A stretch of 32,000 bases of DNA from Geotalea uraniireducens Rf4 (GTDB lineage Bacteria > Desulfobacterota > Desulfuromonadia > Geobacterales > Geobacteraceae): assembly GCF_000016745.1 (NCBI RefSeq), contig NC_009483.1, positions 510,001-542,000 of the forward strand, read 5' to 3'. Positions 1 through 32,000 of this stretch are shown here, piece by piece. A program made the translations under genes and the position numbers. The notes under the pieces are model-generated. The model saw only the letters and a program-made list of their open reading frames with translations. It ran no database searches and was not told where the DNA came from. Every line of letters begins with the position of its first letter. Positions within the stretch are counted from its first letter, which is position 1.

Positions 1-764
1 CCATTATCCAGGTATTTATCCACAACGCTTCTGGATATAAAAGCGATTCCTTCACCATCCAGTACTGCCTGGATAATAAGATGGAGGTCATCATAGATGA
101 TGATCTGTTTAAACTCCTGGCTGTCCCTCCCGACATTCTGCATATTGCTATCGAGAAAAATCTTGGAACAGCAACCCTCATTTCTGCTGTAAAGACGTTG
201 CTGCACGAGGATATCAAGATCTGCAACGGCAGATTCAATCCCGAGAGACGGCGCGCTGACAAAGATCATCTCGTCGTCGGGGAGAGGGAATGTCAAAACC
301 TCTTTGAGGTCGAGGCAGGCGCAGTGCTCAATGACCGCCAGATCGAAAAGATGTTCCTTTAATCCTTTGACGACCTTGTCCGGCATGTCAAAGAAAAATT
401 TCAGATTGTTCAGGTCGGCATTATGCATCATGAATTCCTTAAGAACGCTAGATAAATAAGCGATTCCGAAGGCCGGCGTGCAACAGAAAGATATCCTCGG
501 TTTGTTGCCCATTTCGGTTAATCCGTGCAGCAGTTCCTGTTCAATCTCCAGAAGTTTCTTTGCTTTATCGAAAACCAGACTGCCGGCTTGAGTCGGTTTT
601 AGAACTGGACCGGAACGATCCAGCAACGGATAGCCATACTGATCCTCTAGAAATTTGATCCGGCGCGAAGCTGCAGAAGGACTGACACAGAGGTTTTCCG
701 CCGCTTTGGAAAGGCTGCCGGTCTTGACCGCCTCGATTAACGTTTTGAGATAGATGGATTCCAT
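1..764 (-). CDS. LysR-family transcriptional regulator (C-terminal end lies outside the window)
   Basis: Absent from the ORF track because it runs off the edge. The reverse complement from ATG (762-764) reads MESIYLKTLIEAVKTGSLSKAAENLCVSPSAASRRIKFLEDQYGYPLLDRSGPVLKPTQAG..., a typical LysR wHTH followed by an effector-domain-like sequence. It is colinear with the paralog at 7345-8262 (shared ISFCCTP, DLA(V/L)IEHC, PLPDDE blocks). Confidence 0.85.
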   Translation of the reverse strand, partial: MESIYLKTLIEAVKTGSLSKAAENLCVSPSAASRRIKFLEDQYGYPLLDRSGPVLKPTQAGSLVFDKAKKLLEIEQELLHGLTEMGNKPRISFCCTPAFGIAYLSSVLKEFMMHNADLNNLKFFFDMPDKVVKGLKEHLFDLAVIEHCACLDLKEVLTFPLPDDEMIFVSAPSLGIESAVADLDILVQQRLYSRNEGCCSKIFLDSNMQNVGRDSQEFKQIIIYDDLHLIIQAVLDGEGIAFISRSVVDKYLDN

Positions 765-829
765 GACTTTAAAAAGCTCCCTGTGCGCATTACGCAAAGC
801 ATCGTGAGAATCATTCGCTTTATTTTTAT

Positions 830-2164
830 CAGTAACTTCCGGTTAGGTTTTTGCACGACGTTTCTTACGTTTCAACTGTCTAATTTTGTTTGAGTTACCT
901 TGTATTCTTGTGCGACGGCTCTGCTGTTCGGCTGCTGCTTCATTTGCAATCTGATTGCGTAATTCTCGTACCCTGCTAATGCTGACTGGCTCCTGGTGCT
1001 GCTCACGGCAATAGATGGCTAGCAGCAGATAGGTGATGAGACCACCAAGTATTTGAACCATGAGACCATATTCGCTTCTGGCAATCAGGTGATACACCTT
1101 TAGGTGGCGTTTCCACCAACCGAAGAAGGTCTCTATGTTCCAGCGCAGTTTATAAACCTGGGCCACTTCTTCAGCCGTCAGGTCGTATCTGTTGGTTGCT
1201 ACCCAGTAGTCCTTGCCGTCAATACGGTAACCAACAAGGCGCAGCTCTTTCTCAGTCTGGTTTATACCTTTGGTGCCGAGAAGTACTATCTGGTCATAGA
1301 AGACAATACTGTCAGGATTTACGGCATTCTCTCTGATGACGGTTTTGTGTGTATTCTCCCTGATACGGCAGACAAAAAACTTCTCGGCGGCCTGCCACTG
1401 GTCAAAGTGATTATGAGACTGATACCCACGATCCATGACACCGGTTTCGCCTTTGTCGATGATCTTATCAACAAAGGGGCGCTCACCCTCTTTACCGTCG
1501 GTCAGGAATATCTTCCTTGGAATACCACGGTTGATATCGAAGCCGATATGGGCCTTGGCCTTCTTAGAGCCGCTTCGGTAATCTGCCCATTCCATAGATA
1601 GAACAGCATCTATCAAAGAACCGTCTATGGATACCAGATTGCCAAGGTGAGCATATTCATCGGGAAGCACTCTGCCTGCTTGCTTGACAAGATGCCCGAA
1701 TACCTCGGAAAGCTGTTCAAGACCACGGTTGTTGATTGCCTCAAAGAAAGAGCTCTTTTTGATTCCCTTGGGGGGAGCAACACATTCCTTGGCGAAGTCA
1801 TCCTGATCCAGCGCCTGGAGAAGTTCGCTCCCGGAAGAGAACTCTTCCAAGTGATAAAAGATCAGGGCTTTTAGCTGATCATCGAAAGTCATTTGCAACG
1901 GGCGATACCCCCTGGATTCAAGTTCATTATCTGACTTGAATCTCTCAAAAATCGGGGTAAGAAGCAATTTGAAAGCGCGTGATTTTCGTCTTTGTTTCAG
2001 TCGTTTGAACGGTCGCATATCGTAACTCCTGTAATATTGGATAGTTACGAGTGCGGACCACCGTTTTTTTACTCAAAGTCAAGCAAATAATGCGGTATAA
2101 CGCTGATTTTACAACTTTTTTACATTCTCAAAGAACCTTGCAAAGACCAAACCGGACAATGCTG
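830..2164 (-). mobile_element. Complete IS4-family insertion sequence (1335 bp) with imperfect 25-bp terminal inverted repeats and a 9-bp target-site duplication
   Basis: Left end 830-854 is CAGTAACTTCCGGTTAGGTTTTTGC. Its reverse complement matches the right end 2140-2164 (GCAAAGACCAAACCGGACAATGCTG) at 19 of 25 positions. The identical direct repeat TATTTTTAT lies immediately outside both ends (821-829 and 2165-2173). The interior is visibly more AT-rich than the flanks and holds a single DDE transposase ORF. Confidence 0.85.
843..2018 (-). CDS. IS4-family DDE transposase
   Basis: 391-aa ORF. The C-terminal YKLRWNIETFFGWWK fits the Y-x2-R-x3-E-x6-K signature of IS4-type transposases, and MDRGY and IDGS acidic-motif candidates lie upstream. 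The stop codon sits inside the left terminal repeat. Confidence 0.85.
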   Translation of the reverse strand: MRPFKRLKQRRKSRAFKLLLTPIFERFKSDNELESRGYRPLQMTFDDQLKALIFYHLEEFSSGSELLQALDQDDFAKECVAPPKGIKKSSFFEAINNRGLEQLSEVFGHLVKQAGRVLPDEYAHLGNLVSIDGSLIDAVLSMEWADYRSGSKKAKAHIGFDINRGIPRKIFLTDGKEGERPFVDKIIDKGETGVMDRGYQSHNHFDQWQAAEKFFVCRIRENTHKTVIRENAVNPDSIVFYDQIVLLGTKGINQTEKELRLVGYRIDGKDYWVATNRYDLTAEEVAQVYKLRWNIETFFGWWKRHLKVYHLIARSEYGLMVQILGGLITYLLLAIYCREQHQEPVSISRVRELRNQIANEAAAEQQSRRTRIQGNSNKIRQLKRKKRRAKT

Positions 2165-2288
2165 TATTTTTATAGGAGTTTCAGGATATTTTCAACATTA
2201 ATTAATTGCAAATATTACTTCCGGGAGGTGCCAAAGCTTTTATTTTACGGGGCGTAACAGACATTTATGATTCTTGAGAGGAGGTATT

Positions 2289-4214
2289 ATGTCGGAAAAG
2301 GCAATTAAAAAGACGAAGCTGCTGTTACTTGCGTTACTGGGCGTTGTTATTATCAGCACCCTGGTGATATGGGGCTGTGGAACAAAGGGGTACGATAATC
2401 CGGCAGCCGTATCTGCGGCCAAGTATTACGCCAACGACGCCACGGTGAATACCATGATCGATCCCGCCACGGTAAACAGGTGGGTTACTCAAGGGAATAA
2501 AACAGACGACGGCAAGCGAGTCGTGATTCTTGACGTTTTTCCCAACGATACCGATACCGACAGCTGGTTTGCGGGTGATTCCACCCTGATAAAACAGCAG
2601 ATGATCACTCAGTACGGTGGAACCCTGAGCCCTCAATACAAGATGATCGACGGTCTGAAAAATGCGAACCTGCTGGGGCACATCCCCGGCGCAATTCCCC
2701 AGGTTTCACATGCCGGCTACGAGGTAGCCACCAGGAACGATGGCCCGATCGAGACCGAACACGAGGTGGGGACCGGCGCCTATATCGATCAGATGCTCCA
2801 GAAGCTGGGGGTCAACAAGGATGATGTGCTCGTTCTGACCACTTCGCGCTATGACTACCCCGGCTTCTGTTCCGCGCGGCTCTTCTGGACCCTCTACTAC
2901 TGGGGCTTTTCCAGAAACAATATCAAGGTCTTGAACGGCGGCAACAAGGCATACGCCCAAGCCGGATTTCCGCTTGAAACAGGCAAGGTGATTTCCACGA
3001 TCACCCCTTCCACGTTCAGTGTCACCCAACTTGGCCAGAAACATCTCGATGCACGGATAAGTATCGGTGAGATGATCCAATTGGTGGACAGCGGGGCGAC
3101 CAACCAGACCACGGGCAGCGTCGTTGTGCTCGATACCCGTCAACCACCGGCGGCCTACTATTTCCTCGATCAGGATAACAACGGGATTCCGGATGCATTT
3201 GAAATACCCGGATATACGATGTCCAAAAACTCCACGGAAGGTCTCTATTTTGTGAGGAATAGCGACGGTAGGCATGTGACGCTGAGCGAACTGCTCTTCA
3301 AGGAAACAACCCCTGCCCGCGTGGCGTTCAGCGGATCATCCAACCCTCCGATCACCCTTCCAAACGCCTTTATCGGGATTACGGCTCCGGCCGGCCCCAA
3401 TCCCAATGGCGGTGTCCCGCTTTCCTTCCCGCTCGGCAACAAGGCCGCCGCCTTCGAAGGAATCATCAAGGGGGCCAAGGTCACCAAGACCGGCACATAC
3501 AACATAACCGTGCCGTCTCTTTGCAAGCCGGACGGTGTCAGTTATCTCGACCAGGCTGCCATGAAGTCCGTCTTCGCCACCGCCGGTATCGACGGCAGCA
3601 AGCCGATCGTAGTCTACTGCAACTCCGGTGCGCTGGCCTCCATCTACTATTATGCCCTGCACGAGGTCTGCGGTTTCCAGAACGTCAAGATCTACGACGG
3701 CTCATGGCTGGAATGGGCCAATATGGCGGCCTATGAGCCTACCGATCCCACCTATGTGATGAACGACGACTACACTGCCTATCCGTCCTATCCCGCTCCA
3801 AGCCCGTCGGTGGTCTTCTATGCCGCGTCGAACAAGTACCTTGAGTGGGACGGGACCCAGTTCGTCGACTCATTCACAAAACAGCCAGTCAACGGGCTGG
3901 TCAAGAAGGGTGGCGCCCTCGGCGGCAACACGTTCTGGGATACGGCACACCGCTCCGAGCACGTGATGTTCAGGCCTCTGGGCTCCTTGACATACACGAT
4001 GCTTACTTCGACACCAAACAGTTCCATAGCTTTCCTTTATAACAACAAAACTTACAGCAGCCTGACCGACTGGGCTCCGATCGTCACTCATCCCGCCTAC
4101 AGCGGGGCAGGAAGTGAGATCAACAACACGGACAAGGCATACACCACCCCCGCCGGTGCATCGAGCGGCAGCAGCGGGCCTGCGCCCTTCATCCCCAAAG
4201 GTGGCGGCTGCTAG
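2289..4214 (+). CDS. extH: Rhodanese-domain outer-membrane lipoprotein (ExtH-like), long paralog
   Basis: GAGGAGG RBS 4 nt before ATG 2289. Signal peptide with lipobox LVIWG-C. Rhodanese-type modules (VVILDV...GHIPGAI, and a C-terminal catalytic loop VYCNSGALAS followed by YDGSWLEW). Gly-rich tail ending ...PKGGGC-stop. Confidence 0.75.
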   Translation: MSEKAIKKTKLLLLALLGVVIISTLVIWGCGTKGYDNPAAVSAAKYYANDATVNTMIDPATVNRWVTQGNKTDDGKRVVILDVFPNDTDTDSWFAGDSTLIKQQMITQYGGTLSPQYKMIDGLKNANLLGHIPGAIPQVSHAGYEVATRNDGPIETEHEVGTGAYIDQMLQKLGVNKDDVLVLTTSRYDYPGFCSARLFWTLYYWGFSRNNIKVLNGGNKAYAQAGFPLETGKVISTITPSTFSVTQLGQKHLDARISIGEMIQLVDSGATNQTTGSVVVLDTRQPPAAYYFLDQDNNGIPDAFEIPGYTMSKNSTEGLYFVRNSDGRHVTLSELLFKETTPARVAFSGSSNPPITLPNAFIGITAPAGPNPNGGVPLSFPLGNKAAAFEGIIKGAKVTKTGTYNITVPSLCKPDGVSYLDQAAMKSVFATAGIDGSKPIVVYCNSGALASIYYYALHEVCGFQNVKIYDGSWLEWANMAAYEPTDPTYVMNDDYTAYPSYPAPSPSVVFYAASNKYLEWDGTQFVDSFTKQPVNGLVKKGGALGGNTFWDTAHRSEHVMFRPLGSLTYTMLTSTPNSSIAFLYNNKTYSSLTDWAPIVTHPAYSGAGSEINNTDKAYTTPAGASSGSSGPAPFIPKGGGC

Positions 4215-4298
4215 TACCCGCGTGTCTGCTTGACTGCCGCCTGCCGGAAAAAACGGGACAGGCGGCAGCATTAACGAACGAAAAGGAGCAATCAAGCT

Positions 4299-5504
4299 AT
4301 GATTAATAACAAAAAAACCGGTATCCTCAGCGCGACCCTGCTCGGCCTGACCCTGATGACCGGGACCGCCTTCGCCGGTCCCCGCATCACCTTCGGCCCG
4401 GAGGACCAGGGCGCATTGCAGATCGACTATAAGGGACAGTTACAGATGACGGTCCGGGATACCGGATCAGGCGAGAACAATGACGATACCACCACCAATT
4501 TCAACTTCCGCCGCAACCGGCTTGCCTTCATGGGCAAGTACGGCGAGATGCTGAGTCTCTACGTCCAGACGGAATTTACCGAGGACCAGAACGTGACCAC
4601 CCTCGGCGTCGCCAGCACCAACCAGGGGACGGAATTCCAGCTCCTCGACGCGGTGATGCGCTTCAAACTGAACGACAGTTTCCATGTGAACGCCGGCAAG
4701 TTCAAGTACAACCTCTCCCGCGAGAACCTGGAAGCGTGCGAGATGCCCCTGACCCTCGACCGGTCGCTCTTCATCCGCACCGCCTACACCACCACCCGTG
4801 ACACCGGGGTAGCGGTGTGGGGCAACCTGTTCAATGACATCTTCCAGTACCGCGTCGATGCCATGGAAGGGCGCAAGGCCGTATCGGGCGATACCGCTCC
4901 CAGTTCAAATTTCCGCTACTCCTTCCGCGGCCACGTCACGCTGCTCGATCCTGAGAACGATTATGGCTACAAGGGCACCTACCTTGGAAAGAAGAAGGTC
5001 CTGACCATCGGCGGCGCCTATCAGTTCGAACCGGAGATAGCCTATGGCGATACGGTTACCAGAACGGACAAGAAGGACTACCAGGCCTGGACGATTGATG
5101 GCTTCTTCGAGTATCCCCTTGAAGGAATCGGCACCGTCACAGCATCCGCTGCCTATGAAGATGTGGACCTGGATGACGCCTACAAAGGAGCCAATCCCGA
5201 CGCGGGAACCATCGGCCTCAACGGGCAGAAAAACGGCTGGTACGTGAAGGGGGGGTACATGCTCCCGAACCTTCCGCTGCAGTTCTTCGGCCGATACGAG
5301 AAGTGGCGTTTCGCCGAACTGAACAACATTTCCGACCAGAAGGTCGACTGGTACGGGGGGGGCGCCAATTACTACTTCCGTGGCCAGAACCTGAAGCTGA
5401 CCTTCGAAGCGGCACACACTGCCTTCGACAAGGATGGGACGGTCAACGGAGTGACGAGCAAGGATTTCACGACGTTCGTCACCCAATTGCAGCTGATATT
5501 CTAA
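4299..5504 (+). CDS. extI: Outer-membrane beta-barrel porin (ExtI-like / OprO-P-like)
   Basis: AGGAG RBS. Signal peptide ...GTAFA/GP. Alternating hydrophobic pattern rich in aromatic, Gly, Asn and Asp residues, with a C-terminal ...TQLQLIF typical of OM barrels. Near-identical paralog at 9972-11177. Confidence 0.75.
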   Translation: MINNKKTGILSATLLGLTLMTGTAFAGPRITFGPEDQGALQIDYKGQLQMTVRDTGSGENNDDTTTNFNFRRNRLAFMGKYGEMLSLYVQTEFTEDQNVTTLGVASTNQGTEFQLLDAVMRFKLNDSFHVNAGKFKYNLSRENLEACEMPLTLDRSLFIRTAYTTTRDTGVAVWGNLFNDIFQYRVDAMEGRKAVSGDTAPSSNFRYSFRGHVTLLDPENDYGYKGTYLGKKKVLTIGGAYQFEPEIAYGDTVTRTDKKDYQAWTIDGFFEYPLEGIGTVTASAAYEDVDLDDAYKGANPDAGTIGLNGQKNGWYVKGGYMLPNLPLQFFGRYEKWRFAELNNISDQKVDWYGGGANYYFRGQNLKLTFEAAHTAFDKDGTVNGVTSKDFTTFVTQLQLIF

Positions 5505-5541
5505 ACGAGTCACAGCACAGACCTGATTAAGGAGAGAGACC

Positions 5542-5859
5542 ATGAAAAAATCATTCACACTTGTTGCGACATTGCTCATAACCGTTGTTTTAGCGGCCGC
5601 CTCCATTGCCGCCGGCACTTTTACCGGAAAAGTAACCGCAGTCGACGGAGAAAAAGTATCGGTTACGGTTGACAAGGAGCTCCCCGCCTGGGTGAAGAAA
5701 GGGAGCGCTGTTCAGGCAATGGGAGGTGCCCCGATGGTAGTCGAGGTAAATGGGAATGTGGTCGTGCTCAAGTTCATCAAGGCCAAGGCTGCCAAGATCA
5801 AAGCTGACAGCAGCATGACCATCAGTGAATCGTCCGGTGACGAGCTCCAGGGTTGCTGA
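5542..5859 (+). CDS. extJ: Small secreted protein (ExtJ-like) ending in a C-terminal Cys
   Basis: AAGGAG RBS. Signal peptide MKKSFTLVATLLITVVLAAASIAA. 105 aa. Ends SSGDELQGC-stop, identical to the tail of the paralog at 11226-11546. Confidence 0.7.
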   Translation: MKKSFTLVATLLITVVLAAASIAAGTFTGKVTAVDGEKVSVTVDKELPAWVKKGSAVQAMGGAPMVVEVNGNVVVLKFIKAKAAKIKADSSMTISESSGDELQGC

Positions 5860-5911
5860 CACAGGGCGCGGGGGGCAGCCCTCCCCGTGGCTTATTTATG
5901 AAGGGAGGAAC

Positions 5912-7273
5912 ATGATGAAACAACGCGTAACCGGTGCCCTGGCCCTGCTTGCGGCCTCCGCCATCCTGGTCGGTCCGGCCTTCGCAGGTAATGTCGGAAT
6001 CGGGCGGGACAAGACGATAGCCGCCACAATGGGGAAGGCCAAAACCCTTGCCGAACTGGCAAAGATGTACGACTCAAGTTCCTGCATCGAATGTCATCAG
6101 GACAAGCACGACGAATCGCAGAAGTCCATACATTCGCGCTCCATCTTCGGTACGGCGCGGACGGCGCTGACCATAATGACCACCATCGAGAACGGTCTCA
6201 TGGAAGAGCCGTACTCGGGGGTGAAGAGCCCGAAGGACGTCAAGGTGGAACACCTGATGGGGTGCGCCAAGTGCCATCTGCCGCAACTGGCCGATGCCGA
6301 TGACTCGGTGGCCCAGGAGATCGTTACCACCCTATACGACTGGAAGACCGCCCTGAAGAAGAAAGACAAGGTTGCGGCAATGAAAGAAGAAGAAAAACTC
6401 AAGAGCGTCAGTATCAACTGTCTTATCTGCCACAACCGCAATGCCATCACCCACAAGTGGCAGGACGGCTATGCGAAGGCGGGGGTGATCTACGGCTCAA
6501 AGGACGGTGACCACCCTTCGGACAAGTTTCCCAAGATGGCAGTAAGTCCCATCATGAGCGAAGCTATCCAGTGCGGTCAATGTCACGGCATGGGACCGAA
6601 CCTGGAACTGGATGAGCCGACCCAGTGTTGTACGAGTTACGGCAGCTATCTCTGGGCCTACAAGTCCGAGATAGGGCAGAAGAACTGCCAGGACTGCCAC
6701 ATGAGGGAGAGCAAGCTCGGCCACAACATCCAGGCTTACCGTGACCCGGCGATGGCCAAGGCGGCGGTGGATTTCAAGACCGAAACATTCGGTTACTACT
6801 GGCGTGACGGAGCAGACATCAAACCGAAAGCGGTGGTCAAGGTGGAAATGATCAACCGGGCCGGACACTCCATCCCTGATGGCTGACCGACCCCCAACCG
6901 ACTGGTTCTGTCGGTAATAGCAAAAACGAAGGATGGCAAAGAAGTGTTCAACCAGGAGAAGATCTACATGCCGGTACCGCAGCAGTTGGGTCGTGGCGAC
7001 CGGATGGGGCGCGGCCCCTACGAAAAGAGCGGGTTGATTGAAGACACCGGGTTGCCGCCGGGCAAAGCAGTCCACGAGCGTTTCGATATCATGTTCCCGA
7101 TTGAAGAGGTGGAAGTGGACGGCAAGTTTGTCAACAAACCCGCGACCTACGACCTGGACGTCGAGGTGAAGCTCTGGTATCTCCCGTTCGGCCCGCTCGG
7201 AAAGCCGAGCAGCGATCCGTTTCTATGGCGGGAGTTCAGCAAGACCGTCAGCATCAGCATCAAAGGGAAGTAA
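5912..7273 (+). CDS. extKL: Pentaheme c-type cytochrome, predicted selenoprotein (TGA 6884-6886 read as Sec); fusion of track ORFs 5825-6886 and 6944-7273
   Basis: GGGAGGA RBS before ATG 5912. Signal peptide ...GPAFA/G. Five CXXCH motifs (CIECH, CAKCH, CLICH, CGQCH, CQDCH). The downstream track ORF is in the same frame (6944-5825 = 1119 = 3 x 373). Codons 6887-6943 are open and have no RBS of their own. The same architecture is present in the paralog. Confidence 0.75.
6884..6915 (+). promoter_or_regulatory. Candidate bacterial SECIS: UGA plus downstream stem-loop
   Basis: TGA at 6884-6886. Stem ACCGAC (6897-6902), loop TGGTTCT (6903-6909), stem GTCGGT (6910-6915). The GGUU in the loop lies about 20 nt from the UGA. 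The sequence is identical in the paralog. Confidence 0.6.
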
Positions 7274-7308
7274 CAACAGGTTTCACAGTATTACCTCCTT
7301 CATGTGAT

Positions 7309-7336
7309 GCCGGCGCGAAAACGCCGGCTTTTTTTT
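7309..7336 (+). terminator. Rho-independent terminator after module 1
   Basis: GCCGGCG-CGAAAA-CGCCGGC perfect 7-bp stem followed by T8. Confidence 0.8.
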
Positions 7337-7344
7337 ACATACTG

Positions 7345-8262
7345 CTACGCAGGGAAATTTATGGGGCGTGTCAAGTCGAATGCTGCAAAAAGGCAATCAA
7401 TGAAAACCTGGAGAGAAGGGGACAATTCCTGGCGGGCAAGTATCAGGGTGCGTGGCCGGCAGTGGCTGAATTCGCTGACTCGGTGGCCCCGAAGCAGGCC
7501 GCTTCGCAGCTCTTCCGCAACAATGCCGCTCGATGCGAACATGATCCCTTTGCCGGCAAGGACCTCACGGATGATGAAGGTGAAATCGTCGAAATAGACC
7601 ACGCTCGAGAATTCGCCGCAGGTGCGGCCGACCGTCCGCAGGTTCTTGTCGATGAACCGCTTCGCGCACCCCTTTTCGTTCTTCAGGTAAAGGCGTTCGC
7701 CGAAGAGCCGGTCGATGGTGGTTTCTTTCGCGGCGATGCCTAGTGCGGGAGCACTGAAAAACAGCACTTCGTCGTCGGGGAGGGGATGGGTGGCGTGGCT
7801 TTTCAGGTCGACCTCGTCGCAGTGTTCGATCAGGGCGAGGTCGAAGCGGCCGCTGTCGATTCCCACAAGCGCCTCCTCGGGCATGGCGAAGACGCAGTTC
7901 AGGTCGACGGTGGTGGCGTGGTCGGCAACAAAAGAAGAAAGGACACTGGGCAGACGGTCGATGCCGAGGGACGGGGTGCAGCAGAAGGAGATTTTCTGTT
8001 TGCCCTTGCTGATGTCGAGGCTGTCGAGGAGTTCCCGCTCGAGGTCAAGGATCTTGCGAGCCTTGTCGATCAGCATGTGCCCGGCATCCGTCAGCACGAG
8101 CGATGCTCCGGACCTTTCCATGAGCGGTTTGCCCACGTAATCCTCGAGTTGCTTGATACGACGCGAAACCGCCGACTGGGTGACGAAAAGGACGGCCGCG
8201 GCCTTGGAGATGTTACCGACGGCTGCAACCTTCAGGAAGGTTTTGAGAAGTACGAGATCCAT
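7345..8262 (-). CDS. LysR-family transcriptional regulator, divergent from module 2
   Basis: wHTH ISKAAAVLFVTQSAVSRRIKQLEDYVGKPLMERSG. The start is probably ATG 8262 (MDLVLLKTF..., aligning with MESIYLKTL of the paralog; purine-rich AGAGGG 7 nt upstream). The track start at 8325 is probably an over-extension. Confidence 0.85.
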   Translation of the reverse strand: MDLVLLKTFLKVAAVGNISKAAAVLFVTQSAVSRRIKQLEDYVGKPLMERSGASLVLTDAGHMLIDKARKILDLERELLDSLDISKGKQKISFCCTPSLGIDRLPSVLSSFVADHATTVDLNCVFAMPEEALVGIDSGRFDLALIEHCDEVDLKSHATHPLPDDEVLFFSAPALGIAAKETTIDRLFGERLYLKNEKGCAKRFIDKNLRTVGRTCGEFSSVVYFDDFTFIIREVLAGKGIMFASSGIVAEELRSGLLRGHRVSEFSHCRPRTLILARQELSPSLQVFIDCLFAAFDLTRPINFPA

Positions 8263-8298
8263 GGCCATGCCCTCTTCAAAGTGCCGGTATGCGCGTTG

Positions 8299-8315
8299 CG
8301 CATGCCGATCATGCG
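8299..8315. promoter_or_regulatory. Palindrome CGCATG-N5-CATGCG in the LysR / module-2 divergent region (candidate LysR operator)
   Basis: Perfect 6-5-6 inverted repeat about 40 bp upstream of the LysR start. A related TGCGCAT...CATTC.CTT string occurs upstream of the other LysR gene (783-819). Confidence 0.3.
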
Positions 8316-8518
8316 AAACATTCACTTACGGTTATCCCAAAAAAACCGATATAGTGCAATAAAGAAATATAATGCGAATTGGGTTACTAAATAATATTCA
8401 TATTGTTTGGTGGAGTCGGCGGTGTTTCCCGGCAAGCCGGGGTCTCACCGGCGCTGCACAAGATGCTGCCGTCAGCCGGATTCGTCCGGGACGGAAATTT
8501 CATTAATAGGGAGGTCGT

Positions 8519-9895
8519 ATGGCAAAACAGGTATGGAGAAAGGGGCGGATCGTGCTGGCGGGCATCTGCGGCGTTGTCGCGCTAACCTTGCTGGCCATGT
8601 GGGGCTGCGGCACGAGCGGGTATGACAATCCCTCGGCCGCAGTGGTGACAACAAAAACCGCCACCGCCCTGATTCAGGCGGCCGACCTGAAGCGATGGGC
8701 GGATGCCGGGCTGGTGAACAAGGCGGGGGGGTATGACCGGGTGGTCATTCTTGAAGTTACCACCAATACCAACAATTATAACGGTGAGCATATCCCCGGT
8801 GCCATCAGCGTAAACCGCGCCACGGATATTGCGGTGCAAAGGGTGGAGGGACCGGCTCTCACAGGTGATCTGGTGGCGGACGGCAAGATGATGGACGCGC
8901 TTATCCAGCGCTGTGGTATCGACCAGAACACCACCATCGTTTTCACGACATCCGAGGCCGAGATGAACGCGGACAATCACTACAATCTCACGCGCGGGTA
9001 TGCGACGTTCCGCTACTGGGGCTTTCCGAAAGAGCGGCTGAAGGTCCTCGACGGCGGCAACAAGGCTTGGAAGGCGGCGGGGCTGCCGATGACCACCATA
9101 GTTCCCGGCATCAAGAGCTCCACGTACTGCGTGACCCCCGATAATACCAACAGGGTTCGCGACGACCTGCGGGCCACCTTGTCCGACATGATCAAGGCGG
9201 TTCAGGCTGTCCAGGCGGGGACGGCCACGTATGATTTCATTGACGGCCGTGCGGATGGTGTGCCCGGTGAAACTCAGGACATTATTGACACAACATTGAC
9301 AGGACCAACATACGATACGACAACAACACCACCAACAATAAAATCGGTAGGTGGACTAAAAAAAGATGTTGTTTTCGAGGGTCAGGTGAAAGGCGGCAGG
9401 GGGTATGCCTATTCCAACCTGCGTGATGTGACCACGAGAAAATTTAAATCGATCTCCGACGTAATCGCCGGTTTGGATCTCCAGAAGCCAACCACCTATG
9501 TCATGTGCCGTTCAGGAAACATTGCCACGGTGCTGTTCTTCGCCATCGACGGCTACGCTTTCTATGACGGCTCAAAAAAGGCCGTTTGGTACGACGGCTC
9601 CTGGGGGCAGTGGGGGCTGATGGCAACTTCCGATCAACTCACTACCGCGGGTATAATTGCGGGAGGCAAACTGCCGGTTGGATCGGCCTGGTCGACGGTA
9701 TCGCTCACCAATATCCTCTCGTACAACAAAGACAACACTTTACGGACTGTCATCGACATTACCTCTCGCCTTGCTCCGGTCTCCCACGCCGATGTGAATG
9801 CCAACCAGACTGAAGAGGCGGACAAGGCGTATCGCAGTCCGGTATCCACCTCCGGTGGCGGTGCTACTGTTGGCGGTGGCGGTGGCGGCTGCTGA
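8519..9895 (+). CDS. extH: Rhodanese-domain outer-membrane lipoprotein (ExtH-like), short paralog
   Basis: GGGAGG RBS. Lipobox LLAMWG-C followed by GTSGYDNPSAAV (compare GTKGYDNPAAV in the paralog). N-terminal rhodanese-like domain without a catalytic Cys (VFTTSEAE). C-terminal catalytic loop VMCRSGNIAT followed by YDGSWGQWG. Tail ...GGGATVGGGGGGC-stop. Confidence 0.75.
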   Translation: MAKQVWRKGRIVLAGICGVVALTLLAMWGCGTSGYDNPSAAVVTTKTATALIQAADLKRWADAGLVNKAGGYDRVVILEVTTNTNNYNGEHIPGAISVNRATDIAVQRVEGPALTGDLVADGKMMDALIQRCGIDQNTTIVFTTSEAEMNADNHYNLTRGYATFRYWGFPKERLKVLDGGNKAWKAAGLPMTTIVPGIKSSTYCVTPDNTNRVRDDLRATLSDMIKAVQAVQAGTATYDFIDGRADGVPGETQDIIDTTLTGPTYDTTTTPPTIKSVGGLKKDVVFEGQVKGGRGYAYSNLRDVTTRKFKSISDVIAGLDLQKPTTYVMCRSGNIATVLFFAIDGYAFYDGSKKAVWYDGSWGQWGLMATSDQLTTAGIIAGGKLPVGSAWSTVSLTNILSYNKDNTLRTVIDITSRLAPVSHADVNANQTEEADKAYRSPVSTSGGGATVGGGGGGC

Positions 9896-9971
9896 TGCCT
9901 TGCTGATGCAGTGACACTCCCCGCCCGCTTAGCTGGGGCAGGGAGCATTTCGATACCAAAGGAGCGAATGC

Positions 9972-11177
9972 ATGATAAAAATCACCAAGACAGTACGAAT
10001 TTCGACAGTGGCAGCCGGCTTGCTTCTGGTTGCCGGTACGGCCTTCGCCGGTCCGCGGATGACCTTCGGCCCCAACGACGAAGGTGCTTTGCAGATCGAC
10101 TACAAGGGGCAGTTACAGATGACGGTCCGGGATACCGGATCGGGCGAGAACAACGACGACACCACCACCAACTTCAACTTCCGCCGCAACCGGCTCGCCT
10201 TCATGGGCAAGTACGGCGAGATGCTGAGCCTCTACGTCCAGACGGAATTCACCGAAGACCAGAACGTGACCACCCTCGGCGTCGCCAGCACCAACCAGGG
10301 GACGGAATTCCAGCTCCTCGACGCGGTGATGCGCTTCAAACTGAACGACAGTTTCCATGTGAACGCCGGCAAGTTCAAGTACAACCTCTCCCGCGAGAAC
10401 CTGGAAGCGTGCGAGATGCCCCTGACTCTCGACCGGTCGCTCTTCATCCGCACCGCCTACACCACCACCCGTGACACCGGGGTAGCGGTGTGGGGCAACC
10501 TGTTCAATGACATCTTCCAGTACCGCGTCGATGCCATGGAAGGGCGCAAGGCCGTGTCTGGAGATACCGCTCCCAGTTCCAATTTCCGCTACTCCTTCCG
10601 CGGCCACGTCACGCTGCTCGACCCCGAGAACGATTACGGCTACAAGGGGACCTACTTGGGGAAGAAGAAGGTTCTGACCATCGGCGGTGCCTATCAGTTC
10701 GAACCGGAGATAGCCTATGGCGATACGGTTGCCAGAACGGACAAGAAGGATTACCAAGCCTGGACGGTTGATGGTTTCTTCGAGTATCCCCTTGAAGGAA
10801 TCGGCACAGTCACCGCTTCCGCTGCCTATGAAGATGTGGACCTGGATGATGCGTACAAAGGAGCCAATCCCGACGCGGGAACCATCGGCCTCAACGGGCA
10901 GAAAAACGGCTGGTACGTGAAGGGGGGGTACATGCTCCCGAACCTTCCGCTGCAGTTTTTCGGCCGCTACGAGAAGTGGCGTTTCGCCAGCCTCAACAAC
11001 ATTTTCGATCAGAAGGTCGACTGGTACGGGGGGGGCGCCAATTACTATTTCCGTGGCCAGAACCTGAAGCTGACCTTCGAGGCGGCACACACTGCCTTCG
11101 ACAAGGAAGGGACGGTCAACGGCGTGAGGAGCAAGGATTTCACGACGTTCGTCACCCAATTGCAGCTCATCTTCTAG
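9972..11177 (+). CDS. extI: Outer-membrane beta-barrel porin (ExtI-like), paralog 2
   Basis: Same length (401 aa) as 4299-5504. After the signal peptide only a handful of substitutions are visible. Ends TQLQLIF. Confidence 0.75.
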   Translation: MIKITKTVRISTVAAGLLLVAGTAFAGPRMTFGPNDEGALQIDYKGQLQMTVRDTGSGENNDDTTTNFNFRRNRLAFMGKYGEMLSLYVQTEFTEDQNVTTLGVASTNQGTEFQLLDAVMRFKLNDSFHVNAGKFKYNLSRENLEACEMPLTLDRSLFIRTAYTTTRDTGVAVWGNLFNDIFQYRVDAMEGRKAVSGDTAPSSNFRYSFRGHVTLLDPENDYGYKGTYLGKKKVLTIGGAYQFEPEIAYGDTVARTDKKDYQAWTVDGFFEYPLEGIGTVTASAAYEDVDLDDAYKGANPDAGTIGLNGQKNGWYVKGGYMLPNLPLQFFGRYEKWRFASLNNIFDQKVDWYGGGANYYFRGQNLKLTFEAAHTAFDKEGTVNGVRSKDFTTFVTQLQLIF

Positions 11178-11225
11178 CCCTACAGCGGTGAAAAGCCGTA
11201 ACAGACTACAAGGAGGCAGGCAGAA

Positions 11226-11546
11226 ATGAAGAAGCTGATGACAACGATATCCGTGTTCTTGGCGACGGTAGCGCTGGCGGCAGTTGCCCTGGCGGCGAAC
11301 GCATCCTTCACCGGCAAGGTGACCAAGATCGACGGCACGAAGGTAACGGTAACGGCCGAGCAGGATATCCCTTCGTGGGTGAAGAAGGGGGCCAACGTCT
11401 CCGCCTTGGGGGGGGCTCCCAAGGTTCTCGAGGTGAAGGGGAAGGAGATGGTATTGCGGTTCGGCAAGGAGAAGGCGGCGACGATCAAGACAGACTCAGC
11501 CGTCACGGTCAACGAGTCGTCGGGCGACGAGCTCCAGGGGTGCTGA
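11226..11546 (+). CDS. extJ: Small secreted protein (ExtJ-like) ending in a C-terminal Cys, paralog 2
   Basis: AAGGAGG RBS, signal peptide, 106 aa, ends SSGDELQGC-stop. Confidence 0.7.
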   Translation: MKKLMTTISVFLATVALAAVALAANASFTGKVTKIDGTKVTVTAEQDIPSWVKKGANVSALGGAPKVLEVKGKEMVLRFGKEKAATIKTDSAVTVNESSGDELQGC

Positions 11547-11599
11547 TACCCGGTGCGGGGGGCTTTGCTCCCCGCGTCTGATTCATTAACGGGAGGAAC

Positions 11600-12955
11600 A
11601 TGATGAAACAACGCGTAACCGGCGTCCTGGTTCTGCTGGCGGCCACTGCTGTTTTGGTCGGGCAGGCTTTTGCCGGCGGCAAGGCGGGGATCGGCTGGGA
11701 GGAGACCATTGTCGCCAAATCGGGCAAGGCGAAGACCCTTGCCGAACTGGCGAAGATGTACGACTCCAGTTCCTGCATCGAATGCCACCAGGACAAGCAT
11801 GACGAAGCACAGAAGTCCATACATTCGCGCTCGATCTACGGCACGGCACGGACGGCGATGACCATAATGACCACCATCGAGAACGGACTGATGGAAGAGC
11901 CGTATTCGGGGGTTAAGAGTCCGAAGGACGTCAAGGTGGAGCACCTGATGGGGTGCGCCAAGTGCCATCTGCCGCAACTGGCTGATGCCGAGGATTCGGT
12001 CGCCCAGGAGCTCGTTACCACCCTCTACAACTGGAAGGGAGCCCTGAAGAAGAAAGACAAGGCTGCGGCGAAGAAAGAAGAGGAAAAACTCAAGAGCGTC
12101 AGCATCAACTGTCTTGTGTGCCACAACCGCAATGCCATCACCCACAAATGGCAGGACGGCTACCCGAAGGCGGGGGTGGTCTACGGCTCAAAGGATGGGG
12201 ACCATCCTTCGGACAAGTTTCCCAAGATGGCTGTAAGTCCCATCATGAGTGAAGCGATCCAGTGCGGCCAATGCCACGGCATGGGGCCGAACCTGGAGCT
12301 TGATGAGCCGACCCAGTGCTGTACGAGTTACGGCAGCTATCTTTGGGCCTACAAGTCCGAGATAGGGCAGGAGAGCTGCCAGGACTGCCACATGAAGAAG
12401 AGCAAGCTCGGCCACAACATCCAGGCATACCGCGATCCGGCGATGGCCAAGGCGGCAGTGGATTTCAAGGCCGAAACATTCGGTTATTACTGGCGCGACG
12501 GCGCAGACATCAAACCGAAAGCGGTGGTCAAGGTGGAAATGATCAACCGGTCCGGCCACTCCATCCCCGACGGCTGACCGACCCCCAACCGACTGGTTCT
12601 GTCGGTAATAGCAAAAACGAAGGATGGCAAAGAAGTGTTCAACCAGGAGAAGATCTACATGCCGGTACCGCAGCAGCTGGGGCGGGGAGACCGGATGGGG
12701 CGCGGCCCCTACGAGAAAAGCGGCATCATCGAGGATACGGGGTTGCCGCCCGGCAAAACTGTCCATGAGCGTTTCGATATCATGTTCCCTATAGATGAGG
12801 TGGAAATGGACGGCAAGTTTGTCAACAAGCCCACGACCTACGATCTGGATATCGAAGTGAAGCTCTGGTACCTGCCTTTCGGAACGCCGAACTCCGACCC
12901 GTTTCTGTGGCGGGAATTCAGCAAGACTGTCAGCATCAGTAAAGGTGGCAAGTAA
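11600..12955 (+). CDS. extKL: Pentaheme c-type cytochrome, predicted selenoprotein (TGA 12575-12577 read as Sec); fusion of track ORFs 11600-12577 and 12635-12955
   Basis: GGGAGGA RBS, signal peptide, five CXXCH motifs. 12635-11600 = 1035 = 3 x 345, so both pieces share one frame. Context ...INRSGHSIPDG-TGA-PTPNRLVLSVIAKTKDGKEVFNQEK.... Confidence 0.75.
12575..12606 (+). promoter_or_regulatory. Candidate bacterial SECIS (paralog 2)
   Basis: TGA at 12575-12577. ACCGAC (12588-12593), TGGTTCT loop, GTCGGT (12601-12606). Confidence 0.6.
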
Positions 12956-12992
12956 GGTAATCTTACTTAACCCATAACCTCCTCATTGTTAT

Positions 12993-13023
12993 GACCGACG
13001 GTCACCACCGTCGGTCTTTTTTT
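12993..13023 (+). terminator. Rho-independent terminator after module 2
   Basis: GACCGACGGT-CACC-ACCGTCGGTC perfect 10-bp stem followed by T7. Confidence 0.85.
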
Positions 13024-13044
13024 ACGGGCACAAGATGAAACACA

Positions 13045-13073
13045 TTGGCGAAAAACAATATATTTACTATAGT
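13045..13073 (+). promoter_or_regulatory. Candidate sigma-70 promoter of the multiheme / Rieske-cytochrome b operon
   Basis: TTGGCG (13045-13050), 17-nt spacer, TATAGT (13068-13073), about 40 nt upstream of ATG 13111. Confidence 0.4.
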
Positions 13074-13110
13074 ACGGTGAAGAATTTTAACGTATCAACT
13101 TCCGGGCAGC

Positions 13111-14973
13111 ATGAGATCATCTAACCCAAAATTGAGCTTTTCCGCGAGGCGCCTGTGGCTGTTTCTGCTTGTACTCCTTGCGCTTACGGGCTGTGGTGTG
13201 CGCAGTGGTAAAACAACCGCATGCGAATCGTGCCATCAGCATATTGAAAAGGTATCAACAAGCCATCCTGACTGTATTTCCTGTCATGGCGGCGACCCTC
13301 AGGAAAAAAACAAGAATGCTTCCCATCTCACCATGTTTGGGCCGAAAAACCCTGCTGCGCCTCAATACTGGGACAAAACCTGTGGCGCTTGTCACCTCTA
13401 TCAACTGGGCAGGGTCAAGGCAAACCTTATGTACACCGCTACCGGGATGATCAAAAACACCCAGATCACCTGGGAGGGTGCGGACAATCAGCTTTACAGC
13501 AGCAAGGGAGGGGATGTTTACGATTCTAAAGGGAATCCGCAACGGTTGAAGCCGGTTTCCGAACTCGACCATTTATCCGGTGAACTGTATCGCAAGTTCT
13601 GCTCGCAATGCCATGTTGCCGAGGAAACAGACGATGTGTACAGCGCCAGTCATGCATCCGGCTGCGCCGCATGTCATTTTCAATATAACAATACGGCAAC
13701 CTACGAGGGTAAGGACGCGACGGTCAGAGGCAAAACTCCCTATTCCGCCAGCCATGCAATGGAAAAGCTTCCCGATAACAAGACCTGTTCCCGCTGCCAC
13801 AATCGGAGTGGCCGGATCGCCCTTTCCTATGAGGGGCTCTACGACGGCAACAACTCAATGGTGCCGACAAAGAACGGTCTTCCCGGGCCGGTTATGCTCA
13901 GTGGCCCCCGCAACGCCGCCCATATTGCCGCTGATGTCCATGCCGCTGCGGGGATGGACTGTATTGACTGTCATACATCGCGGGATGTCATGGGGGACGG
14001 CTATGCCTATGAGAACATGTATCTCCAGACCGAGATCAGCTGTGAGGACTGCCATGGCGGGGCCAAAGTTCCCCGTTACCGGGAAATAACGAGGGAGAAC
14101 GGCGAGGCGCTGCGGGAGTCTAAAAGCTATAGAATGCGGATGCGGCCGGCGATGAAAATGCTGGTGACTGCCAAAGGGCGCACCTACTCCAATGTCTTTT
14201 ACCGGGACGGCGTTGTCTATGTCCTCGGCAAGCGGAGCGGAAAGCTGTTCAAAAGCAAGGTGATCACCGGGACCCCCGAGCATACGATTGTCGGTCACGG
14301 CCGAATGGAATGTTACGCCTGCCATTCGCGGACCGTGGTCCAGTGCTATGGTTGTCATACCACCTATGACAAAACCAAAACCGGCATGGATTTTATCAAG
14401 GGGGTGGAAACCCCCGGTCGCTTCAGCGAGAAGGAAGATTACCGGATGTTGTATCCCTTCCCCCTGGCGCTGAATCAGCGGGGACGGATATCTCCCGTTA
14501 CCCCCGGCTGCCAGACCTTTATCACCGTTATCGAGGCGGACGGCACTACCTCAAAGAACGAATACGTGGCGCGCTACAAAGGGAAGCAACAGTTGCGCTT
14601 CGCCCCGTTTTATTCCCACAACACCGGCAAGAAAGCTATCGGCTGTAGTGAGTGCCACGGCAATCCGGCATTTCTCGGATTCGGCCAGCATGTCGTGGCA
14701 GGCGCCGGCATCTACGGCACGCTGATCTGCGAGCAATCAGCGGACAAGCCTCTTGATGGCTACCTCACCCTGCAAGAGGGGAAGGTGCGGGCGTACTCCG
14801 CCATAACCCGGGAACATTCCCGGCCGCTGAACGGAAAAGAAGTGCGGCGGACCCTGGCGGTCAATATCTGCATCGTTTGCCATGACAAGGCAAAGGATCC
14901 AATTTACCGAAAGGAACTCAACTATCGTGCGCTTAATGATGCTCTGCATCGCCGTCTGCTTTCTGACCGCTAA
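13111..14973 (+). CDS. 12-heme c-type cytochrome lipoprotein
   Basis: Signal peptide with lipobox LALTG-C. Twelve CXXCH motifs counted (CESCH, CISCH, CGACH, CSQCH, CAACH, CSRCH, CIDCH, CEDCH, CYACH, CYGCH, CSECH, CIVCH). Confidence 0.85.
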   Translation: MRSSNPKLSFSARRLWLFLLVLLALTGCGVRSGKTTACESCHQHIEKVSTSHPDCISCHGGDPQEKNKNASHLTMFGPKNPAAPQYWDKTCGACHLYQLGRVKANLMYTATGMIKNTQITWEGADNQLYSSKGGDVYDSKGNPQRLKPVSELDHLSGELYRKFCSQCHVAEETDDVYSASHASGCAACHFQYNNTATYEGKDATVRGKTPYSASHAMEKLPDNKTCSRCHNRSGRIALSYEGLYDGNNSMVPTKNGLPGPVMLSGPRNAAHIAADVHAAAGMDCIDCHTSRDVMGDGYAYENMYLQTEISCEDCHGGAKVPRYREITRENGEALRESKSYRMRMRPAMKMLVTAKGRTYSNVFYRDGVVYVLGKRSGKLFKSKVITGTPEHTIVGHGRMECYACHSRTVVQCYGCHTTYDKTKTGMDFIKGVETPGRFSEKEDYRMLYPFPLALNQRGRISPVTPGCQTFITVIEADGTTSKNEYVARYKGKQQLRFAPFYSHNTGKKAIGCSECHGNPAFLGFGQHVVAGAGIYGTLICEQSADKPLDGYLTLQEGKVRAYSAITREHSRPLNGKEVRRTLAVNICIVCHDKAKDPIYRKELNYRALNDALHRRLLSDR

Positions 14974-16177
14974 CGCGGCAAACGGCAGCGCCGGTGAAAA
15001 CTGCACGGTCTGTCACCGGGTGACCCTCAAAGGTATCCATGCCTCACTGTCGTGCCTTTCCTGCCACGGGGATGAGATCAAGACCCTCGGCAATCCGGCA
15101 GCTGCAGCGAACCGTGCTGCCGGTTGCGTCGGCTGCCACCGGGGGTATGAAGTGCTGTTCGATCACGCCATGGCTACGAGAAAAAGTGAAAAGCTCTTTG
15201 TCGATCGGACAATCGGCACGATCGATCCGGCATTTTTCCGGAACAACTGCAACTCCTGTCACCTGCGTAGCTGCACCGACTGCCATGGGGGAAACGGCCA
15301 CGACATTGCCAGGGCAACGGACCGGAGCTGTTTCACCTGCCACAAGGGGTATTTTGTTGGAACCGATTACTACGGCATGGCCCCGCGGGAGGACAGCCTC
15401 CGCTATCAGCGGGGGGCGGTTGCCTACGGCGAAACATACCTGAAAATGACCCCCGACGTCCACGCGGAGGGGGGGGTGAAATGTGGCGCCTGCCATTCCA
15501 TGCGAAGTCTTGTTGCGGGTTACAAGTCGTCAAAAAAGTGCGTTGACTGTCACAAGGTGAACAAAAAGGTCATTGAACACCGGATCAGCGCCCATCTGGA
15601 AAAGATGGAGTGCTTTGCCTGTCACTCTGCCTGGACCCCGCAGGAATACGGGACGTTCTATCTCCGATTTGCGGAGAGCCCGTCGCAGGATTATTATCGG
15701 GTCCGGAACAACGAGGGCAATTATGTGAAAAGCGCCTACCTGCGCAAGCAGGACGCTCCGCCGCTCGGTATTAATGCTCGCGGCAAGGTCAGCCCGATCC
15801 GGCCGGAGTTTGTGTTCTATTTTACCGACATCAGGAACGACCGGCCGGTCGGGACGGAGAACCGCCTGCTGGCGGCTGAGTGGAAGGCGTTTTTCCCCCA
15901 TACGATCCGCCGCGGAACGGTCATGTGCGAGGGGTGCCACGATAACCCCCGCCGCTTTATCATGGAGAGGCATGAGGACAGGATCTACCAGTTGCAGGCC
16001 GACGGCATGACGCTGCCGTCCTTCTGGGACAGAACCGGTCAAAAGGTAACGAATGGTGATTTTCTTCCCGTTTCACGGTATCTGCAGCTGACGAAAAAGA
16101 GCCCGGCCTACCAGAAAGCGTACATAGAAAAATGGCAGAAGCTGGTCAATCACGTCGAAAATTCATCGCAACCCTGA
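14882..16177 (+). CDS. 10-heme c-type cytochrome
   Basis: Ten CXXCH motifs (CTVCH, CLSCH, CVGCH, CNSCH, CTDCH, CFTCH, CGACH, CVDCH, CFACH, CEGCH). The start is uncertain. ATG 14882 gives a charged n-region plus a hydrophobic core but overlaps the upstream gene by 92 nt. The alternative is ATG 14936. Confidence 0.8.
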   Translation: MTRQRIQFTERNSTIVRLMMLCIAVCFLTANAANGSAGENCTVCHRVTLKGIHASLSCLSCHGDEIKTLGNPAAAANRAAGCVGCHRGYEVLFDHAMATRKSEKLFVDRTIGTIDPAFFRNNCNSCHLRSCTDCHGGNGHDIARATDRSCFTCHKGYFVGTDYYGMAPREDSLRYQRGAVAYGETYLKMTPDVHAEGGVKCGACHSMRSLVAGYKSSKKCVDCHKVNKKVIEHRISAHLEKMECFACHSAWTPQEYGTFYLRFAESPSQDYYRVRNNEGNYVKSAYLRKQDAPPLGINARGKVSPIRPEFVFYFTDIRNDRPVGTENRLLAAEWKAFFPHTIRRGTVMCEGCHDNPRRFIMERHEDRIYQLQADGMTLPSFWDRTGQKVTNGDFLPVSRYLQLTKKSPAYQKAYIEKWQKLVNHVENSSQP

Positions 16178-16524
16178 TCCTGTCGCTGGCGGGACTCTTT
16201 TCCCTCGGCAGGTTCCTCACTCCCCGCGTCCGGCAGAAGAAGACGCTGCTCCGCGCGGCAAAGGCCGACTTGCCGGTCCATGGGGCGCTGGTCTACAAGG
16301 AGGCGAGGGTGGCGGTAATGCGCGAGGGGGATGTCGTCTATGCCCTGAACCTGGTCTGCACCCACCTTGGCTGCACGGTCAATGTCACGCCGACGGAGCT
16401 GGTCTGCCCCTGTCACGGCAGCAGTTTCGACCGGCAGGGGCGTGTCCTGAAAGGGCCTGCGGATCGGCCGCTGCTGCGCTATCGTGTCGAAGAACGGGGT
16501 GATTATTTCGAGGTGGTCGTCTGA
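16132..16524 (+). CDS. Rieske [2Fe-2S] protein with Tat-type N-terminus
   Basis: SRRKFIATL twin-arginine motif plus a TM segment. Rieske boxes CTHLGCTV and CPCHGSSF. Overlaps the upstream gene by 46 nt. Confidence 0.85.
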   Translation: MAEAGQSRRKFIATLILSLAGLFSLGRFLTPRVRQKKTLLRAAKADLPVHGALVYKEARVAVMREGDVVYALNLVCTHLGCTVNVTPTELVCPCHGSSFDRQGRVLKGPADRPLLRYRVEERGDYFEVVV

Positions 16525-16545
16525 TGGACAGCTCCGGAGGTCCGC

Positions 16546-17166
16546 TTGATTAACGAGTTTCTGATGCATCTCTTTCCCCGGGTCGTGCCGAGAAAGAACC
16601 TGACGGTTTCCTATACCTTCTGTCTGGGCGGGTTGGCCTTTACCTCCTTCATGCTGTTGGCGGCTTCCGGGGGGCTGCTCCTTTTCTATTACCAGGCGTC
16701 GCCGGAAAAGGCCTTCAGCTCGATTCTCTTTCTTGAATCGTCCATCTGGGGCGGCCGCTACCTGCGCAGCCTCCACCGGCTTGCCTCCCATTTCTTCCTG
16801 GTGCTCATTCTTCTCCATACCCTGCGGGTCGTCCTGACCGGCGCCTATCAAAAGCCCCGGGAGTGGAACTGGGTTCTCGGGTGCGGACTTTTGCTACTGG
16901 CCATATTCGAGGCTTATACCGGGTATTTGCTCCCGATGGATCAGCTTGCCCTATGGGCCACCCAAACCGGCATGGAGTTGGCCGCCACGGTGCCTATGGG
17001 CTCTTTCGTGCGCGGCATCCTGGTACCCGACGGTGTGGGACAGCCGATGTCGCTTTTACGTTTTTATGTACTGCATATCATGCTTGTTCCGCTGGGCGTG
17101 CTGCTGCTCAGTTTTCTGCACTTCTACCGAATCAGAAAAAACAAGGGGGTTTTACCCTACCTATGA
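16546..17166 (+). CDS. Cytochrome b, b6-type N-terminal half (split cytochrome b)
   Basis: GGAGG lies 5 nt before TTG 16546. YTFCLGGLAF matches the b6 CxGG motif that covalently binds heme ci/cn. Conserved His pairs occur in helices (SLHRLASHFFLVLILLHTLRV; FYVLHIMLVP). Confidence 0.8.
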   Translation: MINEFLMHLFPRVVPRKNLTVSYTFCLGGLAFTSFMLLAASGGLLLFYYQASPEKAFSSILFLESSIWGGRYLRSLHRLASHFFLVLILLHTLRVVLTGAYQKPREWNWVLGCGLLLLAIFEAYTGYLLPMDQLALWATQTGMELAATVPMGSFVRGILVPDGVGQPMSLLRFYVLHIMLVPLGVLLLSFLHFYRIRKNKGVLPYL

Positions 17167-17579
17167 TGCGAGGCTACGTCAGAAGTTCTCCGTACTTTTT
17201 TCGCCGGATCAAAATCGCCATGACGCTCCTGATCTTAGTGCTGCTTATCCTTGCCGCGTTCATTCCGGCGCCGCTGCAGGAACCGGCCAACATCGGCCGG
17301 GTGCCGAATCCGGTCAAATCCGCCTGGTTTCTTCTCTGGATACAGGAACTGGTAAGTTATTCGAAGTACCTCATTTATGCCGTGCTCGCCCTGGCAGCCG
17401 CTTGCATCCTGCTTCCCTGGCTGACGAGGCGGGGAAGCATCGAGCACGCGGCGTGGCTGCAAAGGGATCGCTTGCCCGTAAACGTTGCTGCGCTGTTAGT
17501 CTTTACTGCCATTAGCGCGCTGACGGTCATTGCCATGTTCTTTCGAGGTGAAAATTGGGCGTTCGTCCTGCCGTTCTGA
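17163..17579 (+). CDS. Cytochrome b C-terminal half / subunit-IV-like membrane protein
   Basis: The ATG overlaps the cytochrome b stop (ATGA). Three predicted TM segments. PNPVKSAWFLLWIQELV occupies the position of the PEWY-type Qo motif. The upstream part of track ORF 16863-17579 overlaps cytochrome b in another frame and is discarded. Confidence 0.7.
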   Translation: MMRGYVRSSPYFFRRIKIAMTLLILVLLILAAFIPAPLQEPANIGRVPNPVKSAWFLLWIQELVSYSKYLIYAVLALAAACILLPWLTRRGSIEHAAWLQRDRLPVNVAALLVFTAISALTVIAMFFRGENWAFVLPF

Positions 17580-18361
17580 TGATCATCGCCTGTTTGCTGC
17601 TCCTCCCCGCTGCCGAAGCCTTTGCGGGCAGGGTGGCGTGCCTTCGGTGCCATAAGCCGCATTATACGGGACGCGGCACCTGCATCGGTTGTCACCGGGG
17701 TGACGGGAGATCCGACCGTCTTGCCATCGCCCACCGCGACCTGATCCAGGCGCGATTTTCCTGGTTTGCCATTGCGGGGTCGCAGCCGTTGCAGCGAGGG
17801 GAAAAACTCCTGGTGAGTTTCGCCTGTCGGCGTTGTCATACCTCGGCGGGCAAGGGAAACCGTCTGGCGAGCAATCTCGACAGGTTGCCGATGAATACCA
17901 CCCCGCAGAAAATTTTCGAAGCAATAAAATCGCAGGCTCTGTTCATGCCTGACTTCAGTTTTGACGACCGGCAGATAACCGATCTGGTGAATGCAATTCT
18001 GGCGGGAGCGGTAAAGGCGGGGCGCAGTGGGGGCGAAACACCGCAGGTCGTGCATTTTGAAGACATGAAGCGGCACACGGATAACGTCTTCGAGAAACAG
18101 TGCGGCCCCTGCCATAAAATTCTGACCGAAGCATTCGGGGCTCTGGGCAAGGGCGACATGGGACCCAATCTGTCCGGACTCTTTTCCGAGCACTACCCCG
18201 CGACCTTAAAAGACAACGGCAGGTGGACAGCGGATATCCTGAAAAAATGGCTGGAGAATCCCAGGAAAATTAGCAAGAACAGTCAGATGCGGCCGATTCC
18301 TCTAAAAAAAGACGAGTTTGAGCAGCTCCTAGCCATTCTTGCGGTAAAAACCGAGCATTAA
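17579..18361 (+). CDS. Tetraheme c-type cytochrome of the Rieske/cytochrome b complex
   Basis: The ATG overlaps the preceding stop (TGATG). Signal peptide MIIACLLLLPAAEAFA. Four CXXCH motifs (CLRCH, CIGCH, CRRCH, CGPCH). An alternative upstream start exists at 17555. Confidence 0.8.
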   Translation: MIIACLLLLPAAEAFAGRVACLRCHKPHYTGRGTCIGCHRGDGRSDRLAIAHRDLIQARFSWFAIAGSQPLQRGEKLLVSFACRRCHTSAGKGNRLASNLDRLPMNTTPQKIFEAIKSQALFMPDFSFDDRQITDLVNAILAGAVKAGRSGGETPQVVHFEDMKRHTDNVFEKQCGPCHKILTEAFGALGKGDMGPNLSGLFSEHYPATLKDNGRWTADILKKWLENPRKISKNSQMRPIPLKKDEFEQLLAILAVKTEH

Positions 18362-18399
18362 ATTGACGAATTCTACCATTACATGCGGCGAGGTGATCA

Positions 18400-18711
18400 A
18401 TGAAAATAAAAACAACCTGCGCAACTAATGTGCTGATCATCTGCTATCTTTCAGGTGTCGCGGTCGCATCTGCCGACACAATGGTCATAACGTACCGCTC
18501 CGGCAAGGTGCAAAATGTTGCCATGGATGAGCCAAGTGACGAGGTGAAGGATATAGGCTATCTCAAGATTCCCGTGCCACTACCTGAAACCAGGGCAAAG
18601 GAGTTGCCGGATACGCGGACCGGTGCAGATAAGGAGGGTCGGAAAGAGCGATCGCCCGACTCAAAAAAGCATGGGATCACCATCGAGTGGGCACCACCCC
18701 TTGACCAGTGA
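18400..18711 (+). CDS. Small secreted hypothetical protein
   Basis: Signal-peptide-like N-terminus (VLIICYLSGVAVASA), charged C-terminal half, no recognisable motif. Confidence 0.4.
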   Translation: MKIKTTCATNVLIICYLSGVAVASADTMVITYRSGKVQNVAMDEPSDEVKDIGYLKIPVPLPETRAKELPDTRTGADKEGRKERSPDSKKHGITIEWAPPLDQ

Positions 18712-18783
18712 AGCGTAGGTTGCAGCGGACGGTCACTGAGAGCCGGAGGTAGTTGATCCTTCTCCCATGGGGATCAACACGAG

Positions 18784-19998
18784 TCATTGCACGGCTTCCC
18801 CCATCTCGAATCCCCGGTCCAGCAGAAGGACTTCCACTTTGTCTCCCTCGGCATGCAGCGCTTCCGGAGCCAGGCGTATCAGGCCGTTACCCTGGATCAG
18901 CGAGGAGAGGCGGCCCGAGCTTTGATTGCCGGTGGTCGAGACGTGATAGCGGCCATCATGTACCGAGACGATTCCCCGGACCAGGTGGGGGCGCATCCCT
19001 TTGTTTGTTGCCGGTTCCTGCAGGACCGCCTTGACCACCGGCCGGAATATCCGTCGATGCCCCATGGACTTGAGGATTGACGGCCGCACGAACAGCTCGA
19101 ACGAGACCATGGCGGCAACCGGATTGCCAGGCAGGGCGAAGACCGGCTTCCCCTGCAGCATGGCGAATGCCAAAGGCTTCCCCGGTTTCATGTTGACCTT
19201 CCAGAAGGTGACGCTGCCGCCCAGTTCCTCGATCGCCACCTTGACGAAATCCCGGTCTCCGACCGAGACGCCGCCGGTGATTACCAGAATATCCGCGTTC
19301 AGGCCGGCCCTGATCTTGTCGCAGGTAGCATCGAGGGTGTCCGGGGCGATTCCCAGGAGTACCGGATCGCCTCCTGCATCCAGCACCTGGGCGGCCAGGC
19401 TGTAGCTGTTGCTGTTGATGATCTTGCCCGGCGCTGGTGTCGAGCCGGGTTCCAGGAGCTCATCACCCGTGGCCAGGATGGCGACACGCGCACGGCGGTA
19501 AACGGCAAGTGACGTTGTGCCCATGGCAGAGAGCATGCCGATTTCCTGGGGCCTGATAGTAGCACCGGCAGGGATAACGACATTGCCGTGCCGGATGTCC
19601 TCCCCCCGCTTGCGTACGTGTGATCCTGCCTTGACCGTCGAAGCGAGGCGGATCCATTCGCCATCCTCCTCCACATCCTCGATGGGGACTACCGTGTCGC
19701 AACCGGCCGGGACCGGGGCGCCGGTCATGATCCTGATCGCCTCTCCGGGCGGCACCGGGGCGGTGCGCACCTCTCCCGCCGGCAGGAAGCCGGTGACCTT
19801 CAGACGATTGTCGTTAAGCGCTGCATGGGAGAATGCGAATCCATCCATGGCGGAGTTGTCGGCCGCCGGGATGTCCCACGGGGCGATGTGGTCCTCCGGG
19901 GTGACCCTGTTCAGCCCCTGGAACACGGAAACCTTTTCCGTTTCCAAGGGAGTGATATATTCCAGGATGGTCCGTTGCGCTTCCTCGATGCTGACCAT
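18784..19998 (-). CDS. moeA: Molybdopterin molybdenumtransferase MoeA
   Basis: MVSIEEAQRTILEYITP... N-terminus. Typical NSAMDGFA, GDELLEPG and PGNPVAAMVSF blocks. The track start at 20070 is an over-extension. Confidence 0.85.
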   Translation of the reverse strand: MVSIEEAQRTILEYITPLETEKVSVFQGLNRVTPEDHIAPWDIPAADNSAMDGFAFSHAALNDNRLKVTGFLPAGEVRTAPVPPGEAIRIMTGAPVPAGCDTVVPIEDVEEDGEWIRLASTVKAGSHVRKRGEDIRHGNVVIPAGATIRPQEIGMLSAMGTTSLAVYRRARVAILATGDELLEPGSTPAPGKIINSNSYSLAAQVLDAGGDPVLLGIAPDTLDATCDKIRAGLNADILVITGGVSVGDRDFVKVAIEELGGSVTFWKVNMKPGKPLAFAMLQGKPVFALPGNPVAAMVSFELFVRPSILKSMGHRRIFRPVVKAVLQEPATNKGMRPHLVRGIVSVHDGRYHVSTTGNQSSGRLSSLIQGNGLIRLAPEALHAEGDKVEVLLLDRGFEMGEAVQ

Positions 19999-20093
19999 GG
20001 GTGCGATTTCTCCTATATTGATTCGGTGGCTGAATATCTGAATGGTAAGGGCTCGGCTTGCCGCACCCAATCTGTGGCGGGCGCAGTCCGCCC

Positions 20094-20597
20094 CTACATC
20101 AGGAATTTCGTCTCGATGAAGTCGGCAACCATGTCGGCGTCGTTGAGGTCAAGCACCGGCACGTCCAGTTCAAGCTTCCCGTCGCTGGCCACCGCCACCA
20201 GGGACGGGTCGTGCTCCTCCCCCCGGCAGAGCAGCGTCGTGCTTCTCTCCTGACGGTTGAGCTCGATCTTCGGCATGGAGCTCTTCTTGAACCCCTCGGT
20301 CAGGACGATATCCACATCGGAGAAATAGGTCGAGAGGAGTTCCTCGATGGGCGGTGACGCGGCATGTTTCTTCACCAAGGCCAGCTTCTCCGGCGAGGAG
20401 ATCAGCATGGTATCGGCCCCGGCCGCGGTCAGACGGTGGCTGTCTTTTCCCGGGTGGTCGATGTCGAAGCGATGGGCATCGTGCTTGACGACTCCCACCT
20501 TGTATCCACGCTCTTTCAGGTGGCCGATGACCTTTTCCAGCAGGGTCGTCTTGCCTGTGCCGGACTTCGCCACGAATGAAACCGCCTTTACCGTCAT
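20094..20597 (-). CDS. mobB: Molybdopterin-guanine dinucleotide biosynthesis adapter protein MobB
   Basis: P-loop SGTGKTTLLEKVI, then GVVKHDAHRFDIDHPGKDS. Confidence 0.85.
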   Translation of the reverse strand: MTVKAVSFVAKSGTGKTTLLEKVIGHLKERGYKVGVVKHDAHRFDIDHPGKDSHRLTAAGADTMLISSPEKLALVKKHAASPPIEELLSTYFSDVDIVLTEGFKKSSMPKIELNRQERSTTLLCRGEEHDPSLVAVASDGKLELDVPVLDLNDADMVADFIETKFLM

Positions 20598-21190
20598 AGA
20601 TTTCCTCCTATTTTTGCAAATTCCTCCGGGGTGTTGATGTTCAGAAAAGCCCTTCCGTCCCTGTCGAACCGGGCAAGTTCTTCATACGCCACATACCTGA
20701 CCCGGACCTGCGGATAATAGGCGTAGGCGCAGAAGTCGCCGCTATCCAGAAGCCTCTTGATCGGCCCGAGACAGCTTTTCGCGTAAAGCGCGAAGAGCGG
20801 CTCGTAACCGTTGGCGGTGGTTGGCACAACCGCATCGTAGCCGTTTCTGAGGGAGCAGAGGTAGCGAAGAACCTCTGCGCTCGGAAAGGGAAGGTCGCAG
20901 GAGGAAACGAAAACGTACTCCGTCGCTGCGTTATGGAGGCCGGTATAGAGTCCCCCCAGGGAGCTGCCGTGGTAGATGTCCGGCAAAACCGGGAGGCCGT
21001 AATCGGCAAAGCGTTCCTCACGGTTCCCCACCAGAACGACCTGTGCGAAACTCTCCCTGAACACCTCCAGTACCCTCTCGAAGAGCGGCTTGCCGGCAAC
21101 TTCCAGAAATGCCTTGTCCTTCCCCATGCGGCGGCTCTTCCCGCCGACCAGGATAACCCCGGTTATGTCTTGTTCCGGATTTTCGTGCAT
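20594..21190 (-). CDS. mobA: Molybdenum cofactor guanylyltransferase MobA
   Basis: GVILVGGKSRRMGKDKAFL nucleotide-binding motif. 4-nt overlap with mobB. Confidence 0.85.
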   Translation of the reverse strand: MHENPEQDITGVILVGGKSRRMGKDKAFLEVAGKPLFERVLEVFRESFAQVVLVGNREERFADYGLPVLPDIYHGSSLGGLYTGLHNAATEYVFVSSCDLPFPSAEVLRYLCSLRNGYDAVVPTTANGYEPLFALYAKSCLGPIKRLLDSGDFCAYAYYPQVRVRYVAYEELARFDRDGRAFLNINTPEEFAKIGGNL

Positions 21191-21209
21191 GGCAGTACTA
21201 TGTCAGCTC

Positions 21210-21326
21210 CTATTGATCCTTCTTCTCGACTTCTTTGGGATTTGCAAGCTTGGGCTCTTCTTCAGCGGCCTTCTTGAAGCTCCTGATGGCGCCGCCGAGT
21301 GAAGCCCCCAGTTGGGGGAGTTTGCC
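21210..21326 (-). pseudogene. tatA: 5'-truncated tatA remnant (lacks start codon and TM helix)
   Basis: The minus strand reads GKLPQLGASLGGAIRSFKKAAEEEPKLANPKEVEKKDQ-stop, which is the amphipathic-helix and tail part of TatA/E. In frame upstream there is a TAA 13 codons before the Gly, and no frame encodes the M..G..ELIIILVIVLLVFG-type TM segment. Confidence 0.6.
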
Positions 21327-21563
21327 GTTGGTTATAGCAAAATCGCATAACGACAGGCAACAAATTTAACGTTTGACGTTCTCGGCGCGAACCGGCTGTG
21401 AGTTCGTTCTCTCCTCACTCCGGCCCTGTAGTGTCTGCCGGATTCAACGGACGTTTCCGCCCCGGTTGTTTTAACACGAAGACGCAGACGCAGAGAAAAA
21501 GCTCAAAAAACAAGCCGTTGATCTTCTTTGCGCCTGCGCCTCTGGTTTTGCTGCCGTCACAGC

Positions 21564-22067
21564 TCACAGGCTGTCGGCAATCTTCAGCGCCACAGTGCGG
21601 GCATGGGCCTGGATCTGCTCGGGGGGCATTTCATCGACACCGAAGAGCTTCCGGTCAAATTCGTAGAGCCGGTCGGCGATGATGACTTCCGGCTTGAGCC
21701 CGTCGATGACGCCGTTCATCATGCGCGACGAACAGTTGACGAAACACCCCTCCAGGGCAATCAGTCTCGCCGCGCTGCGCACCAGCTTCCGCTGGCCGGT
21801 GTCCTTGGTGAAGGCTCCCCCCAGGCAGATTCTGACCGTTTTCTCCGGGGCGAGTGAGTGGCAGAGCAAGTTGGCAGCCTGGCGGGCTACCTCGCCCCGC
21901 AGGCATGCCCCTTCGCAACAGATCACCGCCACCGGCTTTGCCTTCTGGCGATCCGCGAAATCCTCGCAGAGATGGCAGCTGTTCCGCGCCTTTTCGATCC
22001 GTGCCACTTCATATCCGTTCGCTGTTCCTGTTTCGTTACCGCTTCCGCAGCAAGCTTTGTTACTCAT
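21564..22067 (-). CDS. Cys-rich DGC-domain-like (putative zinc/metalloid-binding) protein
   Basis: 167 aa. N-terminal CCGSG, CHLCED, VICCEGACLRGEVA and LEGCFVNC blocks resemble the DGC (putative zinc-binding) domain family. This assignment is from memory of the family, not a search. Confidence 0.5.
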   Translation of the reverse strand: MSNKACCGSGNETGTANGYEVARIEKARNSCHLCEDFADRQKAKPVAVICCEGACLRGEVARQAANLLCHSLAPEKTVRICLGGAFTKDTGQRKLVRSAARLIALEGCFVNCSSRMMNGVIDGLKPEVIIADRLYEFDRKLFGVDEMPPEQIQAHARTVALKIADSL

Positions 22068-22148
22068 GGTTTTCCTCCATCTGTGGAATATACTGCTTCA
22101 CATACCAGAGACGGCGGATGAGCGAAAAAGGATACACTTTTACGGAAA

Positions 22149-22715
22149 TTATTGTCCGGCCTTCCGGTCACACATGAGTTCGTTGCGTTCATCCCGATAT
22201 AAGTCGCACTGGCACGTCATTGCTTCTCGTAAGCGGGTGCGGGCGCGATGGAGCCGTATCTTGACCGTGTCGATACTTACCGCGAGAATTTCGGCAATCT
22301 CCTGGTTTGTGAATTCGTCGAATTCGCTCAGGATAAGGGCGGCGCGGTAGTCCTCGGGCAACTGGTCAACGATGCCGCGGATGCAGGCGTTCATCTCGTG
22401 GCGGATGTATTCCCGGTCAGCTCCCGGAGAGTCGAGGTCGGGAATATCATCTACGGATGCCGTATCATCGAACGGGAGCTCGTTTATGCGCTGTTTTGTC
22501 CCTGATGAGAGGGCATGGTCATGGGCGGTGTTTGTCGCTATGCGGTAAATCCATGTGGCCAGTGATGATTCCCCGCGAAAGTTGGCCAACGACTGGCTGA
22601 CTTTCAGGAAAACGGCCTGGGTGAGATCGAGAGCGTCTGACCCGCCAGAGAGATGGGAGATATACCGGTGGATCTTCGGCTGGAATTCCCGGTAAACGGT
22701 GTCGAAGTTTTTCAA
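22149..22715 (-). CDS. ECF-type sigma-70 factor with C-terminal Cys-rich extension
   Basis: GGAGG lies 6 nt before TTG 22715, which overlaps the acr3 stop (TTGA). Sigma-2 region ([19 protein letters not shown]...[10 protein letters not shown]) and sigma-4 region ([46 protein letters not shown]). Tail [22 protein letters not shown]. The rest of the 524-aa track ORF is an out-of-frame overlap with acr3. Confidence 0.8.
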
Positions 22716-23764
22716 GCCATGCCTCCAAACCACCGTCGCTGGAACCAGAAGGCCACGTTGACCAGTCCGATCATCACCGGCACCTCCACCAGCGGGCCGA
22801 TGACTGCGGCGAAGGCGGCGCCGGAGTTGAGGCCGAACACCGCCACCGCAACGGCTATGGCCAACTCGAAGTTGTTGCTGGCGGCGGTAAAGGCCAGGGT
22901 CGTGGTCTTGGAGTAGTCGGCGCCCAACCGCTTTCCCATCCAGAAAGAGACCAGGAACATCAGCACAAAGTAGATCAACATCGGGATGGCGATCCGCACC
23001 ACGTCCAGCGGCAGTTGCACGATGAGGTTCCCCTTGAGGCTGAACATGACGACGATGGTGAAGAGGAGGGCGATCAGGGTGATGGGGCCGATCCGCGGCA
23101 CCACCTCCCTGTGGTAGCGCTCCACGCCCATTGTCTTGACGCCGATGAGCCGCGTCAGCGCCCCGGCGATGCAGGGGATGCCCAGGTAGATGAAGACGCT
23201 TTCGGCGATTTGGCGAATGCTCACCTCCACGAGGCTTCCGGAAAGGCCGAAGAGGGGCGGGAGGACCGTGATGAAGAACCAGGCGTAGACGCTGTAGAAG
23301 AGGACCTGGAAAATGCTGTTGAAGGCGACGAGTCCGGCGGCGTACTCGGTGTTTCCCTTGGCCAGTTCGTTCCAGACGATGACCATGGCGATGCAGCGGG
23401 CGAGGCCGATCATGATAAGGCCGACCATGTACTCCGGCTTGTCGGGGAGGAAGACTATGGCGAGGATGAACATGAGTGCCGGACCGATCAGCCAGTTCTG
23501 GACGAGCGACAGCCCCAGCACTTGCTTGTTGCGGAACACCTCCGGCATCTCCTCGTATTTCACCTTGGCGAAGGGGGGATACATCATGAGGATCAGCCCG
23601 GCGGCTATGGGGATATTGGTGGTCCCGACCTGGAAGCGGTTGATGAATGTTTCCACGCCGGGGACGAACCAGCCGAGCCCGACTCCCAGCGCCATGGCGG
23701 CGAAGATCCAGAATGTGAGCCAACGGTCGAGGAAAGAGAGTTTTTTTGAGATGCCTTCAGACAT
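22712..23764 (-). CDS. acr3: Arsenite efflux permease, ACR3 family
   Basis: 350 aa with about 10 TM segments. N-terminus [22 protein letters not shown] and overall pattern typical of Acr3. Sits downstream of arsR. Confidence 0.85.
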
Positions 23765-23880
23765 GATCCTATGTCTCCTTATTCTAAATTGTATGTCCGC
23801 AGGGGCAGACCCGCGTGTCTGCCCTGTGAGTTATGGGTGCAGAGGAACAGGACTTTTTTGGCCATGATTCATTAAATCTC

Positions 23881-23908
23881 TTGACTTATCCGCTTGTGCG
23901 GATATATT
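23881..23908 (+). promoter_or_regulatory. Promoter/operator module P1: second copy of the arsR promoter, facing into the 3' end of arsR
   Basis: TTGACT (23881-23886), 16-nt spacer holding the perfect palindrome TATCCGC-TTGT-GCGGATA, then TATATT (23903-23908). Near-identical to P2 on the other strand. Confidence 0.5.
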
Positions 23909-23921
23909 TGGACAAAAATTT

Positions 23922-24263
23922 TTAGGCGCAGTTGCTTCTGTGGGAAAAGGAAACAAGCCTCTTCAGGTCTTCATCGGCAGTGCAGAGCTCGGGCAGGCGC
24001 TGCCTGAGCAGTTCGGCCAGCTCCTTCTGAATGGCGCCCCGCTCGGCAGCGACGGAATAGTACATCCAGACCCCCATGCGGCGGTCCTCCACCCAGCCGG
24101 CATTTTTCAGATAGGCCAGGTGCCGGGAGGCGGTGGACTGGGGAAGCTGAAGGGCGGCCATGATGTCGCAGACGCACAGCTCCCCCTCGTGCAGGAGGAG
24201 GGCCAGGATGCGAAGGCGGGTTTCGTCGGCCAGGGCTTTGAATATCCGTGCAGTATTTTTCAT
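23922..24263 (-). CDS. arsR: ArsR-family arsenite-responsive repressor
   Basis: ALADETRLRILALLLHEGELCVCDIMAALQLPQSTASRHLAYLKNAGWV contains the ELCVCD metalloid site and the wHTH. Confidence 0.9.
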   Translation of the reverse strand: MKNTARIFKALADETRLRILALLLHEGELCVCDIMAALQLPQSTASRHLAYLKNAGWVEDRRMGVWMYYSVAAERGAIQKELAELLRQRLPELCTADEDLKRLVSFSHRSNCA

Positions 24264-24269
24264 GGCTTA

Positions 24270-24298
24270 AATATATCCGCATAAAAGGATATGGTCAA
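24270..24298 (-). promoter_or_regulatory. Promoter/operator module P2 of arsR (apparently leaderless transcript)
   Basis: The minus strand reads TTGACC-ATATCCTTTTATGCGGA-TATATT-TAAGCC-ATG. The -10 ends 6 nt before the arsR ATG and there is no SD. The spacer contains ATATCC-N8-GGATAT. Confidence 0.55.
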
Positions 24299-24545
24299 GG
24301 GGTTTTGTTACGGCGTTGTAAGGCTTCATTTTTTCCGTCTGGGGCCGATAGAAGCTATGAGCCTGTCTGACTTAGGAATGAATCTACTGCGAGAATGGCA
24401 AATCGGTCCATATCTCTGTAAATTTTCGACGAATAGGTCCACTATTCGCTCTCAAATTTCCGGAAATCTGTCCTCTATTTTCCATCCTCTCGCTATGATT
24501 CCCTAAGCCCGACAGGCTCCTGATATCAAAAAAGGAGGGATTGCA

Positions 24546-24854
24546 ATGAAAAAGTTTTTTGTCTTGCCGGCAGTTCTGACGGCCATGGCGGCAACGCCGG
24601 CACTGGCCGTGGTCGGCGGAGGCGACATCACCCTGAAGAACAAGGGGGGCGATGTGGTCTTCAGCCACAACTCGCACGTTGATGGGGCGGGCCTCGAATG
24701 CACCGCCTGCCATGACAGACTCTATCTAAGCAAGGCCCAGCACAGGAAGGTCACCATGAAGCAGATGCAGAAGGGTAAGTCCTGCGGTGCCTGTCACAAC
24801 GGAAAGAAGGCGTTTTCAGTGAAGGGCGATTGCGTCAAGTGCCATAAAAAATAG
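24546..24854 (+). CDS. Periplasmic triheme cytochrome c7-type (PpcA-family-like)
   Basis: AAGGAGGG RBS. Signal peptide ...TPALA/VV. Three CXXCH motifs (CTACH, CGACH, CVKCH) in about 80 mature residues. Ends CVKCHKK like c7 cytochromes. Confidence 0.8.
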   Translation: MKKFFVLPAVLTAMAATPALAVVGGGDITLKNKGGDVVFSHNSHVDGAGLECTACHDRLYLSKAQHRKVTMKQMQKGKSCGACHNGKKAFSVKGDCVKCHKK

Positions 24855-24864
24855 GAGGAACGGA

Positions 24865-27432
24865 ATGGAAATCAAACGTAGAGATTTTCTGAAGGTAACC
24901 GCTGCCGCCGGCGCGGTGGCGGCCATTGGCCTGCCGAAGCTGAACGCCTTTGCAGCCGGGCAAGCCCCTGCCGCCACAGGCTCTATGAAAGGCGAATGGA
25001 TTGCCTCCACCTGCCAGGGCTGCACCGCCTGGTGCCCGGTGGAGTTTTTTGTCCAAGAAGGTCGCATCGACAAGGTGCGCGGCAACCAATTTTCCAAGGC
25101 CAATGGCGGTTACGTCTGCCCCAGCGGTCACCTGATGATCCCGCAGACCTATGACCCGGACCGGATTAAGGTTCCGATGAAGCGTACCAACCCCCAGAAG
25201 GGGCGCGGCGTTGATCCCAAATTTGTTCCCATCAGCTGGGACGAGGCCCTGGATACCCTGGCCGACAAGATGATGGAACTGCGCAAGAACAACGAGCCGG
25301 AGAAGCTGATGTACATGCGCGGCCGCTACTCTTCTACCTCCACCGACCTGCTCTACGGCACCCTGCCCAAGATCTTCGGTACTCCCAACTACTACTCCCA
25401 CAGCGCCATCTGCGCCGAGGCGGAGAAGATGGGCCCAGGCTACACCCAGGGCTTCTTTGGCTACCGTGACTACGACCTGGCCAAGACCAAGTGTCTGGTG
25501 GTGTGGGGCTGTGACCCGCTCTCTTCCAATCGTCAGGTGCCCAACGCCATCGCCAAGTTCAACGGAATCCTTGACCGCGGTACGTTGATTGCTGTCGATC
25601 CCCGTATGAGCGCCTCGGTCGCCAAAGCCAACGAATGGCTGCCGATCAAGCCGGGAGAGGACGGTGCTCTGGCCGCAGGCATAGCCCATGTGCTGCTTAC
25701 AGAAGGCTTCTGGAGCAAGGAGTTTGTCGGCGATTTCAAAGAGGGTAAAAACCTCTTCAAGGCCGGCGCCACGGTCGATGAAGCTGCCTTTGTGGAGAAA
25801 CAGACCCACGGTATCGTCAAGTACTGGAACATCGAACTGAAAGACAAAACCCCGTCCTGGGCCGCCAAAAAAACCCTGATACCCGAGGAGCAGATTATTC
25901 GTGTGGCCCGCGCCATGGGCAAGGCCGGCAGCGCATGTGCCGTCTGGATGGGGCCCGGCGTGGCCATGACACCGCGCGGCACCTACGCCGCCATGGCGGT
26001 CTACGCCCTGAACGGTATTCTCGGCTCCATCGAGACCGAAGGTGGCGTGTTCCAGAGTTCCAGCGCTCCGGTTGAGAAATTTCCCGAGATCAAGAAATCA
26101 TTTATCGATGAAATGGCCGAGCATCACGGCCATGGAAAGAAGATCGACGGGCGCGGCGCCAAGGATATGCCGGCCATGATGAGCGCCAAGCCGGGCAGCG
26201 GCGTGGTTACCAACAACGTGGCCAACGGCCTGCTCAAGAATCCGGACGCAATCAAGGTATTCATCAGCACTTGGAGCAACTTCGTCTTCTCGGCCACCGG
26301 CACTCAGCGCTGGGAAAAGGCCATGGCAAAAATGCCGTTCTTTGCCCATATGGTGACCAACGCCTCCGAGATGTCACAGTACGCCGATATCATTCTGCCG
26401 GCCACCTTTGCGCCAACCGAAAAGCTTTCGATCATCGGCAACATGGCTAATCTGCACGGCCATATATCCATCCAGCAGCCGGTGGCCAAGCCGCTTTGGC
26501 AGGTAAAATCCGAGGAGACTGAAGTAATGTGGCTCCTGGCTGAAAAGTTGAAGTCCAAAGGCTTTGCCAACCTTTACGACTACTACGCCTCTTTCGAGGA
26601 TCCTGAAACCAAGAAGAAACCGACCAACGCCTCTGAGTTCGCCGAGATCGCCGCCAGGATATCTTCCCAAAAGGTCTGGAACGGCAAGGAGAAACAAAAA
26701 GGTGATCAGATCGCCGGTTGGGCCGATTTTAAAAAGAAGGGTATCTACAACTCGGAGACCTATAAATACAAGAAGAACTGGGGCAAGGATAACCCCGAAA
26801 CCAAGAAGTTTGAGGGTAAGTTCAAGACCGAAACCAAGAAGTTTGAGTTTTACAGCGAGACCATGAAAAAAGCACTTGGCGAACATGCCAAGAAGCATAA
26901 CACCACCATCGACGACATCCTCAAGTCCAGTGGCTACGAGGCCCAGGGCGAACTGGCCTTTGTGCCGCATTACGAATCACCCAAGCGTCACGGCAGCGAC
27001 AAGGAATATCCATTCACCTTCATCGATTACAAATCCCGACTCAATCGCGAGGGGCGCAGCCAGAACACTGTCTGGTATCAGGAGTTCAAGAAGGTGGACG
27101 TGGGGGACGAGAGCTGGGATGACGTGGTCAAGATCAACCCGATAGATGGCAAGAAACTCGGCATCAAGACCGGCGATACCGTTCGCCTGACATCGACTAC
27201 CGGCTCCATCGTAACCAAGGCCAAGTTGTGGGAAGGTGTCCGTCCCGGCACCATAGCCAAATGCTACGGTCAGGGACACTGGGCCTACGGCCGCGTTGCC
27301 GCCAAGGACTACGCCAAGGCACAGCCGCGCGGCGGAAACAACAATGAACTTCTGGTTGATGATTATGACCGCCTGAGCGGTGCAACGGCACGTAACGGCG
27401 GTTTCACCGGCGTCAAGATCGAAAAAGTTTGA
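24865..27432 (+). CDS. arrA: Respiratory arsenate reductase catalytic subunit ArrA (bis-MGD molybdoenzyme)
   Basis: Tat signal KRRDFLK. FeS motif C-x2-C-x3-C-x27-C counted exactly (CQGCTAWC...27 aa...C). MRGRYS matches the (R/K)GRY motif associated with ArrA. HSAICAE is the candidate Mo-ligand Cys. 855 aa. Confidence 0.85.
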   Translation: MEIKRRDFLKVTAAAGAVAAIGLPKLNAFAAGQAPAATGSMKGEWIASTCQGCTAWCPVEFFVQEGRIDKVRGNQFSKANGGYVCPSGHLMIPQTYDPDRIKVPMKRTNPQKGRGVDPKFVPISWDEALDTLADKMMELRKNNEPEKLMYMRGRYSSTSTDLLYGTLPKIFGTPNYYSHSAICAEAEKMGPGYTQGFFGYRDYDLAKTKCLVVWGCDPLSSNRQVPNAIAKFNGILDRGTLIAVDPRMSASVAKANEWLPIKPGEDGALAAGIAHVLLTEGFWSKEFVGDFKEGKNLFKAGATVDEAAFVEKQTHGIVKYWNIELKDKTPSWAAKKTLIPEEQIIRVARAMGKAGSACAVWMGPGVAMTPRGTYAAMAVYALNGILGSIETEGGVFQSSSAPVEKFPEIKKSFIDEMAEHHGHGKKIDGRGAKDMPAMMSAKPGSGVVTNNVANGLLKNPDAIKVFISTWSNFVFSATGTQRWEKAMAKMPFFAHMVTNASEMSQYADIILPATFAPTEKLSIIGNMANLHGHISIQQPVAKPLWQVKSEETEVMWLLAEKLKSKGFANLYDYYASFEDPETKKKPTNASEFAEIAARISSQKVWNGKEKQKGDQIAGWADFKKKGIYNSETYKYKKNWGKDNPETKKFEGKFKTETKKFEFYSETMKKALGEHAKKHNTTIDDILKSSGYEAQGELAFVPHYESPKRHGSDKEYPFTFIDYKSRLNREGRSQNTVWYQEFKKVDVGDESWDDVVKINPIDGKKLGIKTGDTVRLTSTTGSIVTKAKLWEGVRPGTIAKCYGQGHWAYGRVAAKDYAKAQPRGGNNNELLVDDYDRLSGATARNGGFTGVKIEKV

Positions 27433-27450
27433 GAAAGGGGGGATTACTGA

Positions 27451-28222
27451 ATGCCAAAACAATATGGAATGGTCATTGACCTTCAAAAATGTGTCGGCTG
27501 CGGCGCCTGCGCTCTTGCCTGCAAGACTGAGAACAATACCCAGGCCAGGGCTAACGGTCAAACTTACAACTGGGCTGACTTCATCTACAAGGAAGAGGGG
27601 AAATTCCCCAAAGTTTCCTTCACCGCCATCCCGGTGCTCTGCAACCACTGTAGCGATGCCCCCTGCGTCAAGGCATGCCCGGTGCAGCCCAAATCGAGTG
27701 TTCAAAACCGTCGACGGAATCACCATGCACAACGACGAGCGCTGCATCGGCTGTCGCCGCTGCCAGAAGGCCTGTCCCTACAGCGCAACTGATGTGGTAA
27801 AGGACAAGGCGGCCTACTCGGTCATCAGTGCCAACGACCCCAAGGCGCCACCTCACGCTGCATCACGCGATACCAGCGAGATGATCAAGGGCTGCACCGC
27901 TTCCGGTGCTGAGACCGCAAAAATGGCAGGCGGGGTTATTCCCAACCAGCATAAATACAGCCACCCGGATTACGAGAGCATCCGCAAGCAGGGAGTTGTT
28001 GAAAAGTGCATTTTCTGCGAGCACCGCGTCAAACAGGGCGAACAACCTAATTGCGTTGTAGCCTGCCCGGCCAAGGCCCGTATCTTCGGCGACCTGAACG
28101 ATGCGGCAAGCGAACCGGCCAAGCTGCTGAAGAAGTACAAACCGATGCGCCTTAAGGAAGAGAAAAAAACCAAACCCAACGTGGCCTATATCCGCGCGTT
28201 TAAGGGTGAGAACAAAGTTTGA
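27451..28222 (+). pseudogene. arrB: arrB (four-cluster FeS subunit) interrupted by a +1 frameshift near 27688-27693
   Basis: The frame from 27451 gives CVGCGACALAC and CNHCSDAPCVKACPV, then degenerates (QPKSSVQNRRRNHH...) to a stop at 27792. The +1 frame (track ORF 27380-28222) continues with RVFKTVDGITMHNDERCIGCRRCQKACPY and CIFCEHRVKQGEQPNCVVACP. The total of 772 nt is 3n+1. Confidence 0.8.
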
Positions 28223-28251
28223 TAGTTTCTTGTTTCTGTTGATGTATTATT

Positions 28252-28285
28252 CCGGGGTGGGGCGTAAGCCCCATCCCGGTTTTTT
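28252..28285 (+). terminator. Rho-independent terminator after arrB
   Basis: CCGGGGTGGGGC-GTAA-GCCCCATCCCGG (12-bp stem with one G-U pair) followed by T6. Confidence 0.8.
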
Positions 28286-28294
28286 AGTAAGTTA

Positions 28295-28332
28295 GAAATC
28301 ATTTCCCGCATTTTTTTGCAGGAAATGATTTC
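28295..28332. repeat. Perfect 12-bp inverted repeat with 14-nt spacer in the arrB-arrD gap
   Basis: GAAATCATTTCC (28295-28306), spacer cgcatttttttgca, GGAAATGATTTC (28321-28332). Confidence 0.7.
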
Positions 28333-28375
28333 GTTAACGTACTTACCCTGTTTATAAGGGTGTGAGGATTATGCC

Positions 28376-29017
28376 GTGACTGAAAAACAAAGTATCACTG
28401 CAACGCGTGAAGATGTCTACCGCCTGCTGGCGGCCTGTTATTATCCACCATTAACGGAATTGATTGAGGAGAACTGCTGCGCGACACTTGCTACCCTTTT
28501 GGAGTCTGTTGCGCCGGATGCCACAAAGTATGCCGGTGATGCTGTGGTCGCAGTCGGCAAAAGTCCGCTTGACTCTCTGGCCGTCGAGCATGCCCGTCTT
28601 TTCATCGGTCCCTTCCAGCTTGTTGCCCCCCCCTATGGTTCGATCTATCTTGATGATGCCAAAACTGTCATGGGTGACTCGACTGCCAAGGTAGCGGCCT
28701 TCTACCACGCCTGTGGCCTGCACTTGGCCGATGACTTCCACGAATTGCCGGACCATTTTGCTGTTGAGTTGGAGTTCATGTCTTACTTGGCCTTCAAACA
28801 ACGAGAGGCAGAGGTCTTAGGCGATCAGGATGAAGTGATACGTGTCGTGAGTCTGCAAAGGGAGTTTCTCGACAGGTTCCTGATGCCGTGGCTGGCTCCG
28901 TTTACATCAGCCATCATCACTGACGGCGAAGCCCCTTTCTACCAGGCAATCGCGCGATGTACCGCCGCTTTCATCAATGCTGATTACACTGCATTGGCGT
29001 GTACGAACAATGGCTGA
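28376..29017 (+). CDS. arrD: TorD/DmsD-family molybdoenzyme chaperone (ArrD)
   Basis: EHARLFIGPFQLVAPPYGSIYLD and ELPDHFAVELEFMSYL are the family signature blocks. GTG start 8 nt after GAGGA. Confidence 0.8.
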   Translation: MTEKQSITATREDVYRLLAACYYPPLTELIEENCCATLATLLESVAPDATKYAGDAVVAVGKSPLDSLAVEHARLFIGPFQLVAPPYGSIYLDDAKTVMGDSTAKVAAFYHACGLHLADDFHELPDHFAVELEFMSYLAFKQREAEVLGDQDEVIRVVSLQREFLDRFLMPWLAPFTSAIITDGEAPFYQAIARCTAAFINADYTALACTNNG

Positions 29018-29954
29018 AAGCAGAAATGTTACCGGCAGCAAAGATGATCTTTTGGCGGACGCTTCCCGCTGCATGCTAATGCGCTTCAGCGAAAGCAGCT
29101 GCCGACTTTGTTTCGACATCTGCCCGCATGGAGCTGTCTCGCTTGACGGCGGCCTCTCCATCAATCCGCAGCAATGCCGCGGCTGCCTGCTCTGCACTGC
29201 TGTCTGCCCAGTTGGGGCACTGGAACAGAGTAGCGATTTTTCCGCCTGTCTGGCTCGACTCTCCAAGGTTCCTGAACCGATCCTGGGCTGTGTCCGTACG
29301 AACGAGTGCTCAAATGGAACCGTGGCCTGTCTGGGCGGTCTTTCCGAAGAACACCTGCTTGCGCTCTGCCACACACTGACAGGAAGATTGACCCTCAACC
29401 TGTCCTTGTGTGGAGACTGTCCCAACAACCCCATGATTACTAGACTTCGTCAGCGGCTGGACGCCATTTCCGAGGCCGGGTTGTCTGACAGCAGATGCCA
29501 TATCAACTTTGCAGAATCAGCACAGGATATCCATTACCGCGATGAATCAGTAGACCGGCGGAGCTTCTTCAAGTCTTTTAGCAATGCCCTGTTCAAGAAT
29601 GCAGCTGTCATACTCTCTGCTACGAATGAACAGACCGAACGGCGCACCGAATACGCCGGAAAACGATTGCCGATCAGAAGAAAATTGCTGAACAGTACCA
29701 GAAACAAGCTCTCTCAGGAGTTGGTGGTCCGGATAAGGAAGCATTTTGACTCGTGTGTCTCATTTGATGACACCTGCACAAGATGCCAGGGGTGTGCAGC
29801 AATCTGCCCCACTGGTGCGCTGCAGACCGAGCTATCTGACATTCCACCGACTTTTGACCAACTGCTTTGCACTTGCTGCGGGCTCTGCCGTGAATTTTGC
29901 ATGGACGGAGCATTGCGGATTTCTACAGGCAACAGCGAGGACGGAGCAGGCTGA
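29010..29954 (+). CDS. Cytoplasmic 4Fe-4S ferredoxin-domain protein (NapF-like; possible ArrA maturation or electron-transfer factor)
   Basis: The ATG overlaps the arrD stop (ATGGCTGA). CRLCFDICP / CRGCLLCTAVCP at the N-terminus and CTRCQGCAAICP / CTCCGLCREFC at the C-terminus. No signal peptide. Confidence 0.65.
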   Translation: MAESRNVTGSKDDLLADASRCMLMRFSESSCRLCFDICPHGAVSLDGGLSINPQQCRGCLLCTAVCPVGALEQSSDFSACLARLSKVPEPILGCVRTNECSNGTVACLGGLSEEHLLALCHTLTGRLTLNLSLCGDCPNNPMITRLRQRLDAISEAGLSDSRCHINFAESAQDIHYRDESVDRRSFFKSFSNALFKNAAVILSATNEQTERRTEYAGKRLPIRRKLLNSTRNKLSQELVVRIRKHFDSCVSFDDTCTRCQGCAAICPTGALQTELSDIPPTFDQLLCTCCGLCREFCMDGALRISTGNSEDGAG

Positions 29955-30128
29955 ATTTTCCTGCATGATCGACAAGGTGGGGGGGCGTGGACGATTGTTC
30001 TGTCACTGAGACTGTCAACCGGCGTTGACATAAAACACCTTTGCACTTGCACCGTTTTTCCTCTATTATTTGCGCTGTCTGCGGCGCTTGCCGCCAGAGT
30101 GGCATCATGAAACCAGCGGAGGGCATAC

Positions 30129-30887
30129 ATGGACAAGGATATCCTGATCACAATGCAGGAGGATCTGGAACGGGCGCTGCAAAGACCCGCTCTTGAGCGG
30201 CGCTGGGCCATGCTCCTTGACCTGCGCAAATGCGTCGGCTGCCACGCCTGTACCATCGGCTGCGTCTCGGAAAACAAGCTGCCGCCGAAACTTTATTACC
30301 GTCCCGTCTTCGAGTATGAGCAGGGGAAATACCCGAAACCAACCCGAACCTACCTCCCCCGGCCGTGCATGCAGTGCGACAAGCCTCCCTGCGTCACCGC
30401 CTGTCCGGTGAAAGGCCCCGATGGCGCCACCTGGAAGGAAACCAAGGGGATCGGCACCGGTATCGTCCCGGTCAATTATGCCCGCTGTATCGGTTGCGGC
30501 AAATGCGTTCCCGCCTGCCCCTATCAGGCTCGCACCATGGATGACGGCGGCTTCCACACCGCCGGCACCCCTGAGCTGCAGAAATACGAAACCTTGCCCT
30601 CCTTCGAATATGGCAAGAAGTGGCCCCGTTCCGGCAAGAACCAGCCGATCGGCAACGCCCGCAAGTGCCATTTCTGCATCCATCGTTTGGCCAACGGCAT
30701 GCTTCCCATGTGCATCACCACCTGCATCGGCCGGGCTGGCTATTTCGGCGACGAGAGCGATTCAAAGAGCCTGATCGCCCAGGTAAAAAAGGCCAACAAG
30801 ATTCAGATTCTCAAGGCCGGCAAGGGGACGGCGCCGCGGGTCTATTACGTGGCGAATGAGACGCTGGAGGTGCTCTATGGCAAATAA
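30129..30887 (+). CDS. Four-cluster FeS subunit of a molybdopterin-oxidoreductase-type complex (DmsB/PsrB/NrfC-like)
   Basis: CVGCHACTIGC, CMQCDKPPCVTACP, CIGCGKCVPACP and CHFCIHRLANGMLPMCITTC. Confidence 0.8.
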   Translation: MDKDILITMQEDLERALQRPALERRWAMLLDLRKCVGCHACTIGCVSENKLPPKLYYRPVFEYEQGKYPKPTRTYLPRPCMQCDKPPCVTACPVKGPDGATWKETKGIGTGIVPVNYARCIGCGKCVPACPYQARTMDDGGFHTAGTPELQKYETLPSFEYGKKWPRSGKNQPIGNARKCHFCIHRLANGMLPMCITTCIGRAGYFGDESDSKSLIAQVKKANKIQILKAGKGTAPRVYYVANETLEVLYGK

Positions 30888-30972
30888 CAATGACGATGAC
30901 GTTTCCCGCCGCGAATTCCTGAAAAATCCGCTATCGTGGGTGGGAGTGTGTCGTTCTATGACACGAAGGTGA
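30877..30972 (+). pseudogene. 31-codon remnant carrying a perfect Tat signal start (truncated partner gene)
   Basis: GGAGG lies 6 nt before ATG 30877, which overlaps the preceding stop. MANNNDDDVSRREFLKNPLSWVGVCRSMTRR-stop: the SRREFLK consensus is present, but no hydrophobic h-region or mature domain follows. Confidence 0.5.
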
Positions 30973-31019
30973 AAATTGATAAAGGTATGAAGTGTAGGAT
31001 AAAAGATTGACTCGAAAAC

Positions 31020-31048
31020 GGGGTCGCCAAGTGGCGGCCCTTTTTTTT
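31020..31048 (+). terminator. Rho-independent terminator
   Basis: GGGTCGCC-AAGT-GGCGGCCC (one G-U pair) followed by T8. Confidence 0.75.
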
Positions 31049-31144
31049 ACCCTGTCTTCCAGTTCGTACCATAAGGAATCCAGCTAAAGTTTTTTCAACT
31101 GTGTGACGATAGGGCTATTAAAACAACTTTATCGGGAGGGTGAC

Positions 31145-31936
31145 ATGGGTATGAAAAGAGGGGTCTCGGGTAAAAAGACGGTTTTGCTGGCAGCGGTGTT
31201 GGCGTTGGGCGTTATACATGCGGCTCAAGCAGAAACCGTAAAGCTACATGGTTCGACGACGGTGCAAAAGCGGATTATGGAGCCTGGCAAGGACGCGCTG
31301 AAAAAAGCAACAAGCATCGATCTGGTGCTGGTCGGCAACGGGACCGGCAATGGCCTTGAGGATCTGGTAAACGGCAAGTGTGACGCTTCCATGGCGTCGG
31401 AAGAGTTGGCCGATGCCGTAGCCAGCATGAAGGACGCAAGCGGCAAGGAAGCGGCTGCAGGGCTTACGCCTCATATTATTACCACCGATGTCATCAAGGT
31501 GATCGTGCACCCGTCAAATACGGTGGCCAAGCTTTCCAAGGAACAGCTCAAGGGGCTTCACAACGGCTCAATAGCCAACTGGAAGGATGCCGGCGGGACC
31601 GACCAGCCGGTAATCGTCATTACCTCTCATCTCGGTTCTGCGACGAGGAAGGTCTTCCAAAAAGAGGTCATGGACGGGACAAAATATGTGGATGGCGCCA
31701 TTGAAGTGGAAACGACCCGCAAGGAGATCGACAACGTTTCCCACTTTCCGGAAGCCATAGGGGCCGTCAGCATGGGGTTCATCAATCTGCCCGGCAACAG
31801 GGAAAAGATCAAGATAGTCGAAACGCCGCAGATCAGCCGCCCTCTCATGTTGATCACAAAAGGCGAGGCTTCACCGTCAGTAAAAAAAGTCGTGGATTTT
31901 TTCAAGGGTGAAGGAAAGAAATACATTAAAGACTGA
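31145..31936 (+). CDS. PstS-family (PBP-like) periplasmic oxyanion-binding protein
   Basis: GGGAGGG RBS 4 nt before ATG 31145. Signal peptide ...VIHAAQA/E. LHGSTTV...GNGTGNGLEDLVNGKCD pattern of phosphate-binding-protein-like domains. Confidence 0.65.
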   Translation: MGMKRGVSGKKTVLLAAVLALGVIHAAQAETVKLHGSTTVQKRIMEPGKDALKKATSIDLVLVGNGTGNGLEDLVNGKCDASMASEELADAVASMKDASGKEAAAGLTPHIITTDVIKVIVHPSNTVAKLSKEQLKGLHNGSIANWKDAGGTDQPVIVITSHLGSATRKVFQKEVMDGTKYVDGAIEVETTRKEIDNVSHFPEAIGAVSMGFINLPGNREKIKIVETPQISRPLMLITKGEASPSVKKVVDFFKGEGKKYIKD

Positions 31937-31962
31937 CGACCGTTGGCAGGGCTCGGCTTGAA

Positions 31963-31992
31963 GCGCACAGCCCAGTGTCGTGCGCTGTTTTT
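31963..31992 (+). terminator. Probable terminator after the binding-protein gene
   Basis: GCGCAC-11 nt-GTGCGC followed by TGTTTTT. Confidence 0.5.
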
Positions 31993-32000
31993 ACGCGTAT

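What the first reader, a model, noticed from the sequence alone, without database searches (positions are those of the whole stretch)
4140..4214. Conserved C-terminal Gly-Cys tails on the rhodanese lipoproteins and small periplasmic proteins: a possible chalcogen-carrier swinging arm feeding a Sec cytochrome
- **Terminal Cys in four proteins:** The rhodanese lipoproteins end ...PAPFIPKGGGC (4214) and ...GGGATVGGGGGGC (9895). Both small proteins end SSGDELQGC (5859 and 11546).
- **Selection rather than conversion:** By eye the two small proteins are otherwise only about half identical. Their tail codons differ synonymously (gaatcgtccggtgacgagctccagggttgc vs gagtcgtcgggcgacgagctccaggggtgc). This points to selection on the peptide, not gene conversion.
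- **Established background:** Rhodanese domains carry persulfide (and can carry selenium) on the active-site Cys, which is present here as CNSGALA and CRSGNIA. SoxY carries sulfur species on a Cys in a flexible C-terminal GGCGG arm.
- **Inference:** Rhodanese Cys, a flexible terminal Cys on two carriers, a dedicated porin and a Sec-containing pentaheme cytochrome together form a covalent S/Se/Te (possibly thio-arsenic) relay coupled to heme electron transfer at the outer membrane. I am not aware of this mechanism having been described.
Basis: partly seen in the sequence, partly recalled or inferred. Interest (0 to 1): 0.8.

Follow-up and report, generated by a model that had tools for sequence, protein, structure and literature searches.

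The report
Terminal cysteine arms in ExtHIJ
Two proteins of a known Geobacter sulfur/selenium-reduction gene cluster (the ExtH rhodanese and the small protein ExtJ) always end in a flexible tail tipped with Gly-Cys, and their porin partner keeps one invariant cysteine, which suggests, but does not prove, that sulfur is handed from thiol to thiol across the outer membrane to a periplasmic reductase.

Summary
All four proteins end in Gly-Cys at the stated coordinates.

**What the locus is.** The window comes from Geotalea uraniireducens. It holds two tandem copies of the known extH-extI-extJ-extKL cluster. ExtKL is MccSep, a periplasmic pentaheme selenoprotein recently shown to be the polysulfide/selenite reductase of S0 respiration.

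**How conserved the tails are.**
- ExtH: 118/120 database homologs and 41/41 in related loci end in Cys. The Cys follows a Gly/Ser/Thr linker of nearly fixed length (18-20 residues).
- ExtJ: 32/32 close homologs and 58/58 in related loci end in xGC. In distant relatives only one Trp and the terminal Gly-Cys are invariant.
- Only 1.6% of background ORFs end in Cys.

**New here.**
- The ExtI porin has a lone invariant Cys in its most conserved motif.
- The porin-ExtJ pair persists in loci where MccSep is replaced by a PhsA/PsrA-like molybdoenzyme.
- ExtJ is a small beta-barrel with a disordered tail. It is not a SoxY homolog.

**Reading.** The tails are most likely thiol arms of a sulfane-sulfur (or Se) uptake and delivery module. 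A structural disulfide staple cannot be excluded. The system is known, but I found no description of the tails. No experiment or complex model tests the mechanism.

The parts
2274..4214 (+). extH copy 1: a divergent, insertion-bearing tandem-rhodanese lipoprotein of 646 aa. Lipobox Cys35 is at 2376-2378 and catalytic Cys449 (VVYCNSGALA) at 3618-3620.
   Evidence: NF040901 ExtH scores 173.8 bits, below the cut-off of 200. Pfam Rhodanese E = 7e-14.
4140..4214 (+). The terminal Cys codon is 4209-4211.
   Evidence: A similar tail (..FVPKGGGC) occurs on the 631-aa ExtH of locus L018.
4299..5504 (+). extI copy 1: an outer-membrane porin. Its only Cys, Cys147 (4737-4739), lies in the motif SRENLEACEMPLTLDRS.
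   Evidence: NF040900 scores 714.6 bits. The Cys is invariant in 47/47 homologs and in distant ExtI-like porins.
5542..5859 (+). extJ copy 1: a 105-aa protein with a signal peptide, a small beta-barrel and the tail ESSGDELQGC. The terminal Cys105 codon is 5854-5856.
   Evidence: NF040942 scores 68.8 bits against a cut-off of 52.5. In the AF2 model the core (residues 26-96) has pLDDT 81-88 and the tail about 51.
5909..7273 (+). extKL copy 1 = MccSep: a pentaheme cytochrome c selenoprotein with five CxxCH motifs. The Sec codon TGA is at 6884-6886. Cys240 (6626-6628) is the equivalent of the heme-ligating Cys.
   Evidence: NF040886. PDB 9wt8 MccSep matches at E = 4e-161.
7345..8325 (-). A LysR-family regulator lying between the two ext copies.
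   Evidence: NF041036, multiheme-cytochrome-associated LysR, 305.6 bits. PMC6148476 notes a LysR gene upstream of extHIJKL clusters.
8519..9895 (+). extH copy 2: the canonical ExtH of 458 aa. Lipobox Cys30 is at 8606-8608, catalytic Cys330 (MCRSGNIA) at 9506-9508 and terminal Cys458 at 9890-9892, after the linker VSTSGGGATVGGGGGG.
   Evidence: NF040901 scores 377.8 bits. Conservation is shown.
9972..11177 (+). extI copy 2: 95% identical to copy 1. Cys147 is at 10410-10412.
11226..11546 (+). extJ copy 2: 106 aa with the tail ESSGDELQGC. The terminal Cys codon is 11541-11543.
   Evidence: NF040942 scores 76.4 bits.
11600..12955 (+). extKL copy 2 = MccSep paralog. The Sec codon TGA is at 12575-12577.
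13111..18361 (+). The downstream electron-supply genes of the cluster: extM (13111-14973), extN/O-like (14882-16177), extP cytochrome b (16546-17166) and extS (17555-18361).
   Evidence: NCBIfam hits: NF040943 at 1100 bits, NF040967/NF040968 at about 690 bits, NF040969 at 215.4 bits (below its 290-bit cut-off, so extP is a sub-threshold assignment) and NF040971 at 363 bits.

Best explanation
**Identity of the proteins.** The four Gly-Cys tails are family signatures of ExtH and ExtJ. These are two components of the known ExtHIJKL module, which is duplicated in this Geotalea uraniireducens window.

**Most likely function.** The terminal thiols probably work as flexible arms that bind and pass on zero-valent chalcogen. 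That would be sulfane sulfur held as persulfide or polysulfide and, by the same chemistry, selenium held as a selenotrisulfide.

**Proposed path. Every step below is inferred.**
1. The ExtH rhodanese lipoprotein is held at the outer membrane by ExtI. It loads sulfur on its catalytic Cys and passes it to its own terminal Cys, which sits on a Gly/Ser/Thr linker of about 19 residues.
2. The ExtI porin offers one invariant Cys in its most conserved loop.
3. ExtJ is a periplasmic small beta-barrel. It collects the sulfur on the terminal Cys of its disordered tail.
4. ExtJ presents the sulfur to a periplasmic reductase, which releases HS-. Here that reductase is MccSep (ExtKL, with a Sec plus a His/Cys-ligated heme). 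In some other organisms it is a PhsA/PsrA-like molybdoenzyme.

**Shown.**
- The identity of the proteins.
- The conservation and length constraint of the tails.
- The disorder of the ExtJ tail.
- The lone conserved Cys of the porin.
- The gene associations.
- From the literature, the MccSep activity and the dependence of ExtH localisation on ExtI.

**Inferred.** Any covalent loading of the tails, the order of transfer, and on which face of the membrane ExtH sits.
For: **1. Conservation far beyond chance.**
- The ExtJ terminal G and C are invariant.
- In distant relatives at 30-55% identity, only Trp48 and the terminal Gly-Cys are invariant.
- The penultimate residue is Gly in 90/91 family members. 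The terminal Cys is the only Cys of the mature protein in 82/91.
- Of 161 ExtH sequences, 160 end in Cys and 154 end in GC.
- The ExtH linker after the D.AY motif is 18-20 residues in 131/145. Its composition is 40% Gly, 18% Ser and 14% Thr, so length is conserved while sequence is not.

**2. ExtJ architecture.** The ExtJ model has a confident beta-barrel core and a low-confidence tail. This is the layout of a carrier with a mobile arm.

**3. A cysteine in the porin.** ExtI has one Cys. It is invariant in 47/47 homologs and lies inside the best-conserved motif R(E/A)NL(E/D)xC..PL..DRS. It is also kept in distant ExtI-like porins.

**4. Gene context points to sulfur.**
- ExtJ lies directly upstream of MccSep in 58 of 73 loci by automated count, and 61 of 73 after three were recovered by manual inspection (L025, L029, L077).
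- Distant ExtJ-like genes sit directly after an ExtI-like porin in 13 of 15 metagenomic loci.
- Those distant genes are followed either by MccSep (L093, L095) or by a Tat-exported PhsA/PsrA-like molybdopterin enzyme (L087, L090, L091, L094, L096). The molybdoenzyme in turn precedes a cytochrome b and ExtM.
- Other distant members are adjacent to rhodaneses (L083, L084).

**5. Literature.**
- MccSep is a periplasmic polysulfide/selenite reductase essential for S0 respiration. Its authors leave the entry route and the sulfur-transfer components open (PMC13510729).
- ExtH localisation at the outer membrane depends on ExtI (Jahan 2019, as summarised in PMC8981825).

**6. Precedents for each step.**
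- SoxY carries intermediates on a Cys in a swinging arm and is served by a His/Cys-heme enzyme, SoxAX (PMC5336275).
- The Sud rhodanese delivers polysulfide sulfur to Psr, and the Aquifex rhodanese supplies sulfur reductases (references cited in PMC6378623).
Against: - No experiment or complex model here shows sulfur or selenium on any tail.
- MccSep reduces free polysulfide in vitro and was purified and crystallised without ExtJ.
- All 12 Nitrospirota-type MccSep loci examined lack ExtH, ExtI and ExtJ. The reductase therefore does not need them in general.
- The location of ExtI Cys147 in a pore-lining loop rests only on counting predicted strands. The AF2 model of ExtI failed, with pLDDT 28.
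- The charge of the ExtJ tail is not conserved. It is acidic in ExtJ proper and basic in distant relatives, so no specific docking surface can be inferred.
- Co-conserved lone cysteines are explained equally well by a structural disulfide.
Confidence: 0.5

Rival explanations
1. **Structural staple.** The terminal Cys of ExtJ, and/or that of ExtH, forms a permanent intermolecular disulfide. The partner would be ExtI Cys147, or the two tails would bond to each other. The tails would then be leashes that tether the partners to the porin, and the Cys would carry no substrate.
For: - The lone porin Cys and the lone ExtJ terminal Cys are co-conserved wherever the pair occurs, including loci that have no ExtH and no MccSep.
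- ExtH outer-membrane localisation depends on ExtI.
- The periplasm is a compartment that forms disulfides (general knowledge).
Against: - ExtHIJ has three conserved lone thiols, not two.
- A simple staple does not explain a length-conserved, Gly-rich 19-residue linker on a rhodanese.
- It also does not explain the strict Gly-Cys terminus.
- The exclusive association with sulfur and selenium reductases and rhodaneses favours a chemical role.
- The two readings are not exclusive. A disulfide or polysulfide bridge could be the resting state of a relay.
Confidence: 0.25
2. **Selenium/tellurium capture.** The thiols bind selenite or tellurite by Painter-type chemistry, forming RS-Se-SR. The purpose would be uptake, detoxification or supply of Se for selenoprotein synthesis. 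Sulfur respiration would not be their main role.
For: - Deleting extI impairs selenite uptake and the formation of Se0 and Te0 (PMC5877670).
- NCBIfam names the whole operon for selenite/tellurite reduction.
- The cluster encodes a selenoprotein.
- MccSep reduces selenite.
Against: - MccSep is induced by S0 and is essential for S0 respiration.
- The porin-ExtJ pair also accompanies PhsA/PsrA-like enzymes of the thiosulfate/polysulfide type.
- It also accompanies rhodaneses, which points to sulfur.
- Selenium is a trace substrate in most habitats of these organisms.
- The chemistry of the two readings overlaps, so this rival is a matter of emphasis.
Confidence: 0.15
3. **No function.** The tails are a low-complexity accident of these paralogs, are kept alike by gene conversion, or are cleaved off during maturation.
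For: - ExtI and ExtKL are 95% and 91% identical between the two copies, so some homogenisation occurs in this locus.
- No data here show what the mature C-termini are.
Against: - The tails are conserved across hundreds of orthologs in several phyla, down to about 30% identity.
- The two ExtJ tails differ at 4 synonymous sites.
- The background frequency of a terminal Cys is 1.6%.
Confidence: 0.03

Closest known systems
ExtHIJKL(MNOPQS) cluster of Geobacter sulfurreducens (GSU2940-GSU2930), including MccSep = ExtKL
   Same: - Same gene order, with curated NCBIfam matches for ExtI, ExtJ, ExtKL, ExtM, ExtN/O and ExtS. ExtH copy 2 also matches. ExtP matches below its cut-off.
- The Sec context HSIPDG-U-PTPNR is identical to the peptide sequenced from MccSep.
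- A divergently transcribed LysR regulator is present.
   Different: - Here extHIJKL is present twice in tandem.
- The first copy carries a divergent 646-aa ExtH that scores below the family cut-off.
- The published work treats ExtJ as a protein of unknown function. In the papers I could read it does not mention the terminal Cys of ExtH or ExtJ, or the porin Cys.
SoxYZ carrier with SoxAX (Sox thiosulfate oxidation)
   Same: - A small periplasmic beta-protein that carries sulfur intermediates on a Cys in a flexible, Gly-flanked C-terminal arm.
- Its partner enzyme uses a His/Cys-ligated heme. The MccSep authors themselves liken their enzyme to the reverse of the SoxAX/TsdA reaction.
   Different: - There is no sequence or fold relationship. 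ExtJ has no Pfam hit, and Foldseek finds generic small barrels (riboflavin synthase and the F1-ATPase N-terminal domain) rather than SoxY.
- In ExtJ the Cys is the very last residue (xGC-COOH). In SoxY it is embedded in GGCGG.
- No SoxZ partner is present.
- The pathway runs in the reductive direction.
Sud polysulfide-sulfur transferase with Psr (Wolinella succinogenes); SbdP rhodanese with sulfur reductase (Aquifex aeolicus)
   Same: A periplasmic rhodanese-fold protein binds polysulfide sulfur on a Cys and delivers it to a polysulfide or sulfur reductase (references cited; general knowledge).
   Different: - ExtH is a tandem-domain lipoprotein bound to a porin, and it has an extra terminal Cys on a long linker.
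- The reductase is a heme/Sec enzyme, not a molybdoenzyme. The exception is the PhsA-like loci found, and those lack ExtH.
DsrC (C-terminal arm of dissimilatory sulfite reductase)
   Same: A small protein whose flexible C-terminal arm, bearing a Cys, enters the active site of a heme-type sulfur reductase and leaves carrying sulfur (general knowledge; mentioned).
   Different: - DsrC is cytoplasmic and helical.
- It uses two Cys about 10 residues apart to form a trisulfide.
- ExtJ is periplasmic, all-beta and has a single Cys.
MtrCAB/Pcc porin-cytochrome conduits
   Same: The layout is an outer-membrane barrel plus a lipoprotein plus a periplasmic partner encoded together. ExtHIJKL was first classed with these conduits.
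   Different: The lipoprotein is a rhodanese and the small periplasmic partner has no heme. What would cross the membrane is a chalcogen atom on thiols, not electrons on hemes. This last point is inference.

Membership tests
ExtH (NCBIfam NF040901, selenite/tellurite reduction operon rhodanese-like protein) | The HMM score reaches the curated cut-off of 200 bits. | tested here: met
   ExtH2 scores 377.8 bits over the full model. ExtH1 scores 173.8 bits, below the cut-off, so it is a divergent paralog and not a clean equivalog.
ExtH | A lipoprotein signal with a lipobox Cys, a tandem rhodanese with a catalytic Cys, and a gene directly upstream of extI. | tested here: met
   - The ..WGC lipobox Cys is conserved in 158/161 sequences.
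- The catalytic Cys is conserved in 161/161.
- The gene order is seen.
ExtJ (NCBIfam NF040942) | The HMM score reaches the 52.5-bit cut-off, and the gene encodes a small secreted protein between extI and extKL. | tested here: met
   The two copies score 68.8 and 76.4 bits. The position between porin and cytochrome holds in both copies and in 58 related loci.
ExtI porin (NCBIfam NF040900) | The HMM score reaches the 150-bit cut-off. | tested here: met
   714.6 bits over the full length. Pfam Porin_O_P matches at 1.2e-15.
MccSep / ExtKL (NCBIfam NF040886; PDB 9wt8) | Five CxxCH motifs, a heme-ligating Cys, and a Sec (TGA) in the DG-U-P loop. | tested here: met
   - Five CxxCH motifs, and Cys240 in TQCCTSY.
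- TGA at 6884-6886 and at 12575-12577 in HSIPDG*PTPNR.
- The N-terminal part scores 424 bits.
- E = 4e-161 to MccSep chains.
MccSep / ExtKL | Sec is actually inserted, and the protein has polysulfide reductase activity. | not testable with these tools
   Both are shown only for the G. sulfurreducens ortholog (PMC13510729).
SoxY (sulfur carrier of the Sox system) | SoxY sequence family or Ig-like fold. | tested here: not met
   ExtJ has no Pfam family. The AF2 model is a 6-stranded small barrel. The best PDB matches are the riboflavin synthase and F1-ATPase N-terminal barrels at E about 3e-3, and none is SoxY.
SoxY | The carrier Cys lies in a flexible, Gly-flanked C-terminal arm. | tested here: met
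   The terminal xGC follows a tail with pLDDT about 51. The feature is met in spirit. The Cys is the last residue rather than sitting inside GGCGG.
SoxY | Covalent sulfur adducts form on the arm Cys. | not testable with these tools
   This needs mass spectrometry of the native protein.
DsrC/TusE | Two conserved Cys in the C-terminal arm, and a helical fold. | tested here: not met
   The mature protein has a single Cys in 82/91 members. The model is all-beta.
Sud-type polysulfide-sulfur transferase | A single-domain soluble periplasmic rhodanese with one Cys. | tested here: not met
   ExtH is a tandem-domain lipoprotein with three invariant Cys. It shares the superfamily but has a different architecture.

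The most novel reading that the evidence does not exclude
**A covalent thiol 'bucket brigade' through an outer-membrane porin.**
1. The length-constrained arm of surface-exposed ExtH enters ExtI from outside.
2. It hands sulfane sulfur (or Se) to the invariant in-pore Cys147.
3. From there the sulfur passes to the terminal Cys of periplasmic ExtJ.
4. ExtJ feeds whichever reductase is present, either MccSep or a Psr/Phs-like enzyme.

This would be a protein-mediated, atom-by-atom translocation of an insoluble electron acceptor across the outer membrane. It would give a molecular identity to the 'thiol-bearing outer-membrane proteins' long postulated for S8 mobilisation.
Probability: 0.2. Interest if true: 0.85.

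Novelty: new variant of a known kind. Interest (0 to 1): 0.6.

Why it matters
**The open question.** How insoluble elemental sulfur, or the polysulfide derived from it, reaches a periplasmic reductase is unresolved. The 2026 MccSep paper says so explicitly. Sulfur-oxidation models have invoked unidentified 'thiol-containing outer-membrane proteins' since 2003 (PMC6335251).

**What the analysis provides.** It yields concrete residues that can be mutated:
- the terminal Cys of ExtJ;
- the terminal Cys and linker of ExtH;
- Cys147 of ExtI.

These sit in a genetically tractable organism, G. sulfurreducens, for which S0 and selenite assays already exist.

**A wider module.** The analysis also defines a porin-ExtJ pair that extends beyond Geobacteraceae. 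That pair accompanies two unrelated classes of sulfur reductase, which helps annotate many metagenomic loci.

**If the arms carry sulfur.** This would be a third, independently evolved case of a C-terminal cysteine arm feeding a sulfur redox enzyme, after SoxY and DsrC. It would be the first one linked to an outer-membrane channel.

Tried and rejected
1. **AlphaFold2 of ExtI.** With only the two window copies the model was useless, with mean pLDDT 27.9. The position of Cys147 is therefore unresolved. A crude amphipathicity scan and strand counting suggest the long loop after the fifth strand, but this is weak evidence.
2. **PDB sequence search with the ExtI profile.** It found nothing at E up to 1, so no mapping onto OprP was possible.
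3. **Multimer prediction of ExtH/I/J/KL.** This is not possible with the tools.
4. **SoxY homology for ExtJ.** Rejected, because ExtJ has no family hit and a different fold.
5. **ExtJ-like 'repeats' in giant proteins.** These appeared in the deep search, for example P0281 with 20 matched stretches. The one giant protein scanned against Pfam, P0286, is a He_PIG/cadherin-like Ig-repeat protein. The hits look like compositional matches of beta-rich repeats, and they do not end in Cys. I set them aside.
6. **First metagenome scan.** The scan with the broad distant alignment failed because no stretch was conserved enough. A narrower alignment worked.
7. **Context look-ups for distant ExtJ-like proteins.** Most returned contigs under 1.2 kb. 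These were informative only for the immediately adjacent gene fragments.
8. **An acidic tail docking on MccSep Arg83/Lys372.** I considered this, but tail charge is not conserved across the family, so I do not propose it.
9. **The Jahan 2019 BBRC paper on ExtH.** It is not held and I used it only through a review's summary.
Full report
**What is at the coordinates.**
- ExtH1 (2274-4214) ends ...GPAPFIPKGGGC.
- ExtH2 (8519-9895) ends ...GGGATVGGGGGGC.
- The two small proteins (5542-5859 and 11226-11546) both end SSGDELQGC.
- The two small proteins are 59% identical, and their tail codons differ at four synonymous positions.
- The rhodanese active-site motifs CNSGALA and CRSGNIA are present.
- The in-frame TGA codons lie in HSIPDG-TGA-PTPNR.

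**What the locus is.**
The window comes from Geotalea (Geobacter) uraniireducens. Each of the three window proteins searched (ExtJ1, ExtH2 and the ExtK1 N-terminal part) has its best hit in that species: 100% identity for ExtJ1 and ExtH2, and 90% for ExtK1, whose best hit matches the other window copy.
- NCBIfam assigns the genes to curated families of the 'selenite/tellurite reduction operon': ExtH, ExtI, ExtJ, ExtKL, ExtM, ExtN/O and ExtS. ExtP matches below its cut-off.
- The module extH-extI-extJ-extKL is present twice, separated by a LysR regulator.
- ExtI and ExtKL are 95% and 91% identical between copies. ExtJ is 59% identical, and ExtH only about 40% over the aligned part.
- ExtH1 is a divergent, insertion-bearing paralog that scores below the family cut-off.
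- ExtKL matches the solved structure of MccSep from G. sulfurreducens at E = 4e-161.

MccSep is described in a 2026 paper (PMC13510729).
- It is a periplasmic, tetrameric pentaheme selenoprotein.
- It reduces polysulfide, and also selenite, at a site formed by a His/Cys-ligated heme and Sec325.
- It is essential for S0 respiration.
- The paper states that the route by which polysulfide enters the periplasm is unknown. [quoted passage not shown]

Earlier papers add the following.
- ExtI is an outer-membrane porin needed for selenite and tellurite reduction.
- ExtH is a rhodanese-like lipoprotein whose outer-membrane localisation depends on ExtI.
- ExtJ is a small protein of unknown function.
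- None of the texts I could search mentions the C-terminal cysteines.

**Are the tails conserved?**
Yes, and to a degree that makes them family signatures.

ExtJ proper:
- All 32 close homologs end in xGC, and the block GDELQGC is the best-conserved part of the protein.
- In 80 genome loci fetched around ExtK homologs, an ExtJ gene lies directly upstream of ExtK in 58 of 73 loci with enough sequence by automated count, and in 61 of 73 after manual inspection recovered L025, L029 and L077.
- All 58 automatically detected ExtJ genes end in Cys, and so do the three recovered by inspection.

The wider ExtJ family:
- An exhaustive profile search of 1.84 billion representative proteins found about 82 short ExtJ-like proteins.
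- Of these, 60 end in Cys and about 9 have the Cys two or three residues from the end. The rest look like fragments.
- In an alignment of 25 distant members (30-55% identity), the only invariant residues are one Trp (the P-x-W motif) and the terminal Gly and Cys.
- Across the family the penultimate residue is Gly in 90/91. The terminal Cys is the only Cys of the mature protein in 82/91.

ExtH:
- 118 of 120 database homologs end in Cys, and the two exceptions are truncated.
- All 41 ExtH genes in the fetched loci end in Cys.
- In a 161-sequence alignment three Cys are essentially invariant: the lipobox Cys, the rhodanese catalytic Cys and the terminal Cys.
- The segment between the conserved D-x-A-Y motif and the terminal Cys is 18-20 residues in 131 of 145 sequences.
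- That segment is 40% Gly, 18% Ser and 14% Thr, so its length is held constant while its sequence drifts.

The background frequency of a terminal Cys among unrelated long ORFs in the same loci is 1.6%.

**What kind of protein is ExtJ?**
- It has no Pfam family.
- An AlphaFold2 model from 23 sequences gives a six-stranded small beta-barrel (residues 26-96, pLDDT 81-88). The C-terminal tail has low confidence, with pLDDT about 51.
- The best structural matches are generic small barrels: the riboflavin synthase N-terminal domain and the N-terminal domain of F1-ATPase subunits. They match at E about 3e-3, and none is SoxY.
- ExtJ is therefore not a SoxY homolog. It does have the same layout as a carrier with a mobile arm.

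**New observations that bear on function.**

First, the ExtI porin contains a single Cys (Cys147; 4737-4739 and 10410-10412).
- It is invariant in 47/47 homologs and is the only Cys of the mature protein in 41 of them.
- It lies in the most conserved motif of the family, SRENLEACExPLTLDRS.
- The same Cys, in the motif R(E/A)NL(E/D)xC..PL..DRS, is kept in distant ExtI-like porins from metagenomes.

Second, the porin-ExtJ pair is the conserved core of the system.
- In 15 metagenomic loci found with distant ExtJ-like proteins, an ExtI-like porin is directly upstream in 13.
- The gene downstream is MccSep in two loci (L093, L095).
- In five loci (L087, L090, L091, L094, L096) it is a Tat-exported molybdopterin oxidoreductase. 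Its best match is thiosulfate reductase PhsA, at 520-546 bits, which is below the equivalog cut-off.
- In the two of these loci where the downstream genes were scanned, L087 carries a cytochrome b and ExtM after the molybdoenzyme, and L091 a cytochrome b.
- The reductase has therefore been exchanged between two unrelated enzyme classes of reductive sulfur metabolism, while the porin and ExtJ stayed.
- These loci have no ExtH.

Third, other distant ExtJ-like genes are adjacent to rhodanese genes (L083, L084).

Fourth, the association is not universal.
- All 12 Nitrospirota-type MccSep loci lack ExtH, ExtI and ExtJ.
- A Desulfuromonas group keeps ExtJ and MccSep behind a different porin-like protein and has no ExtH.

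**Interpretation.**
The best-supported reading is that the terminal Gly-Cys thiols are functional. They would belong to an outer-membrane uptake and delivery module for zero-valent sulfur, and by the same chemistry for selenium. Each element has a precedent:
- Rhodaneses carry persulfide, and Sud or SbdP deliver polysulfide sulfur to reductases.
- SoxY presents sulfur on a C-terminal Cys arm to enzymes that include the His/Cys-heme protein SoxAX. The MccSep authors themselves compare their enzyme with the reverse of that reaction.
- DsrC does the same for sulfite reductase.

I propose this order: ExtH catalytic Cys, then the ExtH arm, then ExtI Cys147, then the ExtJ arm, then the reductase. 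Every transfer in that chain is inference.

What is shown is the conservation, the linker length constraint, the disorder of the ExtJ tail, the lone porin Cys and the gene associations.

The main rival is a structural disulfide that staples ExtJ and/or ExtH to ExtI.
- It explains the co-conserved lone cysteines equally well.
- It is weakened only by the odd number of thiols, by the rhodanese linker and by the strict sulfur and selenium context.
- The two readings are compatible if a disulfide or polysulfide bridge is the resting state.

A selenium-centred reading (capture as a selenotrisulfide for uptake or detoxification) is chemically close. It is supported by the extI phenotypes, but it fits the PhsA-like and rhodanese associations less well.

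Evidence against an obligatory carrier role is that MccSep turns over free polysulfide in vitro and occurs without ExtHIJ in Nitrospirota.

- The relay idea is reasonable, is strengthened by the comparative data, and is not described in the literature I could search.
- The system itself is known, and the cytochrome is periplasmic rather than at the outer membrane.
- ExtJ is only an analog of SoxY.
- The thio-arsenic suggestion has no support from the ext genes. An ACR3 arsenite transporter and an ArrA-like molybdoenzyme lie downstream in the window, but that is only neighbourhood.

**Limits.**
- No complex could be modelled.
- The ExtI model failed, so whether Cys147 lines the pore is unknown.
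- The membrane face on which ExtH sits is unknown.
- Maturation of the C-termini is untested.
- The Jahan 2019 paper could not be read.

Noticed in passing
window 4737-4739 and 10410-10412 (ExtI Cys147): The porin's only Cys is invariant in 47/47 homologs and in distant ExtI-like porins. It sits in the family's most conserved motif, SRENLEACExPLTLDRS. Cysteines are rare in outer-membrane barrels.
   Followed up: partly
L087 8304-10562, L090 8415-10619, L091 3304-5520, L094 8224-10530, L096 2568-4874: In these metagenomic loci the ExtI-like porin and the ExtJ-like protein are followed by a Tat-exported PhsA/PsrA-like molybdopterin oxidoreductase instead of MccSep. A cytochrome b (scanned in L087 and L091) and ExtM (scanned in L087) follow. 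This looks like non-orthologous replacement of the terminal reductase.
   Followed up: partly
L017 6551-9502 (stop codon at 8729-8731): A rhodanese-like gene directly upstream of an ExtJ-like gene has an in-frame TGA five residues after the active-site Cys (..VVFYCSGVT-TGA-AMSPAAAREAEKLGY..). It could be a Sec-containing rhodanese or a pseudogene.
   Followed up: no
window 2274-4214 versus 8519-9895, and the whole of 2274-12955: The tandem duplication of extHIJKL has evolved unevenly. ExtI is 95% and ExtKL 91% identical between copies, ExtJ is 59%, and ExtH about 40% with a roughly 190-residue size difference. This suggests homogenisation of the porin and cytochrome, or replacement of the lipoprotein. 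Published work notes frequent swapping of ExtH.
   Followed up: partly
L046, L050, L056, L063, L064, L074 (upstream of ExtJ-like genes ending ..ALTGC): In these Desulfuromonas-type loci, ExtJ and MccSep are preceded by a different protein of about 590-640 aa. It looks like a porin, has a coiled-coil-like N-terminus and ends ..MDQAYLTMDVMF. There is no ExtH.
   Followed up: no
L053, L060, L061, L065-L069, L071, L072, L076, L078-L080: Nitrospirota MccSep genes stand without ExtH, ExtI or ExtJ. L061 has two MccSep paralogs in tandem. In three loci a beta-barrel-like ORF of about 480-510 aa ending ..TFEVRF lies upstream.
   Followed up: no
window 843-2018 (-): An IS4-family transposase (NF033592, 235 bits) lies immediately upstream of the first ext copy. 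It may be related to the duplication or to acquisition of the divergent ExtH1.
   Followed up: no
window 18784-31000: Downstream of the ext cluster lie several further genes:
- molybdenum-cofactor genes (MoeA-, MobB- and MobA-like ORFs);
- an ACR3 arsenite efflux gene (22712-23764, minus strand);
- an ArrA-like molybdopterin enzyme (24865-27432, 1009 bits, below the ArrA cut-off of 1600);
- an ArrB-like FeS subunit;
- a TorD-like chaperone.
   Followed up: partly
P0281, P0283, P0286, P0290 and others (deep search hits): The ExtJ profile also matches multiple stretches of giant proteins. P0286, the one scanned against Pfam, is a He_PIG/cadherin-like Ig-repeat protein. These are probably compositional matches of beta-rich repeats, and the proteins lack a terminal Cys.
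   Followed up: partly

Follow-up and report, generated by a model that had tools for sequence, protein, structure and literature searches.

Two cytochrome genes on the plus strand of a 32 kb stretch of Geotalea uraniireducens Rf4 DNA (32,000 nucleotides; referred to below as the window) are each almost certainly read through a single in-frame TGA. Each of these extKL genes would be one gene, mccsep, for a predicted periplasmic pentaheme cytochrome c of ~450 residues, in which the UGA at codon 325 in copy A and at codon 326 in copy B is predicted to be decoded as selenocysteine (Sec). Judged by sequence comparison, the fused open reading frames are full-length orthologs or paralogs of Geobacter sulfurreducens MccSep (= ExtKL, GSU2937-2936). 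The MccSep/ExtKL family, its Sec insertion and its Sec/heme chemistry are already known from published work and have been structurally solved. The genes and codons concerned are as follows.

5912–7273, plus strand: mccsep/extKL copy A, a 453-codon open reading frame through the TGA at 6884–6886, with putative signal peptide, five CxxCH motifs, predicted Sec325 and a C-terminal Ig-like domain
6884–6886, plus strand: UGA, predicted Sec325 codon of copy A; aligns with X (Sec) of PDB entry 9WT8 and with Ala of the U325A mutant (PDB entry 9WT9)
6626–6628, plus strand: copy A site in the context DEPTQCCTSYG, an invariant column of a 23-sequence alignment; role taken from PMC13510729
11600–12955, plus strand: mccsep/extKL copy B, a 451-codon open reading frame through the TGA at 12575–12577
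12575–12577, plus strand: UGA, predicted Sec codon (residue 326) of copy B, placed by translation and residue positions

Copy A was matched over residues 11–453 to the sequence of the MccSep crystal structure (PDB entry 9WT8) with an E value of ~1e-233, and the TGA falls on Sec325 of that entry. Full-length identity to G. sulfurreducens MccSep is 74% for copy A and 76% for copy B. Against NCBIfam NF040886 (multiheme c-type cytochrome (seleno)protein ExtKL; equivalog cutoff 250 bits) the two copies scored 580.9 and 593.2 bits, respectively. The five CxxCH motifs of copy A start at C58, C118, C170, C221 and C259, and those of copy B are the same, shifted by one. All of the published catalytic residues (R83, H122, C239, U325 and K372) are present in both copies, and the C239 and H122 columns are invariant in the 23-sequence alignment; by analogy with the ortholog structure, heme 2 would be ligated by His122 and Cys239 in both. 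In the alignment, the N-terminus MMKQRVTGALALLAASAILVGPAFA, followed by G, corresponds to the experimentally cleaved 25-residue signal of the G. sulfurreducens protein (PMC13510729). Residues 2–325 of copy B are identical to Gura_0453 of G. uraniireducens Rf4. The two copies are 90% identical to each other, with mostly synonymous differences.

The name extKL and an earlier in silico prediction come from PMC5877670, so the initial annotation was right that ExtK and ExtL had been reannotated as one selenoprotein; ExtKL is also included in a list of prokaryotic selenoproteins (PMC13188914). In the G. sulfurreducens enzyme, the residue encoded by the UGA was shown to be Sec by ESI-MS of the peptide VEMTNHAGHSIPDGUPTPNR, by a selenium content of 0.96 Se per subunit and by the crystal structure, and a sulfur-respiration phenotype has been described (PMC13510729, Sci Adv 2026). 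The crystal structure at 1.75 Å (PDB entry 9WT8; further entries 9WT9 and 9WTA-C) has one chain that spans both parts (PMC13510729). MccSep, a homotetramer, is a polysulfide reductase with activity on selenite as well; its Sec attacks polysulfide beside a His/Cys-ligated heme, and activity is lost in the U325A, U325C and C239H variants (PMC13510729). The remark in the initial annotation that the chemistry of a Sec next to five hemes is unexplained was overtaken by a 2025 preprint and then by the 2026 paper (PMC13510729).

On translation, the frames of copies A and B contain one TGA each and no other interruption, and the 19 codons that follow it read PTPNRLVLSVIAKTKDGKE in both, as had first been noted from the reading frames. 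The peptide around the TGA is VEMINR(A/S)GHSIPDG-U-PTPNR. Over the first 100 codons downstream of the TGA the copies differ by 22 synonymous and six non-synonymous codons, which indicates purifying selection on this part. The comparison covered 80 related genome loci (50–88% protein identity) assigned to Geobacter, Geomonas, Citrifermentans, Desulfuromonadales, Desulfobulbaceae, Nitrospirota, Vicinamibacteria, Gemmatimonadota and Caldimicrobium. The TGA lies at the same codon and is followed in frame by PTPNR in 80/80; none of these homologs ends at IPDG, and in-frame conservation continues past this point in all of them. At codons +1 to +3, P-T-P is invariant in the face of synonymous variation, which shows that the spacer is translated. 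The question of whether other species carry Cys in the TGA column was answered by some distant homologs (P0098, P0101 and P0110 in the alignment), in which the Sec site reads IPDGCPT with a TGC codon.

As originally annotated, the TGA would be a true stop, with ExtK (~324 residues) and ExtL (~106–109 residues, from the GTG at 6944 or 12635) as separate proteins. Gene callers do end hundreds of database homologs at ~324 residues, and the AGGA at 6930–6933 lies 10 nt upstream of GTG 6944; this motif is weak and not conserved, but with it the earlier claim that no ribosome-binding site precedes the downstream piece is not strictly true. The probability of two separate proteins is nevertheless practically negligible, since the 19 codons from TGA to GTG are kept as protein in all 80 loci with synonymous variation, GTG occupies that codon in only 15 of 82 sequences, the Cys-type homologs are continuous proteins of ~450 residues, the ortholog crystallized as a single chain across both parts, and in G. 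sulfurreducens the only band recognized by an antibody against the downstream part is one of 49 kDa (PMC13510729). It is also extremely improbable that the UGA is read through independently of Sec by a near-cognate Trp or Cys tRNA, or that at least one copy is a decaying pseudogene. An IS transposase does lie beside copy A, whose module has an atypical ExtH, but both copies retain all catalytic residues and have the hairpin intact, their differences are mostly synonymous, and the TGA is conserved in all 80 loci; a non-Sec product would be useless, given that the ortholog loses nearly all activity when changed to U325C or U325A (PMC13510729).

A hairpin of the SECIS type follows the UGA in each copy.

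6897–6915, plus strand: SECIS-type hairpin of copy A, stem ACCGAC/GUCGGU and loop UGGUUCU
12588–12606, plus strand: SECIS-type hairpin of copy B, same sequence as in copy A

The hairpin consists of a 6 bp stem and a 7 nt loop and begins 10 nt after the TGA. Counted from the U of the UGA, its loop starts after 19 nt and the loop GG lies at 20–21 nt, in agreement with the coordinates and geometry first proposed (GGUU ~20 nt from the UGA). bSECISearch looks for a stem-loop shortly downstream of the UGA with an apical loop ~16–37 nt away and a G in the loop; the hairpin of copies A and B has this distance and this loop G. Homologous sequences were divided between two hairpin types. In 33 type-1 sequences the hairpin is 100% paired, with no double changes and with A-U replaced by G.U in two sequences. 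In the 37 type-2 sequences another hairpin, derived by hand and about as far from the UGA, is 90% paired, compared with 22–52% for slid controls, and a single pair shows three double changes; RNAalifold gave no useful consensus for these 37 sequences. An alternative pairing of minimum free energy (6886–6891 with 6910–6915) was rejected: it is broken by synonymous variation in 5/33 sequences, whereas the hairpin proposed initially is never broken in the 33 and was retained for that reason.

Synonymous variation is frozen over the hairpin. Leu+6 is CTG in 72/72 sequences, Leu+8 is CTG in 80/80 and Ser+9 is TCG in 36/36, while the other two Leu columns each use five codons. Across 82 sequences the codon entropy is zero at Leu+6, Leu+8 and Ser+9, reduced at Thr+11, and normal at +1 to +3 and from +12; nucleotide conservation beyond the need of the protein is confined to the hairpin. 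The structure is thus supported by conservation and not by covariation, as there are almost no compensatory changes. The folding energy is unremarkable (z-score −0.34 versus shuffles), and in the 82 GC-rich genes a median of 26% of control windows from the same gene fold as well as the post-UGA window. Rfam gave no SECIS or other meaningful match, either at gathering thresholds for the whole window or at permissive thresholds for 6860–6990. The conserved hairpin sequence is absent from the DNA of three Cys-type homologs, one of which has CTC at Leu+8. With three sequences, from GC-rich genes that tend to fold in any case, this observation is anecdotal.

By the mechanism that we propose, SelB carrying Sec-tRNA(Sec) would bind the post-UGA hairpin, whose loop would present GGU ~20 nt from the UGA, and would deliver Sec to the ribosome, as in bacterial Sec insertion generally. 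No selA, selB, selC, selD or tRNA gene of any kind was found within the 32 kb window. The product would be a homotetrameric polysulfide/selenite reductase, as shown for the 74–76% identical G. sulfurreducens enzyme. The heme chain would conduct electrons to heme 2, with its His122/Cys239 ligation; Sec would attack the substrate to form an Se-(S/Se)-S bridge with Cys239, and heme electrons would then cleave this bridge.

Both copies lie in an ext gene cluster in which two tandem extH-extI-extJ-extKL modules are followed by extM, extN and genes for a Rieske protein, cytochrome b and a c-type cytochrome.

2274–4214, plus strand: extH-like rhodanese protein of module 1, atypical, 646 residues; Pfam Rhodanese; NF040901 at 173.8 bits in two stretches (cutoff 200)
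4299–5504, plus strand: extI porin of module 1; NF040900 at 714.6 bits
5542–5859, plus strand: extJ of module 1; NF040942 at 68.8 bits
7309–7336, plus strand: intrinsic terminator after copy A, seven G-C pairs and then T8
8519–9895, plus strand: extH of module 2; NF040901 at 377.8 bits
9972–11177, plus strand: extI porin of module 2; NF040900 at 718.2 bits
11226–11546, plus strand: extJ of module 2; NF040942 at 76.4 bits
12993–13023, plus strand: intrinsic terminator after copy B, a 10-pair stem and then T7
13111–18361, plus strand: extM, extN, Rieske protein, cytochrome b and c-type cytochrome; NF040943 at 1100 bits, NF040967/NF040968 at ~690 bits, Pfam Rieske, Cytochrome_B and Cytochrome_CBB3

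Equivalog cutoffs are passed by ExtI, ExtJ, ExtM, ExtN and the module 2 ExtH; the module 1 ExtH falls below. Module 2 is the canonical one, and its copy B, being syntenic with extM, is probably the ancestral ortholog. Module 1 has a very divergent ExtJ and adjoins the IS transposase; copy A, with this ExtJ and the atypical ExtH, might serve another function or see less use.

The two extKL copies share one long identical block around the Sec codon.

6881–6985, plus strand (= 12572–12676): 105 nt identical between copies A and B, exact limits; spans the UGA, the hairpin and ~70 nt more

The identity and limits of this block are as the initial annotation gave them. As evidence for the recoding signal it is poor, since the synonymous constraint among orthologs ends by codon +12. 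Identical runs of 170, 128 and 104 nt also occur between the neighbouring extI copies, which have no recoding; the 105 nt block is therefore not specific to the SECIS, and gene conversion is likely. About 30 nt of the block reflect the recoding signal, and the remainder is likely to have arisen by conversion between the tandem copies. That the whole of 6881–6985 is an extended recoding element held identical by selection, and not a conversion tract, seems improbable to us. The block is the longest identical run in the cytochrome gene, the next longest being 48 nt, and ~24 more identical codons past the hairpin have p near 0.01 in our own calculation from the rate at which the copies differ synonymously (52/294 codons). 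Synonymous diversity, however, is normal again from codon +12 in the 82 orthologous sequences, and the extI runs together with an intervening extJ region only 47–69% identical form a conversion-like mosaic. A tentative idea, which we consider rather unlikely, is that the tandem modules are functionally specialized Sec-dependent reductases (for example polysulfide versus selenite/tellurite), with conversion homogenizing the porins and the segment with the Sec site and SECIS while the rest diverges; in a weaker variant, the region beyond the hairpin (6916–6985) may aid recoding.

The detection of a real recoding event from the raw sequence alone shows that reasoning of this kind from reading frames works. 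In older annotation these genes are still in two pieces, with Gura_0453 given as a 324-residue 'hypothetical protein', and most metagenomic database homologs are likewise truncated at the UGA. The small addition made here is a tandemly duplicated, partly homogenized MccSep pair in G. uraniireducens.

Compared with MccSep of G. sulfurreducens PCA, both copies are alike in the Sec position (GHSIPDG-U-PTPNR), the five CxxCH motifs, Cys239/His122, R83, K372 and a putative signal peptide, and in being preceded by extH-extI-extJ and followed by extM, extN and the remainder of the cluster. They differ in forming a tandem pair, each member having extH, extI, extJ and a terminator of its own, and in that copy A sits in an extra module with a 646-residue ExtH and a strongly diverged ExtJ. 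The SECIS of Escherichia coli fdhF is a hairpin inside the coding sequence from ~11 nt after the UGA, with a loop G and U ~20–24 nt away. The hairpin of copies A and B resembles it in its coding-sequence location and in the distance of the loop G/U, but has a 6 bp stem, a 7 nt loop, no bulged U, an unrelated sequence and no Rfam match. Other MccSep clades have a hairpin different from that of copies A and B. Desulfuromonas acetoxidans, a sulfur-reducing member of the Desulfuromonadales, has two MccSep homologs as well (DACE_RS03845 and DACE_RS14575; PMC13510729); their locus tags suggest that the genes are far apart, whereas the copies described here are in tandem and probably exchange sequence. 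In TsdA and SoxAX, as in MccSep, a catalytic heme axially ligated by Cys acts in sulfur–sulfur chemistry, but these enzymes have no selenocysteine, differ in fold and heme count, and work in the opposite physiological direction, that of thiosulfate oxidation (PMC13510729).

The fused protein encoded by copy A (the mccsep/extKL reading frame at 5912-7273) was matched to PDB entries 9WT8 and 9WT9, the Geobacter sulfurreducens protein deposited as 'Multiheme cytochrome c selenoprotein (MccSep)', over residues 11-453 (E ~1e-233). The TGA column aligns with X (Sec325) of the wild type and with Ala of the U325A mutant. Copy A shares 74% and copy B (the paralog at 11600-12955) 76% identity with G. 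sulfurreducens MccSep, and the two products are 90% identical to each other. Both were scored above the cutoff of 250 (581 and 593 bits, respectively) by NF040886, the NCBIfam equivalog model for 'multiheme c-type cytochrome (seleno)protein ExtKL'. These matches and the conservation of the TGA support the reading of the initial annotation, in which both genes were predicted to encode selenocysteine multiheme cytochromes. Its coordinates were re-derived on the window and were all right, and the UGA-interrupted paralogous cytochrome ORFs were confirmed, with frames, hairpins and identical block found again. Both products have a hydrophobic, signal-like N-terminus and five CxxCH motifs, and the sequence around the TGA is VEMINR(A/S)GHSIPDG-TGA-PTPNRLVLSVIAKTKDGKE. 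In its N-terminal piece, copy B matches Gura_0453 of Geotalea uraniireducens Rf4 without a single difference.

Features of the two modules
843-2018, minus strand: DDE transposase gene (IS element), just upstream of module 1
2274-4214, plus strand: module-1 ExtH-like rhodanese protein, 646 aa, TTG start (module-2 ExtH, 458 aa)
5912-7273, plus strand: copy A frame, ATG 5912 to TAA 7271-7273, with the TGA at 6884-6886 as its sole interruption
6897-6915: hairpin ACCGAC/UGGUUCU/GUCGGU in copy A
7309-7328, followed by T8: strong intrinsic terminator after copy A
7345-8325, minus strand: LysR-family regulator gene between the modules, divergent from module-2 extH
11600-12955, plus strand: copy B frame, starting at ATG 11600, with one TGA (12575-12577)
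12588-12606: the same hairpin in copy B
12993-13016, followed by T7: strong intrinsic terminator after copy B

The genes upstream of each copy match the ExtH, ExtI and ExtJ equivalog models (module-1 ExtH below cutoff), and copy B is followed by matches to ExtM and ExtN and then by a Rieske protein, cytochrome b and a further c-type cytochrome. The window therefore contains an ext cluster, as described for Geobacteraceae (PMC5877670), with its extH-extI-extJ-extKL part present twice (module 1 with copy A, module 2 with copy B). The module-1 ExtH was matched by the NCBIfam ExtH model in two stretches (173.8 against a cutoff of 200) and seems to contain a large insertion or an additional domain. 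Copy B adjoins extM and its N-terminus is closer to that of the G. sulfurreducens protein than is that of copy A; on these grounds it is probably the ancestral ortholog. The DDE transposase may be linked to the origin of the extra module. A second respiratory reductase cluster adjoins the ext cluster (18784-21190, minus strand, and 24865-29954, plus strand), with moeA and mobA-like molybdenum cofactor genes and a TAT-signal molybdopterin oxidoreductase of 855 aa accompanied by an Fe-S subunit. A NarJ-like chaperone and additional ferredoxin-like proteins are encoded there too.

For comparative analysis, homologs were scanned using one genome per species, which gave 80 loci (protein identity 50-88%) whose record titles include Geobacter, Geomonas, Citrifermentans, Desulfuromonadales, Desulfobulbaceae, Nitrospirota, Vicinamibacteria, a Gemmatimonadota MAG and Caldimicrobium. 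The initial annotation had named homologs ending at ...IPDG as evidence against recoding; instead, TGA at the Sec codon is followed by in-frame PTPNR at all 80 loci. Codons +1 to +3 after the UGA each vary among four synonymous codons with the amino acids (Pro, Thr, Pro) invariant, and the stretch directly after the UGA is therefore translated. Over the 100 codons after the TGA, copies A and B differ by 22 synonymous and six non-synonymous codons. Cys, which the initial annotation had suggested might occupy the TGA column elsewhere, was found in distant full-length homologs (proteins P0098, P0101 and P0110; IPDGCPT, codon TGC). Close relatives in the protein database are almost all ~324 aa long because gene callers cut at the UGA. 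The GTG taken by the ORF finder as a downstream start is kept in only 15 of 82 sequences. The claim that this downstream piece lacks a ribosome-binding site had to be amended: a weak Shine-Dalgarno-like motif, AGGA (6930-6933), lies 10 nt before the GTG at 6944. Neither of the two is conserved, the motif being replaced by AAAGA in close orthologs.

Decoding of the UGA has been documented for the G. sulfurreducens ortholog: an antibody against the downstream part of MccSep detected a single 49-kDa band, the selenium content was 0.96 Se per subunit, the peptide VEMTNHAGHSIPDGUPTPNR was identified by ESI-MS and crystal structures contain U325 within one chain (PMC13510729).

Codon usage was analysed in the 82 sequences. 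Codons +1 to +3 show normal synonymous diversity, as do those from +12 on. Between these positions Leu+6 is CTG in 72/72, Leu+8 is CTG in 80/80, Ser+9 is TCG in 36/36 and Thr+11 is ACC in 40/46; the other two Leu-consensus columns within 45 codons use five codons each. The constrained stretch, at ~+12 to +36 nt, corresponds to the hairpin. The sequences fall into two classes. In type 1 (Geobacter relatives, including the window sequences, Desulfuromonadales and Vicinamibacteria; 33 sequences) the stem proposed in the initial annotation is paired in 100% of cells, the sole change being A-U to G.U. In type 2 (Nitrospirota, Desulfobulbaceae, Caldimicrobium and others) a different hairpin, displaced downstream by a few nucleotides (GC.GGUCC ... 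G.GACCGC), is 90% paired compared with 22-52% for slid controls and includes one pair with three double changes. ACCGAC occurs twice (6886-6891 and 6897-6902), both times complementary to GUCGGU (6910-6915). The minimum-free-energy fold uses the first, which starts at the A of the UGA; this fold is disrupted synonymously in 5/33 sequences, and the hairpin with 6897-6902 is therefore preferred. Since its folding energy is unremarkable, no matching Rfam family was found (whole window; permissive thresholds on 6860-6990) and true covariation is almost absent, support for this putative recoding element comes from position-specific conservation and from analogy with bacterial SECIS elements. In the Escherichia coli fdhF element, a stem-loop begins ~11 nt after the UGA and its apical loop contains G and U. 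SelB would bind to the hairpin.

The 105-nt identity between the copies (6881-6985 = 12572-12676) is exact and its limits were correctly placed. As an extended recoding element it fared less well: constraint among orthologs is over by codon +12, but the block reaches codon +33. The two modules were aligned from extI through extKL. For most of their length the extI copies (4299-5504 and 9972-11177) share 92-100% identity, and they include uninterrupted matches of 170, 128 and 104 nt. DNA identity is only 47-69% in the extJ region (5542-5859 and 11226-11546) and ~90% in extKL. This mosaic suggests gene conversion between old tandem duplicates, or modules of different origin, and the block would then probably be a further tract of this kind, with the SECIS inside it by coincidence, rather than an extended recoding element. 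A contribution of selection to its identity is very improbable.

Full-length pentaheme homologs of a sister group (P0065, P0067, P0073 and 11 others) lack both Sec and Cys at the catalytic position, where T, G, V, I, L or A stands in a GHS(I/L)P(D/G)SxS-like motif. They keep the five hemes and Cys239, and lie outside the published definition of the MccSep family. At four loci (L048:4940, L081:873, L082:845 and L083:2597) such a gene directly precedes an mccsep of the Sec or Cys type.

Residues R83, H122, C239, U325 and K372 are kept in both copies, and C239 and H122 are invariant in a 23-sequence alignment. In the solved G. sulfurreducens enzyme heme 2 is ligated by His122/Cys239, activity is lost in the U325A, U325C and C239H variants, and the protein is required for growth on elemental sulfur (PMC13510729). 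In the proposed cycle, Sec attacks polysulfide (or selenite), and an Se-(S/Se)-S bridge to Cys239 is then formed and reduced by heme electrons (PMC13510729). The earlier remark that the chemistry of a Sec beside five hemes is unexplained has been overtaken by this work. The UGA-interrupted cytochromes are members of a known, structurally and biochemically characterized selenoprotein family, MccSep/ExtKL, which is already recognized by NCBI annotation models.

Follow-up and report, generated by a model that had tools for sequence, protein, structure and literature searches.

An ECF sigma factor gene coupled to acr3 in Geotalea uraniireducens: a conserved cysteine triad and a putative cognate promoter before a DGC-domain gene

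Results

The sigma factor gene and its neighbors

The features of the locus are presented in Table 1. In the window, which is the whole 32-kb stretch of the Geotalea uraniireducens genome analyzed here, the genes arsR and acr3 are followed on the same strand by an ECF sigma factor gene, a DGC-domain gene and molybdenum cofactor genes, and the arsenate respiration side lies divergently on the other strand. ArsR scores 98.8 bits with the NCBIfam metalloregulator ArsR/SmtB model (cutoff 55), and Acr3 scores 450 bits with the ACR3 equivalog model (TIGR00832, cutoff 282.8). The product of arrA matches the NCBIfam ArrA model with E = 1.9e-303, below the equivalog cutoff, and ArrB-like and ArrD-like genes are located downstream of it. 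No terminator-like sites beyond chance expectation were found at the acr3-sigma and sigma-DGC boundaries, and no terminator-like site was found between the DGC gene and mobA.

Table 1. Features of the sigma factor locus in the window
Feature	Position	Strand	Description	Evidence
mobA, mobB, moeA	18784..21190	-	mobA 20594-21190, mobB 20094-20597, moeA 18784-20070; molybdopterin-guanine dinucleotide cofactor	Pfam
DGC gene	21564..22067	-	DGC-domain protein, 167 aa, six invariant Cys	Pfam PF08859, E = 1.5e-17
Leader hairpin (predicted)	22077..22114	-	-10 region (CCGTCT) pairs with AGATGG beside the DGC RBS; loop AAGCAG	folding
ECF-type promoter (putative)	22110..22135	-	-35 GTATCC(TTTT) 22130-22135, 16-nt spacer, -10 CGTC(T) 22110-22113	motif scan, PWM
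ECF sigma gene	22149..22715	-	188 aa, TTG start, TAA stop	Pfam r2 + r4, homologs
C-terminal extension	22152..22217	-	22 aa, residues 167-188	alignments, AlphaFold
Tail Cys codons	C170 22206-22208; C182 22170-22172; C168 22212-22214	-	C170 and C182 invariant, C168 variable	
Cys111 codon	22383..22385	-	in the first sigma-4 helix; invariant among family members	homolog alignments
acr3	22712..23764	-	arsenite efflux permease; TGA overlaps the sigma start	NCBIfam TIGR00832 equivalog
RBS of the sigma gene	22722..22726	-	GGAGG, 6 nt before TTG, in the 3' end of acr3	read from sequence
arsR	23922..24263	-	ArsR/SmtB repressor, ELCVCD As(III)-type Cys pair	Pfam HTH_5, E = 9.7e-17
Sigma-70-type promoter (candidate)	24270..24298	-	TTGACC-17-TATATT, just 5' of the arsR start at 24263	consensus scan, 10/12; putative function
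Cytochrome c7 and arrA	24546..27432	+	divergent; cytochrome c7 24546-24854, arrA 24865-27432; arsenate-respiration side	Pfam, NCBIfam

The gene at 22149-22715 codes for an ECF (group 4) sigma-70 factor. The Sigma70_r2 and Sigma70_r4_2 domains are found at residues 8-68 and 111-162 (Pfam), the TIGR02937 model of NCBIfam gives 97 bits (cutoff 42.9), and the PDB profile matches are AlgU, SigW and RpoE. The open reading frame is not a chance one, since it has more than 3000 homolog clusters, the best 120 at 63-90% identity. Its N-terminus, (M)KNFD, fits the pattern M[KR][DN]F[DA] of the homologs, which indicates that TTG is the right start. A longer protein of 524 residues in the same frame (22149-23723) was considered and rejected, because its upstream part is an Arg/Pro/Gly-rich, out-of-frame reading of acr3 and the homolog N-termini fit the TTG codon.

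The junction of the two genes reads GGAGG-CATGGC-TTGA, with the sigma TTG (22715-22713) overlapping the acr3 TGA (22714-22712). From this overlap and the GGAGG located 6 nt upstream, the first-pass annotation of this DNA had concluded that an ECF sigma gene is coupled to acr3 and lies within the arsR-acr3 unit. Both statements are borne out, and two further acr3-sigma junctions were found. The closest ortholog, locus L081, has the same TTGA junction in the order arsR-arsC-acr3-sigma-DGC-mobAB, adjoining arrAB. In L094 (arsR-arsC-acr3-sigma-CMD-DGC-ArsP-Trx) the sigma gene follows acr3 after 15 nt. No conserved element was found 5' of the sigma gene in the alignment of eight homolog loci, and in different genomes the gene stands behind very different operons and promoters.

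It had also been stated that no anti-sigma gene is placed next to the sigma gene, and this is correct. The DGC protein matches PF08859 only, with no zf-HC2 match in Pfam. No anti-sigma domain (zf-HC2, RskA or other) was found by Pfam in the window neighbors, and none is present among the called genes of loci L081-L094. The distant family members L046 and L047 do have a classical zf-HC2 anti-sigma protein.

The sigma subfamily comprises about 246-250 clusters at 50% identity (E <= 1e-30) and is widespread. It is characterized by the Cys triad described below, by the absence of an anti-sigma gene in most members, and by a putative cognate promoter immediately 3' of the sigma gene, from which one or a few small proteins rich in thiols would be expressed, such as DGC, AhpD-like CMD, and SHOCT or YgaP-like membrane peptides. 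The subfamily resembles ECF238, to which SigZ and CorE2 belong, in an assignment that is independent of group HMMs and phylogeny. According to Casas-Pastor et al. 2021 (PMC7826278), ECF238 is the merger of ECF24 and ECF44, with SigZ of B. subtilis and CorE2 of M. xanthus among its members. Its sigma factors have Cys tails of about 20 residues and no anti-sigma factors, and control through the Cys-rich extension has been proposed for them (PMC7826278). The present protein likewise has a short Cys-bearing tail, of 22 residues, and no anti-sigma gene nearby. Its best NCBIfam matches are two SigZ equivalog models, NF007215 and TIGR02959, both below cutoff (106.1 bits, cutoff 212, and 101.7 bits, cutoff 168.65), and their alignments reach into the sigma tail, to residues 180-182. 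Since SigZ is a member of subgroup 9 of ECF238 (PMC7826278), these matches provide indirect support for the placement.

Cysteine residues of the sigma factor

The Pfam matches of Sigma70_r4_2, r4 and ECF end at residues 162-166. The protein extends for about 22 residues past region 4 and this tail contains C168, C170 and C182, in agreement with the first-pass annotation, where the motif CxC-x11-C was taken as the ligand set. The choice of ligands is not sustained by the homologs. Among close homologs residue 168 is Cys in 62/120, and the figures are 10/65 for the family loci and only 6/13 for the As/Hg-linked homologs. The invariant residues are C111, C170 and C182, all three being present in 120/120 close homologs. 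Of the three tail cysteines, only C170 and C182 are conserved. Among 150 representatives of 50% clusters, C111 is kept in 143, C170 in 135, C182 in 121, and the full triad in 118.

A correlation of C168 with arsenic context was considered and rejected, the As/Hg-linked members being divided into 6 with Cys and 7 without. In the latter the position is occupied by Ala (L008, L026 and L031), Thr (L016 and L092), Gln (L010) or Ser (L007).

The segment formed by the linker and the start of sigma-4 contains a single Cys (EMNAC111IRG), and no CxC is found between residues 70 and 115. No invariant His occurs in the tail in the alignments. In the AlphaFold model (mean pLDDT 74.5) the tail is of low-to-moderate confidence (pLDDT 55-72), and within it a beta-hairpin, 170-174/180-184, is predicted after sigma-4, with C170 and C182 located on its two strands. 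No solved structure covers the tail, as the matches from sequence and fold searches of the PDB end at about residue 167.

The triad is found family-wide, including members far from arsenic genes, and for this reason it is in itself no argument for As(III) specificity. Gating of the sigma factor through these cysteines, by As(III) or by another thiophilic signal, is plausible. The proposal that the Cys tail is a control element, made in the first-pass annotation, is in line with the published idea for ECF238 (PMC7826278).

The promoter and the genes behind it

A promoter-like element of ECF type lies between the sigma and DGC genes, beginning 14 nt past the stop codon of the former and ending 42 nt ahead of the ATG of the latter. 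The motif consensus is TGTATCCTTTT-N-CGTCTA. An exact match occurs once in the window, against 0.09 expected, and in the PWM scan this site scores 39 bits compared with 10 bits for the next-best site, which is antisense inside arrA. Motif and PWM searches of the window found no such promoter upstream of arsR, arrA, cytochrome c7 or mobA. An ECF-type promoter is thus present in the island as one site, after the sigma gene. The second regulatory layer that the first-pass annotation had suggested for the ars/arr island stands only in a limited form, because the single promoter of this kind in 32 kb precedes the DGC gene.

Of the 65 family loci, 57 have the element adjoining the sigma gene, and none of 19 unrelated ECF loci has it there. 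It is always oriented toward the gene adjoining sigma, on either side, and identical promoter blocks are found in the sigma-DGC spacer of seven loci, even though one of them has an insertion of 230 nt. A relaxed search of the ars/hgc loci recovered only the site after sigma. In L046, L047, L049 and L085 the promoter is located additionally ahead of the sigma gene itself; judged by promoter position, the sigma factor is usually not autoregulated. From this co-localization we infer that the element at 22110-22135 is the cognate promoter of the sigma factor.

The DGC gene is more than a neutral neighbor of the sigma gene. The conserved, putatively cognate promoter lies before it, and the DGC gene is probably a direct target of the sigma factor. 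The same gene order, sigma followed by DGC, is found in L001, L003, L081, L084, L086 and L088. Among the 76 open reading frames behind the family promoter there are 14 DGC, 11 CMD, 6 SHOCT, 4 YgaP-like, 2 VKOR, 2 OsmC and 2 DsrE proteins, and DGC and/or CMD are present in 40/65 family loci. DGC genes have also been found in ArsR-controlled ars operons (bioRxiv 10.1101/2022.10.17.512643).

Two features had escaped the first-pass annotation, namely the fourth cysteine, C111, and the conserved promoter between the sigma and DGC genes.

The DGC protein, which is 100% identical to a Geotalea uraniireducens protein, carries an N-terminal CxxC extension (C31 and C34) that is specific to the sigma-adjacent subfamily of 167 residues. 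Four residues before the CxxC it has Ala, not the His of the HxxxCxxC (ZAS) motif. No match was found among PDB sequences, and a Foldseek search with the AlphaFold model (pLDDT 74.9) gave nothing significant, with a best E of 0.06 and TM values of about 0.3-0.4. A weak, non-significant likeness to LMW-PTP/ArsC-like folds was seen.

Distribution and gene context

Locus contexts were taken from 80 loci out of roughly 600 genome hits, and the 65 nonredundant family loci are those defined by the C111/C170/C182 triad. In thirteen of the 65, ars, arr or hgcAB genes are no more than 8 kb away. In the clade of at least 65% identity, counted with L002, arsenic or mercury context is found in 8 of 12 loci. 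The other 52 of the 65 have no arsenic or mercury gene in the examined flanks (for example, L084, L088 and L093).

The arrangements of the linked loci differ. Three loci (L086, L090 and L092) combine arrABD with the order MarR-hgcAB-sigma, and in L008, L010, L016 and L031, from Nitrospirota and a betaproteobacterium, the sigma gene ends ars clusters. Locus L085 has the order sigma-SHOCT-DGC-CMD-ArsP-DUF2703-Trx, and both here and in L094 the sigma promoter heads an operon with ArsP and a thioredoxin-like ars gene. Regulation around the hgcAB and arr genes has been described as unknown (bioRxiv 10.1101/2022.10.17.512643). A full-text literature search gave nothing relevant that links an ECF sigma factor with a DGC domain, hgcAB or an ars operon.

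Discussion

Comparison with known regulators

The sigma factor shares with ECF238 the short Cys tail, the lack of an anti-sigma gene and the SigZ models as best NCBIfam matches. However, these models are matched below cutoff, and the comparison has a basis other than the group HMMs. In the cited ECF238 literature there is no member with ars/arr/hgcAB context, a DGC or CMD target, or a TGTATCC-N16-CGTCTA promoter. The likeness to SigZ extends to its regulation, since transcription of the SigZ gene is not driven by SigZ itself, and very few targets have been suggested for it (PMC4105308).

CorE and CorE2 of Myxococcus xanthus (former ECF44) also have a C-terminal extension with Cys and no anti-sigma factor, and their activity is metal-dependent, which is a precedent for an on-board sensor. 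However, the CorE-like proteins have a CxC in the linker between sigma2 and sigma4 (PMC8999054), where the present protein has the single C111. Their tails contain four to five Cys, arranged as C-x4-C-x2-C-x-C in CorE and as CC-x3-C-x2-C-x-C in CorE2 (PMC9023288), while the tail described here is C168-x-C170-x11-C182 with only C170 and C182 conserved. The first-pass annotation had cited CorE-type sigma factors as background; strictly taken, the present protein is not of this type, given the lack of the linker CxC and the different Cys spacing.

OrbS of Burkholderia cenocepacia, an iron-starvation ECF factor and on-board Fe(II) sensor, has a Cys cluster on its C-terminus and no anti-sigma factor; the cluster modulates binding to core polymerase (PMC9023288). 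However, OrbS is a member of another, FecI/PvdS-like ECF group, its four Cys are arranged as C-x2-C-x3-C-x5-C, and the metal inhibits it rather than activating it.

The main target of ECF41 sigma factors is a neighboring CMD, oxidoreductase or epimerase gene. In this SigJ-type group a C-terminal extension replaces the anti-sigma factor and the sigma factor is placed beside a single target, as here, and CMD genes are among the targets in both cases. However, the ECF41 extension is SnoaL-like, about 100 residues long and without a Cys triad (PMC8999054). The present protein carries a Cys hairpin of 22 residues and no further Pfam domain, an architecture different from that of ECF41.

As(III) in ArsR and Hg(II) in MerR are typically held in three-thiolate (S3) coordination. 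Three Cys thiolates are thus the usual ligand set for both ions, and the ArsR of the window has the ELCVCD pair. However, ArsR and MerR have unrelated DNA-binding folds and act at operators, and they are not polymerase subunits.

Proposed mechanism and alternatives

The best explanation as a whole, with a probability of roughly 0.55, is a sigma relay that is derepressed through ArsR and fires the DGC promoter, the Cys triad probably being a post-translational gate. In Geotalea uraniireducens, a module of sigma and DGC would have entered the arsR-acr3 operon, which ArsR would control, behind its last gene. As(III) would release ArsR and give rise to the arsR-acr3-sigma mRNA, from which the sigma factor would be translated through coupling to Acr3. 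RNA polymerase with this sigma factor would then start at the promoter just past the sigma gene's own stop and lead to the DGC protein; the downstream mob and moe genes, possibly co-transcribed with DGC, may be expressed along with it. Gating of the sigma factor by the triad is probable, with either thiol redox stress or a thiophilic metal(loid) as the signal; As(III) is one candidate ligand. Two points can be raised against this explanation. DGC could also be produced by read-through from the arsR promoter, in which case the sigma promoter would be redundant here. In addition, since 52 of the 65 members have no arsenic or mercury gene nearby, the general signal of the family may be unrelated to arsenic.

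It is possible, though less likely, that the triad has a constitutive structural role, as in a Zn(Cys)3X site that staples the hairpin onto sigma-4, and that the sigma factor is a pure transcriptional relay with activity set by its amount. The input would be that of the host operon, ArsR in this case and MarR/hgcAB or others elsewhere. Invariant Cys residues are typical of structural Zn sites as well, and the weak TTG/GTG starts and the translational coupling would suit dose control. Consistent with this, no conserved element precedes the sigma gene, the operons and promoters ahead of it vary by genome, and autoregulation is usually lacking, as it is in SigZ (PMC4105308). However, the characterized Cys-tail sigma factors CorE, CorE2 and OrbS use their tails for regulation (PMC8999054, PMC9023288), there are only three invariant ligands, and the free-standing loci L084 and L088 would be left without an obvious signal input.

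A direct role of the sigma factor as the sensor of As(III) (or As/Hg/Sb), in which the C111, C170 and C182 thiolates would bind the ion and switch the sigma factor on or off on top of ArsR, appears rather unlikely. Exactly three invariant Cys with no invariant His in the tail would fit S3 coordination, and CorE, CorE2 and OrbS are known on-board metal sensors with Cys tails (PMC8999054, PMC9023288). The strong enrichment in ars/arr/hgcAB islands (8/12 loci in the clade of at least 65% identity and 13/65 overall) and the ArsP/thioredoxin-like operons headed by the sigma promoter in L094 and L085 point in the same direction. However, the 52 members without a nearby arsenic gene keep the triad just as strictly, the CxC proposed earlier is variable even among homologs linked to ars genes, and the AhpD-like CMD, OsmC, VKOR, DsrE and rhodanese proteins driven by the promoter point to general thiol/sulfur redox. 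Equally doubtful is the broader proposal that the subfamily represents an unrecognized class of sigma factors with an on-board three-Cys sensor for thiophilic metal(loid)s, be it As(III), Hg(II) or a methylated species. The class would extend across Desulfuromonadota, Nitrospirota, Acidobacteriota and other phyla, and its members would use one dedicated promoter to turn on accessory genes for detoxification, namely DGC, AhpD-like CMD and ArsP/thioredoxin, where ars, arr and hgcAB islands end.

Thioredoxin closes a negative feedback loop for SigR-RsrA. An analogous proposal, that DGC (or CMD) is both target and regulatory partner and resets or sequesters the sigma factor in negative feedback, as an unconventional anti-sigma factor or co-sensor, would draw on the tight pairing of sigma with DGC and/or CMD, on the six invariant DGC cysteines including the CxxC extension, and on four representative clusters (P0304, P0309, P0360 and P0327) annotated as sigma-CMD or sigma-CMD-DGC single polypeptides; it is improbable, as the partner varies (DGC, CMD, SHOCT, YgaP-like, VKOR) in a way unusual for an anti-sigma factor, DGC has no anti-sigma/zf-HC2 domain, PDB sequence relative or significant fold match, and the distant members with an anti-sigma factor use the classical zf-HC2 type. 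The fusions may themselves be stop-codon or gene-calling artefacts, because their linkers translate the promoter (AYPS...RLQ corresponds to GTATCC-N16-CGTCTA).

If the ArsR-derepressed relay is real, the arsenic operons of metal reducers hold a built-in sigma relay, in which ArsR controls the pump and the sigma factor, and the sigma factor controls a second, thiol-rich gene set (DGC, CMD). The link between sigma and DGC would give a handle for finding the function of the DGC family, which is recurrent in ars operons and of unknown function. With one sigma factor, one promoter and one target, the locus is a small system for testing control of ECF238-type sigma factors by short Cys tails. The sigma gene recurs immediately behind hgcAB and next to arr operons, which makes it a candidate for studying regulation there, and, if the three-Cys sensor class were true, a candidate for the missing regulator near the mercury-methylation genes. 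The compact sigma-promoter pair could also become an orthogonal expression part in synthetic biology.

A minor feature of the sigma-DGC spacer is the predicted leader hairpin (Table 1). The 96-nt intergenic segment that contains it (22060-22155) has an MFE of -22.8 kcal/mol and z = -2.5. An Rfam search of the window gave 0 matches, and RNAalifold did not recover the hairpin on the MAFFT alignment because its 3' arm is out of register there. The same hairpin architecture, with different arm sequences, is found in L001, L003, L084 and L086.

The sigma gene and its neighbourhood

The window holds the arr/ars island of Geotalea uraniireducens; its DGC protein matches one of that species at 100% identity. 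An ArsR/SmtB repressor gene with an ELCVCD motif is followed on the minus strand by acr3 (450 bits with the ACR3 equivalog model, whose cutoff is 283), the ECF sigma gene, a DGC-domain gene (PF08859, E = 1.5e-17), mobA, mobB and moeA; the cytochrome c7, arrA, arrB- and arrD-like genes are divergent from arsR. The acr3/sigma junction reads GGAGG-CATGGC-TTGA, so that the TTG start of sigma (22715-22713) overlaps the acr3 TGA (22714-22712), and a Shine-Dalgarno sequence lies 6 nt 5' of the TTG. Pfam places Sigma70_r2 at residues 8-68 and ends Sigma70_r4_2/r4/ECF at 162-166, with a tail of 22 residues beyond the last sigma domain. This overlap, the Shine-Dalgarno sequence, the Cys tail and the flanking acr3 and DGC genes had been described in the first-pass annotation and were all verified. 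The DGC protein has no anti-sigma domain in Pfam. The positions of the features are collected in the table.

Coordinates of the features discussed (window positions unless a homolog locus, L, is named)
Feature	Position	Strand	Remark
ECF sigma gene	22149-22715	(-)	188-aa ORF
DGC gene	21564-22067	(-)	167 aa
Putative sigma-dependent promoter	22110-22135	(-)	between sigma and DGC
Candidate ArsR-controlled promoter	about 24270-24298		
DGC leader hairpin	22077-22114	(-)	
DGC leader hairpin, homolog loci	L001:2549-2590, L003:8599-8640, L084:8600-8640, L086:8752-8795		
hgcA-hgcB pairs 5' of sigma	L002:7-1299, L086:6250-7656, L090:5938-7250, L092:5449-6721, L008:775-2027, L030:4636-5819		
zf-HC2 anti-sigma genes	L046:8585-8812, L047:6414-6695		3' of sigma
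TatA-like remnant	~21217-21335	(-)	
Tandem segmental duplication	2274-7000 and 8519-12600	(+)	~5.7 kb
DDE transposase (PF01609)	843-2018	(-)	edge of island

Conserved cysteines and classification

Homologs of sigma form more than 3000 clusters at 90% identity (E <= 1e-10), the best 120 of which are 63-90% identical to it. When 1.84 billion representatives were searched with a profile, 246 clusters (50% identity) matched at E <= 1e-30, and their alignments mostly extend through residue 185-186. Judged by these alignments, sigma is a member of a large, well-defined subfamily. C111, C170 and C182 are Cys in all 120 closest homologs and in 143, 135 and 121 of 150 representatives, respectively; the full triad is found in 118 of the 150, and most of the remainder are truncated. 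Among the genome loci compared, members with as little as 33% identity still have the triad, and unrelated ECF sigmas lack it. The remainder of the tail, beginning [LF]Y[HR], is likewise strongly conserved. A beta-hairpin (170-174/180-184) is predicted after the last sigma-4 helix by AlphaFold with modest confidence; PDB sequence and fold searches found no solved structure covering the tail.

The first-pass annotation had proposed the tail CxC-x11-C cysteines as the As(III) ligands. C168, the first of these, is Cys in 62 of the 120 closest homologs and Ser in 44, and Cys is not among its seven commonest states in the 150 representatives (A, S, E, K, R, N or gap). It is missing in 7 of 13 syntenic homologs, so that this ligand set fails on the very conservation that its proposers had asked of it.

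The best NCBIfam matches of sigma are two SigZ models, aligned to residues 180-182 with scores under the equivalog cutoffs. SigZ and CorE2 are named members of group ECF238, which has a Cys-containing C-terminal extension of ~20 residues, sometimes a linker Cys, and no anti-sigma, and for which control via the Cys tail has already been proposed (PMC7826278). The CorE-like signature combines a linker CxC with a 4-5-Cys domain (PMC8999054, PMC9023288); in its strict form it is found neither in the sequence nor in the alignment of sigma. Because the SigZ models match best and this signature is lacking, the protein is best described as a putative member of the uncharacterised SigZ-like part of ECF238, a placement made by model matches and described group features. 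Systems of this kind, in which an ECF sigma carries a short Cys tail and lacks an anti-sigma, are already described. In the literature searched, no report was found of the C111 plus C-x11-C signature, the dedicated promoter, DGC/CMD targets (CMD, AhpD-like carboxymuconolactone decarboxylase family) or recurrent insertion at ars/arr/hgcAB.

A conserved promoter motif behind the sigma gene

Alignment of the sigma-DGC spacers of seven loci gave two invariant blocks, GTGTATCCTTTT and CCGTCT, both of which survive a 230-nt insertion separating the two genes in one locus. The layout is of the usual ECF type, with a -35 box, a T-tract after it, a 16-nt spacer and a CGTC -10 box. GTATCC-N15-17-CGTC has one match in the window against 0.09 expected by chance; this site scores 39 bits with a PWM from 45 instances and the next best 10 bits. 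The search of the island for an ECF-type promoter, advised earlier, thus yielded a single site. The motif lies <=1.2 kb from sigma in 57 of 65 nonredundant triad loci (46 exact) and in 0 of 19 unrelated ECF control loci; five non-triad loci that have it encode tail variants of the same sigma family. It always points toward the adjacent gene, on either side of sigma. From this co-localisation we infer that sigma recognises the promoter and that DGC would be its direct target in the window.

Sigma itself is also preceded by the motif in four loci, and alignment of eight homolog loci gave no conserved element 5' of sigma. Since the PWM scan found no second site in the window, sigma is not autoregulated here; SigZ, likewise, is not responsible for its own transcription (PMC4105308).

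The tally of promoter-driven genes comprises 76 ORFs, among them DGC (14), CMD with CxxC (11), SHOCT small membrane proteins (6), YgaP-like (4), VKOR, OsmC, DsrE and zf-HC2 anti-sigma (2 each, the last in the two most distant members) and Rhodanese (1). Taken together, they indicate thiol or sulfur stress in a general sense. Among triad-bearing members, the most divergent (38% identity; Zixibacteria and Nitrospinota MAGs) carry a classical zf-HC2 anti-sigma gene 3' of sigma and the motif 5' of it, the layout of a conventional autoregulated sigma/anti-sigma pair inside the same family.

Among representative protein clusters, P0304, P0309 and P0360 are predicted as sigma-CMD and P0327 as sigma-CMD-DGC single polypeptides. 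Their linkers (AYPS...RLQ) translate GTATCC-N16-CGTCTA, so the promoter is intact within the fusion ORFs. The fusions may be missing-stop or gene-calling artefacts; at the least, they bear out sigma, CMD, DGC as a conserved order.

In the sigma-adjacent DGC subfamily (167 aa), an N-terminal extension of ~45 residues bears the motifs CC(G) and CxLCE; the invariant cysteines number six overall (C31, C34, C55, C81, C108, C112). The extension is missing from DGC proteins of other ars operons, such as the 124-aa DGC in L094. PDB sequence and Foldseek searches gave no solved or significantly similar structure, and hence no informative structural relative.

The DGC leader can fold into a hairpin in which the -10 region (CCGTCT and the next 7 nt) pairs with the stretch adjoining the RBS. 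The loop, AGCAGT, is conserved and the arms vary in a compensatory manner (ATGGAAT/ATTCCAT, ACGGTAA/TTACCGT, ACGGTGA/TCACTGT, ACAGTGA/TCATTGT); CMD-type loci lack the hairpin. Read-through transcripts of the ars operon would carry it whole. Transcripts started by sigma would be without the 5' arm, so the hairpin might tie DGC translation to the sigma promoter.

Arsenic and mercury contexts

Sigma-after-acr3 synteny, for which a wider search had been advised, does occur elsewhere. The closest ortholog (L081, 88-90% identity) has arsR-arsC-acr3-sigma with the same TTGA overlap, DGC-mobA-mobB after it and arrAB adjoining; L094 (66%) has arsR-arsC-acr3, a 15-nt gap, then sigma-CMD-DGC-ArsP-thioredoxin-like. 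The order in L085 is sigma-SHOCT-DGC-CMD-ArsP-DUF2703-thioredoxin-like, then a molybdate-type transporter. In L008, L010, L016 and L031 (Nitrospirota and a betaproteobacterium) sigma terminates ArsP-Trx-arsR-(arsC)-acr3 clusters. L086, L090 and L092 have arrA-arrB-arrD, MarR-hgcA-hgcB, then sigma-DGC or sigma-CMD, and hgcAB lies 5' of sigma in L002, L008 and L030.

Genes of ars, arr or hgcAB type are near sigma in 13 of 65 family loci, counted in fetched flanks of at most 8 kb; by a rough estimate only, chance would bring a random gene this near ~1% of the time. In the clade of >=65% identity, 8 of the 12 known contexts include them. The association has exceptions: sigma lies beside a xanthine-dehydrogenase-type enzyme in L084, a sulfate-type ABC transporter and PALP enzyme in L088, and nitrogenase-like and URO-D genes in L093. 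Operons of ars genes under ArsR control are known to include DGC genes, e.g. ArsR5-ArsP-ArsE-DGC in P. mercurii (bioRxiv 10.1101/2022.10.17.512643).

The hgcA-hgcB pairs (mercury methylation), a CdhD-domain protein and a 96-aa ferredoxin, lie directly 5' of sigma homologs in several phyla, often preceded by a MarR gene and with arrABD alongside. The literature searched has no mention of an ECF sigma adjoining hgcAB.

Proposed mechanism

ArsR is an As(III)-released repressor. In the best-supported model, As(III) would free ArsR from the candidate promoter, the arsR-acr3-sigma mRNA would be produced, and sigma would be translated by reinitiation at the TTGA overlap. The sigma holoenzyme would then initiate at its putative promoter and DGC would be expressed, possibly with mobA-mobB-moeA, since the scan showed no terminator. 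Gating of sigma activity is the likely role of the Cys triad. Its three invariant thiolates would be suitable for As(III) or Hg(II), and just as suitable for structural Zn binding or redox switching; arsenic sensing by sigma is plausible but unproven. Sigma, promoter and DGC form a compact, directly testable system.

Other features of the window

The 373-nt DGC-mobA spacer holds a TatA-like C-terminal remnant (...KLPQLGASLGGAIRSFKKAAEEEPKLANPKEVEKKDQ*). Since it has no start codon or transmembrane part, it probably represents a tatA gene of the arr island that has decayed. The copies of the tandem duplication share 73-90% DNA identity, and each contains a rhodanese-domain protein, a phosphate-selective porin O/P family protein (401 aa) and a multihaem cytochrome. 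The transposase at the island edge is consistent with a mobile or rearranged region.
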